A stretch of 64,000 nt of DNA, taken from the IMG/VR virus record IMGVR_UViG_3300009702_000500, positions 28,333-92,332 of that record. One strand, 5' to 3'. Positions 1 through 64,000 of the stretch are shown here, in pieces. How positions within the stretch are numbered: position 1 is the first letter of the stretch; the number at the start of each line of letters is the position of its first letter. The notes under the pieces were generated by a model that worked only from the letters and a program-made list of their open reading frames with translations, had not been told where the DNA came from and ran no database searches. Source of the DNA: a virus. The position numbers and the translations under genes are program-made.

Positions 1-1
1 A

Positions 2-145
2 GATTCGCTTAGTTGGGGTAAGGTAGAATATGAATTCAAGGTACACGAAATGGTTCAGAAGCAGTACCCAGGGGCTGATATAGTTTCTATGTCAACAAAT
101 TGGCAAGTACGAGACATAATAAACAGTACAGCTACTCGGAGGTGA
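2..145 (+). CDS. 3' end of a hypothetical protein, truncated by the window start
   Basis: Frame 2 is open from base 2 (DSLSWGKVEYEFKVHEMVQ...TATRR) to TGA at 143-145, just before the GGAGG RBS of the next gene. Confidence 0.55.
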   Translation, partial: DSLSWGKVEYEFKVHEMVQKQYPGADIVSMSTNWQVRDIINSTATRR

Positions 146-161
146 TAGTAGGAGGAAAATT

Positions 162-560
162 ATGATACACGATTTAAAATGTGACCAATGTGAAACAGGT
201 ATTCTATATTTAGATGTACCAGAATCTATAGATGTTTTATCATCAGATGAATTAGTAGAGTATAAGCATATTAAAAGGTATGTGTCATCAGAAATTAATC
301 GTTTTTATGTGTATAAATGTGATGAATGTGGTGCCATTTTTAGATATAATATTAAAAATATTTTACGTCAACAATTTGATAACCTTATAGAAATGGTATT
401 AGAAAAAGCGGTGGTTAATAGAATGTTAAATGATAGACAAAATAAAGAATATAAAAGAATTTTAGTATATTGTGGTAAATGTAGTGGTCAGGATGGTCGT
501 GGTAGCTGTATGATAGGAGTATTTAATGCCTGCGATCTGAAGGAGTTTCCAATTGGATAA
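162..560 (+). CDS. Cys-rich, putative zinc-binding hypothetical protein
   Basis: GGAGG RBS; CDQC, CDEC and CGKC pairs plus further Cys. Confidence 0.7.
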   Translation: MIHDLKCDQCETGILYLDVPESIDVLSSDELVEYKHIKRYVSSEINRFYVYKCDECGAIFRYNIKNILRQQFDNLIEMVLEKAVVNRMLNDRQNKEYKRILVYCGKCSGQDGRGSCMIGVFNACDLKEFPIG

Positions 561-669
561 TTCCTATTCAAGAGATGATGTTATAATACGTGTCTCCCCG
601 CTATGTCATTACGATACCAATTTAGCCTATTCAGCTGATTTTGGACGTAATGGTGATGTGGATGGTTGG
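553..669 (+). other. Probable true N-terminus of the giant virion protein, separated from it by a -1 frame break
   Basis: AGGAG RBS at 541-545 and TTG at 553. The frame reads ...DFGRNGDVDGW and would continue EYYDGIHTYG if one G were added at TGG|GAA (667-671). Confidence 0.55.
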
Positions 670-3600
670 AATATTATGATGGTATTCATACATATGGTTG
701 TTGGAATAATTTTTTATTTGGTACTTTATATAGCGATTTCTCCGTTATAGGTAGAATAAATCCATTCTTTCCATTTCCTGCGGAGGATTATTATATAATC
801 ACATTGTCTATGAAATTGAATATTCAGCCGCGGCTTGAAGGTCAAAAAATACCTAAAAAGGGAATGTTTGAGTGGCGCACTTTGGCAGATCCTGCTTGGG
901 ATTCAAAAAAAACTATTTTATTTGACATTGCTTCTGATAATAAGTGGCATACTTATAATGTAACTCTGGCTGACGCACAATATTGGCAAGGAGATGTTTA
1001 TGATCTCAGGGTACATCCAATTTATAGTGATGGAAGAGATGGTGATGAGTTCTTTATAAGAGCTATTCAAGTTAGATCCATTAGTAAATTTTCATGTGAT
1101 AAAAAGGACTGTGAATATTATCAAGCTGGTAAATACACACATCCATGTGCTGGTATAGGTGTGGCTGGGTATTGTTTGTCCAGCAACAACCATACCACCA
1201 AATTTACTATTGAAAATGTTAATGATAGTGAGTTGCTAGTAGATATTGATTTCTATGGTACAGAGAGAATAATATTAGGTGCGTTTAATGGGCACAGTGG
1301 TTCAAAAATAGCACGATTGATAGAAAGACAACTATCATTAATTTCTATTGGTGGTTATGAGTCTGCACAAGTAGAATTTACTGAGGATAATAGATTTAAA
1401 ATACACTCTGGTTCGTTTGGAACCGATAGTAACGTAACAGTGGCTTATTCTAAGGCAGCAGTTACATTGGGGTTTTATGATGAAGACGGTAACAAAACAT
1501 TTACATCATCTATTGGTAAACCTCCTGCAAATTATTCTAAACCAGCTGCGTCTTATACACTAAGTACCTACAATATTCAAGCGTTGTTCGATAATAATAA
1601 CGCCACATCTATTAATTTTAATCCTTTTTCATATAACGTAGAGGCTGGTAGACGAGATTGGTTGTCGGCCGGCCCGGGTAAATCCAATGAACAATTACGT
1701 TTTACTATGGATGATGATTTCCGTAAGCACACTTATCCAGAATATAATTATGTAGTCGGATTTGATCAAACACTAATAGACTACTGTCATCCATTTAATG
1801 CTAATGGGCGTATACATGAGGTACACGCTTTAGGTACTTTAGATATTCGATACGAGAAGGTACCTGATCCACGTTTTGGTGGTTGGTTATGTACTGAAGA
1901 AGATGATATAGGCCGTGTGACTGCTATAGGTAGTAAATTTTTAATTTTTCGGCCAAAAGCGGACGGTACTTTAATTTGTGTAAATGAAGTTCCGATACGG
2001 GATAAGGATAAACCAAATGAGCATTTATATGATAGATACCAAATGGTTATAGAAGAGGATTGTAATTTATTTGTTAAAAAAGGTGATCTACTTGGTATTT
2101 ATAATGTAAAGTTGTATAAAGGTCCTTTATCTGATCCCCATCATGTTAATGCTTTATATTATGTATTTCCAGATAAAGTAGATGTAGGAGATGTTATATA
2201 TCCCGGTTCTCTTCATGGTGATGGCACCGATGGTTTGATGATGTATGCGAGGAGTAACCAAAAACAAAGTAGATTATTATTGGATGTAGATCTTGGGAAT
2301 AGATTGAATGTCGAAAATATATCTATAGTTGGCGAGCCAGAAAGCCCTAATTTGGAATATAATTTAGCCAGGTGTTTAGATATTAATTGGACATGTGATG
2401 TATTTGGGGGATGGCATACTGTTGGGTTTTTTAATAACTTTACTGGTTTCTGGGAATGGTATACAGTAGATAATTTGTATTACGGTGTTGATAAATTATA
2501 CGATGGTATAACAACGGTTCCAAAGAATGGAACAGCTGCTGATGGTTGGTCTTCTTATTCTAATACCGGTGTTATTCCCGTTAATCCTCAATATTTTTGG
2601 GTTAATGGTGACCATGAGTGGTTGGGCAGGCATTATTTTGAGTATCCGTGGTATACGAAGGAAACTGTTAAGGAATTTGAACAAGACCCGATTGCTTTTA
2701 CTATAAAGTTTCCATTAAATAGAAATAAAAAAATATTTAAATCAAAAATATATTTTAAAGAAGAAAATAATTTTAAAAATTTTGCTCTTTCTTATTATGT
2801 AGATGATTTTTATTTGTCGGGGGATGCTGACAATCCACACTTTAATCTTATTCCAGACTATACCGCTGTTACTCTGGATAAAATTAGGTATGTAAAACAC
2901 GATCGTAACTATAGTCAAGTAGACGTCTACTTATTCAGTAATCCTTCAATTGGTCATATGAATTTAGAATATGTAAATGGTCCAGGATTGTATTATCCAG
3001 GGGATGCTACTCTTCCTGGACATGCTTCTTATTTTGCTAATTTTAAAATTACTAATAGCACTTCCACACATCAAGCTGCTAATTTAGAATGGAAAACAAT
3101 TACACATGAATGGGAACCTTTGGATGCTAAAGGGTTTAGAGTATATACAAATTACCATAGATCTACAAAAATTTTAGAAATGGAGATATATGGATTTGCT
3201 CCTGATACAGGGTCTAGTTTAGTTGGTGGTATGTTTATAAATTATTCTTTATATGGTACGTATTGGATTAATTCTGATTTGTATCAAGAAGGAGAAACTC
3301 GTGTGGTAGCTCCTGTGGGGGACACACCAAGATATTTTACCATAGATATAAATCCTATTTTACCTACTAGATTTAGTGACATAATACTCAATGTTAGCAT
3401 GGATGATGTATTTGTAGAAGATAATAGTTGTGAGAATATAGTTTTGTTGGAAAATAACGGTCTTGATGCTACCGGTGAAACTAAAGAAATCGTGTTAAAA
3501 AACTATTACGGTGTGCCTTATGATTTATATGTAGATATATTACGAACCACTTCAGATAATTTAAGTACGGTGTTTTATAATAAATTTAATGGTTACGACT

Positions 3601-6600
3601 CATTAAAGAGATCGGATAGAGGTCCTAGAGTAAACTTGAGTAAGAGTTATGACTATCCAATAAAAAATGATAATTACAATGTATCTATAAATTGTGATTG
3701 TTATGCTTTGAAAGATTCCATCATTGGAAAATTGGCATATTATACTTATGATGATGGTAACATATGGAAAGAATTTAATAATGGTGAGAGACTGACAGAC
3801 AATCTTATACAGTTTCAAAACATTACTAAAGGTGTCTATAGTGTTATTCATATTCCAGTATTAAGTAGAAATAGATATTGGAGGATAGCTCTTTTATGTA
3901 AAGATAATAATTGGAAGATAAGAGAAATTAGAGCTTATTATGAAGGTGTAGAATTGGACGCTCTTTATTATCATGATAAAGACATAGACCTTATATATGG
4001 CGCAGCTGTTGATACAGCACCACATTTGAATAATAAATCCGTATCTGGAAGTTATTATGAAATAAAAGATAGACAATATATAACTTTGGATTTAGGTTCT
4101 CCAAAATCTATAGATAAACTTGTTATATATCATGATTATAAGAGAGATTCTGTAGACTATGTAAGCAATAGTACAACGGAATTAAATACTTATTGTGGTG
4201 TTGACAGATATACAACATGTTATCTACTTGAAGATAAATTTAATGATACCATTTTTGATTATAGTTATTATGAAAATGATGTCATTAAACATGGCAATAT
4301 AGAGATAGATTCTTCTATAACCACAGTTTCAGGTAGTTATAAAGCAGATTTTTCTTCACCGGTTTCCGTTGCGGAATGGGAGGCAGTGGAGTGGTGGAAT
4401 GGTAATACTCGTTATTACGTTCTTCAACATTTAACATATTTTGATTGGGTACCACCAAGCGGTACAGTAGTTAGTGGTACATATGAATATCCTGGATATC
4501 TTGATTTTTCCATAGAAGGCTATAATACTACCGGCTTTTATTCAAGTATTAGACGTTCAGTAGACGAGGAAAAAGAATTTTATTGGGGTGTCCGTGTGAT
4601 AAATAGTCAAAATGCCCCGCAAATAGAGCTTAAGTTTGTTTTAGAAGTGAATGATTTTCAAAGTGGTTCAGTAAATGTGGGGTTTTTAGATGGTTCTAAG
4701 TTGGGTCACTCTTATGCTGAATATTTATGGGGTTGTCATGTAGAAATAAGATTTGACGGTACGTACATATATGTTGTTACAGATTCAGTATTTCAAGGTA
4801 AATATAATAGTCCTAACTTTGGTACTTGTCAGCTGGACACTAAATATTATTTTAAAATGACTTATGACGGTATTTCTCTTTATACACTCAGTGTTTGGGA
4901 AGATGATTTTGATGGTGATGTTCTTGCTTTTACTGGTAATTGGACTGATACCCATATATGGTCGTCAGAGTATATTGGAATAGCTAGTGCACGTAACCAT
5001 ACATATCCTGATAATTATGTTAAGGGCAAATTATACCATTTTGAAATTAACACCAATTTATCTTCAGATGGAATAGTGATGCCTGGTAGCACTGGTAGTA
5101 TTAAATTTGATGGTGATTCTTATATAACAGTTCCTAAAATTGAAGCGTTTAGAATTGAACAACGATGGGCGTCAATTGATTTTTGGCTAAAACCAACAGA
5201 ATTACCAAGAGCACTTAGAGACGTTTCATCAAAAGATCATCAAATTGAGTATAAAGGACTGGAGTTGTTTAAACCTAGTGAGGGATATGTTGGTTGGGCA
5301 TATCAGCTAAAAGATCCTGACAGTTTTATAATAGTTAGGGATAAAAGTTATTTTGATTTTAGGTATGATGATTTTACGATAGATTTGTATTGTAAGTTTA
5401 TGCTTTTTGGTTCAGCTAAGATGACGCTTTTCTATAGAAAAGACACCCTCCATCTCTATTATGATGGTGTCGAGAGTAAGTTGGTTTTTGAAAGTGGGGA
5501 CGTGTTGCTTACTAGTTCACACTGGTATGATCCAGTTCGCGATGGATATGTACATATAGCTGTTAGTAGGGCTGGTAATGATATTTATTTATTTTTAAAT
5601 GGTAATATAGAGGATAGTACTGTTATATCAGGAACTTTAGGGTATTATGAGGACACTGATACATGCTGGGCAAAATGGTCAAGTGGCTTTAACAAAAATG
5701 ATATGTATATAGGTATGGCTAGTGTTGATGACAGTGTTACTGACCCATTTTTGGGTATAATAGAAGAGGCACGTATTACTAAAGGGTTTGCTAGGTGGTC
5801 TTCGCCCTTTACTCCCCCCACAAGTAAATTTGTGCCAGATGAATATACTATTTTATTAGTAAGAGGCCAACGTAATTATTCAGTTGTTCTACAACAGCGT
5901 AAAACGGATTTGGAAGACCATTTATCAGATCCTGATAATCAATTTGCATTAGTATTAAGCAAATCTACTAGTTACTCTAATAAATATACACTAGAAATAT
6001 TATATAATGATAATGCTGCTATCAATAAAGCATTACATTTATCAATTTTTAGACCCAATCGATGGACACATGTTACATTTGTTATTAGAGGACGTTATAG
6101 TAAGACTAGAATAGCAGTAGATGGTCTGTATGCTTCACTAGACTATGGGGGTACTCCTAATATAACTGGATTAAGTGATTTAGAAATAGGTAAATACTTT
6201 AAAGGTAATATAACTAATTTAAGAATTTCTCGCGGCGATAGGAATAATCCCAGAGGTAAGTCCAGATATTATGATAAAGATTATAATTATCGATACATAC
6301 CTATACCTACTAAAATGTTATTTGGTAGATTATATACAATGTCTTTCTATGTTAGTGATACTAATGAAATTTATGGTAAATATTGTGATGTGGATATGCG
6401 ATATGAGAGCCAATACAGTTACTATTTTCCAGGGTCCTTATTTAGCTATAAATATTTTTCAATGTTTGCCGTTGATTTAGAAAAAAGATATAGTCTTGAA
6501 TTTTTGAGAAACTACGCTAGTCCTAATGCTACAGATTTATCACTGTATAATAATGCACTCTATTCAAATGCTGATACATCCAATGTCAACGAGGCATTTA

Positions 6601-9554
6601 AACACATTTCTTCGGAAGAATTGGATACTTCTTTTGTTGCACAAGATTACTCCATTCCTAAATTGTGGAATAGAGAAGAAACTAGTGTAAGCCATGTTTA
6701 TATTTTTGACAATAAGATGTATATGAAAGTAAATGGTGCATCATCTTACGAGGATACAGCTAAATCTCTTTTCAAATATGGATTTATGTTAGATTTTGAT
6801 ATACAATTTGATTATATTTTAAGTGACAGACAAGACAACACTTCTTGGTCACTCGTTCTTGTTCTACAAGACCCATTAAACTCACGTATTACTGTTACAT
6901 TTGAAATTGGGTTTATATCAGGTCGCATTATTTTTAGAATAGCTATTAGTGACGATGAGGATAATATATCAGAAAGATATTTTACTCCTATTACTGTTTT
7001 TGTTCCTATCAAAGGGAGTATGAAGGTTAAACGCGTTGGTTCCGTTGTAACTTTTTATACAAAAGACATTGATAAAAGTGTGTGGAGTTTAATATATGAA
7101 TATAGATTCATATATAATGAATGGACCAGGACTTCATTAAGCTTCATACTTAAAAGCGTGGCCCCAGGATACCCACTTGCATCAGTATATATTGATAATT
7201 TCATAATTAATGTTGGGAAAATGTATTATAATGATCCGAAAGATGCTCGCTGGGTTATGGTTACTTTGCTTAACGGTGATGGTACTAATAGACTATTAGA
7301 ACGATTTAATATTTTTACTGAAGTTAGTACACAACTTGCTCCAGGAGGGGGTTATAATAATGATTGGGAACCTTTAGGTTCTTCTATAACCGCTTATGCT
7401 TCTGGTAATAAGAATGTGGCCTTTGGCGCAATGGTTAGTGGTACAAAGACATTTGGTGTTATGGACAGTCAGTATTTAGTTGATGGTGAAGCATTATATG
7501 ACATGTCTAAGTGTTGGGGTGTGTCCGGAGATATACCAGAACCATATTTTGTATTAGATCTTGGAAAAGTATATGATGTTTATAGATTTGTTTTAAAACA
7601 TGGAGCACAAGAGTATAATGATCAAGGTGCTAGGGATGATCATATGATCTATGACTACACTATAGCAGTTGCTGAAGAACAAGATAATTTTACTACAGTG
7701 TTTAATATAACTGATAATGATAGTTATGAACGTACTCATGATTTAATGTCATCTGTTAAAGCAAGATGGGTCAAAGTACAAGTATTCGATTTTGCAAAAA
7801 GCCAAACACAAATGCCTATAGGTGATGGTACTTATGGTTTTTTCGATGGCCCAGCTCTTAGAGAAATAGAAGTTTATGAGAACTATGGTTTTTCTATTAT
7901 AAATAGTGATGACACACCTATAATAGCACTTAATTTAAAGTACCAATTTTATATATCTAATACACCCAATGGCGTGGGGCCATGGGCAGAAGATGATACA
8001 AAAGATTGGACACACGACCCCACTAATTATACATATTCAGATTCTGTTGTTGATGAGCCGGAGAAAGTATTATTTGGTAAGTGGGGTGACACCCCTAATT
8101 ATGAAAGGTGGGTGGTAAGCAAAGATTTAAATGCTACTAATCATAATGCTGGTAAAAAGTATTTAAAATATTTAAAGGTGTTTGGTAACGAGAAGCCTAA
8201 TATCATTGAATACCCAGAGTGGTGGGGCTCTAATAAAAGTATACTTAGTAGCTCTTATGCACACACTTATTACACATGTACAAGGGCTTTAAGAATAGAA
8301 TATCCAAAGTCTAGCGTAAATGAAAGAATCTACTTTAGAGAGGGAGATGATTTTGGTATAGATGAAAAGTGTAGTTGGAGAGATGCGATGGCGTTTAGAT
8401 GGTATATAGAAGATTATGATGCCATAGATTGGACATACGGTGAATTTTATTTTGGTGGTCTTGATGGAACTTCACGAAAGCAGCCGGTTATATATCATTG
8501 GGATTTTACTTCTTTATCCGGTTCAGTACAGAGTGGTTGGAATAATATGTTTTTAAGATTTAAAAGTGCGGATCATTTGGACTATAATGCTTCGGAAGGT
8601 GTTATAGACACTGACCCAAGGACGCCAAATGAGATATTATTTGGTACTTTTGGTTTCTTTTTTAGAGGTAATGACACAAAAAATGTTATATTTGAAATAG
8701 ATGGGTTATTGATATCTAGAAATATATTTGAAGATAAAGTTAATGATGTTCCTGGTTTGTATTTGTCTGAAAACGATAGTGTTACAATGCCGTTCTCTAA
8801 TATTAATTTATCTGCTGGTGCTGTAAGTATGTGGATTAGACCGGATACTACTATTAGAGGCATAGATTCTTATGGTAAAACAGCCTCTCGTAGTATTTTT
8901 AATCTAACTAGTACAGCTAATGATTCGTTTGGTTGTATCATAACTTCTGTAGGATTTCTTATATACTATGGAAATACTTTGACTGGTACTTTTAATAGGT
9001 TGTTCTTGAATGCAATTAACGATTCTGTTATAAGAATAGATGAGCCATGGCATTTTGGAATTGCTTTTTCTAATAACGGTAAGGGCATTGATTCATCTGG
9101 GGCTACAATAAAATTGTTTATTAATGGGGTTTTGTCCTTTACATATAGGGAGACTTGGACATATGAAGATGATAAGTTTTATACCTTTATTTTTGGCGGT
9201 ACGGGTTCGGCCAATGCAACGTTTGATCTTCCAGGGGAAGCTAAATCCATTTCGGCAGTAATTTCTGAAGTTAAAATTTATAACTACGCTAAAACAGATT
9301 TTTATAAAGATATGTTTGTTTATGATAAGACGGATTATGACTATGAGGTAGCATCATCATCAGATTTAATAGAAATATCAAAGGATAATGTAACCTTTTA
9401 TAAGATAGATGACCCACATCTTCCTTTCTTTTATGAAAAAGTTCCTAATGGTGACTCTGTCACTGTTTATTCTAGGACTGTTTTACCAAACAAAATTAGC
9501 AATGCTGTATCTAGGACTGCGAGACTACTTGCTCAATGGGATATAGGAGTATAA
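666..9554 (+). CDS. Giant (~3000 aa) virion structural/appendage protein with LamG/ConA-like and F5/8 discoidin-like domains
   Basis: 2962-aa ORF rich in Y/W/D/N. LamG signatures (FTIDLY..HIAVSR..LFLNG..IIEEARIT; C-terminal GAVSMWIRP..WHFGIAF..LFING..EVKIYNY) and discoidin-like motifs (LDLGKVYDV, KARWVKV, LREIEVY). Confidence 0.75.
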   Translation: MEYYDGIHTYGCWNNFLFGTLYSDFSVIGRINPFFPFPAEDYYIITLSMKLNIQPRLEGQKIPKKGMFEWRTLADPAWDSKKTILFDIASDNKWHTYNVTLADAQYWQGDVYDLRVHPIYSDGRDGDEFFIRAIQVRSISKFSCDKKDCEYYQAGKYTHPCAGIGVAGYCLSSNNHTTKFTIENVNDSELLVDIDFYGTERIILGAFNGHSGSKIARLIERQLSLISIGGYESAQVEFTEDNRFKIHSGSFGTDSNVTVAYSKAAVTLGFYDEDGNKTFTSSIGKPPANYSKPAASYTLSTYNIQALFDNNNATSINFNPFSYNVEAGRRDWLSAGPGKSNEQLRFTMDDDFRKHTYPEYNYVVGFDQTLIDYCHPFNANGRIHEVHALGTLDIRYEKVPDPRFGGWLCTEEDDIGRVTAIGSKFLIFRPKADGTLICVNEVPIRDKDKPNEHLYDRYQMVIEEDCNLFVKKGDLLGIYNVKLYKGPLSDPHHVNALYYVFPDKVDVGDVIYPGSLHGDGTDGLMMYARSNQKQSRLLLDVDLGNRLNVENISIVGEPESPNLEYNLARCLDINWTCDVFGGWHTVGFFNNFTGFWEWYTVDNLYYGVDKLYDGITTVPKNGTAADGWSSYSNTGVIPVNPQYFWVNGDHEWLGRHYFEYPWYTKETVKEFEQDPIAFTIKFPLNRNKKIFKSKIYFKEENNFKNFALSYYVDDFYLSGDADNPHFNLIPDYTAVTLDKIRYVKHDRNYSQVDVYLFSNPSIGHMNLEYVNGPGLYYPGDATLPGHASYFANFKITNSTSTHQAANLEWKTITHEWEPLDAKGFRVYTNYHRSTKILEMEIYGFAPDTGSSLVGGMFINYSLYGTYWINSDLYQEGETRVVAPVGDTPRYFTIDINPILPTRFSDIILNVSMDDVFVEDNSCENIVLLENNGLDATGETKEIVLKNYYGVPYDLYVDILRTTSDNLSTVFYNKFNGYDSLKRSDRGPRVNLSKSYDYPIKNDNYNVSINCDCYALKDSIIGKLAYYTYDDGNIWKEFNNGERLTDNLIQFQNITKGVYSVIHIPVLSRNRYWRIALLCKDNNWKIREIRAYYEGVELDALYYHDKDIDLIYGAAVDTAPHLNNKSVSGSYYEIKDRQYITLDLGSPKSIDKLVIYHDYKRDSVDYVSNSTTELNTYCGVDRYTTCYLLEDKFNDTIFDYSYYENDVIKHGNIEIDSSITTVSGSYKADFSSPVSVAEWEAVEWWNGNTRYYVLQHLTYFDWVPPSGTVVSGTYEYPGYLDFSIEGYNTTGFYSSIRRSVDEEKEFYWGVRVINSQNAPQIELKFVLEVNDFQSGSVNVGFLDGSKLGHSYAEYLWGCHVEIRFDGTYIYVVTDSVFQGKYNSPNFGTCQLDTKYYFKMTYDGISLYTLSVWEDDFDGDVLAFTGNWTDTHIWSSEYIGIASARNHTYPDNYVKGKLYHFEINTNLSSDGIVMPGSTGSIKFDGDSYITVPKIEAFRIEQRWASIDFWLKPTELPRALRDVSSKDHQIEYKGLELFKPSEGYVGWAYQLKDPDSFIIVRDKSYFDFRYDDFTIDLYCKFMLFGSAKMTLFYRKDTLHLYYDGVESKLVFESGDVLLTSSHWYDPVRDGYVHIAVSRAGNDIYLFLNGNIEDSTVISGTLGYYEDTDTCWAKWSSGFNKNDMYIGMASVDDSVTDPFLGIIEEARITKGFARWSSPFTPPTSKFVPDEYTILLVRGQRNYSVVLQQRKTDLEDHLSDPDNQFALVLSKSTSYSNKYTLEILYNDNAAINKALHLSIFRPNRWTHVTFVIRGRYSKTRIAVDGLYASLDYGGTPNITGLSDLEIGKYFKGNITNLRISRGDRNNPRGKSRYYDKDYNYRYIPIPTKMLFGRLYTMSFYVSDTNEIYGKYCDVDMRYESQYSYYFPGSLFSYKYFSMFAVDLEKRYSLEFLRNYASPNATDLSLYNNALYSNADTSNVNEAFKHISSEELDTSFVAQDYSIPKLWNREETSVSHVYIFDNKMYMKVNGASSYEDTAKSLFKYGFMLDFDIQFDYILSDRQDNTSWSLVLVLQDPLNSRITVTFEIGFISGRIIFRIAISDDEDNISERYFTPITVFVPIKGSMKVKRVGSVVTFYTKDIDKSVWSLIYEYRFIYNEWTRTSLSFILKSVAPGYPLASVYIDNFIINVGKMYYNDPKDARWVMVTLLNGDGTNRLLERFNIFTEVSTQLAPGGGYNNDWEPLGSSITAYASGNKNVAFGAMVSGTKTFGVMDSQYLVDGEALYDMSKCWGVSGDIPEPYFVLDLGKVYDVYRFVLKHGAQEYNDQGARDDHMIYDYTIAVAEEQDNFTTVFNITDNDSYERTHDLMSSVKARWVKVQVFDFAKSQTQMPIGDGTYGFFDGPALREIEVYENYGFSIINSDDTPIIALNLKYQFYISNTPNGVGPWAEDDTKDWTHDPTNYTYSDSVVDEPEKVLFGKWGDTPNYERWVVSKDLNATNHNAGKKYLKYLKVFGNEKPNIIEYPEWWGSNKSILSSSYAHTYYTCTRALRIEYPKSSVNERIYFREGDDFGIDEKCSWRDAMAFRWYIEDYDAIDWTYGEFYFGGLDGTSRKQPVIYHWDFTSLSGSVQSGWNNMFLRFKSADHLDYNASEGVIDTDPRTPNEILFGTFGFFFRGNDTKNVIFEIDGLLISRNIFEDKVNDVPGLYLSENDSVTMPFSNINLSAGAVSMWIRPDTTIRGIDSYGKTASRSIFNLTSTANDSFGCIITSVGFLIYYGNTLTGTFNRLFLNAINDSVIRIDEPWHFGIAFSNNGKGIDSSGATIKLFINGVLSFTYRETWTYEDDKFYTFIFGGTGSANATFDLPGEAKSISAVISEVKIYNYAKTDFYKDMFVYDKTDYDYEVASSSDLIEISKDNVTFYKIDDPHLPFFYEKVPNGDSVTVYSRTVLPNKISNAVSRTARLLAQWDIGV

Positions 9555-12538
9555 GATCCATGAAATTTAACTTGGCAAAACATTTTGCACTTAACGTTAA
9601 TCTAGAAATAGGTAATGTACCTCTTGATTATCTACAACTCACCTCTTTGTTAGATCTTGGTACAGAACCAGTAGCAGTAATGTCTGAAAATGATATACTA
9701 TGTTTAGATGTAGATTTAGGTGAGCGTACTAAAATAGATGAAATACGTTATTATTTCTCATCAGTGTCTACTTCTGGTACTGTTGCTTCTGGTATAGCAT
9801 TTCAGTATAGAAATGAATTTTACGAATCTATGATGAGTAGTCCTACACTTATTGGTGATGGTTATTATTACACTACTATTTCCGGTTCGTCCTCCCCTAG
9901 TTTTATAAGATTAAACCATACAATTGCTAGTGGTACATCAATTAGTGGTTCTGTATATGGATACACCATATTAAATGACGATACTATAATAAACTTTGGT
10001 CCAGATGGGAATAAAACTGAATTTAATACTGTGGCTACAAAAGGTTTTTCAGATATATACACTATACCTATTTATAATAGTGGTACTTCAGATGCTACAG
10101 CGTTTATTCGCCTTGAACCGCGCCTAAATAAAATGGATGACGCAGTATCCATATCTAACAATGTTAATGGTCCATGGATGGGTGTGAAGAATACAGGCTT
10201 TGTAATAGCTGGTAAAGATACCTGGAATCAAGGTACTTTAGGAAATAATGTAACAGTCTATAATAATAATCTTACCTTAAAACATGACACAGCTGATATA
10301 CTTGTTGACACTATGAGGGCTTTTAATGTTTTTGAAGGTGAGTACACTACTACAGTATTTAGTGGTAAAGGATTAAATGAATATTCTAATATTGTTATAT
10401 TAAATACTACCTCTGATCAGGGGTCTTCCATAAAGATAGATAATTACGATACCACTGAGACTATAAATGTAAGAAGTAATAAAGATATACTTAAATATGA
10501 CATATATAGAAAAATATATGCTCATAGAGATCATCAGGATACTATAGTAGGTTATACTGAATACCACACTGATAGTGAAGAACTTATTAAGCAAGTGAAT
10601 GAAGTGTTTAGGTACTATGACTATTATGGTGGAGTATCTGATTATCTACATGTAGTGAACCCATTAACTGGGGATTCTGCTGGTATAATATTGTCTAATA
10701 GAAAGGCCGAAGTATTTTATTTAGCTAACAATAGTTCTAGTGCCAGTCACAGAGACGTAGCAGATACTGGTAATTATTCCTATATGATTTCTATTAAAGA
10801 TATGGCAATAGATTTATATGGTGGTTTGTGGTTGTATCTTTATGCTCGCTATGGTAACGCTGGGAGTGACATTTCAAAAGCGGGTGATTATTTTCTACAT
10901 TATGATAAAGCTTTAGGTAGTCCTGTACTTAAGTTATTTGATGCTCAATTAATAATCGGTGGTTTTGGTGTAACTCCTTCTTCTGGAAATGCTTGGTACA
11001 CGTCCATCCCATCGCATGTGGTATTTTTATTAGATACTTTTGGCAATACACTGAAGTCATATGCTTCAGATGATTTAGGCACGTTGGGTGTATGTTGCAT
11101 GCTTTCAGATGGAGGTTGTTGGTTTGTTAATGTAGTTTCCGGCAGCTATACTAATTTACTTAGACTTGATTCAGATGCTCATTTAGTTTCTTCTTTGGAA
11201 AATATAAGTGACACTGGTAATATACTGGCGATGCGTGCAGATGGTGATGAGGCTCTTTGGATATTGGATGGTTTTGTTCTTAAGCGTATTATGACAACTG
11301 AAGAGCAATTTGGTAGACTTATGTTATCAGTTAGTATACCCTATCCATATAGAATTTTTACTACGGTTATGGGCTGTTGGGTTATGTCCGCCGACGGACA
11401 TGCCTATTTTGTTGATAAGTTTGTAGGAAAAATTACAAAGCATATATTACCAGCACAAACATCAAACGAAAGAACTCCGTTTGCAGTGTATTCGGAGCCT
11501 GGGGATGGTAGTGTATGGGATGGTGAGTACCCATTATCTATTGATAATAGTTGGACTTCTATGAATTATACTAAAAAACCTAATAATAATTATTACGTAA
11601 CACCAGATTATTATACACAGATTAATTTTAAGATGTATGTGGCACCACCAAGTAAGTTATATGATAATGTGTCTTTTGATGAAACTTGGTTGGCTAATGA
11701 TGATTTTAGTGGAAGTTTGAATGATCGCCCTGCCGAGCATAGATGGAATTATTACGATGAAAGAATATACATAGAAGACGATAGACTTTTATTCAAAGGT
11801 AGCAACACTCCTAACTCACCTTCTCCTATTTTTATAGATAGTTATAAGAAATGGTATTTAAGAAAATATTATAATGAAACATTTGAATTTCAAGTAGACT
11901 ATGATGTACCAGAATCTACCGTGTCTGGGTCTGTTTCTATTAGTTTATCTGTGAATCCTAATACTACTAACAATAGTAAAAGTGATTATTACAAAGTTAC
12001 TATTATAAGGCGACCCACTGAAATTGAATTTAAACTGTCTGCTCATGGAAATACTAGACATGGTGATAATTCCTATACTAGTTATAATCATAGTGAAACT
12101 TTTCCTTCATCCGGGGTAACCGGCTCTGGTAAAATAAAAATTAGAAGAGATAATGAGTCAACACAAATGCTTCATTTATATCATTATGATGGAACAGACT
12201 GGACTGAGGTTAAAATGTATACCGCAGGTTATTATTACCATGATTATCTTGTGTTTCATTATAGACGTAGTTTAAATATAAATATAGAAGTTGATGCTGC
12301 TAGAGATGTATACATTGATAATTTTATTATAAATGATGATGTTACTAAATGTTATTGGTATTTAGTGCCGCCTATTATAGAATCCGTATATTTACAAACA
12401 CCAGTAGAATTAGGGCCTATTCCACCAAATGATAGTAGAGATTTATACATGAAGGTAGATGTACCCGATACCCAAGATTTTAATATAAAAGATATATATG
12501 AGGCTAGTTTGTTGACTTGGTGGGAGATTAAGACATAA
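9536..12538 (+). CDS. Large virion structural protein with a central beta-propeller-like region (start may be ATG 9560)
   Basis: 1000 aa; repeated G-x-W-(Y/F) blade-like segments (GGLWLY, GNAWY, GGCWF, EALWI, GCWV); C-terminus resembles that of the giant protein. Confidence 0.65.
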   Translation: MGYRSIRSMKFNLAKHFALNVNLEIGNVPLDYLQLTSLLDLGTEPVAVMSENDILCLDVDLGERTKIDEIRYYFSSVSTSGTVASGIAFQYRNEFYESMMSSPTLIGDGYYYTTISGSSSPSFIRLNHTIASGTSISGSVYGYTILNDDTIINFGPDGNKTEFNTVATKGFSDIYTIPIYNSGTSDATAFIRLEPRLNKMDDAVSISNNVNGPWMGVKNTGFVIAGKDTWNQGTLGNNVTVYNNNLTLKHDTADILVDTMRAFNVFEGEYTTTVFSGKGLNEYSNIVILNTTSDQGSSIKIDNYDTTETINVRSNKDILKYDIYRKIYAHRDHQDTIVGYTEYHTDSEELIKQVNEVFRYYDYYGGVSDYLHVVNPLTGDSAGIILSNRKAEVFYLANNSSSASHRDVADTGNYSYMISIKDMAIDLYGGLWLYLYARYGNAGSDISKAGDYFLHYDKALGSPVLKLFDAQLIIGGFGVTPSSGNAWYTSIPSHVVFLLDTFGNTLKSYASDDLGTLGVCCMLSDGGCWFVNVVSGSYTNLLRLDSDAHLVSSLENISDTGNILAMRADGDEALWILDGFVLKRIMTTEEQFGRLMLSVSIPYPYRIFTTVMGCWVMSADGHAYFVDKFVGKITKHILPAQTSNERTPFAVYSEPGDGSVWDGEYPLSIDNSWTSMNYTKKPNNNYYVTPDYYTQINFKMYVAPPSKLYDNVSFDETWLANDDFSGSLNDRPAEHRWNYYDERIYIEDDRLLFKGSNTPNSPSPIFIDSYKKWYLRKYYNETFEFQVDYDVPESTVSGSVSISLSVNPNTTNNSKSDYYKVTIIRRPTEIEFKLSAHGNTRHGDNSYTSYNHSETFPSSGVTGSGKIKIRRDNESTQMLHLYHYDGTDWTEVKMYTAGYYYHDYLVFHYRRSLNINIEVDAARDVYIDNFIINDDVTKCYWYLVPPIIESVYLQTPVELGPIPPNDSRDLYMKVDVPDTQDFNIKDIYEASLLTWWEIKT

Positions 12539-14619
12539 TGGTTCAATATGGTCTACAGATAAATCCTGCTGCTTACACTTACGTACGCCCTATCTTTATA
12601 ACAGAACCAGGAATATCTGATAGAGTAAATGCACAGGTGTATATAAAATTAGATGCGTCTAATTTTAATTTAGAACTTTTAAAGTCTGATTATAGAGACG
12701 TAAGATTTGCTGATAATTTAAATGGATCTTCAGCATTATGTTATTGGCATAATTATTATGATTTGGCGAGTAAAAAGTTTTTTATATGGATTAAAATCCC
12801 ATTTATCGGTAAAGGAGAGACTAAACAAATATTTATGTTCTGGGGCCGCGACGATGACGTTGGTGCAGAAGATATGGAAAGTTTGGATTTTTATTTTGTT
12901 TCAGATTTTAGATATAAATTGATTGATAACACAAAATGGTATCCAAATTCATCCTCTTTTCATGATCTATATGGTATAAAGCTTGATCACGGCCATTTAA
13001 GCACTAAATATGATTTTTTAACTGGAAAAACAAATTGGATAGTTGAATTTGGTATTTACTATGACGGCTCATACCAATCTTATACTTTTGGATATTACTT
13101 GAACATACTTTCTACTGAAAATTACATAAAATCAAATTATTATAGAGATGACTATCTTTCAATAAATGCTATAAGTATAGACACCTTTGATAGCTATAAC
13201 GGTTTTGGTCCTGAAGCTGGTTCTTTTAACATACATTCAGTTGGTTATGTGGAATATGATGATAATGTAATTATAGGAATCAATGGTAGACTTACTAAAC
13301 CAAATGCCTATAAGACTATTGAGAGGCGTGTAGAAGGTGATACACGGCCTAGTAGACTAAATATTGGGAGGGATACATATTATGTATTTAATAATTGTTA
13401 TTTATCTTGGGTAATAGCTAGAGAGTTTTTTGTTGAAGATTTTATTGTTGATACCTCTGAGTTATTCGTTCCGAATGAATATGTTCCACCGCAAGTATTA
13501 GATTTTGAATCTTATGGTTTAGATATCACTGATATAGTATATAGGCACACATCATCTGATGATGGGGATCCATATAAACTTTCTGATAACCATATAGAAT
13601 CTGATGACAGTTATTGGGAAGTAACAGGTGCCACAACAGCATCGGTGTCCATTAATTTTGCCATTACTACAGAAGATGTAGTACCTGAAGCTAATTTGTT
13701 AGTTCCTTATGTATATAGAGAAGAATCAGGTATGATTTTTTTAGAGGAAGGTCCATATTCAGACATTTATGATTCAATGGGTCACAGGTATTGGGAGGGA
13801 AATAGTGAAGAAGGGTGGCTAGCTATAGGCTTTCCTAGTCCTGGTTATGCAATATCTGTATTTGAATTTAAGGGTGAGACTATAAATAATATGCCAAAAG
13901 ATTTTTTATTTCAAAGAAGTTTTGTTAATCCTCATACAGCAAAGGAATATGATTGGTTTACATTAGTTTCTGGTACATGTACTGAATCTACTGATTGGTA
14001 TATGTTTCAATTTAGTAATTCTAATAAATACCCATATTATAGGTTTGTTATAAAAAGTACCTTCGGCGGCGCAGTTCACAGGGTTCGAAGATGGCGTATG
14101 TATGAAAAAAGTAAAACTTCTAAACAAAGGGTTGTTTCTAAATTGAGATTGTTGCCTTCAAAAATAGGAGGTAATGAGAATTTTTTTCCTAAAAAAATAA
14201 GTTTTTATGGGTCTAATGACTTCAATGATTGGACCCCGTTGTTTGAGGATCATTACACCACCACACCTTATTTTGATTTTACATATGGTAGGTGGCAAGA
14301 AATTGTTTTTGATAATAATACGCCATTTTGGGCGTATAAACTCACTATGGAAGGTAATTGGGGCGGAAGTAATGACAAGTTTGTTATAGATGAATGGGAA
14401 ATGTATGAATACAAATATTTGGATCACGGATACAATATTTTAAAAGGAAGTAGTAATAACATTAATAATATATGGGCTAGCCCCGATGCTACAATAGATA
14501 GTGGCTGGTTATATGTTGCCAATGAAGGAGTTAATTATTTGTATGACGGTAAATTTGCAATGTTTAAAGAACTTACTGGATCTATTATTGATTTACAGAA
14601 ATTGAGGGGACTTAAATAA
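12538..14619 (+). CDS. Virion protein with N-terminal DUF2341-like and F5/8-like domains
   Basis: DYRDVRFAD..YW..IWIKIP..IFMFWG (DUF2341-like); FYGSND..WT, YPYYRF, DEWEMYE (discoidin-like); TAATG coupling on both sides. Confidence 0.65.
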   Translation: MVQYGLQINPAAYTYVRPIFITEPGISDRVNAQVYIKLDASNFNLELLKSDYRDVRFADNLNGSSALCYWHNYYDLASKKFFIWIKIPFIGKGETKQIFMFWGRDDDVGAEDMESLDFYFVSDFRYKLIDNTKWYPNSSSFHDLYGIKLDHGHLSTKYDFLTGKTNWIVEFGIYYDGSYQSYTFGYYLNILSTENYIKSNYYRDDYLSINAISIDTFDSYNGFGPEAGSFNIHSVGYVEYDDNVIIGINGRLTKPNAYKTIERRVEGDTRPSRLNIGRDTYYVFNNCYLSWVIAREFFVEDFIVDTSELFVPNEYVPPQVLDFESYGLDITDIVYRHTSSDDGDPYKLSDNHIESDDSYWEVTGATTASVSINFAITTEDVVPEANLLVPYVYREESGMIFLEEGPYSDIYDSMGHRYWEGNSEEGWLAIGFPSPGYAISVFEFKGETINNMPKDFLFQRSFVNPHTAKEYDWFTLVSGTCTESTDWYMFQFSNSNKYPYYRFVIKSTFGGAVHRVRRWRMYEKSKTSKQRVVSKLRLLPSKIGGNENFFPKKISFYGSNDFNDWTPLFEDHYTTTPYFDFTYGRWQEIVFDNNTPFWAYKLTMEGNWGGSNDKFVIDEWEMYEYKYLDHGYNILKGSSNNINNIWASPDATIDSGWLYVANEGVNYLYDGKFAMFKELTGSIIDLQKLRGLK

Positions 14620-17600
14620 TGGCTAATATAGTTAAATCAGTAGAAAAATTTGATCTTGCATTATCGGCATTAACTGTGTCTGGTCAATTATCTAAATCAC
14701 AGAATGTAGATAATTGTGTTCCATTTATGTCTACTCGTGGGAATAGTAGTACTATGCGAGCACATATTACGGATGCTTATTTTTCTTCTACCGGCTCCGA
14801 TGATTTTATAAATGTGGCAAGAGCATATAATAATGGCACAAATTATTGTAAAGTATATGTAGTAGAGTTTGATCCAAATGAAGTAAAGGTACAACAGGGA
14901 TCTTTTACTTTAGATGGGACCACTAATACAACTGTTACTATAAGCGGAGTAGACCAAGATCGAGCGGCTATGTCCTTTTATAATGTCGGCACCACGGGTA
15001 CTGACTATGCTAGTGCTAATTTAGTTAGAGGTAAGTTTGCTAGTAATTCTAGTTTAGAGTTTAGAAGGGGCACCACTAATCAATCCGTAAATGGTCATTA
15101 TTTTGTGTTTGAGGCTTTGAAAGATCAATTTACTGTACAATCATCTGATTGGTCAAACGTATCTACAACTGATATTGAATTAAATCCAATGAGTTTTGTT
15201 AAGGGATTATTGCTATCCTCTTATTATTCTGATTACGGAGGAAACTCACCTCCTTACCATTATGCTAGGACTTTTTTGTGGAGTAGAAAAAACATTAGAA
15301 TAAATAAATCTTCTGGTAGTAGTACAGTATATGGTACATCTTTTTTTATTGAATTTGCTGATAATAAGAGGCATACACAGCAGTGGTACCCTTATTTTTC
15401 TTCTAGTGCTACATCAGTTCAATATGATTTGAAGTATCCAGTAGATTTAGATTATTCTATGGCAATATTAGATAATTTTCAGAGTATAGTTACTGTCAGT
15501 TTTAACAACAGTAGTTACACTCATAATGCTTTTTGTACAGCAGAACTATTAACGGCCAGTGGTGTAGAGATATATAGAAATAATTCCGGAGCTGTAAGTT
15601 ATGGCAGTTTACAAGTATTCGATTGGAAAGGTGTAGATATATCTATTGGTAGTAATTCTAGCCCATTAGCATCTGGTATTTCTTGTGTAAAATCTGTTGA
15701 AAATAGTATTATTACTATTACAGGCGAAGATAAATACATTGATTATGCTTTAACTAAGGGACAAGATATATCGAATTGTGTTCCTTTTATTTCATCTCGT
15801 GGTGATTCTAATACCTATTCTAAACAAATGTATAATGTATGGTTTGAGTCACCTAATTTAGTATGTATCAATAGAGGGGGCAATACAGGAGCTATATCTG
15901 TAATACATTTGAACATCGTGGAGTTTTACCCGGAACAAGTGAAGGTTAATTCTGATGTTATTTATATTAGTGGACAATATTATACTACTACTATTTCTAG
16001 TGTAGATTTATCTAAAACTGTATTAATATTTAATGGATCTTTAGCAACCAATGGTAACGCCGATTCTTCATATGTTAGGGGGAAGTTTACAAGTGCTAGT
16101 GGGATAGAATTATACAGAATGGGGACGGCTGGTAATTGGAATGGCACTTATTACACTTTTGAGGATTTAAAAAATAATTTTGAGGTGGAACAGCATACCG
16201 GTAGTTTTTCATCTTATAGCCGAGACTATGCCACTATGGAATTAGAACCAGCATGTACTTTTTTGATAGGTTCATATGCTATTAATCTTAATGGCACTTC
16301 AGCATCTTACGCCCAAGCTATGCTTACCTATCAATCTACTTCTATAGCAGGCTTTAATAAATATTCTAGTAGCTATACGTGCTATTATTGTTATTTTATG
16401 GTAAAGTTCATTGATGGTAGGGAGCATGTTCAGAATATATATCAATATTTTAGTTCTTCTGATAGCACTAAGACCCAATCATTGTATGATAGATTTATAG
16501 GACATAATGATAGTATAATTGCTTATTCTAATACATGTCCCGGAAGCGAGGTGAACACAAATAATAGTTCATATATTAAATTTGGATGGTGTTCTATTGA
16601 ATTACTCCCTAATAACACTTTAGAAATGAAGTTAATTTCAGCTCCGTCGGTAGATGTTAAAACAGCGTTCTCGGTGATTGATTGGGTAGGGTATAAACCA
16701 ACATTCCCTATTGTATTGAAAACCAAATCTTTTGTCAGATCGATAGAGAATATAAAGTTTACTTTAATTGACAATGATTATCAAGATATAAAGTATTTGA
16801 CAAAAGGACAGATTTCTGAAAATTGTGTTCCTTTTTATACATTAAAATCTTCTAGTAGTAATGCTGGTACTTATGAGTCTATGGTAGCTTGTTTAATTTT
16901 TACAGGTAATAAGATAGCAGCCTGTCGAGGTATGTACGGGTCGGGTATGGGTAGAATAGATATGACTGCTTCTGTTATAGAATTTAATCCAAATAAAGTT
17001 AAAATACAGCGTGGTCATTTTTATGTATCTGGTACTTCAACAGACATTACTGTAGAAGAAGTAGATCTTCACAGAGCATTTGTTGTGGTATCTTCATATG
17101 GATACGGCGTTTCTAATAAGTATTCTCATTCATTTCTAGAATCTTATTTTACTAATAGTACAACATTGACAGTTCAAAGGACTACCTCGGATTCTGGAGC
17201 TATTATGGGTCAGTACTATATAGTAGAAGCATTAAATGAAGAGTTTTATGTACAGACTGTTCGCGGTAGTACTAATTCATCTATTCATAATATATTATAC
17301 CCAGAATATACCCCAACAACTAGTAAGTCTATACTTATTGCTTCCGTTAGATCTAATTATGATGGTAATGGGCCTTCTTATGGTTGTACTAGAATTTATA
17401 ATGATCTACAGAGTGTATATACAAATAAATATTCGTCTAATAGTAATACTTATTACACTATTTTTGTAGTAGACTTTGATAAATCACTGGACATTGTTAC
17501 ACAACAGCGGTTTTTCTCATTTTCATCGTCGGAGAGTGTTAAAGAGTCCTCTATTAATAAAGTCAGTGAAAACTCTACTGCCATTGTTGTACCTACACAG

Positions 17601-17760
17601 AGTGTCAATTCTACTGTTAACACTACTAACGCTGGTCATTTTCCATATGCATTCTCAGAAATAGTTTTAACAACTTCTGGAACCAAAGTAGAAGCTAGTT
17701 TATCTCAAGCACCAGGTGTAGACGTTAGAAGCTTTGCTCAAATAGTTGAATTTCCAGAAT
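14619..17760 (+). repeat. Three tandem ~1.05-kb coding repeats (starting near 14625, 15684 and 16731)
   Basis: Protein-level repeat: NIVKSVEK/SCVKSVEN/SFVRSIEN and SQNVDNCVPF/GQDISNCVPF/GQISENCVPF. Confidence 0.75.
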
Positions 17761-18017
17761 TTAGTACACATTATTTTGATGGCACTGTTACGGAACGGGG
17801 TTTGCCGGCCGCAGGAAGAATTGTTCGCGCGTATAGAAGAGATACCGGAGACTTAATGGATGAAACAGTATCAGCAAGTGGAACAGGTTATTTTTATTTA
17901 GAAACAACATATAGTGGTGCTCATGATATAGTATGTTTAGATGATTTAGCAGGGTACAGTTATAATGATTTAATTTATGGAGATGTGCTTCCGACTGTAA
18001 TTTCGGGCGCGCCGTAA
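14619..18017 (+). CDS. Ser/Thr-rich tail fibre/appendage protein with three ~350-aa internal repeats and a C-terminal adaptor domain
   Basis: Three copies of V(K/R)S(V/I)E...L(S/T)K.Q...NCVPF...EF.P..VK; C-terminal GRIVRAYRRDTG..TGYF..YN domain. Confidence 0.7.
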   Translation: MANIVKSVEKFDLALSALTVSGQLSKSQNVDNCVPFMSTRGNSSTMRAHITDAYFSSTGSDDFINVARAYNNGTNYCKVYVVEFDPNEVKVQQGSFTLDGTTNTTVTISGVDQDRAAMSFYNVGTTGTDYASANLVRGKFASNSSLEFRRGTTNQSVNGHYFVFEALKDQFTVQSSDWSNVSTTDIELNPMSFVKGLLLSSYYSDYGGNSPPYHYARTFLWSRKNIRINKSSGSSTVYGTSFFIEFADNKRHTQQWYPYFSSSATSVQYDLKYPVDLDYSMAILDNFQSIVTVSFNNSSYTHNAFCTAELLTASGVEIYRNNSGAVSYGSLQVFDWKGVDISIGSNSSPLASGISCVKSVENSIITITGEDKYIDYALTKGQDISNCVPFISSRGDSNTYSKQMYNVWFESPNLVCINRGGNTGAISVIHLNIVEFYPEQVKVNSDVIYISGQYYTTTISSVDLSKTVLIFNGSLATNGNADSSYVRGKFTSASGIELYRMGTAGNWNGTYYTFEDLKNNFEVEQHTGSFSSYSRDYATMELEPACTFLIGSYAINLNGTSASYAQAMLTYQSTSIAGFNKYSSSYTCYYCYFMVKFIDGREHVQNIYQYFSSSDSTKTQSLYDRFIGHNDSIIAYSNTCPGSEVNTNNSSYIKFGWCSIELLPNNTLEMKLISAPSVDVKTAFSVIDWVGYKPTFPIVLKTKSFVRSIENIKFTLIDNDYQDIKYLTKGQISENCVPFYTLKSSSSNAGTYESMVACLIFTGNKIAACRGMYGSGMGRIDMTASVIEFNPNKVKIQRGHFYVSGTSTDITVEEVDLHRAFVVVSSYGYGVSNKYSHSFLESYFTNSTTLTVQRTTSDSGAIMGQYYIVEALNEEFYVQTVRGSTNSSIHNILYPEYTPTTSKSILIASVRSNYDGNGPSYGCTRIYNDLQSVYTNKYSSNSNTYYTIFVVDFDKSLDIVTQQRFFSFSSSESVKESSINKVSENSTAIVVPTQSVNSTVNTTNAGHFPYAFSEIVLTTSGTKVEASLSQAPGVDVRSFAQIVEFPEFSTHYFDGTVTERGLPAAGRIVRAYRRDTGDLMDETVSASGTGYFYLETTYSGAHDIVCLDDLAGYSYNDLIYGDVLPTVISGAP

Positions 18018-18033
18018 AAGGAGAGTTAAATAA

Positions 18034-21000
18034 ATGTCTTGGTCAAATAAAATAGATATAACAATAGATGGTTCAAAAATAAATGAAACATTAACAAATT
18101 TTCCTTTATTAATAAATCTATCTGAATCAAGTGGTATTTCAGATGAAGATATATCTGCTATTTTCACTGAACTAGGAAATAATTATTATAGGATTAAGAT
18201 AGAAGATGAATATAATGTTCAACTTCCTATAGAAATAGAAAACTGGGATTCTATATATAAGAAAGCTCAGTTGTGGGTGAAAGTACCTACTGTAAAGGGA
18301 AGTGGAGATACTAAACTGACCTTATATTATGATAATGGTGAGGCTGATAATACTCATTATGTAGGAAAAACCCCAGGTGTTAAACCTATAAATATGGTAG
18401 TTAATATAAATGAAGAAGGTACTTATGATACTAGTGGTATGTATGCACCATGTGTAATTAAAGAGAGTGATACCTCCTATAAAATGTGGTATAGTGGTAA
18501 TGATGGATCACATTATAGAATTATGTATGCTACTTCAACAGATGGGTTAACCTGGTCCAATCATCAAATGGTATTAAACTATAATACTGAAGGTACTTAT
18601 GATACTACACATGTATATACTCCATATGTAATTAAAGAAAGTGACACCTCATATAAAATGTGGTATGCTGGGTATGATGGCTCATATAGAAGAATGCTTT
18701 ATGCGGTCTCTACTGATGGCACATCATGGTCTAATTATCAAATGATAATAGATGTTGGTAGTGAAGGTACTTATGATACTAATTCTGCTTATTATCCATC
18801 TGTAATTAAAGAGAGTGATACTTCATATAAAATGTGGTATGCTGGGTATGATGGATCACATTATAGAATTTTATATTGTACAAGTACTGATGGAATAAAT
18901 TGGTCTAATTTTCAACTAGTATTAAATTATAATCAAGAAGGTACTTATGATACTTCATATATTTATTCTCCTTCTGTAATTAAAGAATTAAGTGGTTCGT
19001 ACAAGATGTGGTACACTGGCCGGGATGGATCACATTATAGAATTTTATATTGTACAAGTACAAATGGAATTTCATGGTCTAATTTTCAACTAGTATTAAA
19101 TTATAATCAAGAAGGTACTTATGATACTAATTATGCATATACACCATGTGTAATTAAAGAGAATGATACCTTATATAAACTGTGGTATACTGGTAATGAT
19201 GGGTCGTATTCTAGAATTCTTTATGCTACTTCTGAAGATGGAAAAGTTTGGACTAAAAATATTGTAAATCGAGTTTGGGATGATAATTTTGTTGCTGTTT
19301 ATCATATGTCACAAGATCCATCTGGTGGTTCAAATAGTATTTATGATTCTACTTCAAATGCTAATCATGGTACCCCACAGGGCAATATGAATAGTAGTAA
19401 CCTAGTTGACGGAGAAATAGGTAAAGCTTTAAATTTTGATGGGGTTGATGATTGGATAAATATAGGAAATGTTATATATTCACCACATTATTATACTATT
19501 GAAGCAATATTTAAAACATCACAAACAGGCAATAATACTGCATATAATTTATTAACTTCAAAGCATTCATCAGCTAATATTAAACCAACTATGTATTTTG
19601 ATGGTTCTACTAATTTTCAATTTAAGACAGGATTTTATAATGATAATACATGGTATAGAGATGATAGTGGAATAATAGGAAAAAATGATGATAACTTACA
19701 TTATGCTGCATCTACTTATAATAAAGTAAATATAATATCATATATTGATGATGATTCAACACATAGTACATCAGCAACTGTAGATATGGCAGCATCAACA
19801 AATGATTATCGTATTGGAGCACGATGGGATGCAGAATTATATGGTGGTTGGTGGAGTGGAATTATAGATGAAGTAAGATTATCTAAAATAGCAAGATCAC
19901 CAGAATGGATTAAAGCTACTTATTACTCTAATTGGGACAATCTGCTGTATTATAATTTTCATCCTGGCGCTGAAGTAGGATGGTTAGAAACTTATGAAAA
20001 CGGTGAGTATAAAAAATGGGCTAAAAGAATAAAAATAGATATAGATAGTACAAAAGTAGATGATATATTAGTAGACTTTCCTGTTTTAGTACGGCTAGGT
20101 GAAAGTGTAGGATTAGCTAATACAGATGTGACTGATGTATTTGATACTTCTAAAAATAAAATAGCAATAACAGCTGGAGATGGTACTAGTCAGTTATACA
20201 CAGAAATAGAGTACTGGTCTTCAATTGAAAAAGAAGCAGTTCTATGGACAAAAGTTTCAAGGATAAGCAGCGATGAGAATTCTTCAATTTATTTATACTA
20301 TGATAATGAACGTGAAGATAATACTGATTATGTTGGAGAAACAGGAACACAACCGGCTCAAAATGTTTGGGATGATAATTTTGTAGGTGTATGGCACATG
20401 TCTCAAGACCCATCTGGTGGAGCAAATAGTATTTATGATTCTACTTCAAATAATAATCACGGTACTCCAAATGGTAGTATGACTAGTGGTGATTTGGTTG
20501 ATGGTCAAGTTGGTAAGGCTATAGATTTTGATGGTACTGATGATTATATACAAATGAGTAATACTAATATTCCTTTTGGCGCAAGCCCGTTCACAAAAGA
20601 TGTTATTGTTTATTTACCTAATAAAGTGGATTCAAATAATACTAGAAAAACTATACTATGGTGGGGGCAACCATATTCAAATAATTATATAAACCTTCTA
20701 AGGACAGGTGATTCTAGTGGTGAGCTTCTTAATGGCTTCTGGGGTAATGATCTAGTTTGGGCACCAACACATCTAGTTAATGGCTATAATCATATTATGA
20801 TTACATATGATGGAAATATATTAAAAGGTTACGTTAATGGAGAATATGAAGCATCATATACCGCAGGCGCAGCTAATGTTTCAACAAGTGATGTATTTAT
20901 TGGAGAATCTTCTAATACTTGGGATTATAATTTTCCAGGGATTATAGATGAAGTAAGAATATCTAAAACAGCAAGATCACCAGAATGGATTAAAGCTACT

Positions 21001-21285
21001 TATTATTCAAATTGGGATTCATTACTCACATTTCATAATGAGCAAAAAAAGCCTGCTTTTAAGTATACTGGTTATGTGTATGTAGAAAATACACCGGCCG
21101 CAAGAGTAGTTAATCTGTACAGAAGAAGTGATGGTAAATTAATAGGTACTACCATATCAGACGATGCTACTGGATATTTTGAAATAGTTGCTGAAGACAA
21201 TGCTTACCATTATTCTGTCATACTTCCAGAATTAACCGAGTCTTATAATTTAATTGCTACTGATAAGATAAAACCGGAGAGTTAA
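18034..21285 (+). CDS. Tail fibre/receptor-binding-like protein: two DUF2341-LamG modules, an inserted 5-bladed propeller and a C-terminal adaptor
   Basis: AGGAG RBS; motif pairs L.(N/D)FP(L/V)L, LW.KV, VWDDNFV.V.HMSQDPSGG, FDG.DD, IIDEVR.SK.ARSPEWIKATYYSNWD. Confidence 0.75.
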   Translation: MSWSNKIDITIDGSKINETLTNFPLLINLSESSGISDEDISAIFTELGNNYYRIKIEDEYNVQLPIEIENWDSIYKKAQLWVKVPTVKGSGDTKLTLYYDNGEADNTHYVGKTPGVKPINMVVNINEEGTYDTSGMYAPCVIKESDTSYKMWYSGNDGSHYRIMYATSTDGLTWSNHQMVLNYNTEGTYDTTHVYTPYVIKESDTSYKMWYAGYDGSYRRMLYAVSTDGTSWSNYQMIIDVGSEGTYDTNSAYYPSVIKESDTSYKMWYAGYDGSHYRILYCTSTDGINWSNFQLVLNYNQEGTYDTSYIYSPSVIKELSGSYKMWYTGRDGSHYRILYCTSTNGISWSNFQLVLNYNQEGTYDTNYAYTPCVIKENDTLYKLWYTGNDGSYSRILYATSEDGKVWTKNIVNRVWDDNFVAVYHMSQDPSGGSNSIYDSTSNANHGTPQGNMNSSNLVDGEIGKALNFDGVDDWINIGNVIYSPHYYTIEAIFKTSQTGNNTAYNLLTSKHSSANIKPTMYFDGSTNFQFKTGFYNDNTWYRDDSGIIGKNDDNLHYAASTYNKVNIISYIDDDSTHSTSATVDMAASTNDYRIGARWDAELYGGWWSGIIDEVRLSKIARSPEWIKATYYSNWDNLLYYNFHPGAEVGWLETYENGEYKKWAKRIKIDIDSTKVDDILVDFPVLVRLGESVGLANTDVTDVFDTSKNKIAITAGDGTSQLYTEIEYWSSIEKEAVLWTKVSRISSDENSSIYLYYDNEREDNTDYVGETGTQPAQNVWDDNFVGVWHMSQDPSGGANSIYDSTSNNNHGTPNGSMTSGDLVDGQVGKAIDFDGTDDYIQMSNTNIPFGASPFTKDVIVYLPNKVDSNNTRKTILWWGQPYSNNYINLLRTGDSSGELLNGFWGNDLVWAPTHLVNGYNHIMITYDGNILKGYVNGEYEASYTAGAANVSTSDVFIGESSNTWDYNFPGIIDEVRISKTARSPEWIKATYYSNWDSLLTFHNEQKKPAFKYTGYVYVENTPAARVVNLYRRSDGKLIGTTISDDATGYFEIVAEDNAYHYSVILPELTESYNLIATDKIKPES
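18415..19260 (+). repeat. Five tandem 174-bp (58-aa) coding repeats, predicted five-bladed beta-propeller
   Basis: Exact 18-mer GAAGGTACTTATGATACT at 18415, 18589, 18763, 18937 and 19111; unit EGTYDT...P.VIKE....YKMWY.G.DGS..RI.Y.TS.DG..W. Confidence 0.9.
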
Positions 21286-21286
21286 T

Positions 21287-22057
21287 ATGCCTGTTCCTAC
21301 AATAAATGGGGGCGTTTTTAATTTTACTGAGACTGGGTATACACCACCAACATGGAGTGGTGCTTCTTACGAATTTGGCGGTGTAGAATTAAACGAAATC
21401 TATACTGATTCAGAATATGTTTATGCTGCTTTAGGCACAGGGTTGGATATTATAGATATAGAGCACGAAAGAAAGTGTGCCTACATTGAATATTCTGATG
21501 GTTTTACTACAGTTTGGGGTAATGCTTTTTCAGTTTTTTTAGGCAGTACTTCTTCTGGAATAAAATATATAAACAAGTCAGATATCAGTAGTGATATAGT
21601 ACTTCCTGTTAATTTAACAGATTATTTAAAGGATTTTAAATCATATCCTGGTATAACGTCTAATAATGTAAAGCATATACATGGTAGAGAAGATGAACTT
21701 ATGTGTTGTACTTCATCTGGTGTAGATTTTTTTAAGTTAGAACCTAATGGTTATAGAAGCTCTACTACTGTATCTGGCGCCTATAAATGTTTTGTGCTGG
21801 CCGGAAGAGCAATATATTACTTAACATCTTCTGGTACAAATTATTTTATAAATAAAATTAACCATTCTTTGACGGATTGGGCAGAGCCTGATGAAATTTT
21901 TACTGTTGATTCTGGTTTAAAAATAAACGACTTGTTTGTTACTGCTAATACAGCAACAGAGGGTATTAAAAATACCTTATTTATAGCCACATCCTCAGGT
22001 GTGTATGTCACAGATGAGGCCACTTATGAGGTAGATGTTTATTACACAGCGGAGTAA
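21287..22057 (+). CDS. Virion-associated propeller-like protein
   Basis: 256 aa; homologous by eye to the C-terminal part of 47201..50533; N-terminal FNFTETGYTPP motif. Confidence 0.6.
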   Translation: MPVPTINGGVFNFTETGYTPPTWSGASYEFGGVELNEIYTDSEYVYAALGTGLDIIDIEHERKCAYIEYSDGFTTVWGNAFSVFLGSTSSGIKYINKSDISSDIVLPVNLTDYLKDFKSYPGITSNNVKHIHGREDELMCCTSSGVDFFKLEPNGYRSSTTVSGAYKCFVLAGRAIYYLTSSGTNYFINKINHSLTDWAEPDEIFTVDSGLKINDLFVTANTATEGIKNTLFIATSSGVYVTDEATYEVDVYYTAE

Positions 22058-22062
22058 AAATT

Positions 22063-22386
22063 ATGGCTGATATTATTGAATTTAATTTTAAGAACGATAC
22101 TTACAAAACACCTAGTAAGCCCGTAATATTCAATTTTATTGGTACTTACTTTGAAATTTTGGGCGGTAGAAGTAATAACTTTATTTCCGTTTGGGCTGAT
22201 GAACGGGCCTCAAGAAAAACATTTAAATTATATGCAGCCTCTACAGGCAGAGGTGCTTCTTTATCTGTAATTGACCTATATACAAAAGCACTGGTAGATA
22301 ATTACACACAAACTAAGGTTGGAGCATTCAATGAATCCTTGGACGCTGAAGATATAACCGACATTAATATAGGATCAAGGAGCTAG
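22063..22386 (+). CDS. Small virion-associated protein
   Basis: GGAG RBS; FNF...Y..P motif; ILGGRSNNFISVWA resembles the C-terminus of 12538..14619. Confidence 0.6.
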   Translation: MADIIEFNFKNDTYKTPSKPVIFNFIGTYFEILGGRSNNFISVWADERASRKTFKLYAASTGRGASLSVIDLYTKALVDNYTQTKVGAFNESLDAEDITDINIGSRS

Positions 22387-22389
22387 TTA

Positions 22390-24498
22390 ATGGCAGGGTA
22401 TAAACCACCTAGTAGTAAAGGCATGCCGTTTGAATTTACTGATACAGGCTATGCCAAACCTACTTACAGTCCTACTAATGCTAATTTTAAGCCTGATTAT
22501 TCAACAGTAGACTTAAAATCTGCAATTCAGGTGCTGGGGGTATATCAAGAATCTACATACACTTATAAGAAACATTGTCCTACATATGTAGTGGGGTATT
22601 CTCCTTATGGTGTTCAGATTATTAAAGGCCCATGTGTGTATGGCGGTATTAGAGATCTAGGTGTTTTTATTGATGCTAAACCAAAAAAGCAAGGATATAG
22701 TAATTTAGGTGCGTTTTTAAAGAGGATACAGGGTCAAGGATCTTATGACTTAGGGTCACTTATTAAGTCGTATGAAAACTTAAATCTTGGTGCAAATATA
22801 CATGGATTTGCGATAAGAAATTTATCTGCTGTTGTAAAGATGCATCCTCCGGAGAATTTAAACGCCCATTTAAATGTTTTTCAACATACATATACAGATT
22901 TGCCTTCTAGTGTTTATGGTTGGCAAGCTTCAGATTTACATGCCTATTTGACTGGTGTTGTGTTCGAAGATCTTCCAGCTAGTATATATGGTATACCACC
23001 TAGAAATTTACCTGCTTATCTTAAGGTGTGGCCAGAGGATTATTTGTATGTTTCTGTACATGGTTGGGATAAATTGGACTTGTCTGCTAGAATTCATGGT
23101 AAACCTTATAGTGACTTAAATTCTTATATAGGGGCACACCCCTGGGTTAGTATAACTGCTAGAATAAAAGGTTGGATGCGAGAGGCCACAACTGATTTAC
23201 CTGGTTATATCAGAGCATTTCAACATAGAGAATTATCTGCTTACATATTTTCTTACAAGTTCAAAAATCTTGGAGTAATCATTTATCCAATTCCTTATGT
23301 GCCATTACAGGGTATTATACATGGTTGGCAGGAGGCTTATTTGGGTGGTATTCTTAATGGTAAGGACTACCCATACAACTTAACATCTTCTATAATTGCT
23401 TCCGGCGGGCTAAAGAATTTGTCTGCCAATATAAAATCTTATGTAGATATAGATGTTCATAGAGATCTTCCTATATTTATTCATTCTTGGAAAGCAGTAG
23501 ACCTATCTTCTTATATTTATGCTGAAACTGTAGGTATATTATATGCTAGTTTATTTGTAAGTGGTGCTAGTAGAGATATAAGTGCTTCTATACGACCTAA
23601 AATGATTCGATTGACAACTGTTCTTGGAATGATTACATTAAATAGTAGAAATATATCTGCTATGATAAATGTATCTTGTTTATATTCCAAATTTTCAGAT
23701 CTATTTGCCTATATTAAAACTGTGTTCAAGGATGATATTGGTGTTTATATAAAGGGTCTGAAAGAGTATTCAAGTTCAAATATTGGCGCGTCTGTTGGCG
23801 AGCGACTTGTAGGTAAAACATTAGATAGACTTCCATTTACTATCACAATAAAATCGGCAGGTGCTCAAACGTATGATAGATTTCCAATATATTTTAAATT
23901 GTTTGAATCAGGACTTAATCTAGGGGCCAATATAGTTGCAACACCAGCATATTTAGATTTGGGAGCAACAATACAATCAGCATATATTAGAAATTATTCT
24001 TTTAAATATCAAAAAAGTAAGGAAAAAGTTTATAAACCAAGGGAATTTGAAAGGGGCCTTGAGTTATCCAAGGTAGTAGAATTTACATTTAGAGATGCTG
24101 TGAAGGAATACGTTTATATATCGCAAGGAGATAAGGCTTTTGCTTTGGACTTTTTAGAAAAGTGGGCTATGAATGTTAAAGGATTTTCGCCTATAAATAA
24201 GAGATTAGGCACTAAAAGAAAACTATTTAGAGCAGCTGTTTTATATGATATACGAAAGTATAAAGATATTGATGAGGCCGTCCGTGATATGATTGAATTT
24301 GTCACAGGGGAGCCTAAAGTAGATCTTGGAGCAAGAATAAATCTTATTCACAACAGTATGTTTAAGATTTTAAGTGCTAATATAAGTGCTAAGTATATAA
24401 AATCAGACGAAACTCTTATCAGTGCTAGGATAGAAAGCAACATCCCATATCCAATAGTAGTTGCTAATGAGCAAGCCGGTATAGATATTATTGAATAG
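22390..24498 (+). CDS. 12-residue repeat protein, probably structural
   Basis: AGGAG RBS; dozens of (D/N)L-x-(A/S)-x-(I/L/V)-x-(G/x) units with mostly 12-aa spacing. Confidence 0.7.
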   Translation: MAGYKPPSSKGMPFEFTDTGYAKPTYSPTNANFKPDYSTVDLKSAIQVLGVYQESTYTYKKHCPTYVVGYSPYGVQIIKGPCVYGGIRDLGVFIDAKPKKQGYSNLGAFLKRIQGQGSYDLGSLIKSYENLNLGANIHGFAIRNLSAVVKMHPPENLNAHLNVFQHTYTDLPSSVYGWQASDLHAYLTGVVFEDLPASIYGIPPRNLPAYLKVWPEDYLYVSVHGWDKLDLSARIHGKPYSDLNSYIGAHPWVSITARIKGWMREATTDLPGYIRAFQHRELSAYIFSYKFKNLGVIIYPIPYVPLQGIIHGWQEAYLGGILNGKDYPYNLTSSIIASGGLKNLSANIKSYVDIDVHRDLPIFIHSWKAVDLSSYIYAETVGILYASLFVSGASRDISASIRPKMIRLTTVLGMITLNSRNISAMINVSCLYSKFSDLFAYIKTVFKDDIGVYIKGLKEYSSSNIGASVGERLVGKTLDRLPFTITIKSAGAQTYDRFPIYFKLFESGLNLGANIVATPAYLDLGATIQSAYIRNYSFKYQKSKEKVYKPREFERGLELSKVVEFTFRDAVKEYVYISQGDKAFALDFLEKWAMNVKGFSPINKRLGTKRKLFRAAVLYDIRKYKDIDEAVRDMIEFVTGEPKVDLGARINLIHNSMFKILSANISAKYIKSDETLISARIESNIPYPIVVANEQAGIDIIE

Positions 24499-24504
24499 AA
24501 GTAA

Positions 24505-24557
24505 TAAAAAAGTCAAAAAAACACTTGACAAATGGAAATTATGTTTTAACTTATACT
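24505..24557 (+). promoter_or_regulatory. Putative sigma70-type promoter for the replication genes
   Basis: Perfect TTGACA at 24525-24530 preceded by A tracts in a ~100-bp intergenic gap. The -10 is ambiguous (TAACTT at a 16-bp spacer or TATACT at 21 bp). Confidence 0.5.
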
Positions 24558-24599
24558 AAAGAAGGAAGCGCTAAAATTAATATTTAAGGAGAATTATGT

Positions 24600-25742
24600 A
24601 TGAGATTTAAGATTCCTGTGGATGAATTACAGGGCATTATCAACATTTTAGGTATCACTGCAAAGGTTAACACATTAGAGGTAGCTGGACGTATTCTAAT
24701 TGAGGCAACCAAAGATTCAGTTCTTTTCTTGTCCAACAATCTTTCTACTGGTATATCTGTGATCACTGATAAGGCTGAAGTTGAGGAGGAAGGCAAAGCT
24801 TCCATAGTATTTGGTAAGATTAAGTCTTTTGTTTCTCCTTTTACTTTATGGGATCCAGATAAAAAAGAAGGGGCAAAGTATTTTAATTTCAAAGGGGATG
24901 ACCGGCATCTTACCATTAGCGTAAGAAATAAGTTTGCTAATGGTAAGGTATCTAATGGCAGAGTAAGATTAGACAGCTTCAATTCTTCCAGTATAATAAA
25001 ACCAGCCTATTTTTCAAAACCCACGTTTACATTAAGTGCTAATGCATTTAAAGCAGCTATAGGTAAGATTATGTATGCTGTTGATGCTAATTGTATGGCT
25101 CCAGCATTAAGGGGCGTGTGTATTCGCTTCGATGATGACAAAATTAGGTTTGCAGGTACGGATGGTAAAGTATTGTCTGAATATGCCATAGATAATATAT
25201 GTGATCTAAAAGATGGTTCTTTTGTGATTAAGGTTGATTTTATGATGGGGTTGAGAAGATTTATTATACCAGATATGGAGTTAGATTTTGAATTAACTGA
25301 TAAAGAGATAAAGGTGAAATCTGGTAGCGTTATGTTTTGGGGCAGATTGTTGACAGGTATGAACTACCCTGAGTATACGCATATGTTTAAGGAGTATGAA
25401 CATGAAATAATAATAGATAAAGGGGTATTAATGAGCAATTTGGTGCCTCTTATGGATGTATTAGACCCAAGTGATTCAAATAGAGTTGTATTCAAAATAG
25501 AAGATAAAAAAATAAGTTTATATAATAACGTAGGTAGTTTTATTTGTGATTGTGAGTTTTCTTTTTCAAAAGAAATTATAGCTGCTTTAGATGGTACCGC
25601 CATGTTTAAAACAATCGATGCTATTAAAGATGAAAATATATCCATTAAATTCTCTGATAATACATTAAAGAGCTTTATCTTTGATTCAGCTACATATCAT
25701 GATCAAAAAGCTATAATCGCACCATTAAAAACAAGGTCTTAA
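24600..25742 (+). CDS. dnaN: DNA polymerase III beta sliding clamp
   Basis: 380 aa; AAGGAG RBS; ALRGV..GTDG..L and RLL.G.NYPEY motifs of bacterial beta clamps. Confidence 0.88.
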   Translation: MRFKIPVDELQGIINILGITAKVNTLEVAGRILIEATKDSVLFLSNNLSTGISVITDKAEVEEEGKASIVFGKIKSFVSPFTLWDPDKKEGAKYFNFKGDDRHLTISVRNKFANGKVSNGRVRLDSFNSSSIIKPAYFSKPTFTLSANAFKAAIGKIMYAVDANCMAPALRGVCIRFDDDKIRFAGTDGKVLSEYAIDNICDLKDGSFVIKVDFMMGLRRFIIPDMELDFELTDKEIKVKSGSVMFWGRLLTGMNYPEYTHMFKEYEHEIIIDKGVLMSNLVPLMDVLDPSDSNRVVFKIEDKKISLYNNVGSFICDCEFSFSKEIIAALDGTAMFKTIDAIKDENISIKFSDNTLKSFIFDSATYHDQKAIIAPLKTRS

Positions 25743-25745
25743 AAA

Positions 25746-26309
25746 TTGGATAGAGATGATATTATAAAAGACTTAGAGTCTCTTGTATCAAGTCACGGTA
25801 TTAGGATATATGAATTGATAGAGCAGAAGTGTATAGAATATCTTAAGGCTTCTGGTTATAAGGTAGTTAAAAAAGTAGAATCTACCTACAAGAATGTAAA
25901 AAACACTAACGATTTGGTAGAATTGTTTTATAATTTAGTAGATTATAATTACCCCAGCCCTGTGGGATATTATAGAAATGTTGGTAAAGACAGAAAATTA
26001 GCTAAAAGTATGATAGACAACAGAATGAAGACTAATCATATATCAAGAGAAGAAGCGTTGGCAGAATGTGCTTTACTTGTAGAATCACTATTTAAATATG
26101 CTGATGCTCTCCATCTTGAAAATAAGCCCACTAGTTTTGGTGTTTTTGGGCAGGAAAAGATGGGCTGGGTTACTGATAACTTAAATAGATTATTGTTGGA
26201 TAAAGAGAGAAAACGGCTTAAAGTTAAAAGAGAAGCTATGGAACAGGAAATATTAGATAAGACATTGGAAGAAAGAGGAATAGAATATTTAAGATTAGAT
26301 GGAATTTAG
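25746..26309 (+). CDS. Hypothetical protein
   Basis: 187-aa ORF with TTG start filling the gap between dnaN and recA. Confidence 0.65.
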   Translation: MDRDDIIKDLESLVSSHGIRIYELIEQKCIEYLKASGYKVVKKVESTYKNVKNTNDLVELFYNLVDYNYPSPVGYYRNVGKDRKLAKSMIDNRMKTNHISREEALAECALLVESLFKYADALHLENKPTSFGVFGQEKMGWVTDNLNRLLLDKERKRLKVKREAMEQEILDKTLEERGIEYLRLDGI

Positions 26310-26317
26310 GAGGATTT

Positions 26318-27358
26318 ATGGCCAAAAAGGACAACAAGAGTAAGAAGAAGACAAGTAGTTTAGATTTAGCCAAAAAGGCTATTATCAAAAAGTATGGAAG
26401 TATTGTAAGTACCTTGGGAGAGCAGGGAGACCTTATTATAGAAACTATTTCTACAGGGTGTCTTGGTTTGGATATCGCATTGGGTAGAGGCGGTGTTGCT
26501 AAGGGACGTATTTACGAATTATTTGGGGAACCGTCTTGTGGTAAAACTACTTTAGCTATGAGTGTGATGGCACAGGCTCAAAAGCGAGGGATGAAGTGTT
26601 GTTTTTGTGATGCTGAACATGCCGCGGATCCAAAACTTTTTCAATCTATGGGAGTAAATATCCATGAGGTTGAACTTATTAGAGCATTTATGGGTGATGA
26701 TAATTTGGATGCTGTGGAGACGCTTATAAAAACAGGAGAAATAGATGTGGCCGTACTGGATAGTGTTTCCGCATTGATTCCAAAAGCAGAGGCCACCGCC
26801 GCTATTGCTGATGAGCATATTGGCTTATTGGCTCGATTGATGAGTAAGGCTATGAGGCGGTTTAGCCCGCTAGCAAGTGAAACAAACACTTTAATAATTT
26901 TTATTAATCAAATTAGAACTAAGATTGGTAGTTGGGGGGATCCTACTACTACGACTGGCGGATCAGCATTAGATTTCTATGCTACGGGTAGAATACAAGT
27001 TTCCGGTGGTGCGTATAAGAGTCAACGGATTGTAGACCCTATTTCAGGGGAGGTAATAGGCCATAAAACTACTTTTGATGTTAGAAAAAATAAACTCGCG
27101 CCGCCTTATAGAAGAGCAGAAGTACCTTTAATTTATGGTGTGGGTTATGATGGGCATAGAGAAGTGTTAACTTTATCAGAAGGTCTTGGTATTATAGAAA
27201 AACGAGGTGCGTATTATTACAAAGATGGAGAAAACTTCGCACAAGGTGAAGAAAATGCGGTGGCTTATCTTAAAGAAGATGAGGATTTTTACAATAAACT
27301 AAAAAATAAAGTCATTGAACTGACTGGTCTAAAGGAGCAATATGAGCAAAATAGCTGA
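26318..27358 (+). CDS. recA: RecA recombinase
   Basis: STG..LDIALG.GG, Walker A GEPSCGKT, DAEHA, LDSVSAL, ARLMSKAMR, IFINQIR, KNK.APP. Confidence 0.97.
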   Translation: MAKKDNKSKKKTSSLDLAKKAIIKKYGSIVSTLGEQGDLIIETISTGCLGLDIALGRGGVAKGRIYELFGEPSCGKTTLAMSVMAQAQKRGMKCCFCDAEHAADPKLFQSMGVNIHEVELIRAFMGDDNLDAVETLIKTGEIDVAVLDSVSALIPKAEATAAIADEHIGLLARLMSKAMRRFSPLASETNTLIIFINQIRTKIGSWGDPTTTTGGSALDFYATGRIQVSGGAYKSQRIVDPISGEVIGHKTTFDVRKNKLAPPYRRAEVPLIYGVGYDGHREVLTLSEGLGIIEKRGAYYYKDGENFAQGEENAVAYLKEDEDFYNKLKNKVIELTGLKEQYEQNS

Positions 27359-27698
27359 TAGTGTTCATTGTGCATTAGAAAGACTATTTCCAAGATATAC
27401 TATTTTAAAAGAGGTTTATGTAAATTATCATTACACAAAATTATTTTTCGATTTTTTTATAAAAGAGTTTGGAATCTACATAGAAGTACAAGGGGTTCAG
27501 CATACGTCATTTAGTAAGCATTTTCACGGTACAAAAGAAAATTATTTGGCGCAGAAAAAACGTGATAACCTTAAATTAGAATATGTACAAGGAAAAGATG
27601 ATTTAAGTTTAGTACGGTTTTATTATAATGAAAATTTGACAGATAAGTTAATAATGTTTAAGATAGAGAAAGCATTGGAGCAAGGATACTATGAGTAA
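27342..27698 (+). CDS. Small PD-(D/E)XK/Vsr-like (DUF559-type) endonuclease
   Basis: LFFDFF..IEVQG.QH..FHG..QK.RD..K pattern. Confidence 0.65.
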   Translation: MSKIADSVHCALERLFPRYTILKEVYVNYHYTKLFFDFFIKEFGIYIEVQGVQHTSFSKHFHGTKENYLAQKKRDNLKLEYVQGKDDLSLVRFYYNENLTDKLIMFKIEKALEQGYYE

Positions 27699-27900
27699 AA
27701 AACATAATAAAGATTGTATAGACTGGACACCAATGGATGATGGTACTAAGACAGGGGACACCGAGTATTGTGCCTTGAGTCTTTTGTGTAAACAGATAGG
27801 AATGAAAGGAGATTTTATTTCTTTTATAAACAATGATACTAAAACTACAGAGTTTGACTATTTTTGTACTTGTATGTACGAGAAAAAGGAAGAGAGATAA
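27691..27900 (+). CDS. Small Cys-containing hypothetical protein
   Basis: AAGGA RBS; 69 aa; overlaps or abuts both neighbours. Confidence 0.6.
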   Translation: MSKKHNKDCIDWTPMDDGTKTGDTEYCALSLLCKQIGMKGDFISFINNDTKTTEFDYFCTCMYEKKEER

Positions 27901-28359
27901 ATGGATCAGACTATTTTTGTATACGATAAGATTAAGCCAAGTGTAGAGTTAATAGAAGAGGTGTTATCATATGATTTTAGGAAGTTAGATCAAGCATCTG
28001 GAGAAGACATAAGTAAATATTGTGCCGCATTGGCCCAATATCTTGTTTATATGCAGTACCAAAGAAACAAAGTAAAAATAGAAATGATTAAAACTAAACA
28101 GTACATTGATAGAGTTGTGTTTCAAATAATGGATGATAGTACATTAAAGAAATTTAAAACTAAAACGGCTGCTAAAGAAGCAATTATAACTGGTAATGAA
28201 GAACTATCAAAATCTCGTGATAAACTTGATGCTTTAGACACAGAACTTATTATGAGTAAAGGTATGGATAAGGGTATACTTGAATTGATTAATGCGCTTA
28301 AACGTGAACTGACTCGTCGTAGTGAAGAAATGTCGTCGGTTAGGTCAGGGAGAAGATAA
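27901..28359 (+). CDS. Helical protein, possibly a UvsY-like recombination mediator
   Basis: 152-aa coiled-coil-like protein between recA and dnaB; the UvsY call rests on size and context only. Confidence 0.45.
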   Translation: MDQTIFVYDKIKPSVELIEEVLSYDFRKLDQASGEDISKYCAALAQYLVYMQYQRNKVKIEMIKTKQYIDRVVFQIMDDSTLKKFKTKTAAKEAIITGNEELSKSRDKLDALDTELIMSKGMDKGILELINALKRELTRRSEEMSSVRSGRR

Positions 28360-28360
28360 T

Positions 28361-29764
28361 ATGGTAGTTGATTTCTGTAGAGCCACAGATGAGAGATTAC
28401 TTTTAAAGTTTTGTATCTCGGACCAAGACATGTACTATAGTGTAGCATCTAAACTTGTGGAAGATGATTTTCTTAATAAAAGTCATAGAACTCTTTATGT
28501 ACTAATTGGAAGTCTTTATGGTTCAGGATATAACAAATTAGACAGTACCATTATAATAAATGAAGCCAAGAATATGGGAGTTATAGACAGCCTTGGCGGA
28601 CCAGAATATCTATCAGGTGTTGTAAATGCCGATGTTAGTACATCTAATTTTGATAAGATATTACACAATGTATTAGAAGCAAGTACAAAGTCCAAATTAT
28701 ACGAAGCGATTGATAGACATAGAGGCACTATTATAGATAGTGTAAAAGGAAGAACTTCTCTTTCTAGTGCGGATCTTATTGGAAATTTAGAAAACTTTAT
28801 AATGGATTTATCTACAAGTAGCCGTGCTATAAAAGAACCATTAGATGTAGCTGAAGGTTTGTCTGAATGGATTGATAATCTTAGAGATAATAAAGTAGAA
28901 ATGTCCGGTATATCCACAGGGTATCCTATACTTGATAAACAAATAGATGGTATGATTCCTGGTACTCTGATGTTTATAGCCGCCCGTAAGAAAATGGGTA
29001 AGAGCGCTTTTCTCACAAATGTTGCTGCTTATGTTGCATTTAAATTAAAAATACCAACTTTATATGTAGACACAGAGATGTCATTTTTACAATTTAGATC
29101 AAGGCTAGTTGCCGGTATGGCGGGTGTTAAGGAACGTACCATTATTCACGGTGGATATAGTGATAATGAGTACAATAATATAGTGCGTAGATGCCTCAGA
29201 CTGGCCACGGAAGGCAACTTATACCATGAATATATGCCAGGGTATACAGTAGATAAGTTAGTAGCCTTATATAAGAAATTTAAGCTAAAACATGATATTG
29301 GATTTGCTGTATTTGATTATTTAAAGGAACCTGCTTTAAGTGCTACATCAGATAAGCAAAGAAAAGAATATCAAATATTGGGGGATGTGGCTACTCGTTT
29401 AAAGGATCTTTCAGGTGAATTAGATATTCCCTTCTTAAGTGCTGTACAGTTAAATAGATCAGATGATATAGCAGATAGTGATAAAATAGCAAGATACGCT
29501 GATATAATAGCACATTGGGCTAAAAAGGAATTAGAAGAGTTTGAGGCTGGTGGGCATCAAGGAGGAACACATAAACTAATGATTAAAGATACTCGCAGAG
29601 GAGGTAGTACCGGCGAAGCAGGGATAAGTTATTATTTTTTTAAAGAGCACTTACGAATAAAAGAAGTAGACGCAGAACACCAGTTAGTTAATTATATGAA
29701 GGAAGACGAGGTTGTAAATGATGACAGTGCAGACACAACATTCTCTGACGAAGAGCTCCTTTAA
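28361..29764 (+). CDS. dnaB: Replicative DnaB helicase
   Basis: STGY..LD, Walker A AARKKMGKS, DTEM, FDYL, QLNR, ADII; ATG 28361 after GGGAG preferred over the ORF start at 28322. Confidence 0.93.
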   Translation: MVVDFCRATDERLLLKFCISDQDMYYSVASKLVEDDFLNKSHRTLYVLIGSLYGSGYNKLDSTIIINEAKNMGVIDSLGGPEYLSGVVNADVSTSNFDKILHNVLEASTKSKLYEAIDRHRGTIIDSVKGRTSLSSADLIGNLENFIMDLSTSSRAIKEPLDVAEGLSEWIDNLRDNKVEMSGISTGYPILDKQIDGMIPGTLMFIAARKKMGKSAFLTNVAAYVAFKLKIPTLYVDTEMSFLQFRSRLVAGMAGVKERTIIHGGYSDNEYNNIVRRCLRLATEGNLYHEYMPGYTVDKLVALYKKFKLKHDIGFAVFDYLKEPALSATSDKQRKEYQILGDVATRLKDLSGELDIPFLSAVQLNRSDDIADSDKIARYADIIAHWAKKELEEFEAGGHQGGTHKLMIKDTRRGGSTGEAGISYYFFKEHLRIKEVDAEHQLVNYMKEDEVVNDDSADTTFSDEELL

Positions 29765-30794
29765 TAAATCAAATGATGATAAATGGTTGGAGTTTAAACA
29801 ACATATACAAGTATTAAAAAATGCTGTAGATGGTAGACTTCTTCTGGAAACACTCGGGTTTAATATTACAAAAGAAACTTCAAAAGAGTTGCGAGCAGCA
29901 TGTATAATTCATGGTGGTGATAATACAACAGCTTTCAGATTTAATAAAGAAAGGCACACGTGGGTTTGTTTTTCTCACAAATGTCATGAGATATTTGGTA
30001 ATGACGTTATATCACTGATCCGGGCTTGTGAAGACACAGATTTCAGAGGCGCTGTTAATTATCTTCGTGAATTGACAGGCGATATAGATACTAACCCGAG
30101 GAAATTTCTTGAGTTACAAAGGCAGCAAGAGAGGCGCGCATTTATTAGGGAACATTGTACTAAACATAGTGTTCCGCCATATGTGTCAGAGAAACATTTG
30201 CAAAAACATTTACATCTAAGGTCTAATGGATTTATAATAGACGGATTTAAACCAGAAACCTTAGATTATTTTGAAATTGGCGGCGGGTATGTAGATGAAG
30301 AAGGGGATATTAGAGATATCATACCCATAAGAGACCTAGACGGAACCTTATTAGCCTATAGTCAGAGAGATATTCGCCGTAATATAGATATACCAGACGA
30401 TGATAAATACAAAATAACCCCAGGTCTTTTAAAAGATAGAGTACTATATAATTTGAATAATGCTAAGGAGTATCTTCCTAAGAATAAACTTATTATAGTA
30501 GAAGGATTTAAGAGCGTGTGGTGGTTGTATGAAATGGGTATTTATAATGTAGTAGCAGTTATGGGGTCTTCTATTACGCCAGGACAACAAACGCTTTTAT
30601 ATCAGCACGCACACAATGGCATTGTGGTGCTGTTTGATAATGATGTGCCTGGAATAGAAGGTACTCAAAAAGCTTATGAACAGATGTTTAATAAAATAAG
30701 TATTATTCCTATTATTATGTATGGTCCAGAAGGTACTGACCCTGCAGATATAGATAAAGATATTTTATATAAATTCTTGAAAGACTTTGTTTAG
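29718..30794 (+). CDS. dnaG: DNA primase (zinc finger + TOPRIM)
   Basis: CIIH...CFSHKC zinc motif; LYNL; IIVEGF; LFDND.PG; DPAD. Confidence 0.9.
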   Translation: MMTVQTQHSLTKSSFNKSNDDKWLEFKQHIQVLKNAVDGRLLLETLGFNITKETSKELRAACIIHGGDNTTAFRFNKERHTWVCFSHKCHEIFGNDVISLIRACEDTDFRGAVNYLRELTGDIDTNPRKFLELQRQQERRAFIREHCTKHSVPPYVSEKHLQKHLHLRSNGFIIDGFKPETLDYFEIGGGYVDEEGDIRDIIPIRDLDGTLLAYSQRDIRRNIDIPDDDKYKITPGLLKDRVLYNLNNAKEYLPKNKLIIVEGFKSVWWLYEMGIYNVVAVMGSSITPGQQTLLYQHAHNGIVVLFDNDVPGIEGTQKAYEQMFNKISIIPIIMYGPEGTDPADIDKDILYKFLKDFV

Positions 30795-30799
30795 GAGAA

Positions 30800-31129
30800 A
30801 TGATGAGTGATTTGTCAGGAATGAATTTTGTTAGATTAAGAGGCAGAATTAAAAACCCAAAGACTAAAATAGTAGGTCAATATAATTCTATGGTGTTTAA
30901 CGCGTCTTTGGCTATACCGGCACCACACCCACAAACTGGTTTTCAATACATTAAAATTTCTTCTTTTTCTAGAGCAGAGGAACTTTCTGAGTTGGAACCA
31001 AATACTTTTGTGGAACTAGAAGGTCATATAGAAGAGCGTTCTTTTTCTAGTAGTTGTAGACATTGTGGCGGGTATGAAAAGAAATATTGGACCGAGGTTG
31101 TGGTAGATAATTTTGTAGTATTAAGCTAA
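30800..31129 (+). CDS. SSB/PriB-like OB-fold protein
   Basis: NFVRLRGRI, VELEGHIEERS, TEVVVD; no acidic C-terminal tail; internal CRHC. Confidence 0.75.
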   Translation: MMSDLSGMNFVRLRGRIKNPKTKIVGQYNSMVFNASLAIPAPHPQTGFQYIKISSFSRAEELSELEPNTFVELEGHIEERSFSSSCRHCGGYEKKYWTEVVVDNFVVLS

Positions 31130-31141
31130 AGGAGATAGATT

Positions 31142-31504
31142 ATGGAATATTATGGTTTACCATCTATGTTATTGTTCCCTTCAAGCCATTATCGCTTTGA
31201 GGTGGGTGATGATAAATTTGAACTTACATTACCAAAGAAAGGTATTTATAAAGATTTAGACAAAGAATATTTTAAAGGGCACGATGCCGAATTTAAAGAA
31301 TTTGTAGTATTTGATGATGAAACAAATACTTTTTACCCTCCGGCAGTAACAACAGTTTTACTGTCACTTAAAAAATATCCCAGGTTAAGTGTAGGAGAGG
31401 TATTTATGCCATTGAAGTTTGAATTAAAGGAAAAGGATATTGTTATAGTAGGGGTTATAGCTAAACTATTATCCAGCGAGGGGTTGGAAGAAAAGGAGGC
31501 ATAA
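31142..31504 (+). CDS. Hypothetical protein
   Basis: AAGGAG RBS; 120 aa. Confidence 0.65.
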   Translation: MEYYGLPSMLLFPSSHYRFEVGDDKFELTLPKKGIYKDLDKEYFKGHDAEFKEFVVFDDETNTFYPPAVTTVLLSLKKYPRLSVGEVFMPLKFELKEKDIVIVGVIAKLLSSEGLEEKEA

Positions 31505-31505
31505 A

Positions 31506-32258
31506 ATGAATTGGAAGGTGGCACCTATACAGGGCAGACAATTAAGAGATGTTAGGAGAGAAGACATCTTCGGTGATTTTAGGTTATGTGAAACGTACCG
31601 TGGTGGAGGCGGCTATGATCAGTTTCCTAGGATTTTCAAAAGAAGAACCAAGTCTGCGTTAGGAGACACAGATCTAAGCAAACAATTTGTCGTCCAGTTG
31701 TATGGGTGCCCCCTCGATTGTCCCTATTGTTACGTGACAAGAGATGGAGTGTTTGGTAGATATGTAGAGTATAGTACTAAAGAGCTTATAGCAGCATTCG
31801 AAATGTCTGGCACTAATGTGTTTCATCTTATGGGTGGAGCCCCAGCCATTTATTTGGAGCATTGGTCAGAGGTTGTAGAACAATTACCAGAGTATGCTAT
31901 ATTTCACAGTGATTTGATGTTTATTGAAGGCTTATATAATGTTGACTGGTTATCTAAAATAAATAGACCTAATGTATTATTAGCGGTTAATATAAAAGGT
32001 GTAACACAGGAAGATTTTATGAGAAATACCCGCAGAAGATTAGATTGGACTATGTTATGGAAAAATTTAGATACAGTAGTACAATCAAAAGTAAATTTTT
32101 ATTTTACATTTACAAACCCAGATAAGAATTATATAGACGATTTTAAACTGGAATTAATTAAAAGGCATGGATCTAAAATATTAGAAGATTCATATACAAT
32201 AGACTTAGTAAAGTATGATGCTTTGAAAGGAGACATTGATGAAGTGCCCGGAATGTGA
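31506..32258 (+). CDS. Radical SAM protein of unknown function
   Basis: CxxxCxxC (CPLDCPYC) and GGAP motif; AGGAGG RBS. Confidence 0.8.
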   Translation: MNWKVAPIQGRQLRDVRREDIFGDFRLCETYRGGGGYDQFPRIFKRRTKSALGDTDLSKQFVVQLYGCPLDCPYCYVTRDGVFGRYVEYSTKELIAAFEMSGTNVFHLMGGAPAIYLEHWSEVVEQLPEYAIFHSDLMFIEGLYNVDWLSKINRPNVLLAVNIKGVTQEDFMRNTRRRLDWTMLWKNLDTVVQSKVNFYFTFTNPDKNYIDDFKLELIKRHGSKILEDSYTIDLVKYDALKGDIDEVPGM

Positions 32259-32562
32259 TAAAGTGTTATCAGAATTGACAGATAACAACGGTGATGTGTT
32301 TCTTTGTTGTATGGAGTGTGGGATAGTAATGTCTGGTTATAATTCAGATTATAGAATAGAGTTTTATGATGCTGATGATATTGAGGCTTCTATGCTATAT
32401 GACAAGGATAACATTAAGTTGAAAGAAATATCCATCGGTGATTGTATGGAAAACTATATACATAAATGTTTAAGATGTAATTCGTATGGATTTGAGGTAT
32501 CAGAAGGTACTTTTGAATGTATGAAATGTGGATTTGAATGGGAGGTATTTACCATTGAGTAA
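32236..32562 (+). CDS. Double zinc-ribbon protein
   Basis: CPEC..CMEC and CLRC..CMKC pairs. Confidence 0.7.
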
Positions 32563-33328
32563 TGACTATTACGATACGTTGGGAGTAGCAAAAAATGCAA
32601 CTCAAGAAGAGCTTAAAAAGTCTTATAGAGCGCTGTCTATGAAGTATCATCCCGATAGAAACCCAGATGACGCTGAAGCAGAAGAACGATTTAAGAAAAT
32701 TAATGCGGCTTACTCGGTTCTGTCGGATCCTGAAAAAAGACAGCAATATGATAATAGGGATAACCCCTTTATGAACATGATGCATGGCTGGGGGGATATG
32801 ATGGGCAGACCCAGAAGGCCTGACCCAAATGCTCCCAGACGAGGCAATGATCTTAGATACATAGCAGGAGTACCTCTGTACAAAACGGTTCTTGGTGGGG
32901 ATCATACAATTAAATTTAGTTATCAAGATCCATGTGAGAAATGTAATGGTATAGGTGCTTCTGAAACCAGAATTTGTTCAGAATGTAATGGTAGTGGTAT
33001 GAAATCTATGGTTCAGAACCAGGGGAATATGAGAATAATGTCTTCTTCACCTTGTCCTAAGTGCCAAGGAAGTGGTCGAGAGTCTATTAAAAAATGTGAA
33101 CAATGTGATGGTTCTGGGTTTAAAACTTTAGATAAAGAATTTACATTTAAAATACCAATAGGGATACCTGATGGTCATGTATTATCTTTTGCTAATGAGG
33201 GGTGTTCAGGTGTAAATGGCGGTCCGCCAGGAGCATTGCTTGTGAGAGTAGGAATTATAATGCCAAATGCGCAACGAATGTCTGAAGAGCAGAAGGAAAT
33301 GCTAAAAAATTTACCTTATGGAGAATAA
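32555..33328 (+). CDS. dnaJ: DnaJ (Hsp40) co-chaperone
   Basis: DYY..LGV, KYHPD J-domain, four CxxCxGxG repeats, G.NGGPPG; TTG start after GGAGG. Confidence 0.93.
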
Positions 33329-33331
33329 CAG

Positions 33332-33694
33332 ATGTCAATAACAGTGGCCGCGCGTAAAGCAAAAGCCAGAAGATTACAAAATTGGGCAGCAGAAAAAATA
33401 GCAAAGTTATTGGGATGTAAATGGGGTAAGGATTGTAGTGTGGCTCCTAGAGAAATGGGCCAAAATGGTACTGATGTAAGATTAGTGGGTAGAGCACAAG
33501 AAGACTTCCCTTATTCTGTGGAGTGTAAGTACCAGGAAAGTTGGGCAGTACATGCTTGGATAAAACAGGCTAAAGAAAATCAAAAAGAAGGCACCGATTG
33601 GCTGTTAATATGTAAAAGAAACAATATGAAACCTGTAGTTATAATGGATGCGGAGGCGTTTTTTAAATTGTTAAAGGAGAACAAAGATGTCTAA
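33332..33694 (+). CDS. Holliday junction resolvase-like PD-(D/E)XK nuclease
   Basis: KAK.RR.Q, G.DV, SVECK, W..QA pattern. Confidence 0.75.
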   Translation: MSITVAARKAKARRLQNWAAEKIAKLLGCKWGKDCSVAPREMGQNGTDVRLVGRAQEDFPYSVECKYQESWAVHAWIKQAKENQKEGTDWLLICKRNNMKPVVIMDAEAFFKLLKENKDV

Positions 33695-34850
33695 AAAAGT
33701 TATTAAATTAAGTGCAAGTAGAATAAAGACCTTCTTAGAATGTAAACTTAAGTACAAGTTTATGTATCAAGACAGATTACCAAAGGTATTAAATCCAGCG
33801 TTCAAGATGGGTAATGCTTGTCATGAGTCGTTAGAATTTGCAGGAAATATATGGATGAAGAAGGGCAAGTTTACAAAGACTGATATTAATAAGATTTTGG
33901 AGAAGTATAAGGAAGTATCAGTTAGGGAAGGTATAAGCGATTTTGCGATACATATGAAGGGAGAGGAGTTGGTTAAATCCAGACTAAAAGGGTTTGATTT
34001 AGGCAAAATACTTGGGTTGGAGATCAAATTTGGAATGGGTAAGGGGTCATTAGATATTACAACAGATGATGGAATACCCCTTATTGGCGCTATCGATAAG
34101 TTCATAGAGATAGACTCTGATACAGGGCTCGTAGTAGACTATAAAACTTCTGCTGTGGTTCCTACAGCAGATGATCTGAAACATGATGTACAGCTTTCCA
34201 TCTATGATCTAGTGGCAGCTAAAATACACCCTGAATATAAACGAATTATTCTTAGCTTGGATATGTTAAAGTATGATCCGGTATATACTTATAGAACTGA
34301 AGAGGAAAGGAGGTATTTTTCTGATTATTTAACTATAATACACAAGGAGATGACTAGTTTTACAGAGAAAGACGCTAAACCCACATTAAATATTTTTTGT
34401 CCATGGTGCGAATATAAAGAATTTTGCCCAGAGTATGAAAAAGCGCTTAAGAAATCTGATTACAAATTCTTAAAAACATCTACTATGGAAAGTAGTGAAA
34501 TGTTTAAACAGTGGAAAGACATTAAAAGTCTTATGGCATTGTTAAAAGGCCGTGAACGGGAACTTACTATGTTGATGCAAGAAAGAATACGTGAACAGCA
34601 TGAGCAGATTGAAGAGGGAGGAAAAGAGTTATATATTAGACAAAATGCCCGTGGTAGTTATGATCCAGTAGAAGTAGCAAAGTATGTGCCAGATTATGAA
34701 ACTTTTTCAAAACTGGTATCTACATTGAATAATAAAGCGGTTATGAAGTACGCAGAAACAAATCCAGCATTAAAGAAAAAAATTGAAGAAACAAAACGTG
34801 TTAATTATACCGCACCATTTTTAGCGGTTAAAAATTCTACAAAGAAATAA
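33687..34850 (+). CDS. PD-(D/E)XK exonuclease (Cas4/RecB/AddB-like)
   Basis: LSASRI..F..C..KY, GNACH, G.ID, VDYKT, QLSIY, C.WC....C. Confidence 0.88.
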   Translation: MSKKVIKLSASRIKTFLECKLKYKFMYQDRLPKVLNPAFKMGNACHESLEFAGNIWMKKGKFTKTDINKILEKYKEVSVREGISDFAIHMKGEELVKSRLKGFDLGKILGLEIKFGMGKGSLDITTDDGIPLIGAIDKFIEIDSDTGLVVDYKTSAVVPTADDLKHDVQLSIYDLVAAKIHPEYKRIILSLDMLKYDPVYTYRTEEERRYFSDYLTIIHKEMTSFTEKDAKPTLNIFCPWCEYKEFCPEYEKALKKSDYKFLKTSTMESSEMFKQWKDIKSLMALLKGRERELTMLMQERIREQHEQIEEGGKELYIRQNARGSYDPVEVAKYVPDYETFSKLVSTLNNKAVMKYAETNPALKKKIEETKRVNYTAPFLAVKNSTKK

Positions 34851-34864
34851 GGAGAATTATTATT

Positions 34865-36148
34865 ATGAGTGATCGAATTAAAGTTTTAGCTTATTATGAT
34901 TCACCTACTTGTGCCACTGGTTTTGGTACTGTAAGTAGGAATATTTTTGAAGGGTTGTATCGAACTGGTAGATTTGATATTGAGATTCTTGGTATTAATT
35001 ATTGGGGAGATCCCCATAATTTTCCATATAGGATTTGGCCTACTGGTACAAATAGTCAGAGAGATCCATATGGTCGTAGAAAGATTTGTGGTATGATTCC
35101 TAGAATGGAATTTGATATTTTGTTTTTACTTCAGGATAGTTTTATTTTGGATTTTATGCCAGAATTAATGAATTATATGAAGGCAAACTATACAGGAAAA
35201 TATAAGAGTATTTGTTACTTTCCGGTAGATGGTATTCCAAAAGAACAATGGATTAAAAATGTCGGTGTTGCCGATCATGTGGTGACGTATTCTAATTTTG
35301 GTAAAGCCGAAGCTGAAAAGGCTTGTCCGGAGCTGGGTAAAAACATTGAAATTATTCCTCACGGAGTGAATACTAGTGACTTCTTCCCATTAGATGATGA
35401 AGAAAAATTAAAATTTAGAAAAAGATATTTTGGAAGACATAGTGATAAATTTATTTTTACTAATTTGAACAGAAACCAGCAAAGAAAAGACATTCCTCGT
35501 ACAATTCAAGCGTTTGCTGAGTTTAGAAAACATGTTCCTGAATCTATTTTGTATCTCCACATGGCAAGGCAAGATCAAGGGTGGAATCTACCTGAAGTTT
35601 GTGCATCTTATGGGTTTAATATTAATGATGATGTTATATTTCCTGAAAACTTTGGTCCCAATCAGGGATACCCGATACAGGTAGTCAATATGATCTATAA
35701 CATCAGTGATTGTGTAATTAGCACTACTCTCGGTGAAGGATGGGGGTATTCATGGCATGAGGCTATGGCTACAAAGACGCCTGTTATTATGCCCAATAAC
35801 ACAGCTATTTCAGAAAACATTACCGATGATAGGGGCTGGCTTGTAAAGAGCGGCACAAATCCAAGTTTGTATACGATATTACCACACGATAATGAAGTTC
35901 TTAGACCATTAGTAGATGTTGAAGATATGGTAGAGAAAATGCTTGTTGTGTATGGTGATTATGATGCAGCTATGGATAAAGCAACCAGAGCTTACGAATG
36001 GGCAATTACACAAACAGATTGGCAAAAAGCTGTTGTGCCTAAATGGCTGGCACTCTTTGATAAGGCTTACGAGGAAGTAATTGCTGCTCGCACATCCGGC
36101 GATGAAGAGGACGATAAAGAGAAAAAGATTTCTACAGAGGAATTTTAA
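34865..36148 (+). CDS. Glycosyltransferase, GT-B fold (GT4-like)
   Basis: TGFG.V, IPHGV, NRNQQRKDIP, STTLGEGWG...EAMA. Confidence 0.9.
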   Translation: MSDRIKVLAYYDSPTCATGFGTVSRNIFEGLYRTGRFDIEILGINYWGDPHNFPYRIWPTGTNSQRDPYGRRKICGMIPRMEFDILFLLQDSFILDFMPELMNYMKANYTGKYKSICYFPVDGIPKEQWIKNVGVADHVVTYSNFGKAEAEKACPELGKNIEIIPHGVNTSDFFPLDDEEKLKFRKRYFGRHSDKFIFTNLNRNQQRKDIPRTIQAFAEFRKHVPESILYLHMARQDQGWNLPEVCASYGFNINDDVIFPENFGPNQGYPIQVVNMIYNISDCVISTTLGEGWGYSWHEAMATKTPVIMPNNTAISENITDDRGWLVKSGTNPSLYTILPHDNEVLRPLVDVEDMVEKMLVVYGDYDAAMDKATRAYEWAITQTDWQKAVVPKWLALFDKAYEEVIAARTSGDEEDDKEKKISTEEF

Positions 36149-36199
36149 TTAGAATTATTATGCTTGACAAAATAAAATGTATAAAGAGGATTGTGATAA

Positions 36200-38386
36200 A
36201 TGAAAATAACGGGTATAAAGTATATTGGACCAATTTTCGATCCTTCGGGTTATGCACAGGCATGTAGAGGAAATATAATGGCACTACATAGTCAAGGAGT
36301 GCCATTAACTCTTGCGCCTATTTCTTTTGAACCCACTAGGCCTGACCTGGGAGCGGAAGGTAAAATTTTAAATTCGTTGGTAGATAAGAAGATAGACTAT
36401 AATATAGTATTTATTCATACTACACCAGAGTTCTGGAGCAAGTATAAAGAACCGGATAAAACAAACGTAGGTTATACAATCTGGGAGACTACTAAACTAC
36501 ATCCTGATTGGCCTGGTTATATCAATGAAAATGTAGATAAAGTTCTGGTAGGGTGTACCTGGAATCATGGTGTTTTTAAAGATAGTGGTGTCACTATTCC
36601 CATTGGAGTAGTCCCTCATGGTATAGATATGTCAGAATTCGATGATATCAAAGAATATAACATAGGCGGAGTTTCAAAAGATGACTATGTGTTCTATGAT
36701 ATTTTTCAGTGGTGTTATGATGAAAAAACACGTGTTCTTACTAAGGATGGGTTTAAATATTTTAAAGACTTAAAGTATACAGATTATATAGCTACTTTGA
36801 ATAAAGATACTGATGAGTTAGAATATTACAAGCCTGATAAGATAGTTAAATTTAGACGCAAGGATAAAATGCTGAAATTGAAAGGGACTCAGTTTGACCT
36901 TTGTGTTACACCAGATCACAAAATGGTAGTTAAAGAACATATGAAAGATTCATATAGAGTTTCAAAAACGGATAATTGGCAGTTAAAACCTTTAAATGAA
37001 ATGGTTATAGTTGATCAGAATGGAGATTTAAAGGTTTCTGGTAAATACAGAACAAAGAAAAACTGTATTTGGACTAATTCTTCTGAAAAATCTTTTTCAC
37101 TTCCGGGAAAAAAGGGTGTAGTTTTAAATATGGATTTATTTTTGGAGTTCTTAGGTTGGTATTTATCGGAAGGTTCACTAAACATAATAAAAAGCAATGG
37201 AGCTCATAGAGTAGTTATAACGCAAGTAAAGAGTCAAGAATATAAAAAAGAGATTTGGGACAACATAAAATCTATGGGATTCACACCTATAAATCATGGT
37301 GATAAAGGTATATTATTCAATTCCAAAGACATGTGTTTATATCTTAAACAGTTTGGTGAATGTTATGAAAAGTTTATACCAAAATTTGTAAAGTCCCTAA
37401 GTTCACGACAAATAAAAATACTTTTAACCTCCATGTTTAAAGGTGATGGTAGTTTTCATAAAAATGGGACTTGGTGTAAGTATGTTACTACTTCTAAAAA
37501 ATTGGCGGAAGATATACAGGAGTGTTTATTAAAGATAGGTTATTCAGGTGCGATATCTACTAGTGATCCTACCACAAAGAAGATTGGTAAAATTGATGGT
37601 AGAGAAATTAGAGGTAAACGACTACAATATACCGTATCTGTTAATAGAGAAAACAATGAGCCTAGTATGTATTACGCCGATTTGCAAGAAATAGATTATG
37701 ACGGGTATGTTTATTGTGCCACTGTTCCTAACCATAATATGTTGGTAGAACGTAATGGTAAGATATTATTTTGTGGTAACACCGAGAGGAAACACCCACT
37801 TGTATTGATAAAAGCCTATTGGCACGCTTTTCAGAACAATGAAAATGTAGCGTTGGTGTTGAAAACTTATAGAAGTGACTACAGTGAACCAGAAAAAGAT
37901 GCCATTAGAACTACTATTAAGAGGCTTAAAAAAGTAACCCCTATGGAGAAATACCCCAAGATTTATTTGATTCTTAATTTATTGTCTAACAAAGAGATTA
38001 CTGGCCTACATGCTACAGGGGATTGCTACGTATCTTTTGATAGGGGTGAAGGGTGGGGCCTTGGTCCCTTTACAGCCGCTGCTTGTGGAAATCCTATAAT
38101 AATTACAGGGTTTGGAGGTAGTACAGAATATGCTAAAGAAGACAATTCTTATTTAATAAATTACTCACTTACTCCCGTATTTGGACAGCCTTGGAGCCCT
38201 TGGTATAGAGGTGACCAACTGTGGGCCGAACCAGATGTAAAACACGGTGCAGATCTGATGAGGTATGTGTATGAACATCAAGAAGAAGCTAAACAAAAAG
38301 GTGAAATGATTAAGAAGTATATAGCGGATAACTTTACTTGGAAACATATAGGACAGAAAATAATAAAAGAAATTGAGGAAATTTAA
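36200..38386 (+). CDS. GT4-like glycosyltransferase containing an intein
   Basis: SGYAQA, TIWET, VPHG; W|TERK is restored after intein removal; RGEGWGL. Confidence 0.9.
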   Translation: MKITGIKYIGPIFDPSGYAQACRGNIMALHSQGVPLTLAPISFEPTRPDLGAEGKILNSLVDKKIDYNIVFIHTTPEFWSKYKEPDKTNVGYTIWETTKLHPDWPGYINENVDKVLVGCTWNHGVFKDSGVTIPIGVVPHGIDMSEFDDIKEYNIGGVSKDDYVFYDIFQWCYDEKTRVLTKDGFKYFKDLKYTDYIATLNKDTDELEYYKPDKIVKFRRKDKMLKLKGTQFDLCVTPDHKMVVKEHMKDSYRVSKTDNWQLKPLNEMVIVDQNGDLKVSGKYRTKKNCIWTNSSEKSFSLPGKKGVVLNMDLFLEFLGWYLSEGSLNIIKSNGAHRVVITQVKSQEYKKEIWDNIKSMGFTPINHGDKGILFNSKDMCLYLKQFGECYEKFIPKFVKSLSSRQIKILLTSMFKGDGSFHKNGTWCKYVTTSKKLAEDIQECLLKIGYSGAISTSDPTTKKIGKIDGREIRGKRLQYTVSVNRENNEPSMYYADLQEIDYDGYVYCATVPNHNMLVERNGKILFCGNTERKHPLVLIKAYWHAFQNNENVALVLKTYRSDYSEPEKDAIRTTIKRLKKVTPMEKYPKIYLILNLLSNKEITGLHATGDCYVSFDRGEGWGLGPFTAAACGNPIIITGFGGSTEYAKEDNSYLINYSLTPVFGQPWSPWYRGDQLWAEPDVKHGADLMRYVYEHQEEAKQKGEMIKKYIADNFTWKHIGQKIIKEIEEI
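36713..37780 (+). mobile_element. Intein with LAGLIDADG endonuclease (356 aa) in a glycosyltransferase
   Basis: Starts CYDEKTRVLTKDG; block B VTPDH; FLGWYLSEGS and MFKGDGS; ends VYCATVPNH...FCGN followed by Thr. Confidence 0.92.
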
Positions 38387-39145
38387 GTGAGTACTTTAGA
38401 TAAAATAAAGACTCATTTATTAATTACTGGTAGTGTCAGGTCTGGCACTACCGCAGTGTGTGAATTCTTAAGTAAATCCCCAGGTATTATAATTCCAGCT
38501 GAATTTGCTATGTATAGTGAGTGGGGTGATCCAAATAATTATAGGCGGATTGAGTATATGGTAGGTGCTAAGGTTAATAATCGTATACTTTATTACAAAG
38601 GAATTCATGGTGACTCTTTTGCTAGAAGACTTCATAAAATAAAAGCCACTGGTAAACAAAGCTTGGAAATGTTAGTTAATTTGTGCCCAGATACGGTAGA
38701 AGTATTTGGAGATAAGTTGCCAATAACATACGTCAGTAAGGCAGATAAATTACTTTCTATGTTTGACAATTTAAAAATAATGATTATGATGAGAGATGGA
38801 CGAGATGTAATGGAGTCGCAGGTTCGTCGCGCAAAAGATGCTGATTATGAGGTTTTTTGGCATGAGAAAGATATAAGATCAGCAGAGAGCATTTGGTTAA
38901 ATACTACTAAAGATATTGAAAAGTTAGAAAAAAGTGATAGAATTCTTATTTACAAATATGAAGATTTATTAACTAACCCCTATATGTTTATAGAATCTGT
39001 GTCAAATTTTATAGAAAAGGATGTAAAAATGGTAGAAAACTTCTTTAAACCATCAGAATTTGATTGGCGTATAGAATACCCTGATTTAATGAGTTTTTTA
39101 TCAGATGAATTTAAAGAGAAGTTAAAAAAATTTGGATATCAATAG
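38387..39145 (+). CDS. Sulfotransferase family protein
   Basis: 5'-PSB loop G.VRSGTT; DKLP; RDGRDV..S; YEDL..NP. Confidence 0.85.
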   Translation: MSTLDKIKTHLLITGSVRSGTTAVCEFLSKSPGIIIPAEFAMYSEWGDPNNYRRIEYMVGAKVNNRILYYKGIHGDSFARRLHKIKATGKQSLEMLVNLCPDTVEVFGDKLPITYVSKADKLLSMFDNLKIMIMMRDGRDVMESQVRRAKDADYEVFWHEKDIRSAESIWLNTTKDIEKLEKSDRILIYKYEDLLTNPYMFIESVSNFIEKDVKMVENFFKPSEFDWRIEYPDLMSFLSDEFKEKLKKFGYQ

Positions 39146-39169
39146 AACTATTGGTTCACAGGAGGAAAT

Positions 39170-40162
39170 ATGAGTGTAGTGTTGGTTGGTTTAGGTTATT
39201 GGGGTCCTAATCTATTAAGGGTGCTTAATAAATTAGGAGCTCTAGCCGCAGTGTTTGATATAGATGAGGAAAGATTGAAATTGTTTAGTAGTTTACCAGC
39301 ATATAACGGAGTACATTTTGGTACAGATTGGGAGCGATGTTTAGGTAGAAATGATGTTGATGGAGTAGTAATAGCCACTCCTCCAAGTACTCACTACGAA
39401 ATAGCAAACACAGCTTTATTTACAAATAAAAATGTGTTTATAGAAAAGCCTATGACAGAAAACGTTGAAGAAGCCAAGAGATTAATAAAGTTGGCTGACG
39501 ACATGGATAAAGTGCTAATGGTTGGACATATATTTTTGTATGTACCAGAAGTATTAAAAATAAAAGAAATAATTGATAGTGGTGAAATAGGCGATGTTGT
39601 TTACATCCACGCTTCTAGACTTAATCTTGGTAAGTTTCAAAAAACAAATGTGATAAGTGATCTGTCTCCGCACGACATTTCTATTTTCAATTACCTTCTA
39701 GATGACAATATCACAAGGGTGTATGCTAATGGGTATGGGTTTATAAACAAGGACATTGTAGATGTAGCTAAACTTACCTTTGAATATAGTAAAGGTGTTG
39801 TATGTGATTTACATCTAAGCTGGCTTGATCCGCGCAAAAAAAGAACAACTACCGTTGTAGGTACTAAGAAAATGATTGTGTATGATATGCTTGCTGAAGA
39901 GAAGATAAAAATATATGATAAAGGGGTAGATGTTTTTGATACCAGTGAGCATGGTTCTTATATGCTCGCATACAGACACGGTGATATACATTCTCCAAAC
40001 GTTGAGGTTTGGGAACCTTTACAGAAGGAATGTGAACATTTTTTAGAATGTATTGAATCTAAAAAATTACCAGTAAGTGATGGTGAAAACGGTTTAGCGG
40101 TAGTTAAAGCACTTAATGCTTCTTTAGAATCATTAAAGACTGGAGAATGGGTATGCCTATAA
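39170..40162 (+). CDS. Gfo/Idh/MocA NAD-dependent oxidoreductase (WbpB/WlbA-like sugar 3-dehydrogenase)
   Basis: GLGYWG, IATP..TH, EKP, MVGH, DL.PHD; AGGAGG RBS. Confidence 0.88.
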   Translation: MSVVLVGLGYWGPNLLRVLNKLGALAAVFDIDEERLKLFSSLPAYNGVHFGTDWERCLGRNDVDGVVIATPPSTHYEIANTALFTNKNVFIEKPMTENVEEAKRLIKLADDMDKVLMVGHIFLYVPEVLKIKEIIDSGEIGDVVYIHASRLNLGKFQKTNVISDLSPHDISIFNYLLDDNITRVYANGYGFINKDIVDVAKLTFEYSKGVVCDLHLSWLDPRKKRTTTVVGTKKMIVYDMLAEEKIKIYDKGVDVFDTSEHGSYMLAYRHGDIHSPNVEVWEPLQKECEHFLECIESKKLPVSDGENGLAVVKALNASLESLKTGEWVCL

Positions 40163-40596
40163 AAGATGATGTTGTGATAGGAAAAAGATCTAAGATATGG
40201 CATCCTGAGTTGGTCAATATTTATGGATGTACTATAGGAAATAATACAACAATAGGAGCATTTTGTGAGATTAGAGGGGATGTTGTAATAGGTGATAATT
40301 GTAGACTTCAGGCTTTTGTGTTTATACCTGAAGGTGTGGTTATAGGAAATAATGTTTTTATAGGACCTCATGTGTGTTTCACTAATGATAAATATCCGAG
40401 CGTTGAAGGCGATTGGGAAAGATTGTCTACAATAATAAAGGATAATGTTAGCATAGGGGCAGCGGCCGTTATATGCCCAGGAATTGTAATAGAAAGTGGC
40501 GCTGTAATAGGTGCTGGATCTGTAGTCACTAAGAATGTTCAAAAAAATACTGTAATTATGGGCAATCCAGCTAGGATTACAAGAAAGGATGAGTAA
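40147..40596 (+). CDS. Left-handed beta-helix N-acetyltransferase (WbpD/WlbB-like)
   Basis: Hexapeptide repeats, FTNDKYP, IGAGSVVTKNV, GNPAR. Confidence 0.88.
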   Translation: MGMPIKDDVVIGKRSKIWHPELVNIYGCTIGNNTTIGAFCEIRGDVVIGDNCRLQAFVFIPEGVVIGNNVFIGPHVCFTNDKYPSVEGDWERLSTIIKDNVSIGAAAVICPGIVIESGAVIGAGSVVTKNVQKNTVIMGNPARITRKDE

Positions 40597-41480
40597 TGAG
40601 TAATATAGTATTATTTGCGGTTTGGAATAGGCCTGAGATGTTTTCTATTGTGACGGAAAGTTTAGTAGAAGCATACAATTACTACCCATTTCCAGACCTC
40701 AAGTTTGTTTTTGCAGTGGAAGCACCAAATGACCCTAAAGTATTAGAGTTAATAAGAGATTTTCCATTTCCAGTGGAAGAGGTAATAGTAAGACAACAGC
40801 ACTTTGGTCTGAGTAAAAATATATTAGAAGCAATGAAGTCAGCAATGGACAAGACAGACGATTTTATATTTTTTCAGGCGGATGATATAGTAGTACATAA
40901 AACCTTTTTCAAATTCTACGATGCTTTATTAAATACATATACTGATCCTTTTTCTACCCATACTCTGGCCATCTATAAAGAGGGTGGTGATATAAATATA
41001 GTTAATAAAGGGCACCATTATGATGCGGCCGGAGCTTGTATTTCTAAAGGGTTTTGGCATAAGTATATTAGGGTTTGTTCTAATGAAGCTTTTTATAAGA
41101 ATCGCGCACAATATGTTAATAAACTTGATAATTTATATAAGGCTTCCTTTCCTAGGCCATATAAATTCAAAGCCGGTCAAGGACAATATAATCAGCAGGC
41201 TGGTCTTATTAATAGACTAGTTGATGTTGCGCTTATAGAAGACAACATATACTCAACTATGGTAAATGTAGCAAGGGTACGTAATATAGGGTTCTATGGA
41301 AGAAATCGCCCAGGCGGAGCACTAATAGGTTCCACTTTTGAAGAACGTTTAGAATATTTAAGGGGAGTTATAACGGATAGAGATAGTATTTACGCTCTAA
41401 CTGCCGCTAAACAATATACTGATTATATTAATTTTGATAAAAATTTGGATAATTGGGATGGGAGCATTATTATTAAATGA
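40596..41480 (+). CDS. Putative GT-A fold glycosyltransferase
   Basis: WNRPE, GL..NI, ADDIVV, RVRNIG pattern. Confidence 0.65.
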   Translation: MSNIVLFAVWNRPEMFSIVTESLVEAYNYYPFPDLKFVFAVEAPNDPKVLELIRDFPFPVEEVIVRQQHFGLSKNILEAMKSAMDKTDDFIFFQADDIVVHKTFFKFYDALLNTYTDPFSTHTLAIYKEGGDINIVNKGHHYDAAGACISKGFWHKYIRVCSNEAFYKNRAQYVNKLDNLYKASFPRPYKFKAGQGQYNQQAGLINRLVDVALIEDNIYSTMVNVARVRNIGFYGRNRPGGALIGSTFEERLEYLRGVITDRDSIYALTAAKQYTDYINFDKNLDNWDGSIIIK

Positions 41481-42238
41481 AATTTTCGGCGTGTTTATTA
41501 ACATTGAATGAAGATAGGTGGATTGATCTTTGTATAGAGCATATGTATGATTATGTAGATGAAATAGTGTGTTTAGATGCTGGTAGTACTGATAAAACGT
41601 TGTCAATAATAAGCAATTATGACAAAGTACGTTATTATACTGTACCACAACCATCATCGTTAAGAGGTAGCCCAGGATGGCATGAAGGAGATAGACGTAA
41701 TATACTTCAAGCAGCTGCCAAAGGGGATTGGATCCTATGTTTGGGGTGTGATGAGCTTATAGAGGATGCTGCCTGGCAGAATATACATGATTGGTTAAAC
41801 AACGATGATGTATTAGGATGGGGGTTTTATAGAATCAATTATATGTATAACTTTGATTGGCATAAACCAATTCACCAACCAAATAATGGTGGAGAGGTTA
41901 GAATATATAGAAACTCGCCTAGGATAAAGTGGGAAGTTAACAACGCACATAATTTTCTCAGATATTATAGTGATCAACATTCTGCAAATAGAAATTTACA
42001 TCATAACAGTGTGCGTATGTATGATCATCCTAATGTTATTAATACTAAATACCTTATCCATCATATGCATAGAATAGGGATAAGAGGTCATGACCCTGTC
42101 CATAATAGAAGAGACAAAGTGCCGGGTATAGTGACGGAGGAGTATGTTAAAACACACGGCTTCTATAGAACCAAGGACAATAAGTATTTTAGACCCATAA
42201 AGTATCCAAAAATTTTATATGATAAGGGTATAATATGA
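41477..42238 (+). CDS. GT2-like glycosyltransferase
   Basis: NE..WI, VDEIVCLDAGSTDKT, RN, GDWIL.L..DE. Confidence 0.85.
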   Translation: MKFSACLLTLNEDRWIDLCIEHMYDYVDEIVCLDAGSTDKTLSIISNYDKVRYYTVPQPSSLRGSPGWHEGDRRNILQAAAKGDWILCLGCDELIEDAAWQNIHDWLNNDDVLGWGFYRINYMYNFDWHKPIHQPNNGGEVRIYRNSPRIKWEVNNAHNFLRYYSDQHSANRNLHHNSVRMYDHPNVINTKYLIHHMHRIGIRGHDPVHNRRDKVPGIVTEEYVKTHGFYRTKDNKYFRPIKYPKILYDKGII

Positions 42239-42693
42239 ACCAGAAATTAAAGAATATAAGAGCAATAAAATATAATGCGTCATTGCCCAACCCTACTTAT
42301 AAGTTATTTGGTCAGCATGTTGATGTAGGTGTCGGAAGCTTAAATTTAACTAAACCAGTACATATACGTGAGGGATGTGAATTTGATTTGACTGGTAATA
42401 TTACTATAGGACAACACACGGAGATTTCTAAATATGTTCACTTCTTTACACATAAACATAATTGGCAAGAATCTAGAGGACTTAGAAAAGATAATCAGCG
42501 AGTAGAGGCTATAGACTTAGTTATAGGCGAAGATGTATTCATAGGGGAGTCAGCTCTAATTATTACTGTAAAGAATATAGGAAAGGGTGCTGTGATAGGT
42601 GCAGGCAGCGTGCTTACTAAAGATGTTCCGGAGTACGAGATATGGGCTGGAAATCCTGCTGTTAAAATAGGAGAGCGAAGTGAACAACCTTAA
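42235..42693 (+). CDS. Hexapeptide-repeat acyltransferase
   Basis: IGEDVFIG, IGKGAVIGAGSVLTKDVP, WAGNPA. Confidence 0.85.
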   Translation: MNQKLKNIRAIKYNASLPNPTYKLFGQHVDVGVGSLNLTKPVHIREGCEFDLTGNITIGQHTEISKYVHFFTHKHNWQESRGLRKDNQRVEAIDLVIGEDVFIGESALIITVKNIGKGAVIGAGSVLTKDVPEYEIWAGNPAVKIGERSEQP

Positions 42694-43582
42694 AATAGTG
42701 GGAATAGTAGCACAGGATTGGGCAAATGCTGCGTACAATGTTTTTCAGTCACTAAAACGTTACGGTATGTCTGCTAGTTTGATAACACTTTATAAACATA
42801 AAGGCGGATTTAGTGGTAAGTACGATATAGGATATTGGAATCAACGTAGTCGGGGCAATGATTTAATTAGATCTGCAGATTTGTACATTATATTTGAAAG
42901 TGGGGGCACTATTCCTTTTTTAAAGAGTTTGCCACTACAAAACAGGCCACGAGTTTTAGTAGTAAATTCTAGTTCTTTCTATCATAAGCCAAGTAAGTTT
43001 GATGCTATTCGTCCTTTTGGAGACATTATGGTAGGACTTACTGCTAATTACCCTGTTGACGACATCATTCTGTGTAATCAGCCAGTAGATGAAAACAAAT
43101 TTAAGGTACGTACCAATTATAATCAGATAGGTACACGTGGCTTATGTGCTGGTGCCGCTCCATATATGAATAGCCATAAGACAAAGAAGGGATTATTGAC
43201 AATTGAACATAAAATGCCCTTACATTATATTATGGGTGAGACACATGATACTGCGCTTAAAAGAATGTTGGATGAGTGTGATATATTCACACATGGTATC
43301 TATTTTGCGTATGGATACACTTTAGTTGAGGCCGCTATGATGGCTATTCCTTGTTTTGGCAGTATATTGGACAGAGATAAGAAATATTTACTACTAGATG
43401 GAGAATATCCAGTATACGATATAGGTAGGGAAGGTGAAAAAATATCAGAAATGTTAGACTTTTTTTCACACCAGGAAAATAGAGAGATGGTAGGTAAAAA
43501 ATTGCGACAGTGGGCCTTGAAGTACCACAGTCAGAAAGCATGTTTTGAAATGTGGACAGAAATATTTCAAAAGGTGTTATAG
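42680..43582 (+). CDS. Putative GT-B glycosyltransferase
   Basis: KKG...CDIF...YG...VEAAMM.IP C-terminal GT-B signature. Confidence 0.65.
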   Translation: MNNLKIVGIVAQDWANAAYNVFQSLKRYGMSASLITLYKHKGGFSGKYDIGYWNQRSRGNDLIRSADLYIIFESGGTIPFLKSLPLQNRPRVLVVNSSSFYHKPSKFDAIRPFGDIMVGLTANYPVDDIILCNQPVDENKFKVRTNYNQIGTRGLCAGAAPYMNSHKTKKGLLTIEHKMPLHYIMGETHDTALKRMLDECDIFTHGIYFAYGYTLVEAAMMAIPCFGSILDRDKKYLLLDGEYPVYDIGREGEKISEMLDFFSHQENREMVGKKLRQWALKYHSQKACFEMWTEIFQKVL

Positions 43583-43598
43583 GAGAAAATAAACTACT

Positions 43599-44219
43599 AT
43601 GGATTATAACAAAGTAGAGATAAAAGGACATCAAAGAGCCGGTAATCATTACTTAGCGTATTTAATTAATAATAATTTTTTTAATTATGATAATTATTAT
43701 AGTTTATTTAATAATGGAAATCATAAATTTGGATATGAACATACTTCTTTCAATTCTGATACATTATACATTTATATTTATAGAAATCTTGAAGATACCG
43801 CCAAATCTTTTTTAAAGATTAGAGGCAGGTTTTGTATCGGTACCAGTAAATTGGACGATTTACTGTCAGACAAACCTATGAGGCTATATGCTTCCAAAAA
43901 GGAAGCCGTTGGTATAGTGTTAGATAGGGATGCTATTGAAGCATTTAAAAGGGCTGGCGATAGTGTGCATCGTAGAAGTAATTTTACATTTACGTTTGGA
44001 GATTTAACATTTAGGGAATGGCATTCGAAGCATATATCTTCTTGGACGAATATAAAGAGAGATAATTTAATATTCATCAGATATGAAGATTTAATTCAAG
44101 ATTTTCATAACACTATGTTATATATATCTAGAAAGTTAGGATCAGATAGAACAAATTTTATTAATATGGATAAGAGGTTGGGGGTGCTACACAAAGGTGC
44201 AGATGTATGGACTGGTTAA
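43599..44219 (+). CDS. Sulfotransferase-domain protein
   Basis: G.QRAGNH.L (PSB-like), YIYRN..D...S, W..H...W, IRYEDL. Confidence 0.75.
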   Translation: MDYNKVEIKGHQRAGNHYLAYLINNNFFNYDNYYSLFNNGNHKFGYEHTSFNSDTLYIYIYRNLEDTAKSFLKIRGRFCIGTSKLDDLLSDKPMRLYASKKEAVGIVLDRDAIEAFKRAGDSVHRRSNFTFTFGDLTFREWHSKHISSWTNIKRDNLIFIRYEDLIQDFHNTMLYISRKLGSDRTNFINMDKRLGVLHKGADVWTG

Positions 44220-44848
44220 AATCTGAAATTATAGGGGCTGATAAAACATTAGTGGCTTTTGGAGGAATTGCAAATCAATTAATGATGCCAGTGTTTGAAT
44301 TTTTTAATATATTGAAATCATACAAGTTTAATAAAATATTTATAAGAGATTTAACACAATCTTGGTACTATAAGATAGGCCACGAAAAGATAGCAAAAGA
44401 GTTAATCAATATAATCCCACATAATACTACTAAAATATTTATTGATACTTCATCTGGTGGTTTTGCTTCAATTTTAATTGGTAACATGGTACAAGCAGAT
44501 GTTGTGTTGGCATTTTCTCCTCAAACTTTTTTAGATGTTGATTTTCGTGAAAAATATAATGACAATAGATGGCGTAGTGAAATAAGAAATGTACACTCAG
44601 TTACAACAAATAAAGAGAGTTTAAGATTGTTTGATATGATTTACGATAATGATATTACTAAATATTACATTTACTATTGTAAAAATTTCAAAATAGATGC
44701 TATACACGCAAAAATGATAGCTGATAAAAAGAATTTTACAATGATGCCTCAAAATTGTAATACTCATGTGGTTGTAAAATGGCTGAAACAACATAACTTA
44801 CTTTTAAATATTTTGACAGGAGATAATTTATGGAACAATATGAAGTAA
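44207..44848 (+). CDS. Alpha/beta-hydrolase-like protein (possible glycan acyl-modifying enzyme)
   Basis: T-S-S-G-G elbow-like motif, AFSPQT, D..HA and a C-terminal His. Confidence 0.5.
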   Translation: MDWLKSEIIGADKTLVAFGGIANQLMMPVFEFFNILKSYKFNKIFIRDLTQSWYYKIGHEKIAKELINIIPHNTTKIFIDTSSGGFASILIGNMVQADVVLAFSPQTFLDVDFREKYNDNRWRSEIRNVHSVTTNKESLRLFDMIYDNDITKYYIYYCKNFKIDAIHAKMIADKKNFTMMPQNCNTHVVVKWLKQHNLLLNILTGDNLWNNMK

Positions 44849-45567
44849 TATGTATAGGAACAGGAGAAATAGGTAAACCTTTGTATGAGTTGTTTAATGG
44901 AGTATATAAAACGCTGCCGATAGATCCAGTTAGGTTCTCGGAGAATACGAGTATACAGGCCAAATGTGATTATTTACATATTTGTATACCAGGAGCACTG
45001 AATAATTTTAGCGATGTAGTTTCTGACTATATAGAAAAATATAAACCACATACAGTGTGTATTCATTCTACTGTACCGCCAGGAACTACAAGAGGCATAG
45101 GCTTATTTGTTGATGCGATAGTGATTCATACACCGGTTCATGGTAAACATAGAGGAAATTCTATGAAAAAGGACATGCTAAGATACCCAAAATATTTGGG
45201 AGTTCCAGAAGGTCTTCCAGATCATGATATTAAAATAATTGTGGAACATTTTAGTAGGGTAGGTTTTTATGATATCCGACCGTTTAGAAAACCAGAAACT
45301 ACAGAATGGCTTAAAGTTTTGTCTACTACTTATTTTGGATTACAAATAGCTTGGGCGCAAGAAGTTGAACGTATATGTAATAAATTTAACCTTGATTACA
45401 ATGAGGTGTCCGATTTTTTTTCTATTCAAGAGGATGCTAAAACCCCAGCTTGGCCGGGAGTGATAAAGGGTCATTGTGTCATGCCTAATATAGATATAAT
45501 TCAAGAGGTTTATGATTCTATTGCTGCTGACTTTATAAGGAAATCAAATGATTTGAAGGAGAAATAA
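44830..45567 (+). CDS. Short UDP-glucose/GDP-mannose dehydrogenase family protein (WbpA-like C6 dehydrogenase)
   Basis: IGTGEIG, HSTVPPGTT, E..K, catalytic GHC; lacks the C-terminal domain. Confidence 0.8.
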   Translation: MEQYEVICIGTGEIGKPLYELFNGVYKTLPIDPVRFSENTSIQAKCDYLHICIPGALNNFSDVVSDYIEKYKPHTVCIHSTVPPGTTRGIGLFVDAIVIHTPVHGKHRGNSMKKDMLRYPKYLGVPEGLPDHDIKIIVEHFSRVGFYDIRPFRKPETTEWLKVLSTTYFGLQIAWAQEVERICNKFNLDYNEVSDFFSIQEDAKTPAWPGVIKGHCVMPNIDIIQEVYDSIAADFIRKSNDLKEK

Positions 45568-45571
45568 GTAA

Positions 45572-46738
45572 ATGATTATAAAATTTGTGGATCTAAATCA
45601 GCAATATAAAAGTGTATACTCTGAGATATTAAGTAATATTAAAAATTGTATTGCTAATGGTCAATTTGTTGGTGGTTATTGGGTGGACGGCTTTCAAAAA
45701 GATTTTGCCAAGTTTCATGATATAGAACATTGTGTGGGTGTTGGTTCTGGTACCGACGCATTGTGGTTGGCGTTGCTTGCCTTAGGTATTGGTCCTGGAG
45801 ACGAAGTCTTGGTGCCTGCTAATACTTTTATTGCTACTGCTCTTGCTGTTACTCATACTGGCGCCAAAGTGGTATTTGTAGAAGTAGACCCACATACTTA
45901 TAACATTGACTATGAATACTTAGACAAGTATGTAACTCCTAAAACAAAGGCAGTTATACCAGTTCATTTATATGGTAATCCAGTTGAAATGGATGGCCTT
46001 ATGTTATTTGCTAAAGAACATAATTTAAAAGTGGTGGAAGATTGTGCACAAGCTATTGGTGCTACTTTTAATGACCAGCCTGTAGGTACTTTTGGCGATG
46101 TGGGATGTTTTTCATTCTACCCCACAAAAAATCTTGGCGGGCTTGGACAGGGTGGAGCAATAATTACTAGAGACAAGAAAATAGCAGATAAGATAGAAAG
46201 TATGGCAAACGTAGGTAGAAAAAAAGGATCACACTATGAGTATGTAAACATTGGATTTAATTCAAGATTAGATTCTATAAACGCTTTATTTCTTGATATT
46301 TGTTTAAAAGAAGTAAGATCTTGGAATCTATATAGGCAATCAATAGCACGGCTATATAATACAGTAATAGATGGAATACCACAACTAAGTAGCCAAAAAG
46401 TTTTGGATGTTGCTTCTAATGTATATCATTTGTTTGAGTTAAAATGTCCTGACAAGACTACGCGCGACACCCTTAAATTGTTTTTAGACACGAAAGATAT
46501 TGCTACAGGATTACATTATCCAATACCTTGTCATAAACAGCCAATTTATTCCGATCATTCTGAAGAATCATTTCCAGTGGCTGAATATTTATCTGAGTCT
46601 TTACTATCGTTGCCTATGTACCCTACTCTTCCAGTAGAAGATGCTACGGTGGTTGTGTCAGCAATAAAAGAATTTTTTGAGGCTTCTAGTGTAAATAGAT
46701 CGGCATTAAGGAAGAAGTTATCATGGCGAATAAAATAG
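45572..46738 (+). CDS. DegT/DnrJ/EryC1/StrS PLP aminotransferase (WbpE/WlbC-like)
   Basis: SGTDAL, PVHLYG, EDCAQA, SFYPTKNLG, NSRLD, HYP.P.H, LSLPMYP. Confidence 0.93.
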   Translation: MIIKFVDLNQQYKSVYSEILSNIKNCIANGQFVGGYWVDGFQKDFAKFHDIEHCVGVGSGTDALWLALLALGIGPGDEVLVPANTFIATALAVTHTGAKVVFVEVDPHTYNIDYEYLDKYVTPKTKAVIPVHLYGNPVEMDGLMLFAKEHNLKVVEDCAQAIGATFNDQPVGTFGDVGCFSFYPTKNLGGLGQGGAIITRDKKIADKIESMANVGRKKGSHYEYVNIGFNSRLDSINALFLDICLKEVRSWNLYRQSIARLYNTVIDGIPQLSSQKVLDVASNVYHLFELKCPDKTTRDTLKLFLDTKDIATGLHYPIPCHKQPIYSDHSEESFPVAEYLSESLLSLPMYPTLPVEDATVVVSAIKEFFEASSVNRSALRKKLSWRIK

Positions 46739-47196
46739 AACTTATTGTAAGTGAAATAGATGGTATTATAACAGATCATCTAATACCTATAGATGAATTA
46801 GGAAATGTTCCTTTCAAAGAATTTTGTATGAAAGATTTTGAAGCCATAAATATGATAAAGAAGTTGGGATATAAATTCATCTTTGTCGCTAAAGACAATA
46901 GAATAAACTATCATTTATGTAGAAGAAAGAATATACCTTTCTTTTGGAGCGAGCAAGGAAAGAAAGAGGCTTTTCTCGCGGGGTTAAGAAGATATAATAT
47001 AAGCCTAGAAAATACTCTATATATAGGAAGCTCTTATTCTGATATAGAACTATTTAAAATGGCTCAGGTATCTATTTGTCCTGCTGATGCTGTAACTGAC
47101 ACTAAAGTTCAATCTGATGTAGTATTACAAACTAATGGTGGTTGTGGAGTACTGTGTGAAGTCTATGATGTGTTAAGAAGTAAAACATTAGGATAA
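46723..47196 (+). CDS. KdsC/YrbI-like HAD family protein with degenerate catalytic motifs
   Basis: EIDGIITD, F..KD, CPADA, GG.G...EV; motif I reads ExD. Confidence 0.75.
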   Translation: MANKIELIVSEIDGIITDHLIPIDELGNVPFKEFCMKDFEAINMIKKLGYKFIFVAKDNRINYHLCRRKNIPFFWSEQGKKEAFLAGLRRYNISLENTLYIGSSYSDIELFKMAQVSICPADAVTDTKVQSDVVLQTNGGCGVLCEVYDVLRSKTLG

Positions 47197-47200
47197 AAAT

Positions 47201-50200
47201 ATGGATTGGTTAAAAGGATATAATAAAAGAAGAAAAATAACTATACCAGCTGGATCGGTCAGTGAAGATCTTACTGACTTTCCTGTGTTACTTCATATAT
47301 CTGAAAATGGTTCTGGTATTACTCATGTTGATACTAGTGACATTCTAGATTATAAAGAGAGTGTGCTCTTATATGATGAGTGTAATGGTTCTTTTTCCGC
47401 TAATTGGATAAGTCACACTAATTATGAGTCTTCATCAGATTTTTCAGGTGGTGCCATGGCTTTAAACATTCAACAGGGCATGGATCGTGAGGGATGTAAT
47501 GCACTAACAAAATCAACTTTTGAATGTAATGGGCTGTTTAGTATAGAATTTGATTGGTGGCCTGTACCTAGTAGCGGTTGGTATAATGATAATTTTACTG
47601 AGAGCCAGAATGATATTAAAGTAGTAACCCCTAATCCACAGTATAACGCCAATGGTTGGCGGTATAATAGATGTGAACAGGAGGTTGGGGCTAATAGTTT
47701 TTTATCTTTAAATCTGCGATCTAATAAAAGTAATAAAGTGACCATTAGACAACGCATCAATGGTGGGGTCGCTACTCTTCTTGATCACTCTTTTGTTTAC
47801 GGGAGTCATCATTATATAAAATGGGAGGTAGATTTTAATAATTATACTACCGAAGTGTTCATAGATGGTGATAGTATGGGTGGTAAAGTTACTTGGTCCG
47901 CCTCGCTAATAACCTATATTTCAGATCATTTTAAATATAATTTTCATTGGAATAGTTATGGTCGTACAGCATCTCAAAGGTATGACAACATTATCATCAG
48001 AGGTGCTAATACAGATTTATTACAATCCGTTATGATGTTTGAAGGGCAAGAATGCTTCATGGAGGCGGTACAACAATCATCAGCAGATAAAGAAGCATGG
48101 GTGTGGGTAAAGGTACCTACAATTTATTCTGGTGCTGATACTGTTTTATATTTATATTATGATAAAGACCCAGATATTCCGGTATCATCTTTCATTGGAT
48201 TTACTACCTCAGTACCAGCACAAAATGTTTGGGATGACAATTTTGTAGGAGTCTGGCATATGAATCAACGTCCTGCTGGTACACATAGTATTTTGGATTC
48301 TACTTCAAATACTAATCACGGTACTACGCATGGATACATGAACAGTGCTGATTTAGTAGATGGACAGGTTGGTAAAGCAATAGAATTTGATGGTCAGGAT
48401 GATTATATTAGTGTATCAAATGATTCTAGTCTTAATTTTGGATTGACAGGTTTTTCTGTGTCTTATTGGTTAAACTTTAATGTAGGAACTACCCAGCAAA
48501 GGTGGTCTATTGGAAAAGGTTATCCGTATCAAAGCCTTAGAACTGGTTGGGCAGTGGCTAATTGGACAACAGGCGACCCGATAACTCCAGGAGTATATGT
48601 TAGTGATGGAACTGATTACCCTACAAACCATGATATTTATTTTGGGTCTTCTATGAATCGGGGAGACTGGTATTTGCTTACATTTGTTATAAATCGAACA
48701 ACTGATAATTTAGATTTATACTTTAATGGCGTTTACGATAGTACACTGGATATATCATCATTGGGGAGTTTTGATGGTACAGATCCTCTCTACATTAATG
48801 CTGGATGTGATAATTACAATGTTAATTACGCAATCATAGATGAAGTAAGAATATCAAAAACAGCAAGATCAGCAGCATGGATCGATGCTACATATAAAAC
48901 CAGTAATGATAATTTAATCATATTTTCTGATACGGAATACTTATTGGGATTTGCTCCACCATATCCTAATATGTGGATTACAGATGATTTTATTTTTAAA
49001 TGTGAAACGTATTCTATAGGAGTATATGACACTAGTGCTAGTGGTTTAGGAAATATCCAAGTTATACAGCGACCTTCTTCGGTTTGGGCAGATGATGATT
49101 ATCTGTATATAGGAACAACTGCTTCTGGTATTCTCAGGCATCCTATGACCTCTATATCAGGCGGCATTTATACAGATTTAATGGATTATAAACAGTACCC
49201 AGATATTACTAATAATGGTGTCATATATATTCATGGTGCTGGTGATTATTTATGTGCTACTACAATTTCTGGTGTCGATCGAATAAAAATTTCTACTGAT
49301 GATCATATATCCTCTAAATATTCTGCCGATTTTGGTAAGTGTTTTCAAATAAGTAATGGTGATATGTATTATCTAACACGTATACAAAAATTAAATCTTC
49401 CATATGATCCAAAGTATTATAGGCGTATTGATTTTACTGATTTAATTTCTAGGGATGATTACCAAATAGAAATAAATTTTGATTATACCAATTTTGATTA
49501 TGATAAAGTGGGTTTATATAATGGCGGAGATATAAAATTCTTTGATAAGGTTGGTAATCTCGTCCCTTATTTTATAGATAGTTATACAGACGTTACTTCT
49601 ATATGGGTGAAGCCTGCTATTGGTGTTGATTATGTTTATATGACATATGGTACACGATACACAGTTACTGAAAGCGATCCTGAGAGTGTTTTTATGTTGT
49701 ATGATTCTTTTAATTCTACTGTATTAGATTTGAATAAATGGACAGTGGTTGGTGATTTGGCAAAATTTTCTTCGGATGGTGATAAATTAACTTGTCATAA
49801 TGGAGATCATGATTATATTGTTAGTAGTGGTACAGTTACCTTCCCGGTAATTATAGAACAGTACCTAAAGAAAGATTTTGGAGGGTCTACAAATGGTGTA
49901 TGTTATACCAACCTATTAACTTCTGAAGATGATGGATTATATTGGTTTAATGACACCAATACAGCAAGAAAAGTTGTATTTAATACAGAGGAATTTACAC
50001 GTCCTTCGACGCACAGAAGTTATGATAATACTTATTATACTTTGAGTACATTAATAGATAATAATAGAATACAGATGAAAGTAGTGAAAGACGATGGTAC
50101 GGTGTATATAAATGATGTATGGACTGGTGAAACCAGCGGTTTACCGGAGCGACATGTGAAATTATTTGGTGGATATTCTACGCACACATCTAATTATGTA

Positions 50201-50533
50201 TATTTATACTGGGTAAGAGTTAGGGGCTATGATTATAGAGAGATAAAAATGAAAAAATTTGGTGAGGAACATCTTGTACATTTCGATAATTTAAACGTGA
50301 TATATAATCGTAATTCTGATTGGACAGAGAATGATATTGATTATGTATACGAAGGTAATGGTTCAGTATTCCCAGATGAAGTACAAATTAATGATCTATT
50401 TGTAACTGAAGATACAGCCACTACAAGTGGTAATACTATTTTTTTGGCAACTGATAATGGTGTGACAGTTATAGAAGAAAATAGAGGTGACGAAATTAAT
50501 GGTAACGTTAAATATTTTAAGATAGAAGCATAA
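47201..50533 (+). CDS. Virion/tail fibre-like protein (DUF2341-LamG plus propeller-like module), paralogue of 18034 and 21287
   Basis: LTDFPVLL, VWVKVP, PAQNVWDDNFVGVWHM, IIDEVRISKTARS, INDLFVT...NTIFLAT. Confidence 0.75.
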   Translation: MDWLKGYNKRRKITIPAGSVSEDLTDFPVLLHISENGSGITHVDTSDILDYKESVLLYDECNGSFSANWISHTNYESSSDFSGGAMALNIQQGMDREGCNALTKSTFECNGLFSIEFDWWPVPSSGWYNDNFTESQNDIKVVTPNPQYNANGWRYNRCEQEVGANSFLSLNLRSNKSNKVTIRQRINGGVATLLDHSFVYGSHHYIKWEVDFNNYTTEVFIDGDSMGGKVTWSASLITYISDHFKYNFHWNSYGRTASQRYDNIIIRGANTDLLQSVMMFEGQECFMEAVQQSSADKEAWVWVKVPTIYSGADTVLYLYYDKDPDIPVSSFIGFTTSVPAQNVWDDNFVGVWHMNQRPAGTHSILDSTSNTNHGTTHGYMNSADLVDGQVGKAIEFDGQDDYISVSNDSSLNFGLTGFSVSYWLNFNVGTTQQRWSIGKGYPYQSLRTGWAVANWTTGDPITPGVYVSDGTDYPTNHDIYFGSSMNRGDWYLLTFVINRTTDNLDLYFNGVYDSTLDISSLGSFDGTDPLYINAGCDNYNVNYAIIDEVRISKTARSAAWIDATYKTSNDNLIIFSDTEYLLGFAPPYPNMWITDDFIFKCETYSIGVYDTSASGLGNIQVIQRPSSVWADDDYLYIGTTASGILRHPMTSISGGIYTDLMDYKQYPDITNNGVIYIHGAGDYLCATTISGVDRIKISTDDHISSKYSADFGKCFQISNGDMYYLTRIQKLNLPYDPKYYRRIDFTDLISRDDYQIEINFDYTNFDYDKVGLYNGGDIKFFDKVGNLVPYFIDSYTDVTSIWVKPAIGVDYVYMTYGTRYTVTESDPESVFMLYDSFNSTVLDLNKWTVVGDLAKFSSDGDKLTCHNGDHDYIVSSGTVTFPVIIEQYLKKDFGGSTNGVCYTNLLTSEDDGLYWFNDTNTARKVVFNTEEFTRPSTHRSYDNTYYTLSTLIDNNRIQMKVVKDDGTVYINDVWTGETSGLPERHVKLFGGYSTHTSNYVYLYWVRVRGYDYREIKMKKFGEEHLVHFDNLNVIYNRNSDWTENDIDYVYEGNGSVFPDEVQINDLFVTEDTATTSGNTIFLATDNGVTVIEENRGDEINGNVKYFKIEA

Positions 50534-50543
50534 GGAGTTGTAA

Positions 50544-51626
50544 ATGGTTTATAGACATGAAAGTGCTACTGGTTCAAAAGATTTAAATGTTGTTTACAGG
50601 CCGTATAAATTAGAAGATTTGTTGGGTAATGATTCTAATAAAAGAATTATAGCAAAAGGATTAGACAATCAAACACTTCCACATACTATGTTGTTTACGG
50701 GACCAGCGGGGTGTGGAAAAACTACTACTGCCAGAATTATAGCAGCTGGACTTAATTGTGAAGCATCAGATCGCCCCACATCTACGCCTTGTTTAAAATG
50801 TGGTTCTTGTAGGTCTATTATAGATTATAACAGTGTAGATGTATTAGAGATTAATGTTGGAAAAACTGGCGGTAAAGGTGATGTAGAAAGAATAGTAGAT
50901 GACCTACCTACAGCACCATTTAAATCAAGAAGTAAAGTATTGATTTTTGATGAAGCACATAAACTTACGTCAGCAGCACAAGATCTATTATTGAAACCAA
51001 TAGAGGATGGGTTTTCTCATGTGTATTATATCTTTTGTACTAATCATCCTGAAAAATTAAGAACTAGAAAAAGTAAAGCAGAGGGAGAAGCATTTCTCGA
51101 TAGATGTTACGCTATGCATTTTGGTCCTATTTCCTCAGACGACGTGTATTCCCTTCTGGAAGGCGTTTGTGTCTGGGAAGGGGTATCGTATAGTGAAGAT
51201 GTTTTACGTTTCTTGGCGGACGAATCAGCGGGAATTCCGCGCAAAGGATTAAGATGGTTAAGACAGGTAATTGATGACGGTGTATGGAAACTACCAGAAG
51301 CAAAGAACATAGTGGGAGTTCTTGTTGACGAAGAGGATCCACAGATAATTGATTTATGTAGATCATTGGTCAGAGGTAAATTTAAAGACTCAGTGGGTAT
51401 GTATAATAAAATAAGAAATAATGGTGCCGAAAGTATAAGGATAGCAGTAGCAGGATACTTTGTAGCTTGTTTGAAGGGGGCAAAGACTGTATCAGAAGGG
51501 AACAAGTTTAGCGAGATATTAGACGTATTGCTTGTACCAGTGTACGAATCGGGTAAATTAGGGGATATGTCTATGATAAACTATATGTATAAGGTAACCA
51601 AAATAATTAATAAAAAAAAGAAGTAA
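50544..51626 (+). CDS. dnaX: DNA polymerase III gamma/tau-like clamp loader subunit
   Basis: YRP, GPAGCGKTT.AR, LNC...PC..C.SC, DEAH.L, LLK..E, DRC; gamma-sized. Confidence 0.92.
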   Translation: MVYRHESATGSKDLNVVYRPYKLEDLLGNDSNKRIIAKGLDNQTLPHTMLFTGPAGCGKTTTARIIAAGLNCEASDRPTSTPCLKCGSCRSIIDYNSVDVLEINVGKTGGKGDVERIVDDLPTAPFKSRSKVLIFDEAHKLTSAAQDLLLKPIEDGFSHVYYIFCTNHPEKLRTRKSKAEGEAFLDRCYAMHFGPISSDDVYSLLEGVCVWEGVSYSEDVLRFLADESAGIPRKGLRWLRQVIDDGVWKLPEAKNIVGVLVDEEDPQIIDLCRSLVRGKFKDSVGMYNKIRNNGAESIRIAVAGYFVACLKGAKTVSEGNKFSEILDVLLVPVYESGKLGDMSMINYMYKVTKIINKKKK

Positions 51627-51641
51627 GGGAAAAGGATTTAT

Positions 51642-52019
51642 ATGTCGTTAATTAAAACTAAGGGTGTTGCTTTACCAAAACCTAATTACGAATATATTAC
51701 TAAAGAAGAAGATGCTCGCAGAGCATTGAACGATATATACAGATATAATGAGTCCTCAGTTGATACAGAGTGTACTTCTTTAGACCCATTTATAGCAAAG
51801 ATGACTCTTTTACAAATAGGTACTGTAGATAAGGCATATGTGTTTGATGTAAGAGCTGATACGGATTATAGTGATGTATCTCTTAATTTATTTAAAGATT
51901 ATCTAACTGATAAGAGTAAAACAAAGTTGTTACAGAATGCTGTGTTTGATATGAAACTTATAAAGCATTTGGCGGGATTTTATATTGAAAATATATATGA
52001 CACAATGTTGTCAGAGTAA
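51642..52019 (+). CDS. polA: Family A DNA polymerase, N-terminal 3'-5' exonuclease part (ends at an in-frame TAA)
   Basis: ExoI VDTE, LLQIG, ExoII QNAVFD, YDTML; same frame as the downstream part. Confidence 0.85.
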   Translation: MSLIKTKGVALPKPNYEYITKEEDARRALNDIYRYNESSVDTECTSLDPFIAKMTLLQIGTVDKAYVFDVRADTDYSDVSLNLFKDYLTDKSKTKLLQNAVFDMKLIKHLAGFYIENIYDTMLSE

Positions 52020-52043
52020 TTATTTAACCTTGGTAAAGGATAT

Positions 52044-53549
52044 GTGGCTGCTGGTTTGGCTGCTTTAGTTTTTAGATATTTAGGGATAAATATGCCTAAA
52101 GAACCGGCTGGTACTTTTTCTGACTATGGCCAAAAGTTCAAACCGTATCAATTAGAATATGCTGCTAACGATGTAGTAGTACTTCCTATGATAAAAGAAC
52201 TTCAGATGATAAAAACTATATCTGAGGGTTTAGAAGATGCCGCTAGACTGGAGTTTGAGTTCACGAAACCTATGTGTGAGATGGAACTCAATGGCATTAC
52301 TATAGATGTTGATAAATGGCGTATAATTATGAGGGATATTGATAAAATACGGATGTCCCTACATGATGAAATAAGTGGCATGCTATCAGATTCGTCTGAT
52401 CAAATTTTTATGTTCGATGTTCCAGCAGTTAATATAGATAGTCCGGCCCAATTAAAGGCCGCTTTGTCAAAGATCGGTTTGTCTAATATAGACAATACTG
52501 ATGAAGCTACGCTTAATAAGTTTCAAGGTTTGCCGGTTATAGACGCATTACTTAAATATAGAAAAGCAAATAAGCTTATTTCCACTTATGGCGAAGCACT
52601 TCTTGAAAAGATCAATGATCTTACTGGTAGACTACATACTGATTTTAGACAGATGGTATCTACTGGTAGAATGAGTAGTGCCAACCCAAATCTTCAGAAT
52701 ATACCTAAAAAACAAATGTATCGATCATGTTTTATAGCAAAGCCGGGATACTCCTTAGTCACCGCAGATATGTCTGGTGCCGAACTTAGAATACTTGGTA
52801 ACTTATCACAAGATCCCGTTTTTATAGAATGTTATGCTCATGGTATTGATCTTCATACTAGAACGGCGTCAGAAGTTTTTGGCGTTGCTATGGAAAATGT
52901 TAAAAAGGATATGAGGAGTGGTGCCAAAGCCATTAATTTCGGTCTCTGTTATGGTCTTTCCAAATATGGATTGGCGCGCCGGTTGAAGATTCCAGAAAAT
53001 AAAGCAGATAAAATGATAAAATCCTATTTTAAAAAGTACACTGGAGTTAAAAGATTTTTAGATAAATCAGCTAAAGATGCAGTGATGAATAGATTTAGTA
53101 GATCTATTAGTGGAAGGAAACGTTATTATAGATTGCCAGAATATGGTGATCCAGATTTCGGAAGAGCTAAAGCTAGCGTAGAAAGGAAAGCTAAAAACGC
53201 ACCAATTCAGGGCTCTAATGCAGACACTATTAAACAAGCTATGATTTATTTAGTTGACAGATTAGAAAAGAGTGGTTACGATGCTAAATTGATATTAACC
53301 GTTCATGATGAAGTAGTAGTTGAAACAAAACATGAAGAGCGACATGAGGTTGGTGAAATTGTGGCTAAGTCTTTAGTAGATGGATTTGGACATTATTTTC
53401 ATTTAATACCGATGGAAACTGATGCTCTTATAGGACCATGCTGGTTAAAAGGTGAATGTGAGAAATGTAAATCTGATGAAATGATTTTCATTCCAGATAA
53501 GAAATATAAAACCAAATTAGTATGTAAATCATGTGGAGGAGATATTTAA
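52044..53549 (+). CDS. polA: Family A DNA polymerase, ExoIII + polymerase domain + C-terminal Zn ribbon
   Basis: YAAND, TGRMSSANPNLQNIP, motif A DMSGAELR, motif B KAINFGLCYG, NAPIQG, motif C VHDE. Confidence 0.95.
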   Translation: MAAGLAALVFRYLGINMPKEPAGTFSDYGQKFKPYQLEYAANDVVVLPMIKELQMIKTISEGLEDAARLEFEFTKPMCEMELNGITIDVDKWRIIMRDIDKIRMSLHDEISGMLSDSSDQIFMFDVPAVNIDSPAQLKAALSKIGLSNIDNTDEATLNKFQGLPVIDALLKYRKANKLISTYGEALLEKINDLTGRLHTDFRQMVSTGRMSSANPNLQNIPKKQMYRSCFIAKPGYSLVTADMSGAELRILGNLSQDPVFIECYAHGIDLHTRTASEVFGVAMENVKKDMRSGAKAINFGLCYGLSKYGLARRLKIPENKADKMIKSYFKKYTGVKRFLDKSAKDAVMNRFSRSISGRKRYYRLPEYGDPDFGRAKASVERKAKNAPIQGSNADTIKQAMIYLVDRLEKSGYDAKLILTVHDEVVVETKHEERHEVGEIVAKSLVDGFGHYFHLIPMETDALIGPCWLKGECEKCKSDEMIFIPDKKYKTKLVCKSCGGDI

Positions 53550-53550
53550 C

Positions 53551-53997
53551 ATGGACATTGGAAGAAATTTAAAGATTTTTTTTAAGAAATTACATAAGGA
53601 TGCAGTTGTACCAAAGTATGCGTTTGAATGGGATGCTTGTTGTGATGTATCTAGTGTAGAGACTGTTGTTTTGAAACCTATGGAAAGATATGCTGTGGCT
53701 ACAGGGCTAGCTGTAAAGATACCATCAGGTTTTGAAATGCAGGTAAGGCCTAGAAGTGGTTTGGCATTTAGACAAGGACTTACTGTATTAAACTCCCCAG
53801 GCACGATTGATGCTGGGTATAGAGGAGAAGTTAAAATATTACTATTGAATCTTGGTGAAGAAAGTATTAAGATTAGTAAGGGAGATCGTATAGCACAATT
53901 GAAATTTTCACCTGTTTATATCGGTCATTTTATAGAAGTAGATAATTTAAGCGCTACAAGTAGAGGTACTGGTGGTTTTGGTCATACAGGTATGTAA
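53551..53997 (+). CDS. dut: dUTPase (trimeric type)
   Basis: RPRSGLA, NSPGTIDAGYRGE, GDRIAQ, RGTGGFGHTG; ATG 53551 after GGAGGA. Confidence 0.96.
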   Translation: MDIGRNLKIFFKKLHKDAVVPKYAFEWDACCDVSSVETVVLKPMERYAVATGLAVKIPSGFEMQVRPRSGLAFRQGLTVLNSPGTIDAGYRGEVKILLLNLGEESIKISKGDRIAQLKFSPVYIGHFIEVDNLSATSRGTGGFGHTGM

Positions 53998-54009
53998 AGG
54001 AGGAGTAAT

Positions 54010-57000
54010 TTGATGAAGAAAGATATACTGTCAGAGAATGCGTTGAAGATAGCAAAAAGTAGATATTTTATAGATGACGAAGAGACTTGGGAAGAGCTTG
54101 CATTAAGAGTAGCTAGGGTAGCGGCATCTGTAGAAAATGGTGCAAGATCTGTTTATACTAATAATTTTGCTGAAATGATAACAGATATGGATTTTCTTCC
54201 CGGCGGTAGAATTTTAAGAAATGTTGGACGACCAAGAGGATCCCTTTTCAATTGTTTATCAAAAGATACTGAGGTTATTTCTGAGACTCGGGGTCTTGTT
54301 AAAATTACAGATCTTGATGTCAATGAACGTATATTGAATGGTGTCGGAAAATTTGATACTGTCAAAACTGTTATTAATAATGGGTTTAAAGAGAAATTAT
54401 TAGAAATTATAGTTGAAGGTTTTGGTAAAAATAATAAAATACTATGTACAGAAGATCATAGATTTTTAGTTTTTTCTTTTAAAGAAGGGTTCGTATGGAA
54501 AAAAGCAATTGAAATAAGTGACAGGGATTTTATGGTGACACCAAAAGTAGCTTTTGATGATAATGTAGATTCGGTCAACGTTGCTGATGTTGTTGATATA
54601 AAAGAATTGTATTCTATTTTTTCAATAAAAAGCATTAACAGCGTAGAATATAATGATTATGTTTATGACATATCTATGACAGACGAAACTAATCCTCATT
54701 TTACTATTGTTGGCGCGGTCAGTCACAATTGTTATGTACTTCCCTGCGGAGATTCTATCGAGGAGATAGGACAATACATAAAGGATTCACTTATCCTATG
54801 GAGTGAAGGTGGTGGAGTTGGTGTTAATATTTCACATCTTCGTCCTAGAGGTGCTATTATTAGAGGAAAGGGCGGAAATTCTTCTGGCCCTGTTAGTTTT
54901 TTAGAAGCAGCAAATGCAGTATCAAAGACCATCGAGTCTGGCGGGTCAAGAAGGGCGGCGGCCTTAGCGGGGATGCATGTGTCGCACCCTGACATATTGG
55001 AGTTCATTGATGCCAAACTGGTACATGGAAAACTTGACCATTTTAATCTATCTGTAGCTATAGATGATAAGTTTCTGGAAGCAGTTGAGACCGATGGAGA
55101 ATGGCAGTTTAAATTTGCACAGCAAAATTATGGAAAAATACAGGCCAAAGTTATTTGGGATAAGATTATAGAAAATATGGTATCTTGTGCGGAGCCTGGG
55201 CTATTACACTGGGGCAATCTTACAAGTAACAACTCGTATTATTTTGATCCTATACTTTGTTTTACAGGGGATACTCTTATTTCTACTACTGATGGCCTTA
55301 TCCCCATTAAAGATCTGGTAGATAAAAAAGTTAATACTGTTTCTGATTTAAGGGTTATTGGTTCACAGGGTACTTTTATAGAAGATGGTGTGGGTTTTAA
55401 ATCTGGAGTTAAAGAGGTATTCGAAGTAAAACTTGAAAACAATCAAAGTATAAAACTGACAGCAAATCACAAGGTGTGGACAAAGGATGGGTGGAAACAG
55501 GTAAAAGATTTGAAAATAAAAGAGGATTATATGTACGTCCAAAATTCTATATCCCAACATTTCGTTGGAAATATAGATAACGAAGATGAGTTTGATAAGG
55601 GGTATCTTCTCGGTTTATTGGTAGGGGATGGTTGGATTACTTGCCGTAAAGACGATGAAAAAATACAGTATGGTTTTTGTTTTAATGAGTCAGAAACCGA
55701 TATGATGAATTTTGTTGAAGAAAAAACAAATAAGATAGCTGATGGTAGAAAAATTAATTGGAGAAGAAGTTCGGGTGGTTCCAAGTCCTTTGAATTAGCC
55801 AGTGCTTCTACAGATGTAAACAAATATTTTAAACAATGGGGATATACTTCTAGAATAAATAAAAATGGTTATGTAAGTGGAACACGAAAAAGTAGTAAAT
55901 TTATTTCAGATGAGGTTTTATCAGAGACTCCTAGTTTTAAACGTGGATTTATTTCTGGGTTATATACGTCGGACGGTAGTATACAACGTGTTGGTAAGGG
56001 AAGCACAGGAAAAAACGGCAAAAAAATTACTTTTACCACATCAAGAAAACATATAGCAGAAAGACTACAGATAATGCTTAATGAGTTTGGTATTCCTTCG
56101 TCCGTTGGGTCAAGGATATCAAAATTAAATGGAAAACTGTTTACCGGTTATACAGTTAATATTAGTAGAACGTTAGCATGTCAGGCGTTCAAAGAACTAA
56201 TTGGTTGTAGACACTCAGAAAAAAATAAAAATTTGGAAGGTTATAGATTTGGTAGTAGATGGAATGAAAAGTACTATGGAATGTTTAAAGTCAAATCTAT
56301 AGAATCTCTTGGTGAGCAAGAAGTTTATGATGTGGAGACTAGTACTACACACTCATTGATTGCTAATGGGATTATTGTTCATAACTCCACCAACCCCTGC
56401 GTAGTGGGCGACACTTTAATAGCTGTTGCGGATGGGCGAAATTATGTACCAATCAAACAGCTTGCTGATGAGGGCAAGGACGTACCAGTGTATTCACTTA
56501 ATGAAAGCTCTGGTAAGGTTGAAGTTAAGATGATGCGTAATCCTAGAAAAACTGGTTTTAATAAGAAAATATTTAAGATTACATTGGATGACGGTTCATA
56601 TTTTAAATGTAATGAACACCATAAAATTTATATGAAAGACGCATCTATCAAAACCGCATCTGAACTTGTGCCAGGGGATAGGTTGAACCATATGGTTAAG
56701 TTCAATGCTTCTTTTGAAGAAGTTTTTAATCATTCTAATTCGAAATCACAAGACTATTGTTGGATAAATAATGGTTATGGTAAAACCGTTGCTGAACATA
56801 GGTTAATTGCTGAATTTTCTAAAGGTACCCCTTTAGAAAGTGACGATGTAGTTCATCATGTTGACTATAATGGATTAAATAACTCCTTTGATAATCTTAA
56901 AGTTATGAAGAGAAAAGACCACGGTCGTCTTCATTCTAAAAACATGTTGGGAAAGAACAACCCCATGAATCGTTTTCCAGAGAAAAATTGGCTAATAAAG

Positions 57001-59826
57001 CAAGATTGGTCTGGCGAAAAAAATGGTAGATATAAAGGGATATCTCCAGCATCTATTTTTAATATCGCTGTGAAGTTGAGCAAGAAATTAGGCAGACGCG
57101 TTACTAGAGAAGAGTGGAATAATTATTGTAAGGAGAATAATTTGCCTTATAGTAAATATTCTATAAGTGGTTACAAAAGTTTTAGTAAGTTTCTTAAGTC
57201 TGCCGCTAAAAAAGCATCGGTTTTTGTTACGGAAAATTCTGTAATGACGCGAGAATATAAAAGATACCTAGATTTACTTGAAGAGACAGATTTAGATATT
57301 TATTTTGATAATGGTATAATGGTTAATAAAACCTGTGAGCACTGTGGTAATAAGTTTTCGGTAAGATGGCAAAGAAGAGAGCAGTGTTTTTGTTCTGTTA
57401 CCTGTAGTAATGTAGGTAGAAACCCAAATGACATTTCTAGAGAGGGGTTTTTAAGTAGGCAAGAAGTGACTAGATTTAAACAATTAAAAATATTTAATGA
57501 GTTACGTGATAAATTAAATAGAGATCCTTGGAAGATCGAGTGGGAAAATAAATGTAAAGAATTATCGGTGCCTTTTAGATTAATGGGACAAGCCTATAAT
57601 ATTAAAAAAAATCCACATGTTTTTAGAACCTATGGTGAACTAAAAGAAGCAGCCAATGGTAAGAATTATAAAGTAGTTTCTGTAGAGGTATGTGGGTATG
57701 AAGATGTCTATAATGGTACAGTTGATAACAACCATAATTTTTATATTATGACCAATGAAACTACTACTAAAAGTGGTAAAGTTAAGTATAATCACATACT
57801 TAACAGACAATGCGGAGAAGCTCCATTATCTAGTTACGGGATTTGCGATTTAGGGTCTTTAGTTCTTCCTAATTTTATTACTGGTAATATTAATACCAAT
57901 TGGAGAAAATTAGAAAAGACTATCAAATTGTCAGTGAGACTATTAGATAACATCATTGATGTTAACAAATATGTCTTGAAGAATGTTGAAATCAAAGCAC
58001 ATAATGCTCGTAGAATAGGTCTTGGGGTAATGGGACTTGCAGAATATTTATTCGCAAAGAAACTTCGTTACGGATCCAAGAAAGCTATCTATGAAATTGA
58101 AAGGCTTATGAGATTTATTAGAGACACGGCATACGAGGCGTCAGTAGAATTGTCTATAGAGAAAGGGACCTTTCCTAAGTTTGATGCATCACAATATGGT
58201 AAAGCGCATTTCATTAGAAGTTTGCCGGCAGCGCTGCGGATGCAGATTAAGAAACATGGTGTGAGGAATGTTACTCTTATGGCCATGGCACCTACTGGAT
58301 GTCAAGACAAAGACACCATGATTGTTACTGATAAAGGAATTTTTACATTAGAAGAAATTGGTGATATTAATGGTGAAAAATGGCAAAATATAGATTTAAA
58401 AGTATCACAAGAGAAGTTTCAAGAAGAAAGAAGTGCTACTAAATTCTATATTAATGGTAAAGCAAACACTAAAAAAATATATTTAAAAAGTGGAAACACG
58501 CTTGAATCAACATATAATCATCAATACAGAGTATTAGAAAATGGAAAATATATATGGAAAAGAGCAGACGAATTAAATATTGGTGATGATATAATTTCAG
58601 TATTAGAAACATATAATAAACAAACAGATCCTACATTAGAAATGCCCATTACTACTCATTGGAATCAAAATAATATTAATACTATATCTTCAATGAATGA
58701 AAAGTTAGCAGAGTTTTTGGGTATTTATTTTGGAGATGGGAGTAATCATCATAAAGGTATTAGAATACATTGTAACTCTAAAAATGAAGAAGATTATTTG
58801 TATGTTGCTAAATTAGGGAAAGAGGTTTTTGGAATAACCCCCACTTTTTATGACAATGGAAGAAATTGTATGGCAGTTTGCTTTAATTCTAACTTGATTT
58901 TAAAGTTTCTTGAATTAAATGGTTTATTAAAACAAAAATCAAATGAGATTTCAATCCCTAAGATTTTAAGGAGTTCTAGTAAAAACAGTCTGAAAGCCTT
59001 TATTAAAGGGTATATATTTGCTGATGGTAGTAAAACTGGTAATACTTTTTTTATAGATACTGCAAGTAAAAAAATGTCTAAGGAATTATTAATAATTATA
59101 AGAGCATTAGGAAATGATGTTAGGATACAAAAACATATTTCAGGATTGGGTTCTGAAATATTTAGAGTATTTATTAAAAAAGGTGTTTATAAATTTAGAC
59201 CTTCAAGTGAGCAAGATAAAAAAAGACAATTAGAATCTTTAAATTTGAATAATTGTGTTGTGGACGAAATAATTAAAATTGAAAATTCTGAAAATTATAC
59301 TTATGATATAGAGGTACCAGATACCGTAACATATATAGCTAATAGTGTGGTTTCTCATAATACAATTTCTTTATTACCTGAAGTTTCTTCAGGAATAGAG
59401 CCATTATTCAGAAAGGCTTATAGACGTTCTGATAGGGTAAGTGATCGTATTTATGTACATCCATTATATGAAAAGTTCTTAAAAGAAACAGATGGATCTA
59501 TTGAAGAATGGTTTGTTGATACAGATGATTTAACTCCATCCGATCATTTTGAGACACAGGTAGCTGTCCAAAAATTTACGGATGGTGCAGTGTCTAAAAC
59601 GATTAATATGCCAAGTGATACTACTACAGAAGATCTTAGCACTCTAACTATGGAATATATTTATGATTTAAAGGGAGTTACAGTGTATGTTGATGGTAGT
59701 AGGGAGGGCCAAATTTTAAATAAGATATCCGAAGAGGATGTGAGAGCTTATTTAAAATCTGGCAATATGGACAATAGTGCAGATGAAGAAACTACCAAGT
59801 GTGCTACTGGTAGTTGTGAAATATAA
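54010..59826 (+). CDS. nrdJ: Ribonucleotide reductase, probably class II (B12-dependent), with four inteins
   Basis: After removing inteins (~578 aa): PGGR, FNCYV, GGGVG, SGPVSF, TNPCGE, C.LGS, RRIGLG, APTGTIS, SSGIEP, SKTIN, KGVT, terminal C...SC. No ATP cone and no nrdB in the window. Confidence 0.9.
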   Translation: MMKKDILSENALKIAKSRYFIDDEETWEELALRVARVAASVENGARSVYTNNFAEMITDMDFLPGGRILRNVGRPRGSLFNCLSKDTEVISETRGLVKITDLDVNERILNGVGKFDTVKTVINNGFKEKLLEIIVEGFGKNNKILCTEDHRFLVFSFKEGFVWKKAIEISDRDFMVTPKVAFDDNVDSVNVADVVDIKELYSIFSIKSINSVEYNDYVYDISMTDETNPHFTIVGAVSHNCYVLPCGDSIEEIGQYIKDSLILWSEGGGVGVNISHLRPRGAIIRGKGGNSSGPVSFLEAANAVSKTIESGGSRRAAALAGMHVSHPDILEFIDAKLVHGKLDHFNLSVAIDDKFLEAVETDGEWQFKFAQQNYGKIQAKVIWDKIIENMVSCAEPGLLHWGNLTSNNSYYFDPILCFTGDTLISTTDGLIPIKDLVDKKVNTVSDLRVIGSQGTFIEDGVGFKSGVKEVFEVKLENNQSIKLTANHKVWTKDGWKQVKDLKIKEDYMYVQNSISQHFVGNIDNEDEFDKGYLLGLLVGDGWITCRKDDEKIQYGFCFNESETDMMNFVEEKTNKIADGRKINWRRSSGGSKSFELASASTDVNKYFKQWGYTSRINKNGYVSGTRKSSKFISDEVLSETPSFKRGFISGLYTSDGSIQRVGKGSTGKNGKKITFTTSRKHIAERLQIMLNEFGIPSSVGSRISKLNGKLFTGYTVNISRTLACQAFKELIGCRHSEKNKNLEGYRFGSRWNEKYYGMFKVKSIESLGEQEVYDVETSTTHSLIANGIIVHNSTNPCVVGDTLIAVADGRNYVPIKQLADEGKDVPVYSLNESSGKVEVKMMRNPRKTGFNKKIFKITLDDGSYFKCNEHHKIYMKDASIKTASELVPGDRLNHMVKFNASFEEVFNHSNSKSQDYCWINNGYGKTVAEHRLIAEFSKGTPLESDDVVHHVDYNGLNNSFDNLKVMKRKDHGRLHSKNMLGKNNPMNRFPEKNWLIKQDWSGEKNGRYKGISPASIFNIAVKLSKKLGRRVTREEWNNYCKENNLPYSKYSISGYKSFSKFLKSAAKKASVFVTENSVMTREYKRYLDLLEETDLDIYFDNGIMVNKTCEHCGNKFSVRWQRREQCFCSVTCSNVGRNPNDISREGFLSRQEVTRFKQLKIFNELRDKLNRDPWKIEWENKCKELSVPFRLMGQAYNIKKNPHVFRTYGELKEAANGKNYKVVSVEVCGYEDVYNGTVDNNHNFYIMTNETTTKSGKVKYNHILNRQCGEAPLSSYGICDLGSLVLPNFITGNINTNWRKLEKTIKLSVRLLDNIIDVNKYVLKNVEIKAHNARRIGLGVMGLAEYLFAKKLRYGSKKAIYEIERLMRFIRDTAYEASVELSIEKGTFPKFDASQYGKAHFIRSLPAALRMQIKKHGVRNVTLMAMAPTGCQDKDTMIVTDKGIFTLEEIGDINGEKWQNIDLKVSQEKFQEERSATKFYINGKANTKKIYLKSGNTLESTYNHQYRVLENGKYIWKRADELNIGDDIISVLETYNKQTDPTLEMPITTHWNQNNINTISSMNEKLAEFLGIYFGDGSNHHKGIRIHCNSKNEEDYLYVAKLGKEVFGITPTFYDNGRNCMAVCFNSNLILKFLELNGLLKQKSNEISIPKILRSSSKNSLKAFIKGYIFADGSKTGNTFFIDTASKKMSKELLIIIRALGNDVRIQKHISGLGSEIFRVFIKKGVYKFRPSSEQDKKRQLESLNLNNCVVDEIIKIENSENYTYDIEVPDTVTYIANSVVSHNTISLLPEVSSGIEPLFRKAYRRSDRVSDRIYVHPLYEKFLKETDGSIEEWFVDTDDLTPSDHFETQVAVQKFTDGAVSKTINMPSDTTTEDLSTLTMEYIYDLKGVTVYVDGSREGQILNKISEEDVRAYLKSGNMDNSADEETTKCATGSCEI
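54253..54729 (+). mobile_element. RNR intein 1: 159-aa mini-intein
   Basis: CLSKDT...TEDHRF...VYDI...SHN followed by Cys; no endonuclease domain. Confidence 0.9.
55258..56385 (+). mobile_element. RNR intein 2 with LAGLIDADG endonuclease (376 aa)
   Basis: CFTGDT...TANH...LGLLVGDG...GLYTSDG...VYD...VHN followed by Ser. Confidence 0.93.
56398..57810 (+). mobile_element. RNR intein 3 with HNH endonuclease and C-terminal Gln (471 aa)
   Basis: CVVGDT...HRLIAE..VHHVD....NN...NL; VYNGTV..NHNF; ends NRQ followed by CGE. Confidence 0.9.
58300..59361 (+). mobile_element. RNR intein 4 with LAGLIDADG endonuclease (354 aa)
   Basis: APTG|CQDKDT...TYNH...FLGIYFGDG...GYIFADG...TYDIEV...SHN|TIS. Confidence 0.93.
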
Positions 59827-59837
59827 GGAGGATTTAT

Positions 59838-60443
59838 ATGAAACTTGGATTTGATATTGATGAAGTGGTTTGTTTGCTTTCTGAAAAAATAGCTGAAGAT
59901 ACTGTGACTAAGTTTGGTACAAGCTATGAAAATGCTAAGGCAATGGTTGATGGTTTCATTAAAGACTATAATTTCAAAATAAATAATGTTCATAATGAAG
60001 CTAATGAAATAACTAAATTTTTCTTATACGAAGCATATAATGCTAATACATTATTGTCCGCACCATTTGATAAAGAGGGTCAATATGCCATTAGACAATT
60101 TAAACATTCCGGCCATAGTATTCATTTTATTACATCTAGAGACAAAAAATTTAAAGACTTAACTGTGAACTGGATGCGTAAAAATAAAATTGTTTTTGAT
60201 TCTGTTGATTTTGTAGGACATAATGGCGAGAAGGGTATAGTTGCTAGAGCTCTTAATCTAGATTTTTTTCTAGATGATTTGGAGACCTCGTTAGAATCAC
60301 TGTATAAGTATAAAAAACGGTGGAGAAAGGGGCTTTGTTTGCTTGACAAGCCTTGGAACGGTGATTATATTGATGGTAGTAGGTTCAAGAGACTACATAA
60401 TTGGACAGAAGTTAAAAGACACTTAGGTATTCAAAATAGATAG
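59838..60443 (+). CDS. HAD-family 5'(3')-deoxyribonucleotidase-like protein
   Basis: GFDIDEV, FITSR, FLDD, PWN, NW.E motifs. Confidence 0.8.
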   Translation: MKLGFDIDEVVCLLSEKIAEDTVTKFGTSYENAKAMVDGFIKDYNFKINNVHNEANEITKFFLYEAYNANTLLSAPFDKEGQYAIRQFKHSGHSIHFITSRDKKFKDLTVNWMRKNKIVFDSVDFVGHNGEKGIVARALNLDFFLDDLETSLESLYKYKKRWRKGLCLLDKPWNGDYIDGSRFKRLHNWTEVKRHLGIQNR

Positions 60444-60455
60444 AGGGGGATTACT

Positions 60456-60761
60456 ATGAAAAATGTTAGGTGTGTTTATTGTATAAGTTATGATGATGGT
60501 AAGTGTAAAATTAAAAAAGTGTCGGTATCTGCTAATAAAAAACGTAAGTGCGATTTGTATAAACGCAATGAAGACTTAAAAGTAAAGACTGGTACTCCAA
60601 TACCCTCAACACGAGTTCCTCATCCAAGTATTGCTAAAGAGTTGAGGCATAAGGCAAGGAAACTTGCTAAATTAGAAAAACTTAAAAACCAACATGGAAC
60701 AGAAAAACATCCACTGACTGGTAATTTAGACGCATTTAAAACTACTGCATCGGAAGAATAG
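60456..60761 (+). CDS. Basic Cys-containing hypothetical protein
   Basis: CVYC..C..C; GAGG RBS. Confidence 0.6.
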   Translation: MKNVRCVYCISYDDGKCKIKKVSVSANKKRKCDLYKRNEDLKVKTGTPIPSTRVPHPSIAKELRHKARKLAKLEKLKNQHGTEKHPLTGNLDAFKTTASEE

Positions 60762-60763
60762 AC

Positions 60764-61393
60764 ATGTCTAAAAAAACTAATACATATCCTACATTTAGTA
60801 GAGAAGCTGAACTTCATGCTAAGGGTTTTGACTACATAGTGGGAGTAGATGAAGCTGGACGTGGTTCGGCGGTAGGGCCAGTTTCTGTCGGAGCAGTAAG
60901 AATACCCTATAATTCTGTAGATAAGCTACATGGTCTTGTAAAAGACTCTAAGAAACTTTCTGAAAAAAAACGTAATGAATGTTATAATCTTATTTTAGAT
61001 TGTTGTGATTGTAGTGTATTTACTGTAAGCAATGAAGTAATAGATGAAATAAATATCTTAGAGGCAACAAAACTGGCTATAGTAGAAGCCGTATCCAGAA
61101 TGCCATTTAGAGCAAGTTATGTTCTTATTGATGGTGACTTTAAAACTGATGATATTTTAAAAGATGGTACGCCACATGAACAAATTATCAAGGGTGATAC
61201 TATGGTTCTATCTATAGCAGCGGCATCTATTATGGCTAAAGTTTATAGAGATAAGATTTTATATAAGCTAGATAAATCTCTCCCTATTTATGATTGGAAG
61301 CACAATAAAGGGTATTTGACTGAGAAGCATAGAGAGGCAATTAAACTTTATGGCCCCAGCGTTTTTCACAGAAAAAGTTACAAATTATTATAG
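60764..61393 (+). CDS. rnhB: Ribonuclease HII
   Basis: GVDEAGRG, DSKKL, LIDG, KGD, SIAAASIMAKV.RD, NKGY.T..H. Confidence 0.95.
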   Translation: MSKKTNTYPTFSREAELHAKGFDYIVGVDEAGRGSAVGPVSVGAVRIPYNSVDKLHGLVKDSKKLSEKKRNECYNLILDCCDCSVFTVSNEVIDEINILEATKLAIVEAVSRMPFRASYVLIDGDFKTDDILKDGTPHEQIIKGDTMVLSIAAASIMAKVYRDKILYKLDKSLPIYDWKHNKGYLTEKHREAIKLYGPSVFHRKSYKLL

Positions 61394-61405
61394 AAGGGTG
61401 ACAAT

Positions 61406-61657
61406 ATGTTAAATGTATTAGAGTACAAAAAGCATTCTATTTATTATAGTTGCGCTTGTGGAGCAAAAGGAGTATGTTTGATTCGTCCTTTGGGTAATGA
61501 AGAGGCAATAGTGGTTGAACTTACTTGTGCTCATTGTCATACAAATAGAAGAATCATTCTTTTAGCGGATGAGAGTAAACTAGATAATGAAACTGATTAT
61601 GGAGCGGCTATAGTAATAAAGAATAAAGCACAGAAAGGGGTTATAGTTAATGAGTAA
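61406..61657 (+). CDS. Small zinc-ribbon-like hypothetical protein
   Basis: CACG and CAHC; 83 aa. Confidence 0.6.
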   Translation: MLNVLEYKKHSIYYSCACGAKGVCLIRPLGNEEAIVVELTCAHCHTNRRIILLADESKLDNETDYGAAIVIKNKAQKGVIVNE

Positions 61658-62621
61658 AGTAATAACTACTATGTTTCTGGATGAACAGTTTGACTCTGAT
61701 TTTAAAAAAATATTTAATAAGAAACAATGTGCTGATAATCTTAGTGGTTATATATCTGATACATTGTTAAAAAATAAGGGTACTATAGAATATTTAAATC
61801 TGATTAATATTTTAAAAACTACTCATGTCATAGGCGAGACATATACTTTCTTCAAGAAAAAAGCGAATACATGTGTAAGATATTTTGATGAGCGAGATAA
61901 ATTTATTCTATCCTTAGTTATTATTAGTATGGCTAATATAGGAGCTCCGAGTATAAATAAGTATTTAACAACTAAAGAAGATGTATTACTTAGAGCAGTA
62001 GAAAGATCTTATTTACACGCCGGGTATGATTTAGATGACGATGGTGTTATGAAAGACCCTTCAATGCTTGATTTTACAGAAGATGTAGGCGATCTCGTAG
62101 ATAGTTGGGATGAGTATTACTATAATATATGTAAACAAGCAGCAAAAAATTCTAAATGTTATTCCAGACAGATAGGTGCCATCCTTGTTAAGGATAAAGT
62201 TGTTATTAGTGCTGGTTATAATGGACCCCCAAGGGGAGTTCCACCATGTGATATTAGATGGGGTAATGATCCTAGTTTCTTTAAAAAGTATAGTAAGTAT
62301 ACTGTTGATAAAGAAATTAAAGGTAAATGCCCTAGACATATAATCGGGTTTAAATCTGGTGAGGGATTGGAAATTTGTCCAGCTGGACATGCAGAAAGAA
62401 ATAGTTTAATTAATGCTGGTAGGCTTGGAATTGCTACTAAGGATACTACTATGTATATGACTTGTGGTATTCCTTGTAGCCCTTGTCTAGTGGAGATTAT
62501 AAATTCTGGAGTAAAAGAAATAGTTACAGTGAACTTAAAGTTTTACGATGAAACTGCTAAGTATTTGTTAGAAAACAGTGACTTGCGAGTTAGAGTTTAT
62601 GATTTTGTTTTAAAACAGTAA
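61650..62621 (+). CDS. dCMP deaminase with a ~150-aa N-terminal extension
   Basis: WDEYY, SKC..RQIGA, GYNG.P, HAERN, PCSPC, IINSG. Confidence 0.9.
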   Translation: MSKVITTMFLDEQFDSDFKKIFNKKQCADNLSGYISDTLLKNKGTIEYLNLINILKTTHVIGETYTFFKKKANTCVRYFDERDKFILSLVIISMANIGAPSINKYLTTKEDVLLRAVERSYLHAGYDLDDDGVMKDPSMLDFTEDVGDLVDSWDEYYYNICKQAAKNSKCYSRQIGAILVKDKVVISAGYNGPPRGVPPCDIRWGNDPSFFKKYSKYTVDKEIKGKCPRHIIGFKSGEGLEICPAGHAERNSLINAGRLGIATKDTTMYMTCGIPCSPCLVEIINSGVKEIVTVNLKFYDETAKYLLENSDLRVRVYDFVLKQ

Positions 62622-62647
62622 AAAATAATTTAATAAAATAGAATTTT

Positions 62648-62658
62648 TGTGGTATAAT
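62648..62658 (+). promoter_or_regulatory. Extended -10 promoter element
   Basis: TGTGGTATAAT (TRTGn + consensus TATAAT) in an AT-rich intergenic gap upstream of the ATG at 62713. Confidence 0.6.
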
Positions 62659-62712
62659 ACTTATAGATGGGTATTAATCCTACCCAATAAAAATTCTAAG
62701 GAGAATAACAAG

Positions 62713-63198
62713 ATGGCAAACGGAAATGAATATGATTTTTTTCAAATTCCTAAATCTGGTGTAGATGACACTACATTAGGAGTAGGGGTACAAACTCGTA
62801 GTGCTGATATGAAGATTTCTGACTTTAATGCTTCGTATGTAGGATTAAGGAAAGGAAACGATTATACTAGAACTACTCAAGGATTTGTAGAAAAAGAAGC
62901 GTCGTCACATTGGGCTTCTATTATTCCAGAATGGCAATATGCAGAACGAGATGAGAATCCGTACTTAGAGGGTTCCACAGTTAAAAAAGTACGAGATGAC
63001 CAGTTCATTAGATTAGGTATGGCCAAAGATAGTGGTGCTTTTTTTAGTGTGCCGAAGTCTGATACTTCTGATACAAAACAAGCAGAAGCGGATGTTAAAG
63101 TCTATATGCCAATTGAGGGTTGGAGATCTTTTGGTGGAAAACATGACTTCTCGATGCCTTATCAGGGCTCTAAACTCAGGGGGAATATATTAGTTTAG
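62713..63198 (+). CDS. Hypothetical protein
   Basis: AAGGAG RBS before ATG 62713, preferred over the ORF start at 62647. Confidence 0.7.
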   Translation: MANGNEYDFFQIPKSGVDDTTLGVGVQTRSADMKISDFNASYVGLRKGNDYTRTTQGFVEKEASSHWASIIPEWQYAERDENPYLEGSTVKKVRDDQFIRLGMAKDSGAFFSVPKSDTSDTKQAEADVKVYMPIEGWRSFGGKHDFSMPYQGSKLRGNILV

Positions 63199-63210
63199 TG
63201 AAGGTACCTA

Positions 63211-63423
63211 ATGCAAAGTTTTTGTGTATGCGATGATTGGGAAGACATCCACCACCACCATCCTTCTATTTTTAAGAAGGATAGTAAATATGGATGGGTG
63301 ATATCTTGGACCGATTTTAGTACGATAAACGGTCGCACAGTGAAATCAACTTATGGTATAAAAATAAAATATTGCCCATTATGTGGCAGAAAATTGAATC
63401 AAGAGGTGGTGGATGCCGAGTAA
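63211..63423 (+). CDS. Small Cys-rich hypothetical protein
   Basis: CVC...IKYCPLCGRKL motif common in phage proteins. Confidence 0.65.
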   Translation: MQSFCVCDDWEDIHHHHPSIFKKDSKYGWVISWTDFSTINGRTVKSTYGIKIKYCPLCGRKLNQEVVDAE

Positions 63424-63922
63424 GCTTATTAAAAATAGTGTCATAGTAGATACAGACGAAGAAGCGACTTTAAAACTTAGGCAAGCATGGATTCAGCATA
63501 TTTTTAATAGTATAGAGAAGCTTTCGGCTGAGGTTTATAGTGGTAAGGAGGCTATTAATAATAGGTTTAATAAAATCAATGAAGAATTTTATAAGCTTCG
63601 AGAAGAATACAAAAATTTTGTTGTGTTAGAGTACGAAAAAATAAAGAATAGCCACAAAGAAGATATAATCTTACTGTCAAAAGAGATTAAATTACTCAAC
63701 GATGAGATTACAAAGCATAAACTTTGGAATCTAGAAAAAGATAAAACGGCGTCTGAATCATTGGATACTAAAATTAGTAATCTTAAGGAACATGTGGACA
63801 CTAAATTAACTCCGGTTAGTAAAGAGGTATGGGTTGCTAAAGGTAAAGTAGCAGCCATGGCGGCGTTAGCTGGTGGGGCGGCAGCGACCATAATTACTCT
63901 TGCTATTAGACATCTTTTTTAA
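63413..63922 (+). CDS. Coiled-coil protein with C-terminal membrane anchor
   Basis: Heptad-rich body; hydrophobic tail VAAMAALAGGAAATIITLAI. Confidence 0.65.
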   Translation: MPSKLIKNSVIVDTDEEATLKLRQAWIQHIFNSIEKLSAEVYSGKEAINNRFNKINEEFYKLREEYKNFVVLEYEKIKNSHKEDIILLSKEIKLLNDEITKHKLWNLEKDKTASESLDTKISNLKEHVDTKLTPVSKEVWVAKGKVAAMAALAGGAAATIITLAIRHLF

Positions 63923-64000
63923 ACAATTTCTAGTTGGAACTGTGAGGAATAAATAATAAGGAATAAATAATATGGTAAATGATCTAGTGGAACTGAAAAA

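Follow-up and report, generated by a model that had tools for sequence, protein, structure and literature searches.

What does a bacteriophage decorate with a set of sugar enzymes that is encoded among its replication genes? The question is raised by a 12-kb block of 14 open reading frames (ORFs) in the window analysed here, a 64,000-nt stretch of the IMG/VR virus record IMGVR_UViG_3300009702_000500 (positions 28,333 to 92,332). The island is best explained as this phage's own form of a glycosylation locus that runs through a whole jumbo-phage clade and lies in the replication/nucleotide-metabolism module. As for its target, the genes that neighbor the locus in related phages suggest that the coat proteins are no likelier than the phage's own DNA.

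Gene content of the island

All 14 ORFs of the coupled run described in the initial annotation were recovered on the plus strand between 34865 and 47196, overlapping or at most 51 nt apart, as one translationally coupled run (Table 1; ORFs are referred to by their first nucleotide). ORFs 34865, 38387, 39170, 40147, 41477, 42235, 43599, 45572, and 46723 score above Pfam cut-offs. Together, the profile (HMM) searches give two GT4 and two GT2-type glycosyltransferases, two sulfotransferases, two hexapeptide acyltransferases, a UDP-GlcNAc-3-dehydrogenase-like protein, a DegT aminotransferase, and a HAD phosphatase. The sulfotransferases, hexapeptide acyltransferases, Gfo/Idh/MocA protein, and DegT protein named in the initial annotation are all above Pfam cut-off, and its proposal that a rare-sugar route and two sulfotransferases are encoded is upheld by these matches. 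Its count of five glycosyltransferases holds for the GT4 pair, the GT2 enzyme (41477), and a weak GT2-like protein (40596), while the fifth (42680) is a motif read by eye.

Table 1. Features of the island and its immediate flanks (positions in the window)
Feature	Position	Strand	Evidence
PD-(D/E)XK nuclease, left flank	33687..34850	+	PF12705 85 bits
GT4a, GT-B (GT4) glycosyltransferase	34865..36148	+	PF00534 36 bits; phrog_2170 176 bits
GT4b, second core GT-B glycosyltransferase, intein-split	36200..38386	+	phrog_2170 via uninterrupted relative
LAGLIDADG intein in GT4b, 356 aa	36713..37780	+	PF14528, PF14890
Sulfotransferase 1, PAPS-type fold	38387..39145	+	PF13469 53 bits; PF00685 43 bits
Gfo/Idh/MocA oxidoreductase, UDP-GlcNAc 3-dehydrogenase-like (WbpB-like)	39170..40162	+	PF01408 87 bits
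Left-handed beta-helix acyltransferase 1, candidate sugar N-acetyltransferase	40147..40596	+	PF00132 90 bits
GT-A-like protein	40596..41480	+	weak PF13641, E 0.001
GT2 glycosyltransferase	41477..42238	+	PF00535 45 bits; phrog_13126
Left-handed beta-helix acyltransferase 2, O-acetyltransferase-like	42235..42693	+	PF00132 28.5 bits
300-aa protein, possible short GT-B-like enzyme	42680..43582	+	by-eye motif
Sulfotransferase 2, divergent	43599..44219	+	PF00685 30.5 bits vs 22-bit cut-off
213-aa protein, alpha/beta-hydrolase-like lead	44207..44848	+	embedding-level only
Truncated NDP-sugar dehydrogenase-like protein, 245 aa	44830..45567	+	PF00984 30 bits
DegT/DnrJ/EryC1 sugar aminotransferase (WbpE-like role)	45572..46738	+	PF01041 362 bits
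HAD phosphatase, KdsC-subfamily-like, right flank	46723..47196	+	TIGR01670 61 bits vs 107
LamG/DUF2341 fibre-like protein, 1110 aa	47201..50533	+	PF13385, PF10102

A Kyte–Doolittle hydropathy scan found at most one hydrophobic segment per protein in this island; in five related islands the maximum was two weak segments (in one DegT-type ORF of G005). No polytopic membrane protein was detected in any of the six, and the Pfam matches listed for the relatives (25 of 66 families) contain no initiating phosphoglycosyltransferase, flippase/ABC transporter, polymerase, or ligase. The scan agrees with the earlier statements that flippase, Wzy-like polymerase, and polytopic proteins are missing and that the enzymes look soluble. 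A Wzx/Wzy- or ABC-dependent O-antigen/capsule locus was rejected, since its membrane components are missing from the scan and from the Pfam matches listed. By its sequence, the island is a genuine block of soluble enzymes that would build unusual sugars, link and acetylate them, and probably add sulfate.

The first two genes, GT4a and GT4b, are separated by an empty gap of 51 nt. The AF2 model of GT4a (pLDDT 89) has the two Rossmann domains of a GT-B fold, and its top PDB match is the chlorovirus NY-2A glycosyltransferase 3oy2, followed by BshA and MshA (TM of the model 0.74–0.80 to 3oy2 and BshA; sequence identity to 3oy2 16%). Family and structure matches extend to MGlcDAG synthase, PimB, and WaaG, with sucrose-phosphate synthase as a further structural neighbor. 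There are 831 GT4a homologues, of which the best 120 share 63–89% identity and are all metagenomic, and contigs bearing such homologues reach 334 kb. Residues 1–171 and 528–728 of GT4b align at ~60–90% identity with uninterrupted relatives of 372–373 aa, and alignment with these intein-free relatives bounds the insert at residues 172–527. It begins with Cys, ends in Gly-Asn, and is followed by Thr at +1 (C...GN/T), and orthologues lack it; the insert is a LAGLIDADG homing intein. The Pfam score of GT4b falls below the cut-off because the intein splits the ORF.

The GT-A-like protein 40596 has orthologues (31–63% identity) in G003 and in 12 of 30 viral loci, placed right after GT4b or a methyltransferase. 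Protein 42680 has no Pfam, NCBIfam, PHROG, or PDB match; a weak relative (27–30% identity) occurs in two phage loci, and its C-terminal YGYTLVEAAMMAIPCFGS motif was read by eye as a GT-B-like E..A..G.P. The gene first called hydrolase-like, 44207, retains an alpha/beta-hydrolase lead at the level of embeddings, its nearest ESM-atlas clusters (score 0.95) being unnamed with Hydrolase_4 or Asp2 in 11% of members, but it has no family match in Pfam, NCBIfam, or PHROG. A weak structure match to LicC was also obtained (E 0.0075).

The sugar-pathway genes resemble the Pseudomonas WbpA/B/E/D/I and archaeal UDP-GlcNAc 3-dehydrogenase routes, which lead to 2,3-diacetamido-2,3-dideoxy-(gluc/mann)uronic acid, in combining a Gfo/Idh/MocA protein, a DegT protein, and a hexapeptide N-acetyltransferase. 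Unlike the Wbp enzymes, those of the island stay below equivalog cut-offs. The best NCBIfam match of 39170, NF040723, gives 189 bits against a 450-bit cut-off; 40147 scores 71 bits on the NeuD/PglB/VioB subfamily and 42235 matches WbbJ/WcaF-type O-acetyltransferases best, in both cases below cut-off; and neither the hexapeptide proteins nor the DegT protein (49–59% identical to phage relatives) reaches any NCBIfam equivalog cut-off. The island also differs in having no 2-epimerase and in genes that are scattered among transferases rather than contiguous.

The C6 dehydrogenase of the initial annotation (44830) stands in part. It retains the NAD-binding and central domains, GxGxxG (GTGEIG), and a Cys (KGHC), but the profile search finds no C-terminal UDP-binding domain; TIGR03026 matches with 52 bits against a 190-bit cut-off over model positions 76–289 of 413, and the following gene begins 4 nt past the stop. 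A 54% orthologue is present in locus L041. A full-length UDP-GlcNAc 6-dehydrogenase of a WbpA/B/E/D-type pathway was rejected on these values, and the uronic acid that had been claimed is not firm because the dehydrogenase is truncated. The supposed KdsC-like gene (46723) proved to be a HAD phosphatase under the KdsC cut-offs (on PRK09484, 51 bits vs 208; TIGR01670 in Table 1), and no Kdo-pathway family occurs among the Pfam/NCBIfam matches of the island ORFs, so that KdsC identity was discarded. It is a flank gene conserved in every relative examined, adjoining the clamp loader in 18 of 19 PolA-anchored loci at 36–73% identity, and is not clearly part of the sugar pathway.

Both 38387 and 43599 encode predicted members of the PAPS-dependent sulfotransferase family. 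The first shows clear 5'-PSB and 3'-PB phosphate-binding motifs (GSVRSGTT and RDGRD) and has just eight close homologues (61–84%), all metagenomic, the next best being at 28%. In the second, the motifs are degenerate, and no homologue was found in the relatives examined.

A conserved frame around a variable cassette

Across more than 70 contigs from an uncultured clade of jumbo phages, both GT4 genes (about 60–89% identity) and the HAD gene hold a fixed position. The order nuclease, GT4a, GT4b, variable region, HAD, clamp loader, and PolA recurs in five large relatives as well as in about 28 other viral loci, and the PD-(D/E)XK nuclease lies directly upstream of GT4a in all related loci examined. 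The two GT4s belong to the core gene set of this large clade of phages. The island had initially been described as inserted between replication genes. Pfam matches bore out the replication-type flanks, which on the right comprise the LamG/DUF2341 protein, a clamp loader, an exonuclease, and PolA; the insertion was given up, as the GT4 pair and HAD gene are fixed across the clade and only the middle is swappable.

Compared across the relatives, the region between the GT4 pair and the HAD gene is a hypervariable sugar cassette of predicted nucleotide-sugar enzymes, GT-A transferases, and tailoring enzymes. Its make-up in the relatives is mosaic, with eight GT2 ORFs, seven methyltransferases, and six epimerases/dehydratases, as well as hexapeptide transferases, sulfotransferases, DegT, and Gfo proteins. 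In G001, a 66% orthologue of sulfotransferase 1 directly follows GT4b and precedes the conserved methyltransferase. The LamG/DUF2341 gene, whose product is paralogous to the giant proteins encoded upstream at 18034 and 21287, is likewise variable, being found in some relatives and missing from G002, G004, and G005, and may lie outside the sugar pathway.

Candidate acceptors of the glycan

T-even phages contain glucosyl-hmC DNA, and we tentatively favor the phage DNA itself as the acceptor here, with the glycan attached to a modified pyrimidine; this would be a hypermodification of the T-even/RB69/DLP3 type in which the glycan is unusually elaborate and variable. We place this reading somewhat below an even chance, virion protein lower, and other or split targets in what is left. 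The initial annotation had ranked DNA as the less likely target, a ranking that we revise in view of the slot between GT4a and GT4b. Among 73 non-duplicate related loci, a ThyA-like gene lies in this slot 21 times, a non-canonical ThyX-like gene 6 times, canonical ThyX 3 times, and a MazG-like gene (~95 aa) 10 times; a thymidylate synthase (TS)-family gene is thus present in 30 of 73 and a TS-family or MazG-like gene in 40 of 73. Otherwise it is empty, save for radical-SAM- and macro-domain ORFs beside the ThyA-like gene of two loci (L098, L140) and unnamed small ORFs in a few.

This layout resembles known phage DNA-glycosylation clusters, which combine a BshA/MshA-like GT4 with a TS homologue, a HAD phosphatase, and nucleotide-sugar genes (PMC13326640). 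Poly-arabinosyl-5-hydroxycytosine DNA is formed in RB69/DLP3 (PMC13326640), and metavirome 5hmC glycans, with GT-B enzymes associated with ThyS, reach trisaccharides that include uronic and ulosonic acids (bioRxiv 10.1101/2023.12.21.572611), so that acidic sugars are documented on DNA in those systems. Soluble GT-B/GT4-like enzymes with BshA, MshA, and sucrose-phosphate synthase as structural neighbors, a place among replication genes, a HAD phosphatase, and phage nucleotide-sugar enzymes are shared with these clusters, as is, in the relatives only, a TS-family gene beside the transferases. In the ThyA-like family the catalytic Cys is kept, and the residues at E. coli positions L143 and N177 are Asp and Asn, a pattern shared with the dUMP hydroxymethylase SPO1 gp29; the rule applied to these positions is that of PMC13326640 (section 24). 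Mom-family domains adjoin the GT4 pair in several related loci. Moreover, phages of Actinobacteria and of cyanobacteria carry GT4a homologues at 32–40% identity, an argument for a host-independent acceptor.

Against DNA stands the phage's own contig (92 kb, ~34% of the genome), in which the slot is empty and no TS-like, MazG-like, Mom-like, or methyltransferase gene was found, nor, unlike in the DNA-glycan clusters, a dNMP kinase or base-modifying enzyme. Canonical ThyX (PF02511, 204–222 bits) occupies the slot in three relatives, and the slot may therefore just house the phage dTMP synthase, with ThyA and ThyX swapped as in cells. No Tet/JBP dioxygenase (Tet_JBP) was matched in five contigs, where the search controls were equally silent, and at the BLAST level GT4a and GT4b show no homology to the DNA transferases proven in T-even phages, RB69, and DLP3. 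In contrast to the DNA trisaccharides, the island has at least five transferases, a diacetamido route, O-acetylation, and two sulfotransferases, beyond any DNA glycan so far described, and its cassette, unlike those clusters, is hypervariable among relatives. We know of no case of sulfated DNA.

Under the best explanation, the locus would act in the cytoplasm on a non-lipid acceptor. The 39170 protein would oxidize host UDP-GlcNAc at C3, the 45572 protein would add an amino group, and the 40147 protein would N-acetylate it to give a 2,3-diacetamido sugar, whose oxidation to a uronic acid by the 44830 protein is a doubtful step. GT4a and GT4b would add the conserved inner sugars, and the 40596, 41477, and perhaps 42680 proteins would extend the chain, which would be O-acetylated by the 42235 protein and sulfated from host PAPS by the two sulfotransferases. 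The full version, a modified pyrimidine carrying a clade-variable oligosaccharide with, in this phage, diacetamido sugars, O-acetyl groups, and sulfate, we regard as improbable. If true, it would have no precedent as a sulfated modification of nucleic acid and would far exceed every known DNA glycan in complexity, and the cassette would diversify in an O-antigen-like manner under host-nuclease pressure.

Glycosylation of virion proteins is the strongest rival to the DNA reading, although on balance unlikely. Soluble enzymes would build the glycan in the cytoplasm on capsid, tail, or giant LamG-fibre proteins, and the cassette would vary the virion surface. Two observations that weigh against DNA point here, namely that among solved structures GT4a is matched best by a chlorovirus enzyme and that Synechococcus phage S-CBS4 carries a GT4a homologue, a second glycosyltransferase, and a methyltransferase between its portal and head-protease genes. 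The LamG fibre-like gene abuts the island, and relatives with canonical ThyX or an empty slot retain both GT4s. In size and chemistry (at least five transferases, an amino-sugar route, acetylation, sulfation, and, in relatives, methylation), the cassette is like surface glycans and like the glycan clusters that are specific to clades of giant viruses. With the chlorovirus/Megavirinae clusters it shares virus-encoded cytoplasmic synthesis, bacterial-type rare amino sugars, and a content that varies among related viruses; it differs in its bacterial host and its low identity to 3oy2. To our knowledge, sulfotransferases are not part of described giant-virus glycan clusters. The motif [STV]xSG occurs 51 times in virion-like proteins versus 26 in shuffles (z 4.7), with no excess in replication or island proteins, an enrichment that is biased because the motif was chosen after viewing these same proteins.

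The position of the locus in the replication module, repeatedly interleaved with nucleotide-metabolism genes, speaks against a virion target. GT4a is also conserved to a degree equal to or above that of the polymerase, which would be unusual for an enzyme tracking a fast-evolving structural protein. Virion glycosylation is established in some mycobacteriophages (Freeman et al. 2023, Cell Host Microbe, via PMC12619734), whose systems have few transferases, encoded by cluster-specific accessory genes, and no known rare-sugar pathway or sulfotransferase. The island is like them in its soluble phage glycosyltransferases, sometimes with a methyltransferase, and in the lack of membrane export machinery, but differs in that its GT4s are clade-core genes of a replication module and show no detectable homology to the mycobacteriophage enzymes. 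As tblastn of GT4a and GT4b against 50,697 phage records matched no Mycobacterium phage, a mycobacteriophage-type system by homology was rejected.

Appreciably less probable is the remodeling of host molecules, either lipid-linked envelope precursors, exported by host flippases, or a small molecule of the BshA/MshA type, which would alter the cell surface (superinfection exclusion, less adsorption to debris) or a metabolite pool. The best GT4a matches are small-molecule and glycolipid GT4 enzymes, PHROGs classes the GT4 pair as 'moron, auxiliary metabolic gene and host takeover', and marine phages carry LPS-like gene sets of unknown role, as in cyanophage genomes such as P-SSM2. These points are set against six islands in which no initiating phosphoglycosyltransferase, flippase, polymerase, or polytopic protein was seen, and against a GT4a family that sits on metagenomic, mostly phage-sized contigs (best 120 of 831) and spans phages of Gram-positive Actinobacteria, cyanobacteria, and a low-G+C jumbo clade, whose hosts share few envelope acceptors.

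Two separate systems, in which the GT4 pair with the relatives' TS-type, MazG-like, and methyltransferase genes would glycosylate DNA while the cassette and its sulfotransferases would serve, for example, virion fibres, are less probable still. The conserved and variable blocks do evolve differently, sulfation and long glycans suit proteins better than DNA, and the LamG fibre-like gene lies at the far end of the cassette; yet the cassette has no obvious initiating enzyme of its own, the G001 sulfotransferase falls inside the 'core' block, and all genes are translationally coupled in one run.

Recent and intact capture of a bacterial O-antigen/capsule locus from a host, which the enzyme families typical of bacterial surface-polysaccharide loci might suggest, is highly improbable given the missing flippase, polymerase, and initiating transferase, G+C content and strand uniform with the remaining contig, flanking genes that are clade-wide phage genes, and the few, all metagenomic, close homologues of sulfotransferase 1. 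In a search of one genome each of 185,579 prokaryote species, the best match of the WbpB-like 39170 protein was at most 33% identical, versus 45–72% in phage relatives. With no close bacterial homologue found for either of these two proteins, and with synteny across the clade, the earlier distinction from a captured host locus is sustained, and the locus belongs to the phage lineage.

The island and its genomic setting

An island of 14 ORFs, overlapping or at most 51 nt apart, extends from 34865 to 47196 (see table) and is predicted to encode a soluble, phage-owned rare-sugar and sulfation pathway. Its existence, proposed in the initial annotation, is borne out by ORF coordinates and HMM matches, with three gene calls corrected. 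Both sulfotransferases, both hexapeptide acyltransferases, the Gfo/Idh/MocA enzyme and the DegT aminotransferase were matched by HMM under the names first given to them. Five genes had been called glycosyltransferase-like: two GT4 enzymes (GT4a, with a GT-B fold, and GT4b) and one GT2 enzyme were recovered, a fourth is weakly GT2-like, and the fifth, at 42680, shows a motif by eye only. The supposed hydrolase at 44207 retains an embedding-level lead and no family. The protein at 44830, first read as a C6 dehydrogenase, keeps the motif and candidate Cys of such an enzyme but lacks the entire UDP-binding domain and scores below the family cut-off; uronic-acid formation by the island is therefore doubtful.

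The linear virus contig is 92,332 bp long, and the window covers its bases 28333-92332. Its completeness is put at 34% (CheckV-type estimate), against 34-89% for relatives that measure 92-234 kb, which points to a jumbo phage with a genome of probably ~260 kb. Every gene is on the + strand, and G+C is uniform (0.31-0.36). The neighbours originally listed were found on both sides: a clamp, a UvsX-like recombinase, DnaB, primase, a radical SAM protein, DnaJ and two PD-(D/E)XK nucleases to the left, and a LamG/DUF2341 protein, clamp loader, 3'-5' exonuclease, PolA, dUTPase and an intein-rich ribonucleotide reductase to the right. Scanning for promoters and terminators did not yield usable limits for an operon. 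The radical SAM protein (51-65% conserved in three relatives) and the DnaJ homologue belong to the replication module. Family A polymerase is divided between two genes, both kept in nearly all PolA-anchored relatives (17-19 of 19). The clade, whose hosts are probably Bacteroidota, shares DnaJ, core glycosyltransferases and a predicted Bacteroidota-like low G+C with the moraphages as described (PMC12619734), and may be the same group.

Features of the island, its surroundings and related loci (window positions unless a related IMG/VR or JGI locus, L-number, is named)
Feature	Position	Strand	Basis or remark
GT4a, GT4 glycosyltransferase	34865 (start)	+	HMM
GT4b, GT4 broken by LAGLIDADG intein	36200 (start)	+	HMM
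GT4b intein, 356 aa	36713-37780	+	Residues 172-527; C...GN|T
Sulfotransferases	38387, 43599 (starts)	+	HMM
Gfo/Idh/MocA enzyme (WbpB-like)	39170 (start)	+	Top NCBIfam model is archaeal UDP-GlcNAc 3-dehydrogenase, score under its cut-off
Hexapeptide acyltransferases	40147, 42235 (starts)	+	HMM
Weakly GT2-like protein	40596 (start)	+	HMM
GT2	41477 (start)	+	HMM
ORF without family match (HMM)	42680	+	GT-B-like motif only
ORF without family match (HMM)	44207	+	Alpha/beta-hydrolase lead only
Candidate C6 dehydrogenase, 245 aa	44830 (start)	+	Rossmann motif, candidate catalytic Cys; 52 bits against 190-bit cut-off
DegT aminotransferase	45572 (start)	+	HMM, 362 bits
HAD phosphatase	46723 (start)	+	HMM
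Giant ORFs, 693-2962 aa	666-21285, 47201-50533	+	
Radical SAM protein, 250 aa	31506-32258	+	Radical_SAM, Fer4_12
DnaJ homologue	32528-33328	+	
3'-5' exonuclease, 125 aa	51642-52019	+	
Polymerase, 501 aa	52044-53549	+	
Ribonucleotide reductase, 1938 aa	54010-59826	+	
Slot: ThyA-like gene	e.g. L036:11281-12078, L029:673-1374		21/73 loci
Slot: non-canonical ThyX-like gene	e.g. L026:16308-16928, L033:5901-6557		6/73 loci
Slot: canonical ThyX	e.g. L117:9306-10058		3/73 loci; PF02511, 204-222 bits
Slot: MazG-like gene, ~95 aa	e.g. L096:1630-1920		10/73 loci; Pfam E 0.0018, below cut-off
Slot: empty or small unnamed ORFs only			Remaining loci, including this phage (51-nt gap)
Zinc-ribbon/Mom proteins, ~470 aa	L033:7723-9135, L040:8557-9924, L058:16944-18329		
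Intein-bearing NDP-sugar dehydrogenase and RmlD/epimerase-like enzyme	L028:6913-8832 (contig G003), L030:5971-8064 (contig G004)		

Gene order in related phages

Related IMG/VR and JGI contigs were recovered by PolA and GT4a searches, gene context being taken from IMG/VR and JGI loci only. Five large relatives and ~28 more viral loci keep the same order: PD-(D/E)XK nuclease, GT4a, GT4b, a variable stretch of 8-15 kb, HAD phosphatase, clamp loader and PolA. GT4a is 57-79% identical across viral loci, a conservation equal to or above that of the polymerase, and the best 120 of its 831 database homologues are 63-89% identical and all metagenomic, on contigs of up to 334 kb. From GT4b to the HAD gene the loci are mosaic: some modules are common to pairs of relatives and the gene sets otherwise differ, drawing on GT2 enzymes, SAM methyltransferases, epimerases/dehydratases, hexapeptide transferases, sulfotransferases and aminotransferases. 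With its order kept and its middle mosaic, the locus is not the inserted island of the initial annotation but a conserved frame around a swappable cassette. It is part of the core gene set of a large jumbo-phage clade known only from uncultured members; its "inner" pair of transferases is conserved, whereas its "outer" cassette varies like an O-antigen locus.

Recent capture of a syntenic bacterial locus, raised at the outset as an alternative origin, is very improbable given the conserved phage gene order, the lack of any polytopic membrane protein in six islands (hydropathy scan), a WbpB-like protein that is 45-72% identical to its phage relatives and at most 33% identical to any protein in a scan of 185,579 prokaryote species (one genome each), and a first sulfotransferase (38387) whose eight close homologues are all metagenomic, the next best match being 28% identical. 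Searches of 50,697 phage records with the island (megablast) and with this sulfotransferase (tblastn) returned no match, nor did a scan of viral contigs for the latter.

The slot between the core transferases and the glycan acceptor

The question of the target was approached through the genes that travel with the two core transferases. Across 73 non-duplicate loci showing both, the gap between them is one slot with alternating occupants, namely three thymidylate-synthase-type families and a MazG-like protein. ThyA-like and ThyX-like genes were never found together in one record among the larger contigs searched, and the ThyA-like gene of both L098 and L140 has radical-SAM- and macro-domain ORFs next to it. 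The ThyA-like family keeps the catalytic Cys, with Asp at the E. coli L143 position and Asn at N177, the combination found in SPO1 gp29, a dUMP hydroxymethylase; it has NQ in place of the ThyA RR phosphate-binding pair. An acidic residue at L143 marks hydroxymethylating, not methylating, enzymes (PMC13326640, section 24). The ThyX-like form, which is without the RHR and SxRY motifs, is tentatively assigned, viral clusters named "FAD-dependent thymidylate synthase" matching it in the ESM-atlas with a score of 0.97; for its 206-aa protein a PDB profile search gave no match, and fold prediction from a two-sequence alignment was unusable (pLDDT 33). Several loci have Mom-family domains, fused to zinc ribbons, next to the GT4 pair; other loci have them at a different place. 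The ~470-aa proteins adjoining the pair end in a Mom-family domain (PF25680, 35-37 bits) and also contain a CapR-homology domain and repeated zinc ribbons; L053, L060 and L062 each have two or three zinc-ribbon paralogues. These proteins may be DNA-modifying or homing elements.

The interpretation in the initial annotation is partly supported: a soluble, phage-owned pathway is encoded, but the comparative context makes DNA at least as likely a target as virion proteins. That the whole island acts on DNA is our tentative reading, held at somewhat less than an even chance. The DNA-glycosylation clusters of RB69 and DLP3 have the same composition as the clade loci, with BshA/MshA-like GT4 enzymes, a thymidylate synthase homologue, a HAD phosphatase and nucleotide-sugar genes (PMC13326640). 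Metavirome clusters place mono- to trisaccharides on DNA, uronic and ulosonic acids included, and the GT-B enzymes in them occur preferentially alongside thymidylate synthases and replication genes (bioRxiv 10.1101/2023.12.21.572611). GT4a homologues of 32-40% identity in Tetrasphaera and Synechococcus phages favour an acceptor independent of the host envelope. Several points speak against a DNA target. TS-like, MazG-like, Mom-like and methyltransferase genes are all absent from this phage's own contig, although two thirds of the genome is missing from it; the occurrence of canonical ThyX suggests that the slot may simply house a dTMP synthase; and a search that had no positive control found no Tet/JBP enzyme. 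No known DNA glycan calls for as many transferases and tailoring steps as the cassette encodes, and we know of neither sulfated DNA nor a DNA glycan above three sugars.

Restriction-site avoidance, which at first seemed to speak against modified DNA, was dropped as a measure of DNA modification: fully modified T4 and hmU-containing SPO1 avoid sites equally strongly, so the statistic says nothing on the matter. TGCA is depleted in this contig (O/E 0.53, z -11.5), and avoidance of 4-bp palindromes is phage-specific in relatives (ACGT O/E 0.09 in L037; GGCC 0.24-0.27 in L062 and L053).

Modification of virion proteins is the next most likely reading, a little behind DNA. In its favour, the homologue in Synechococcus phage S-CBS4 is grouped with another transferase and a methyltransferase, the group being placed between portal and head-protease genes, and the closest solved structure to GT4a is a chlorovirus glycosyltransferase (3oy2). 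The next structures are BshA, MshA and sucrose-phosphate synthase, generic neighbours also reported for DNA arabinosyltransferases (PMC13326640); fold searches with GT4a found generic GT4 enzymes, which left DNA, protein and small-molecule acceptors undistinguished. The motif [STV]xSG occurs 51 times in virion-like proteins against 26 expected from shuffles (z 4.7), weak evidence because the motif was chosen post hoc, by the first readers, on these same proteins; the LamG protein at 47201 has 6 against 1.9 expected (z 3.2), and replication and island proteins are at chance level. The "virion" label rests on LamG, DUF2341 and F5/8 domains. Giant ORFs in the window have LamG, DUF2341 and F5/8 type C domains, a weak GH130-like stretch and no PHROG match, and probably encode virion proteins, such as fibres, that bear carbohydrate-binding modules; upstream of the island, 15 large ORFs were without a match in PHROGs. 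A host molecule or small molecule as the target seems improbable to us, and a split function of the island more improbable still.

Attachment of sugars by phages to their DNA and, for a few phages, to the virion is established, and the island belongs to known phage-encoded glycosylation systems. To our knowledge, what a phage-encoded sulfotransferase makes has yet to be demonstrated, and a literature search found no paper tying such enzymes to a phage glycan. Whichever the target, the two highly conserved transferases, open to expression and assay, the natural variants with and without thymidylate-synthase-type partners and the rare-sugar cassettes make a tractable system. A DNA target would extend nucleic-acid modification chemistry; a virion target would bring giant-virus-style self-made glycans to bacteriophages.

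Inteins in the sugar genes

The sugar genes of the clade are unusually rich in inteins. Orthologues of GT4b are without the insert seen here, and GT4b of the large relative G001 has a different in-frame intein of 374 codons at another site. Inserts occur in GT4a in several loci, and inteins in cassette enzymes of relatives. The ribonucleotide reductase ORF, 92% identical in G001, the closest relative, contains several selfish inserts, with four intein-splicing stretches and one each of the LAGLIDADG, HNH_3 and Hom_end domains.

What the first reader, a model, noticed from the sequence alone, without database searches (positions are those of the whole stretch)
52401..52415. Clamp-binding-like motif QIFMF in the PolA thumb: possible hybrid replisome of family A polymerase + beta clamp + DnaX
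Seen: the window encodes DnaN, DnaX, DnaB and DnaG, but its only polymerase is family A, directly downstream of dnaX. It carries DQIFMFD just before the conserved N.DS..QL thumb motif. Established: beta-clamp ligands use QxxL(F)-type motifs, and T7 polymerase binds its processivity factor thioredoxin through an insertion in this part of the thumb. Inference: this PolA is a clamp-dependent replicase.
Basis: inference. Interest (0 to 1): 0.7.

Follow-up and report, generated by a model that had tools for sequence, protein, structure and literature searches.

The report
Clamp-docking peptide on phage polymerase thumb
A giant uncultured phage's Pol I-type DNA polymerase has a strongly conserved sliding-clamp docking peptide on a flexible thumb loop, and the phage encodes its own clamp and clamp loader but no other polymerase, so it probably copies its genome with this pairing, though binding is untested.

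Summary
QIFMF is at 52401-52415, in a family A polymerase gene directly downstream of a DnaX-like clamp loader. A beta-clamp homologue, DnaB and DnaG lie upstream.

QIFMF alone is not beyond chance. It is the local form of a family-wide Qxx[L/M]F (usually QTTLF). Phe is invariant and Gln about 97% conserved, next to a highly variable helix.

The AlphaFold2 model puts the motif in the lowest-confidence internal loop, between thumb helices H and H1. T7 polymerase carries its thioredoxin-binding domain at that site. Bacterial Pol I has a loop about 11 residues shorter and no motif.

Relatives on contigs long enough to judge keep the clamp and one loader gene. No DnaE or PolB was found, including in 87-89% complete genomes.

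New here: the loop motif extends across a much larger phage PolA clade, including named crAss-like phages. It occurs in complete 85-94 kb genomes with no detectable clamp or loader. It is therefore not tied to a phage-encoded clamp, and those phages may use the host clamp.

In this assembly the polA gene has an in-frame TAA. This scan has reported the same motif on other genomes at least eight times.

The parts
52401..52415 (+). QIFMF, the local form of the family-wide Qxx[L/M]F beta-clamp-binding-type motif (PolA residues 254-258, numbered with the TAA read as Gln)
   Evidence: Sequence. In alignment A1 Phe258 is invariant and Gln254, Leu/Met257 and Gly259 are at least 90% conserved. Of 115 homologues, 112 have Q and 3 have K at position 1; position 5 is always F.
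52395..52442 (+). Flexible thumb loop between helices H and H1 (residues 252-267). It is about 11 residues longer than in bacterial Pol I.
   Evidence: AF2 model: no secondary structure at 252-267. The 251-260 block has mean pLDDT 54, the lowest apart from the N-terminal block (1-10, mean 53). Bacterial Pol I loops are shown.
52308..52394 (+). Thumb helix H (residues 223-251), highly variable in sequence
   Evidence: mean column entropy 2.06 bits, against 0.82 for the motif.
51642..53549 (+). Family A DNA polymerase with a 3'-5' exonuclease domain (635 codons). It is interrupted by an in-frame TAA at 52017-52019 and has a C-terminal four-Cys extension.
   Evidence: PF01612 and PF00476; NF011539 E 3e-123; Klenow/Bst/apicoplast Pol fold, TM about 0.8; catalytic and exonuclease residues invariant in A1.
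52017..52019 (+). In-frame TAA between the ExoII and ExoIII motifs, at a codon that is Gln in homologues
50544..51626 (+). DnaX (gamma)-like clamp-loader ATPase of 360 aa. It has a Walker A motif, a Cys-rich module that looks like the DnaX zinc module, and an SRC-like DRC. There is no room for tau-type C-terminal domains (my reading from its length).
24600..25742 (+). Beta-type (three-domain) sliding clamp homologue of 380 aa
   Evidence: AF2 model pLDDT 93.2. Positions equivalent to the bacterial peptide pocket are among the most conserved.
28322..29764 (+). DnaB-type replicative helicase
29718..30794 (+). DnaG-type primase (zinc ribbon plus Toprim)

Best explanation
QIFMF is this phage's version of a conserved short linear motif, Qxx[L/M]F-G. 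The motif sits on a flexible loop inserted between thumb helices H and H1 of the phage's only DNA polymerase. The most likely function is docking into the hydrophobic pocket of a beta-type sliding clamp. In this giant phage that clamp is the phage's own DnaN homologue, loaded by the DnaX-like ATPase encoded next to polA. Docking would tether the polymerase to the duplex it has just made and turn a Pol I-type enzyme into a processive replicase.

Shown: the motif, its conservation, its position in the loop, the gene content, and the absence of other polymerases in near-complete relatives.
Inferred: that the motif binds a clamp, which clamp it binds, and that this raises processivity.
For: 1. The motif matches the bacterial clamp-binding consensus QxxLF, as cited in PMC12926913.
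2. In 56 aligned homologues Phe258 is invariant and Gln254 has entropy 0.22 bits. The adjoining helix H averages 2.06 bits. Of 115 homologues, 112 have Q and all have F.
3. The motif lies in the least confident internal segment of a model with mean pLDDT 89.9. High conservation in a disordered loop is typical of a docking peptide.
4. The loop is at the site of the T7 thioredoxin-binding domain. It is about 11 residues shorter and has no motif in 89 of 100 bacterial Pol I sequences.
5. Clamp homologues were found in 15 of 18 and 3 of 5 related records. The misses are short fragments, plus one 141-kb contig whose polA lies within 10 kb of the contig end.
6. No DnaE, DnaE finger domain or PolB was found, including in 234- and 238-kb records that are 87-89% complete. 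Each has a single PolA and a single loader gene next to it.
7. Other PolA lineages carry textbook variants in the same loop: QLDLF, QLSLF, QLGLF and QMDLF. One has a dnaG-dnaB-x-polA-dnaN operon, and one complete 80-kb genome has its own clamp.
8. By sequence alignment to solved clamps, residues equivalent to the bacterial pocket are among the most conserved in the phage clamp family: Gly172, Gly189, Leu192, Pro257 and Tyr259.
Against: Five complete or nearly complete 85-106 kb phage genomes have the loop motif in PolA but no detectable clamp (TIGR00663, PF00712, PF02768) or loader (PF13177). Named crAss-like phages also carry QGDIF or QGNLF in this loop. The motif therefore does not track phage-encoded clamps. 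It may serve a host clamp or another partner.

One 112-kb genome has a clamp but no QxxLF in the loop. Ma-LMM01 showed no such motif in the region that aligned, and the RSL1 alignment did not cover the loop.

Only one loader subunit is detectable. No delta-like clamp opener was found.

The pocket mapping is by sequence only, and those residues could be conserved for folding.

In this assembly polA has an in-frame TAA, so this copy as written would be split.
Confidence: 0.62

Rival explanations
1. The loop motif is a clamp-binding motif, but its main target is the host's beta clamp. The phage-encoded DnaN homologue would then have another role, for example in late transcription, repair or host takeover.
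For: Complete genomes and crAss-like phages have the same loop motif without any detectable clamp or loader. Many variants are exact bacterial-type motifs. A phage use of the beta clamp for late transcription is on record for Mu (PMC12867686, listed).
Against: In the giant-phage family the clamp is kept in every record long enough to judge, and the loader gene lies next to polA in the records checked. The phage clamp keeps pocket-equivalent residues. Carrying a loader only makes sense if the phage clamp is loaded onto DNA.
Confidence: 0.12
2. The conserved loop docks onto a different partner, such as the DnaB helicase, the primase, a single-strand-binding protein or an unknown processivity factor. 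T7 polymerase uses this region for thioredoxin and for helicase contacts.
For: The site is a known partner-binding site in T7 (mentions primase-helicase contact at this site). The motif also occurs in phages without clamps.
Against: The sequence matches the clamp consensus closely, and independent lineages have exact QLDLF and QLSLF forms. No alternative partner with a known Qxx[L/M]F ligand is encoded nearby.
Confidence: 0.13
3. The motif is structural. The Leu-Phe pair would pack against the polymerase itself, or close the thumb over DNA, with no protein partner.
For: Thumb tips of family A polymerases contact the product duplex. AF2 without DNA could leave such an element unplaced.
Against: The consensus is acidic and hydrophobic (E-D-Q-T-T-L-F-G), which suits DNA contact poorly. 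The lowest internal pLDDT argues against stable packing. Bacterial Pol I works without the insertion.
Confidence: 0.1

Closest known systems
T7 gp5 DNA polymerase with its thioredoxin-binding domain
   Same: Both are family A replicases with an insertion at the same thumb site, before helix H1, that recruits a processivity factor next to the exiting duplex.
   Different: T7 has a long folded insertion, which PMC10201439 classes as 50 residues or more, and it binds host thioredoxin. Here the insertion is about 11 residues of flexible loop with a linear clamp-type motif, and the presumed partner is a ring clamp that needs a loader.
Bacterial beta-clamp clients with QL[S/D]LF or QxxLF motifs (for example Pol II and Y-family polymerases)
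   Same: Same pentapeptide consensus. As in Pol III alpha (from my own knowledge), the motif is internal rather than C-terminal. The Met at position 4 seen here also occurs in the Pol III alpha motif (own knowledge).
   Different: The carrier is a family A polymerase and the site is the thumb tip. Binding is not shown.
Actinobacterial PolA2/APEX polymerases with QxxLF (PMC12926913, 2026)
   Same: A family A polymerase with a QxxLF motif in an unstructured loop, proposed to use the beta clamp. That proposal is supported by AlphaFold models.
   Different: The PolA2 motif is in the vestigial exonuclease domain of a low-fidelity repair enzyme that uses the host clamp. Here the motif is in the thumb of a proofreading-competent phage replicase that is encoded together with its own clamp.
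PolA + polIII-beta + polIII-gamma replicases predicted for phages Ma-LMM01 and RSL1 (Kazlauskas and Venclovas 2011, PMC3201878)
   Same: Same gene content and the same hypothesis that a beta homologue is the processivity factor of a phage PolA. The same open question about clamp-loader composition applies.
   Different: No contact motif was named there. Ma-LMM01 showed no such loop motif in my alignment, and the RSL1 alignment did not cover the loop; both alignments were poor. The clade here has no cultured member in the phage collection searched.

Membership tests
Beta-clamp-binding motif (QL[S/D]LF / QxxLF short linear motif) | Pentapeptide consensus: Gln at position 1, Leu or Met at position 4, Phe at position 5 | tested here: met
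   QIFMF in the window. Family consensus is QTTLF, with Q in 112 of 115 and F in 115 of 115.
Beta-clamp-binding motif (QL[S/D]LF / QxxLF short linear motif) | Lies in an exposed, flexible segment rather than in the folded core | tested here: met
   Loop 252-267 has no secondary structure, and the 251-260 block has mean pLDDT 54 in a model with mean pLDDT 89.9. This is a prediction only.
Beta-clamp-binding motif (QL[S/D]LF / QxxLF short linear motif) | Conserved among orthologues more than its flanks | tested here: met
   Column entropies are 0.22, 0.43, 0 and 0.52 bits at Q, L, F and G, against 2.06 bits for helix H.
Beta-clamp-binding motif (QL[S/D]LF / QxxLF short linear motif) | Physical docking into the cleft between clamp domains II and III | not testable with these tools
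There is no biochemistry.
Beta-clamp-binding motif (QL[S/D]LF / QxxLF short linear motif) | Co-occurrence with an available clamp | tested here: inconclusive
   A phage clamp is present in relatives where the contig allows a judgement. The motif also occurs in complete genomes with no detectable phage clamp; a host clamp would be available there.
Bacterial-type sliding clamp (DnaN) | Full-length homology to three-domain beta clamps | tested here: met
   TIGR00663 E 1e-22 over residues 12-377. The family profile matches PDB beta clamps, E 1e-23 for the best hit; another chain (8dt6, E 1.6e-23) aligns over profile positions 1-360. The AF2 model has pLDDT 93.2 and a threefold repeat of secondary structure. 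The score is below the curated equivalog cut-off, so this is a divergent homologue.
Bacterial-type sliding clamp (DnaN) | Conserved peptide-binding pocket residues | tested here: inconclusive
   Sequence mapping through a solved gamma-proteobacterial-type clamp gives conserved Leu170, Gly172, Gly189, Leu192, Pro257, Tyr259 and Asn/Asp331. No three-dimensional check was made.
DnaX-type clamp loader | AAA+ gamma/tau N-terminal module with a Walker A motif, a zinc module and an SRC-type arginine | tested here: met
   TIGR02397 E 5e-52 and PF13177 E 6e-24. The motifs were read.
DnaX-type clamp loader | Complete pentamer with delta and delta-prime type subunits | tested here: not met
   Only one loader-like gene is present per genome. 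PF06144 gives only weak hits inside that same gene. PHROGs gave nothing for the neighbouring unknown ORFs. Divergent subunits cannot be excluded.
Family A replicative polymerase | Intact polymerase motifs A, B and C and exonuclease motifs I-III | tested here: met
   The catalytic Asp and Glu, the motif B Arg, Lys and Tyr, and the exonuclease Asp, Glu and Tyr residues are invariant in A1. In this assembly, however, the frame is broken by TAA at codon 126.

The most novel reading that the evidence does not exclude
The thumb-loop Qxx[L/M]F peptide is an old and widespread trait of a very large clade of phage family A polymerases, including crAss-like phages. Mid-sized phages without clamp genes would use it to hijack the host's beta clamp. 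Giant phages later added their own clamp and a minimal loader. If so, clamp tethering at the T7 thioredoxin site would be a common, unrecognised route to processivity for phage Pol I-type replicases.
Probability: 0.4. Interest if true: 0.75.

Novelty: new variant of a known kind. Interest (0 to 1): 0.62.

Why it matters
Pol I-type polymerases have low processivity on their own. How they replicate phage genomes of 100-300 kb has been explained only for T7 (thioredoxin) and guessed for a few others.

A mapped, conserved clamp-docking peptide at the same thumb site would give a second general solution. It would explain why giant phages with only a PolA carry a bacterial-type clamp and loader.

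It would also give simple tests: peptide binding, point mutants and processivity assays. If crAss-like and other abundant phages use the same peptide on host clamps, the clamp becomes a point of dependence on the host, and possibly of defence. Such clamp-tethered PolAs could also be useful enzymes.

Tried and rejected
I used the search for related loci instead.
- My first regular-expression anchor for the thumb gave many 'no anchor' rows, so it could not show absence of the motif in outgroups. I replaced it with a thumb profile HMM.
- Ma-LMM01 and RSL1: the Ma-LMM01 alignment over the thumb was poor and showed no motif. The RSL1 alignment did not cover the loop. Neither is informative.
- The second QIFMF in the window (protein 12538-14619, residue 97) lies inside a DUF2341 domain of a virion-type protein. 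I read it as coincidence.
- TAA recoding as an explanation of the in-frame stop is rejected. TAA ends 34 of 49 long ORFs, and there are no tRNA genes on the 92-kb contig.
- A DNA alignment of the stop region with a relative was out of register and gave nothing.
- tblastn of the clamp against GenBank phages gave no hit, and PolA hits there were all below 40% identity. No cultured relative was found.
- The literature searches found no paper that places a clamp-binding motif in a phage PolA thumb. The library is incomplete.

Full report
**What is there.** The window is the last 64 kb of a 92,332-base IMG/VR virus contig that CheckV rates as about 34% complete. The source is therefore a giant phage of roughly 250-300 kb. 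All genes lie on the + strand. Bases 52401-52415 encode Q-I-F-M-F inside a family A polymerase. That polymerase has an exonuclease domain (PF01612) and a polymerase domain (PF00476), together spanning 51642-53549. It starts 16 bases after a DnaX-like clamp-loader ATPase at 50544-51626 (PF13177, TIGR02397 E 5e-52). Upstream lie four more replication genes:
- a beta-clamp homologue at 24600-25742;
- RecA;
- DnaB at 28322-29764;
- DnaG at 29718-30794.
dUTPase, an intein-rich ribonucleotide reductase and RNase HII follow.

**Is the motif more than chance?** On its own it is not. Q..[LM]F is expected 0.06 times in this protein and twice in the window's proteome, and it is seen twice. The second copy sits inside a DUF2341 domain of a virion-type protein. 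Comparison with relatives decides the matter.
- The 120 best homologues are 59-90% identical and mostly uninterrupted at 634-645 residues. Some carry inteins.
- Of these, 115 have the anchor N-x-D-S-x-x-Q-L. All 115 carry [Q/K]xx[L/M/I]F a few residues before it, usually QTTLF. Q occurs in 112, K in 3, and F in all.
- In a 56-sequence alignment Phe258 is invariant. Gln254, Leu/Met257 and Gly259 are at least 90% conserved.
- Column entropies at those positions are 0.22, 0.43, 0 and 0.52 bits. The preceding helix averages 2.06 bits.

**Where the motif sits.** The AlphaFold2 model has mean pLDDT 89.9 and a Klenow/Bst-like fold with TM about 0.8.
- It shows helix 223-251, an unstructured loop 252-267, helix 268-277, a short helix 288-292 and helix 298-316. 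This is the thumb hairpin, with helices H, H1, H2 and I.
- The 251-260 block has mean pLDDT 54, the lowest apart from the N-terminal block (1-10, mean 53).
- PMC10201439 states that the T7 thioredoxin-binding domain is an insertion at the thumb tip that precedes helix H1. That is the same place.
- Bacterial Pol I sequences have a loop about 11 residues shorter. In 89 of 100 there was no motif (one search gives the Taq alignment).
A strictly conserved acidic-hydrophobic peptide in a disordered inserted loop is what a docking motif looks like. It does not look like a DNA-contact element.

**Gene content in relatives.**
- A homologue of the window's clamp is present in 15 of 18 related virus records, and in 3 of 5 further ones. 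The misses are fragments of 17-46 kb, plus one 141-kb contig whose polA lies within 10 kb of the contig end.
- None of the 18 has DnaE (PF07733).
- The five longest include records of 234 and 238 kb that are 89% and 87% complete. They have no PolB, no DnaE finger domain, a single PolA and a single loader gene next to it.
- No delta-type subunit was detected.
- By sequence alignment to solved clamps, the positions that line the peptide pocket in bacterial clamps are among the most conserved in the phage clamp family: Gly172, Gly189, Leu192, Pro257 (invariant) and Tyr259. I could not check this in three dimensions.

**How far the motif extends.**
- *Representatives.* I searched 1.84 billion representative proteins and kept the best 150, which are 33-59% identical. 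I aligned them with a thumb profile. Of these, 83 have Q..[LMI][FWL] in this loop, 29 have the Leu-Phe without Gln, and 37 have neither. The frequency falls with distance.
- *IMG/VR loci of this wider clade.* They show textbook clamp motifs in the loop: QLDLF, QLGLF, QMDLF, QLALF and QISLPGL.
- *Lineages with their own clamp.* A separate lineage has a dnaG-dnaB-x-polA-dnaN operon with xMDLF in the loop, and one member has QLSLF. One complete 80-kb genome with QMDLF has its own clamp.
- *Genomes with the motif but no clamp.* Five genomes of 85-106 kb carry the motif. Three are rated 100% complete and two of those have terminal repeats. None has a detectable clamp by TIGR00663, PF00712 or PF02768, and none has a loader by PF13177. 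The positive controls were found.
- *Named crAss-like phages.* IAS virus and cr111_1 carry QGDIF and QGNLF in the same loop.
- *Genomes without the motif.* Among 22 PolA-bearing genomes that are at least 85% complete and lack the loop motif, one has a clamp.
The motif is therefore enriched where phage clamps occur but is not restricted to them. The simplest reading is that it is a general clamp tether, used on the host clamp by mid-sized phages and on a phage-encoded clamp by giant ones. This reading is an inference.

**What is known.**
- Kazlauskas and Venclovas (2011, PMC3201878) noted PolA plus polIII-beta plus polIII-gamma in Ma-LMM01 and RSL1. They suggested the beta homologue acts as processivity factor and left the loader composition open.
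- A 2026 survey (PMC12926913) found QxxLF in the exonuclease-domain loop of actinobacterial PolA2. It called this the first bacterial family A polymerase with an identified clamp-binding motif.
- I found no paper that places such a motif in a phage PolA thumb. The library is incomplete.
- This scan has reported the same thumb-tip motif on at least eight other genomes. I read those notes after my own analysis, and they agree with it.

**Limits.**
- Binding is not shown.
- The contig is a fragment.
- Clamp detection in divergent phages may miss remote homologues.
- The association counts are not phylogenetically independent.
- In this assembly polA has an in-frame TAA at 52017-52019, between ExoII and ExoIII, where homologues have Gln (one C-to-T change from CAA). 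TAA is the commonest true stop here, and no tRNA genes are on the contig. I therefore read it as a sequence variant or an error, not as recoding.

**Verdict.** The clamp-tether interpretation is the best explanation, at about 0.6. It is a new variant of known kinds of system, and it can be tested directly.

Noticed in passing
window 52017-52019: In-frame TAA in polA between the ExoII and ExoIII motifs, at a codon that is Gln in homologues (one C-to-T change from CAA). As assembled, the polymerase is split into pieces of 125 and 501 residues.
   Followed up: partly
window 53439-53546 (PolA residues about 600-635): Conserved C-terminal extension with four Cys (two invariant CxxC pairs) and two predicted beta hairpins, which looks like a zinc ribbon. 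Bacterial Pol I lacks it. It may be a contact point for the helicase or primase.
   Followed up: no
window 12826-12840 (protein 12538-14619, residues 97-101): A second exact QIFMF pentapeptide, inside a DUF2341 domain of a virion-type protein. Probably coincidence.
   Followed up: partly
window 54010-59826: Ribonucleotide reductase large subunit of 1938 residues. Pfam finds four intein-splicing stretches, with LAGLIDADG and HNH nuclease domains.
   Followed up: no
window 36200-38386: Glycosyltransferase interrupted by a LAGLIDADG intein, within a block of sugar-modifying and sulfotransferase genes at 34865-47196.
   Followed up: no
window 27342-27698: Small HNH/homing-endonuclease-like ORF between recA and dnaB (PHROG 559).
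   Followed up: no
L050:190-5717: A 60-kb phage record with a compact dnaG-dnaB-x-polA-dnaN operon. Its PolA thumb loop has xMDLF, and relatives have QLSLF and similar forms.
   Followed up: partly
L214:138-2171 and L215:138-2129 (IAS virus, crAssphage cr111_1): Named crAss-like phages carry QGDIF or QGNLF in the same PolA thumb loop. I did not search these two records for clamp genes. Uncultured 85-106 kb phages, some with similar PolAs, had none.
   Followed up: partly
L133 (112-kb record, 92% complete): This phage has a clamp homologue (TIGR00663 E 7e-26), but its PolA thumb loop has no QxxLF. It is an exception to the association.
   Followed up: no
record of L011, 124565-124975: In one 150-kb relative the clamp-loader open frame is 665 residues, against about 360 elsewhere. 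It may be a fusion.
   Followed up: no
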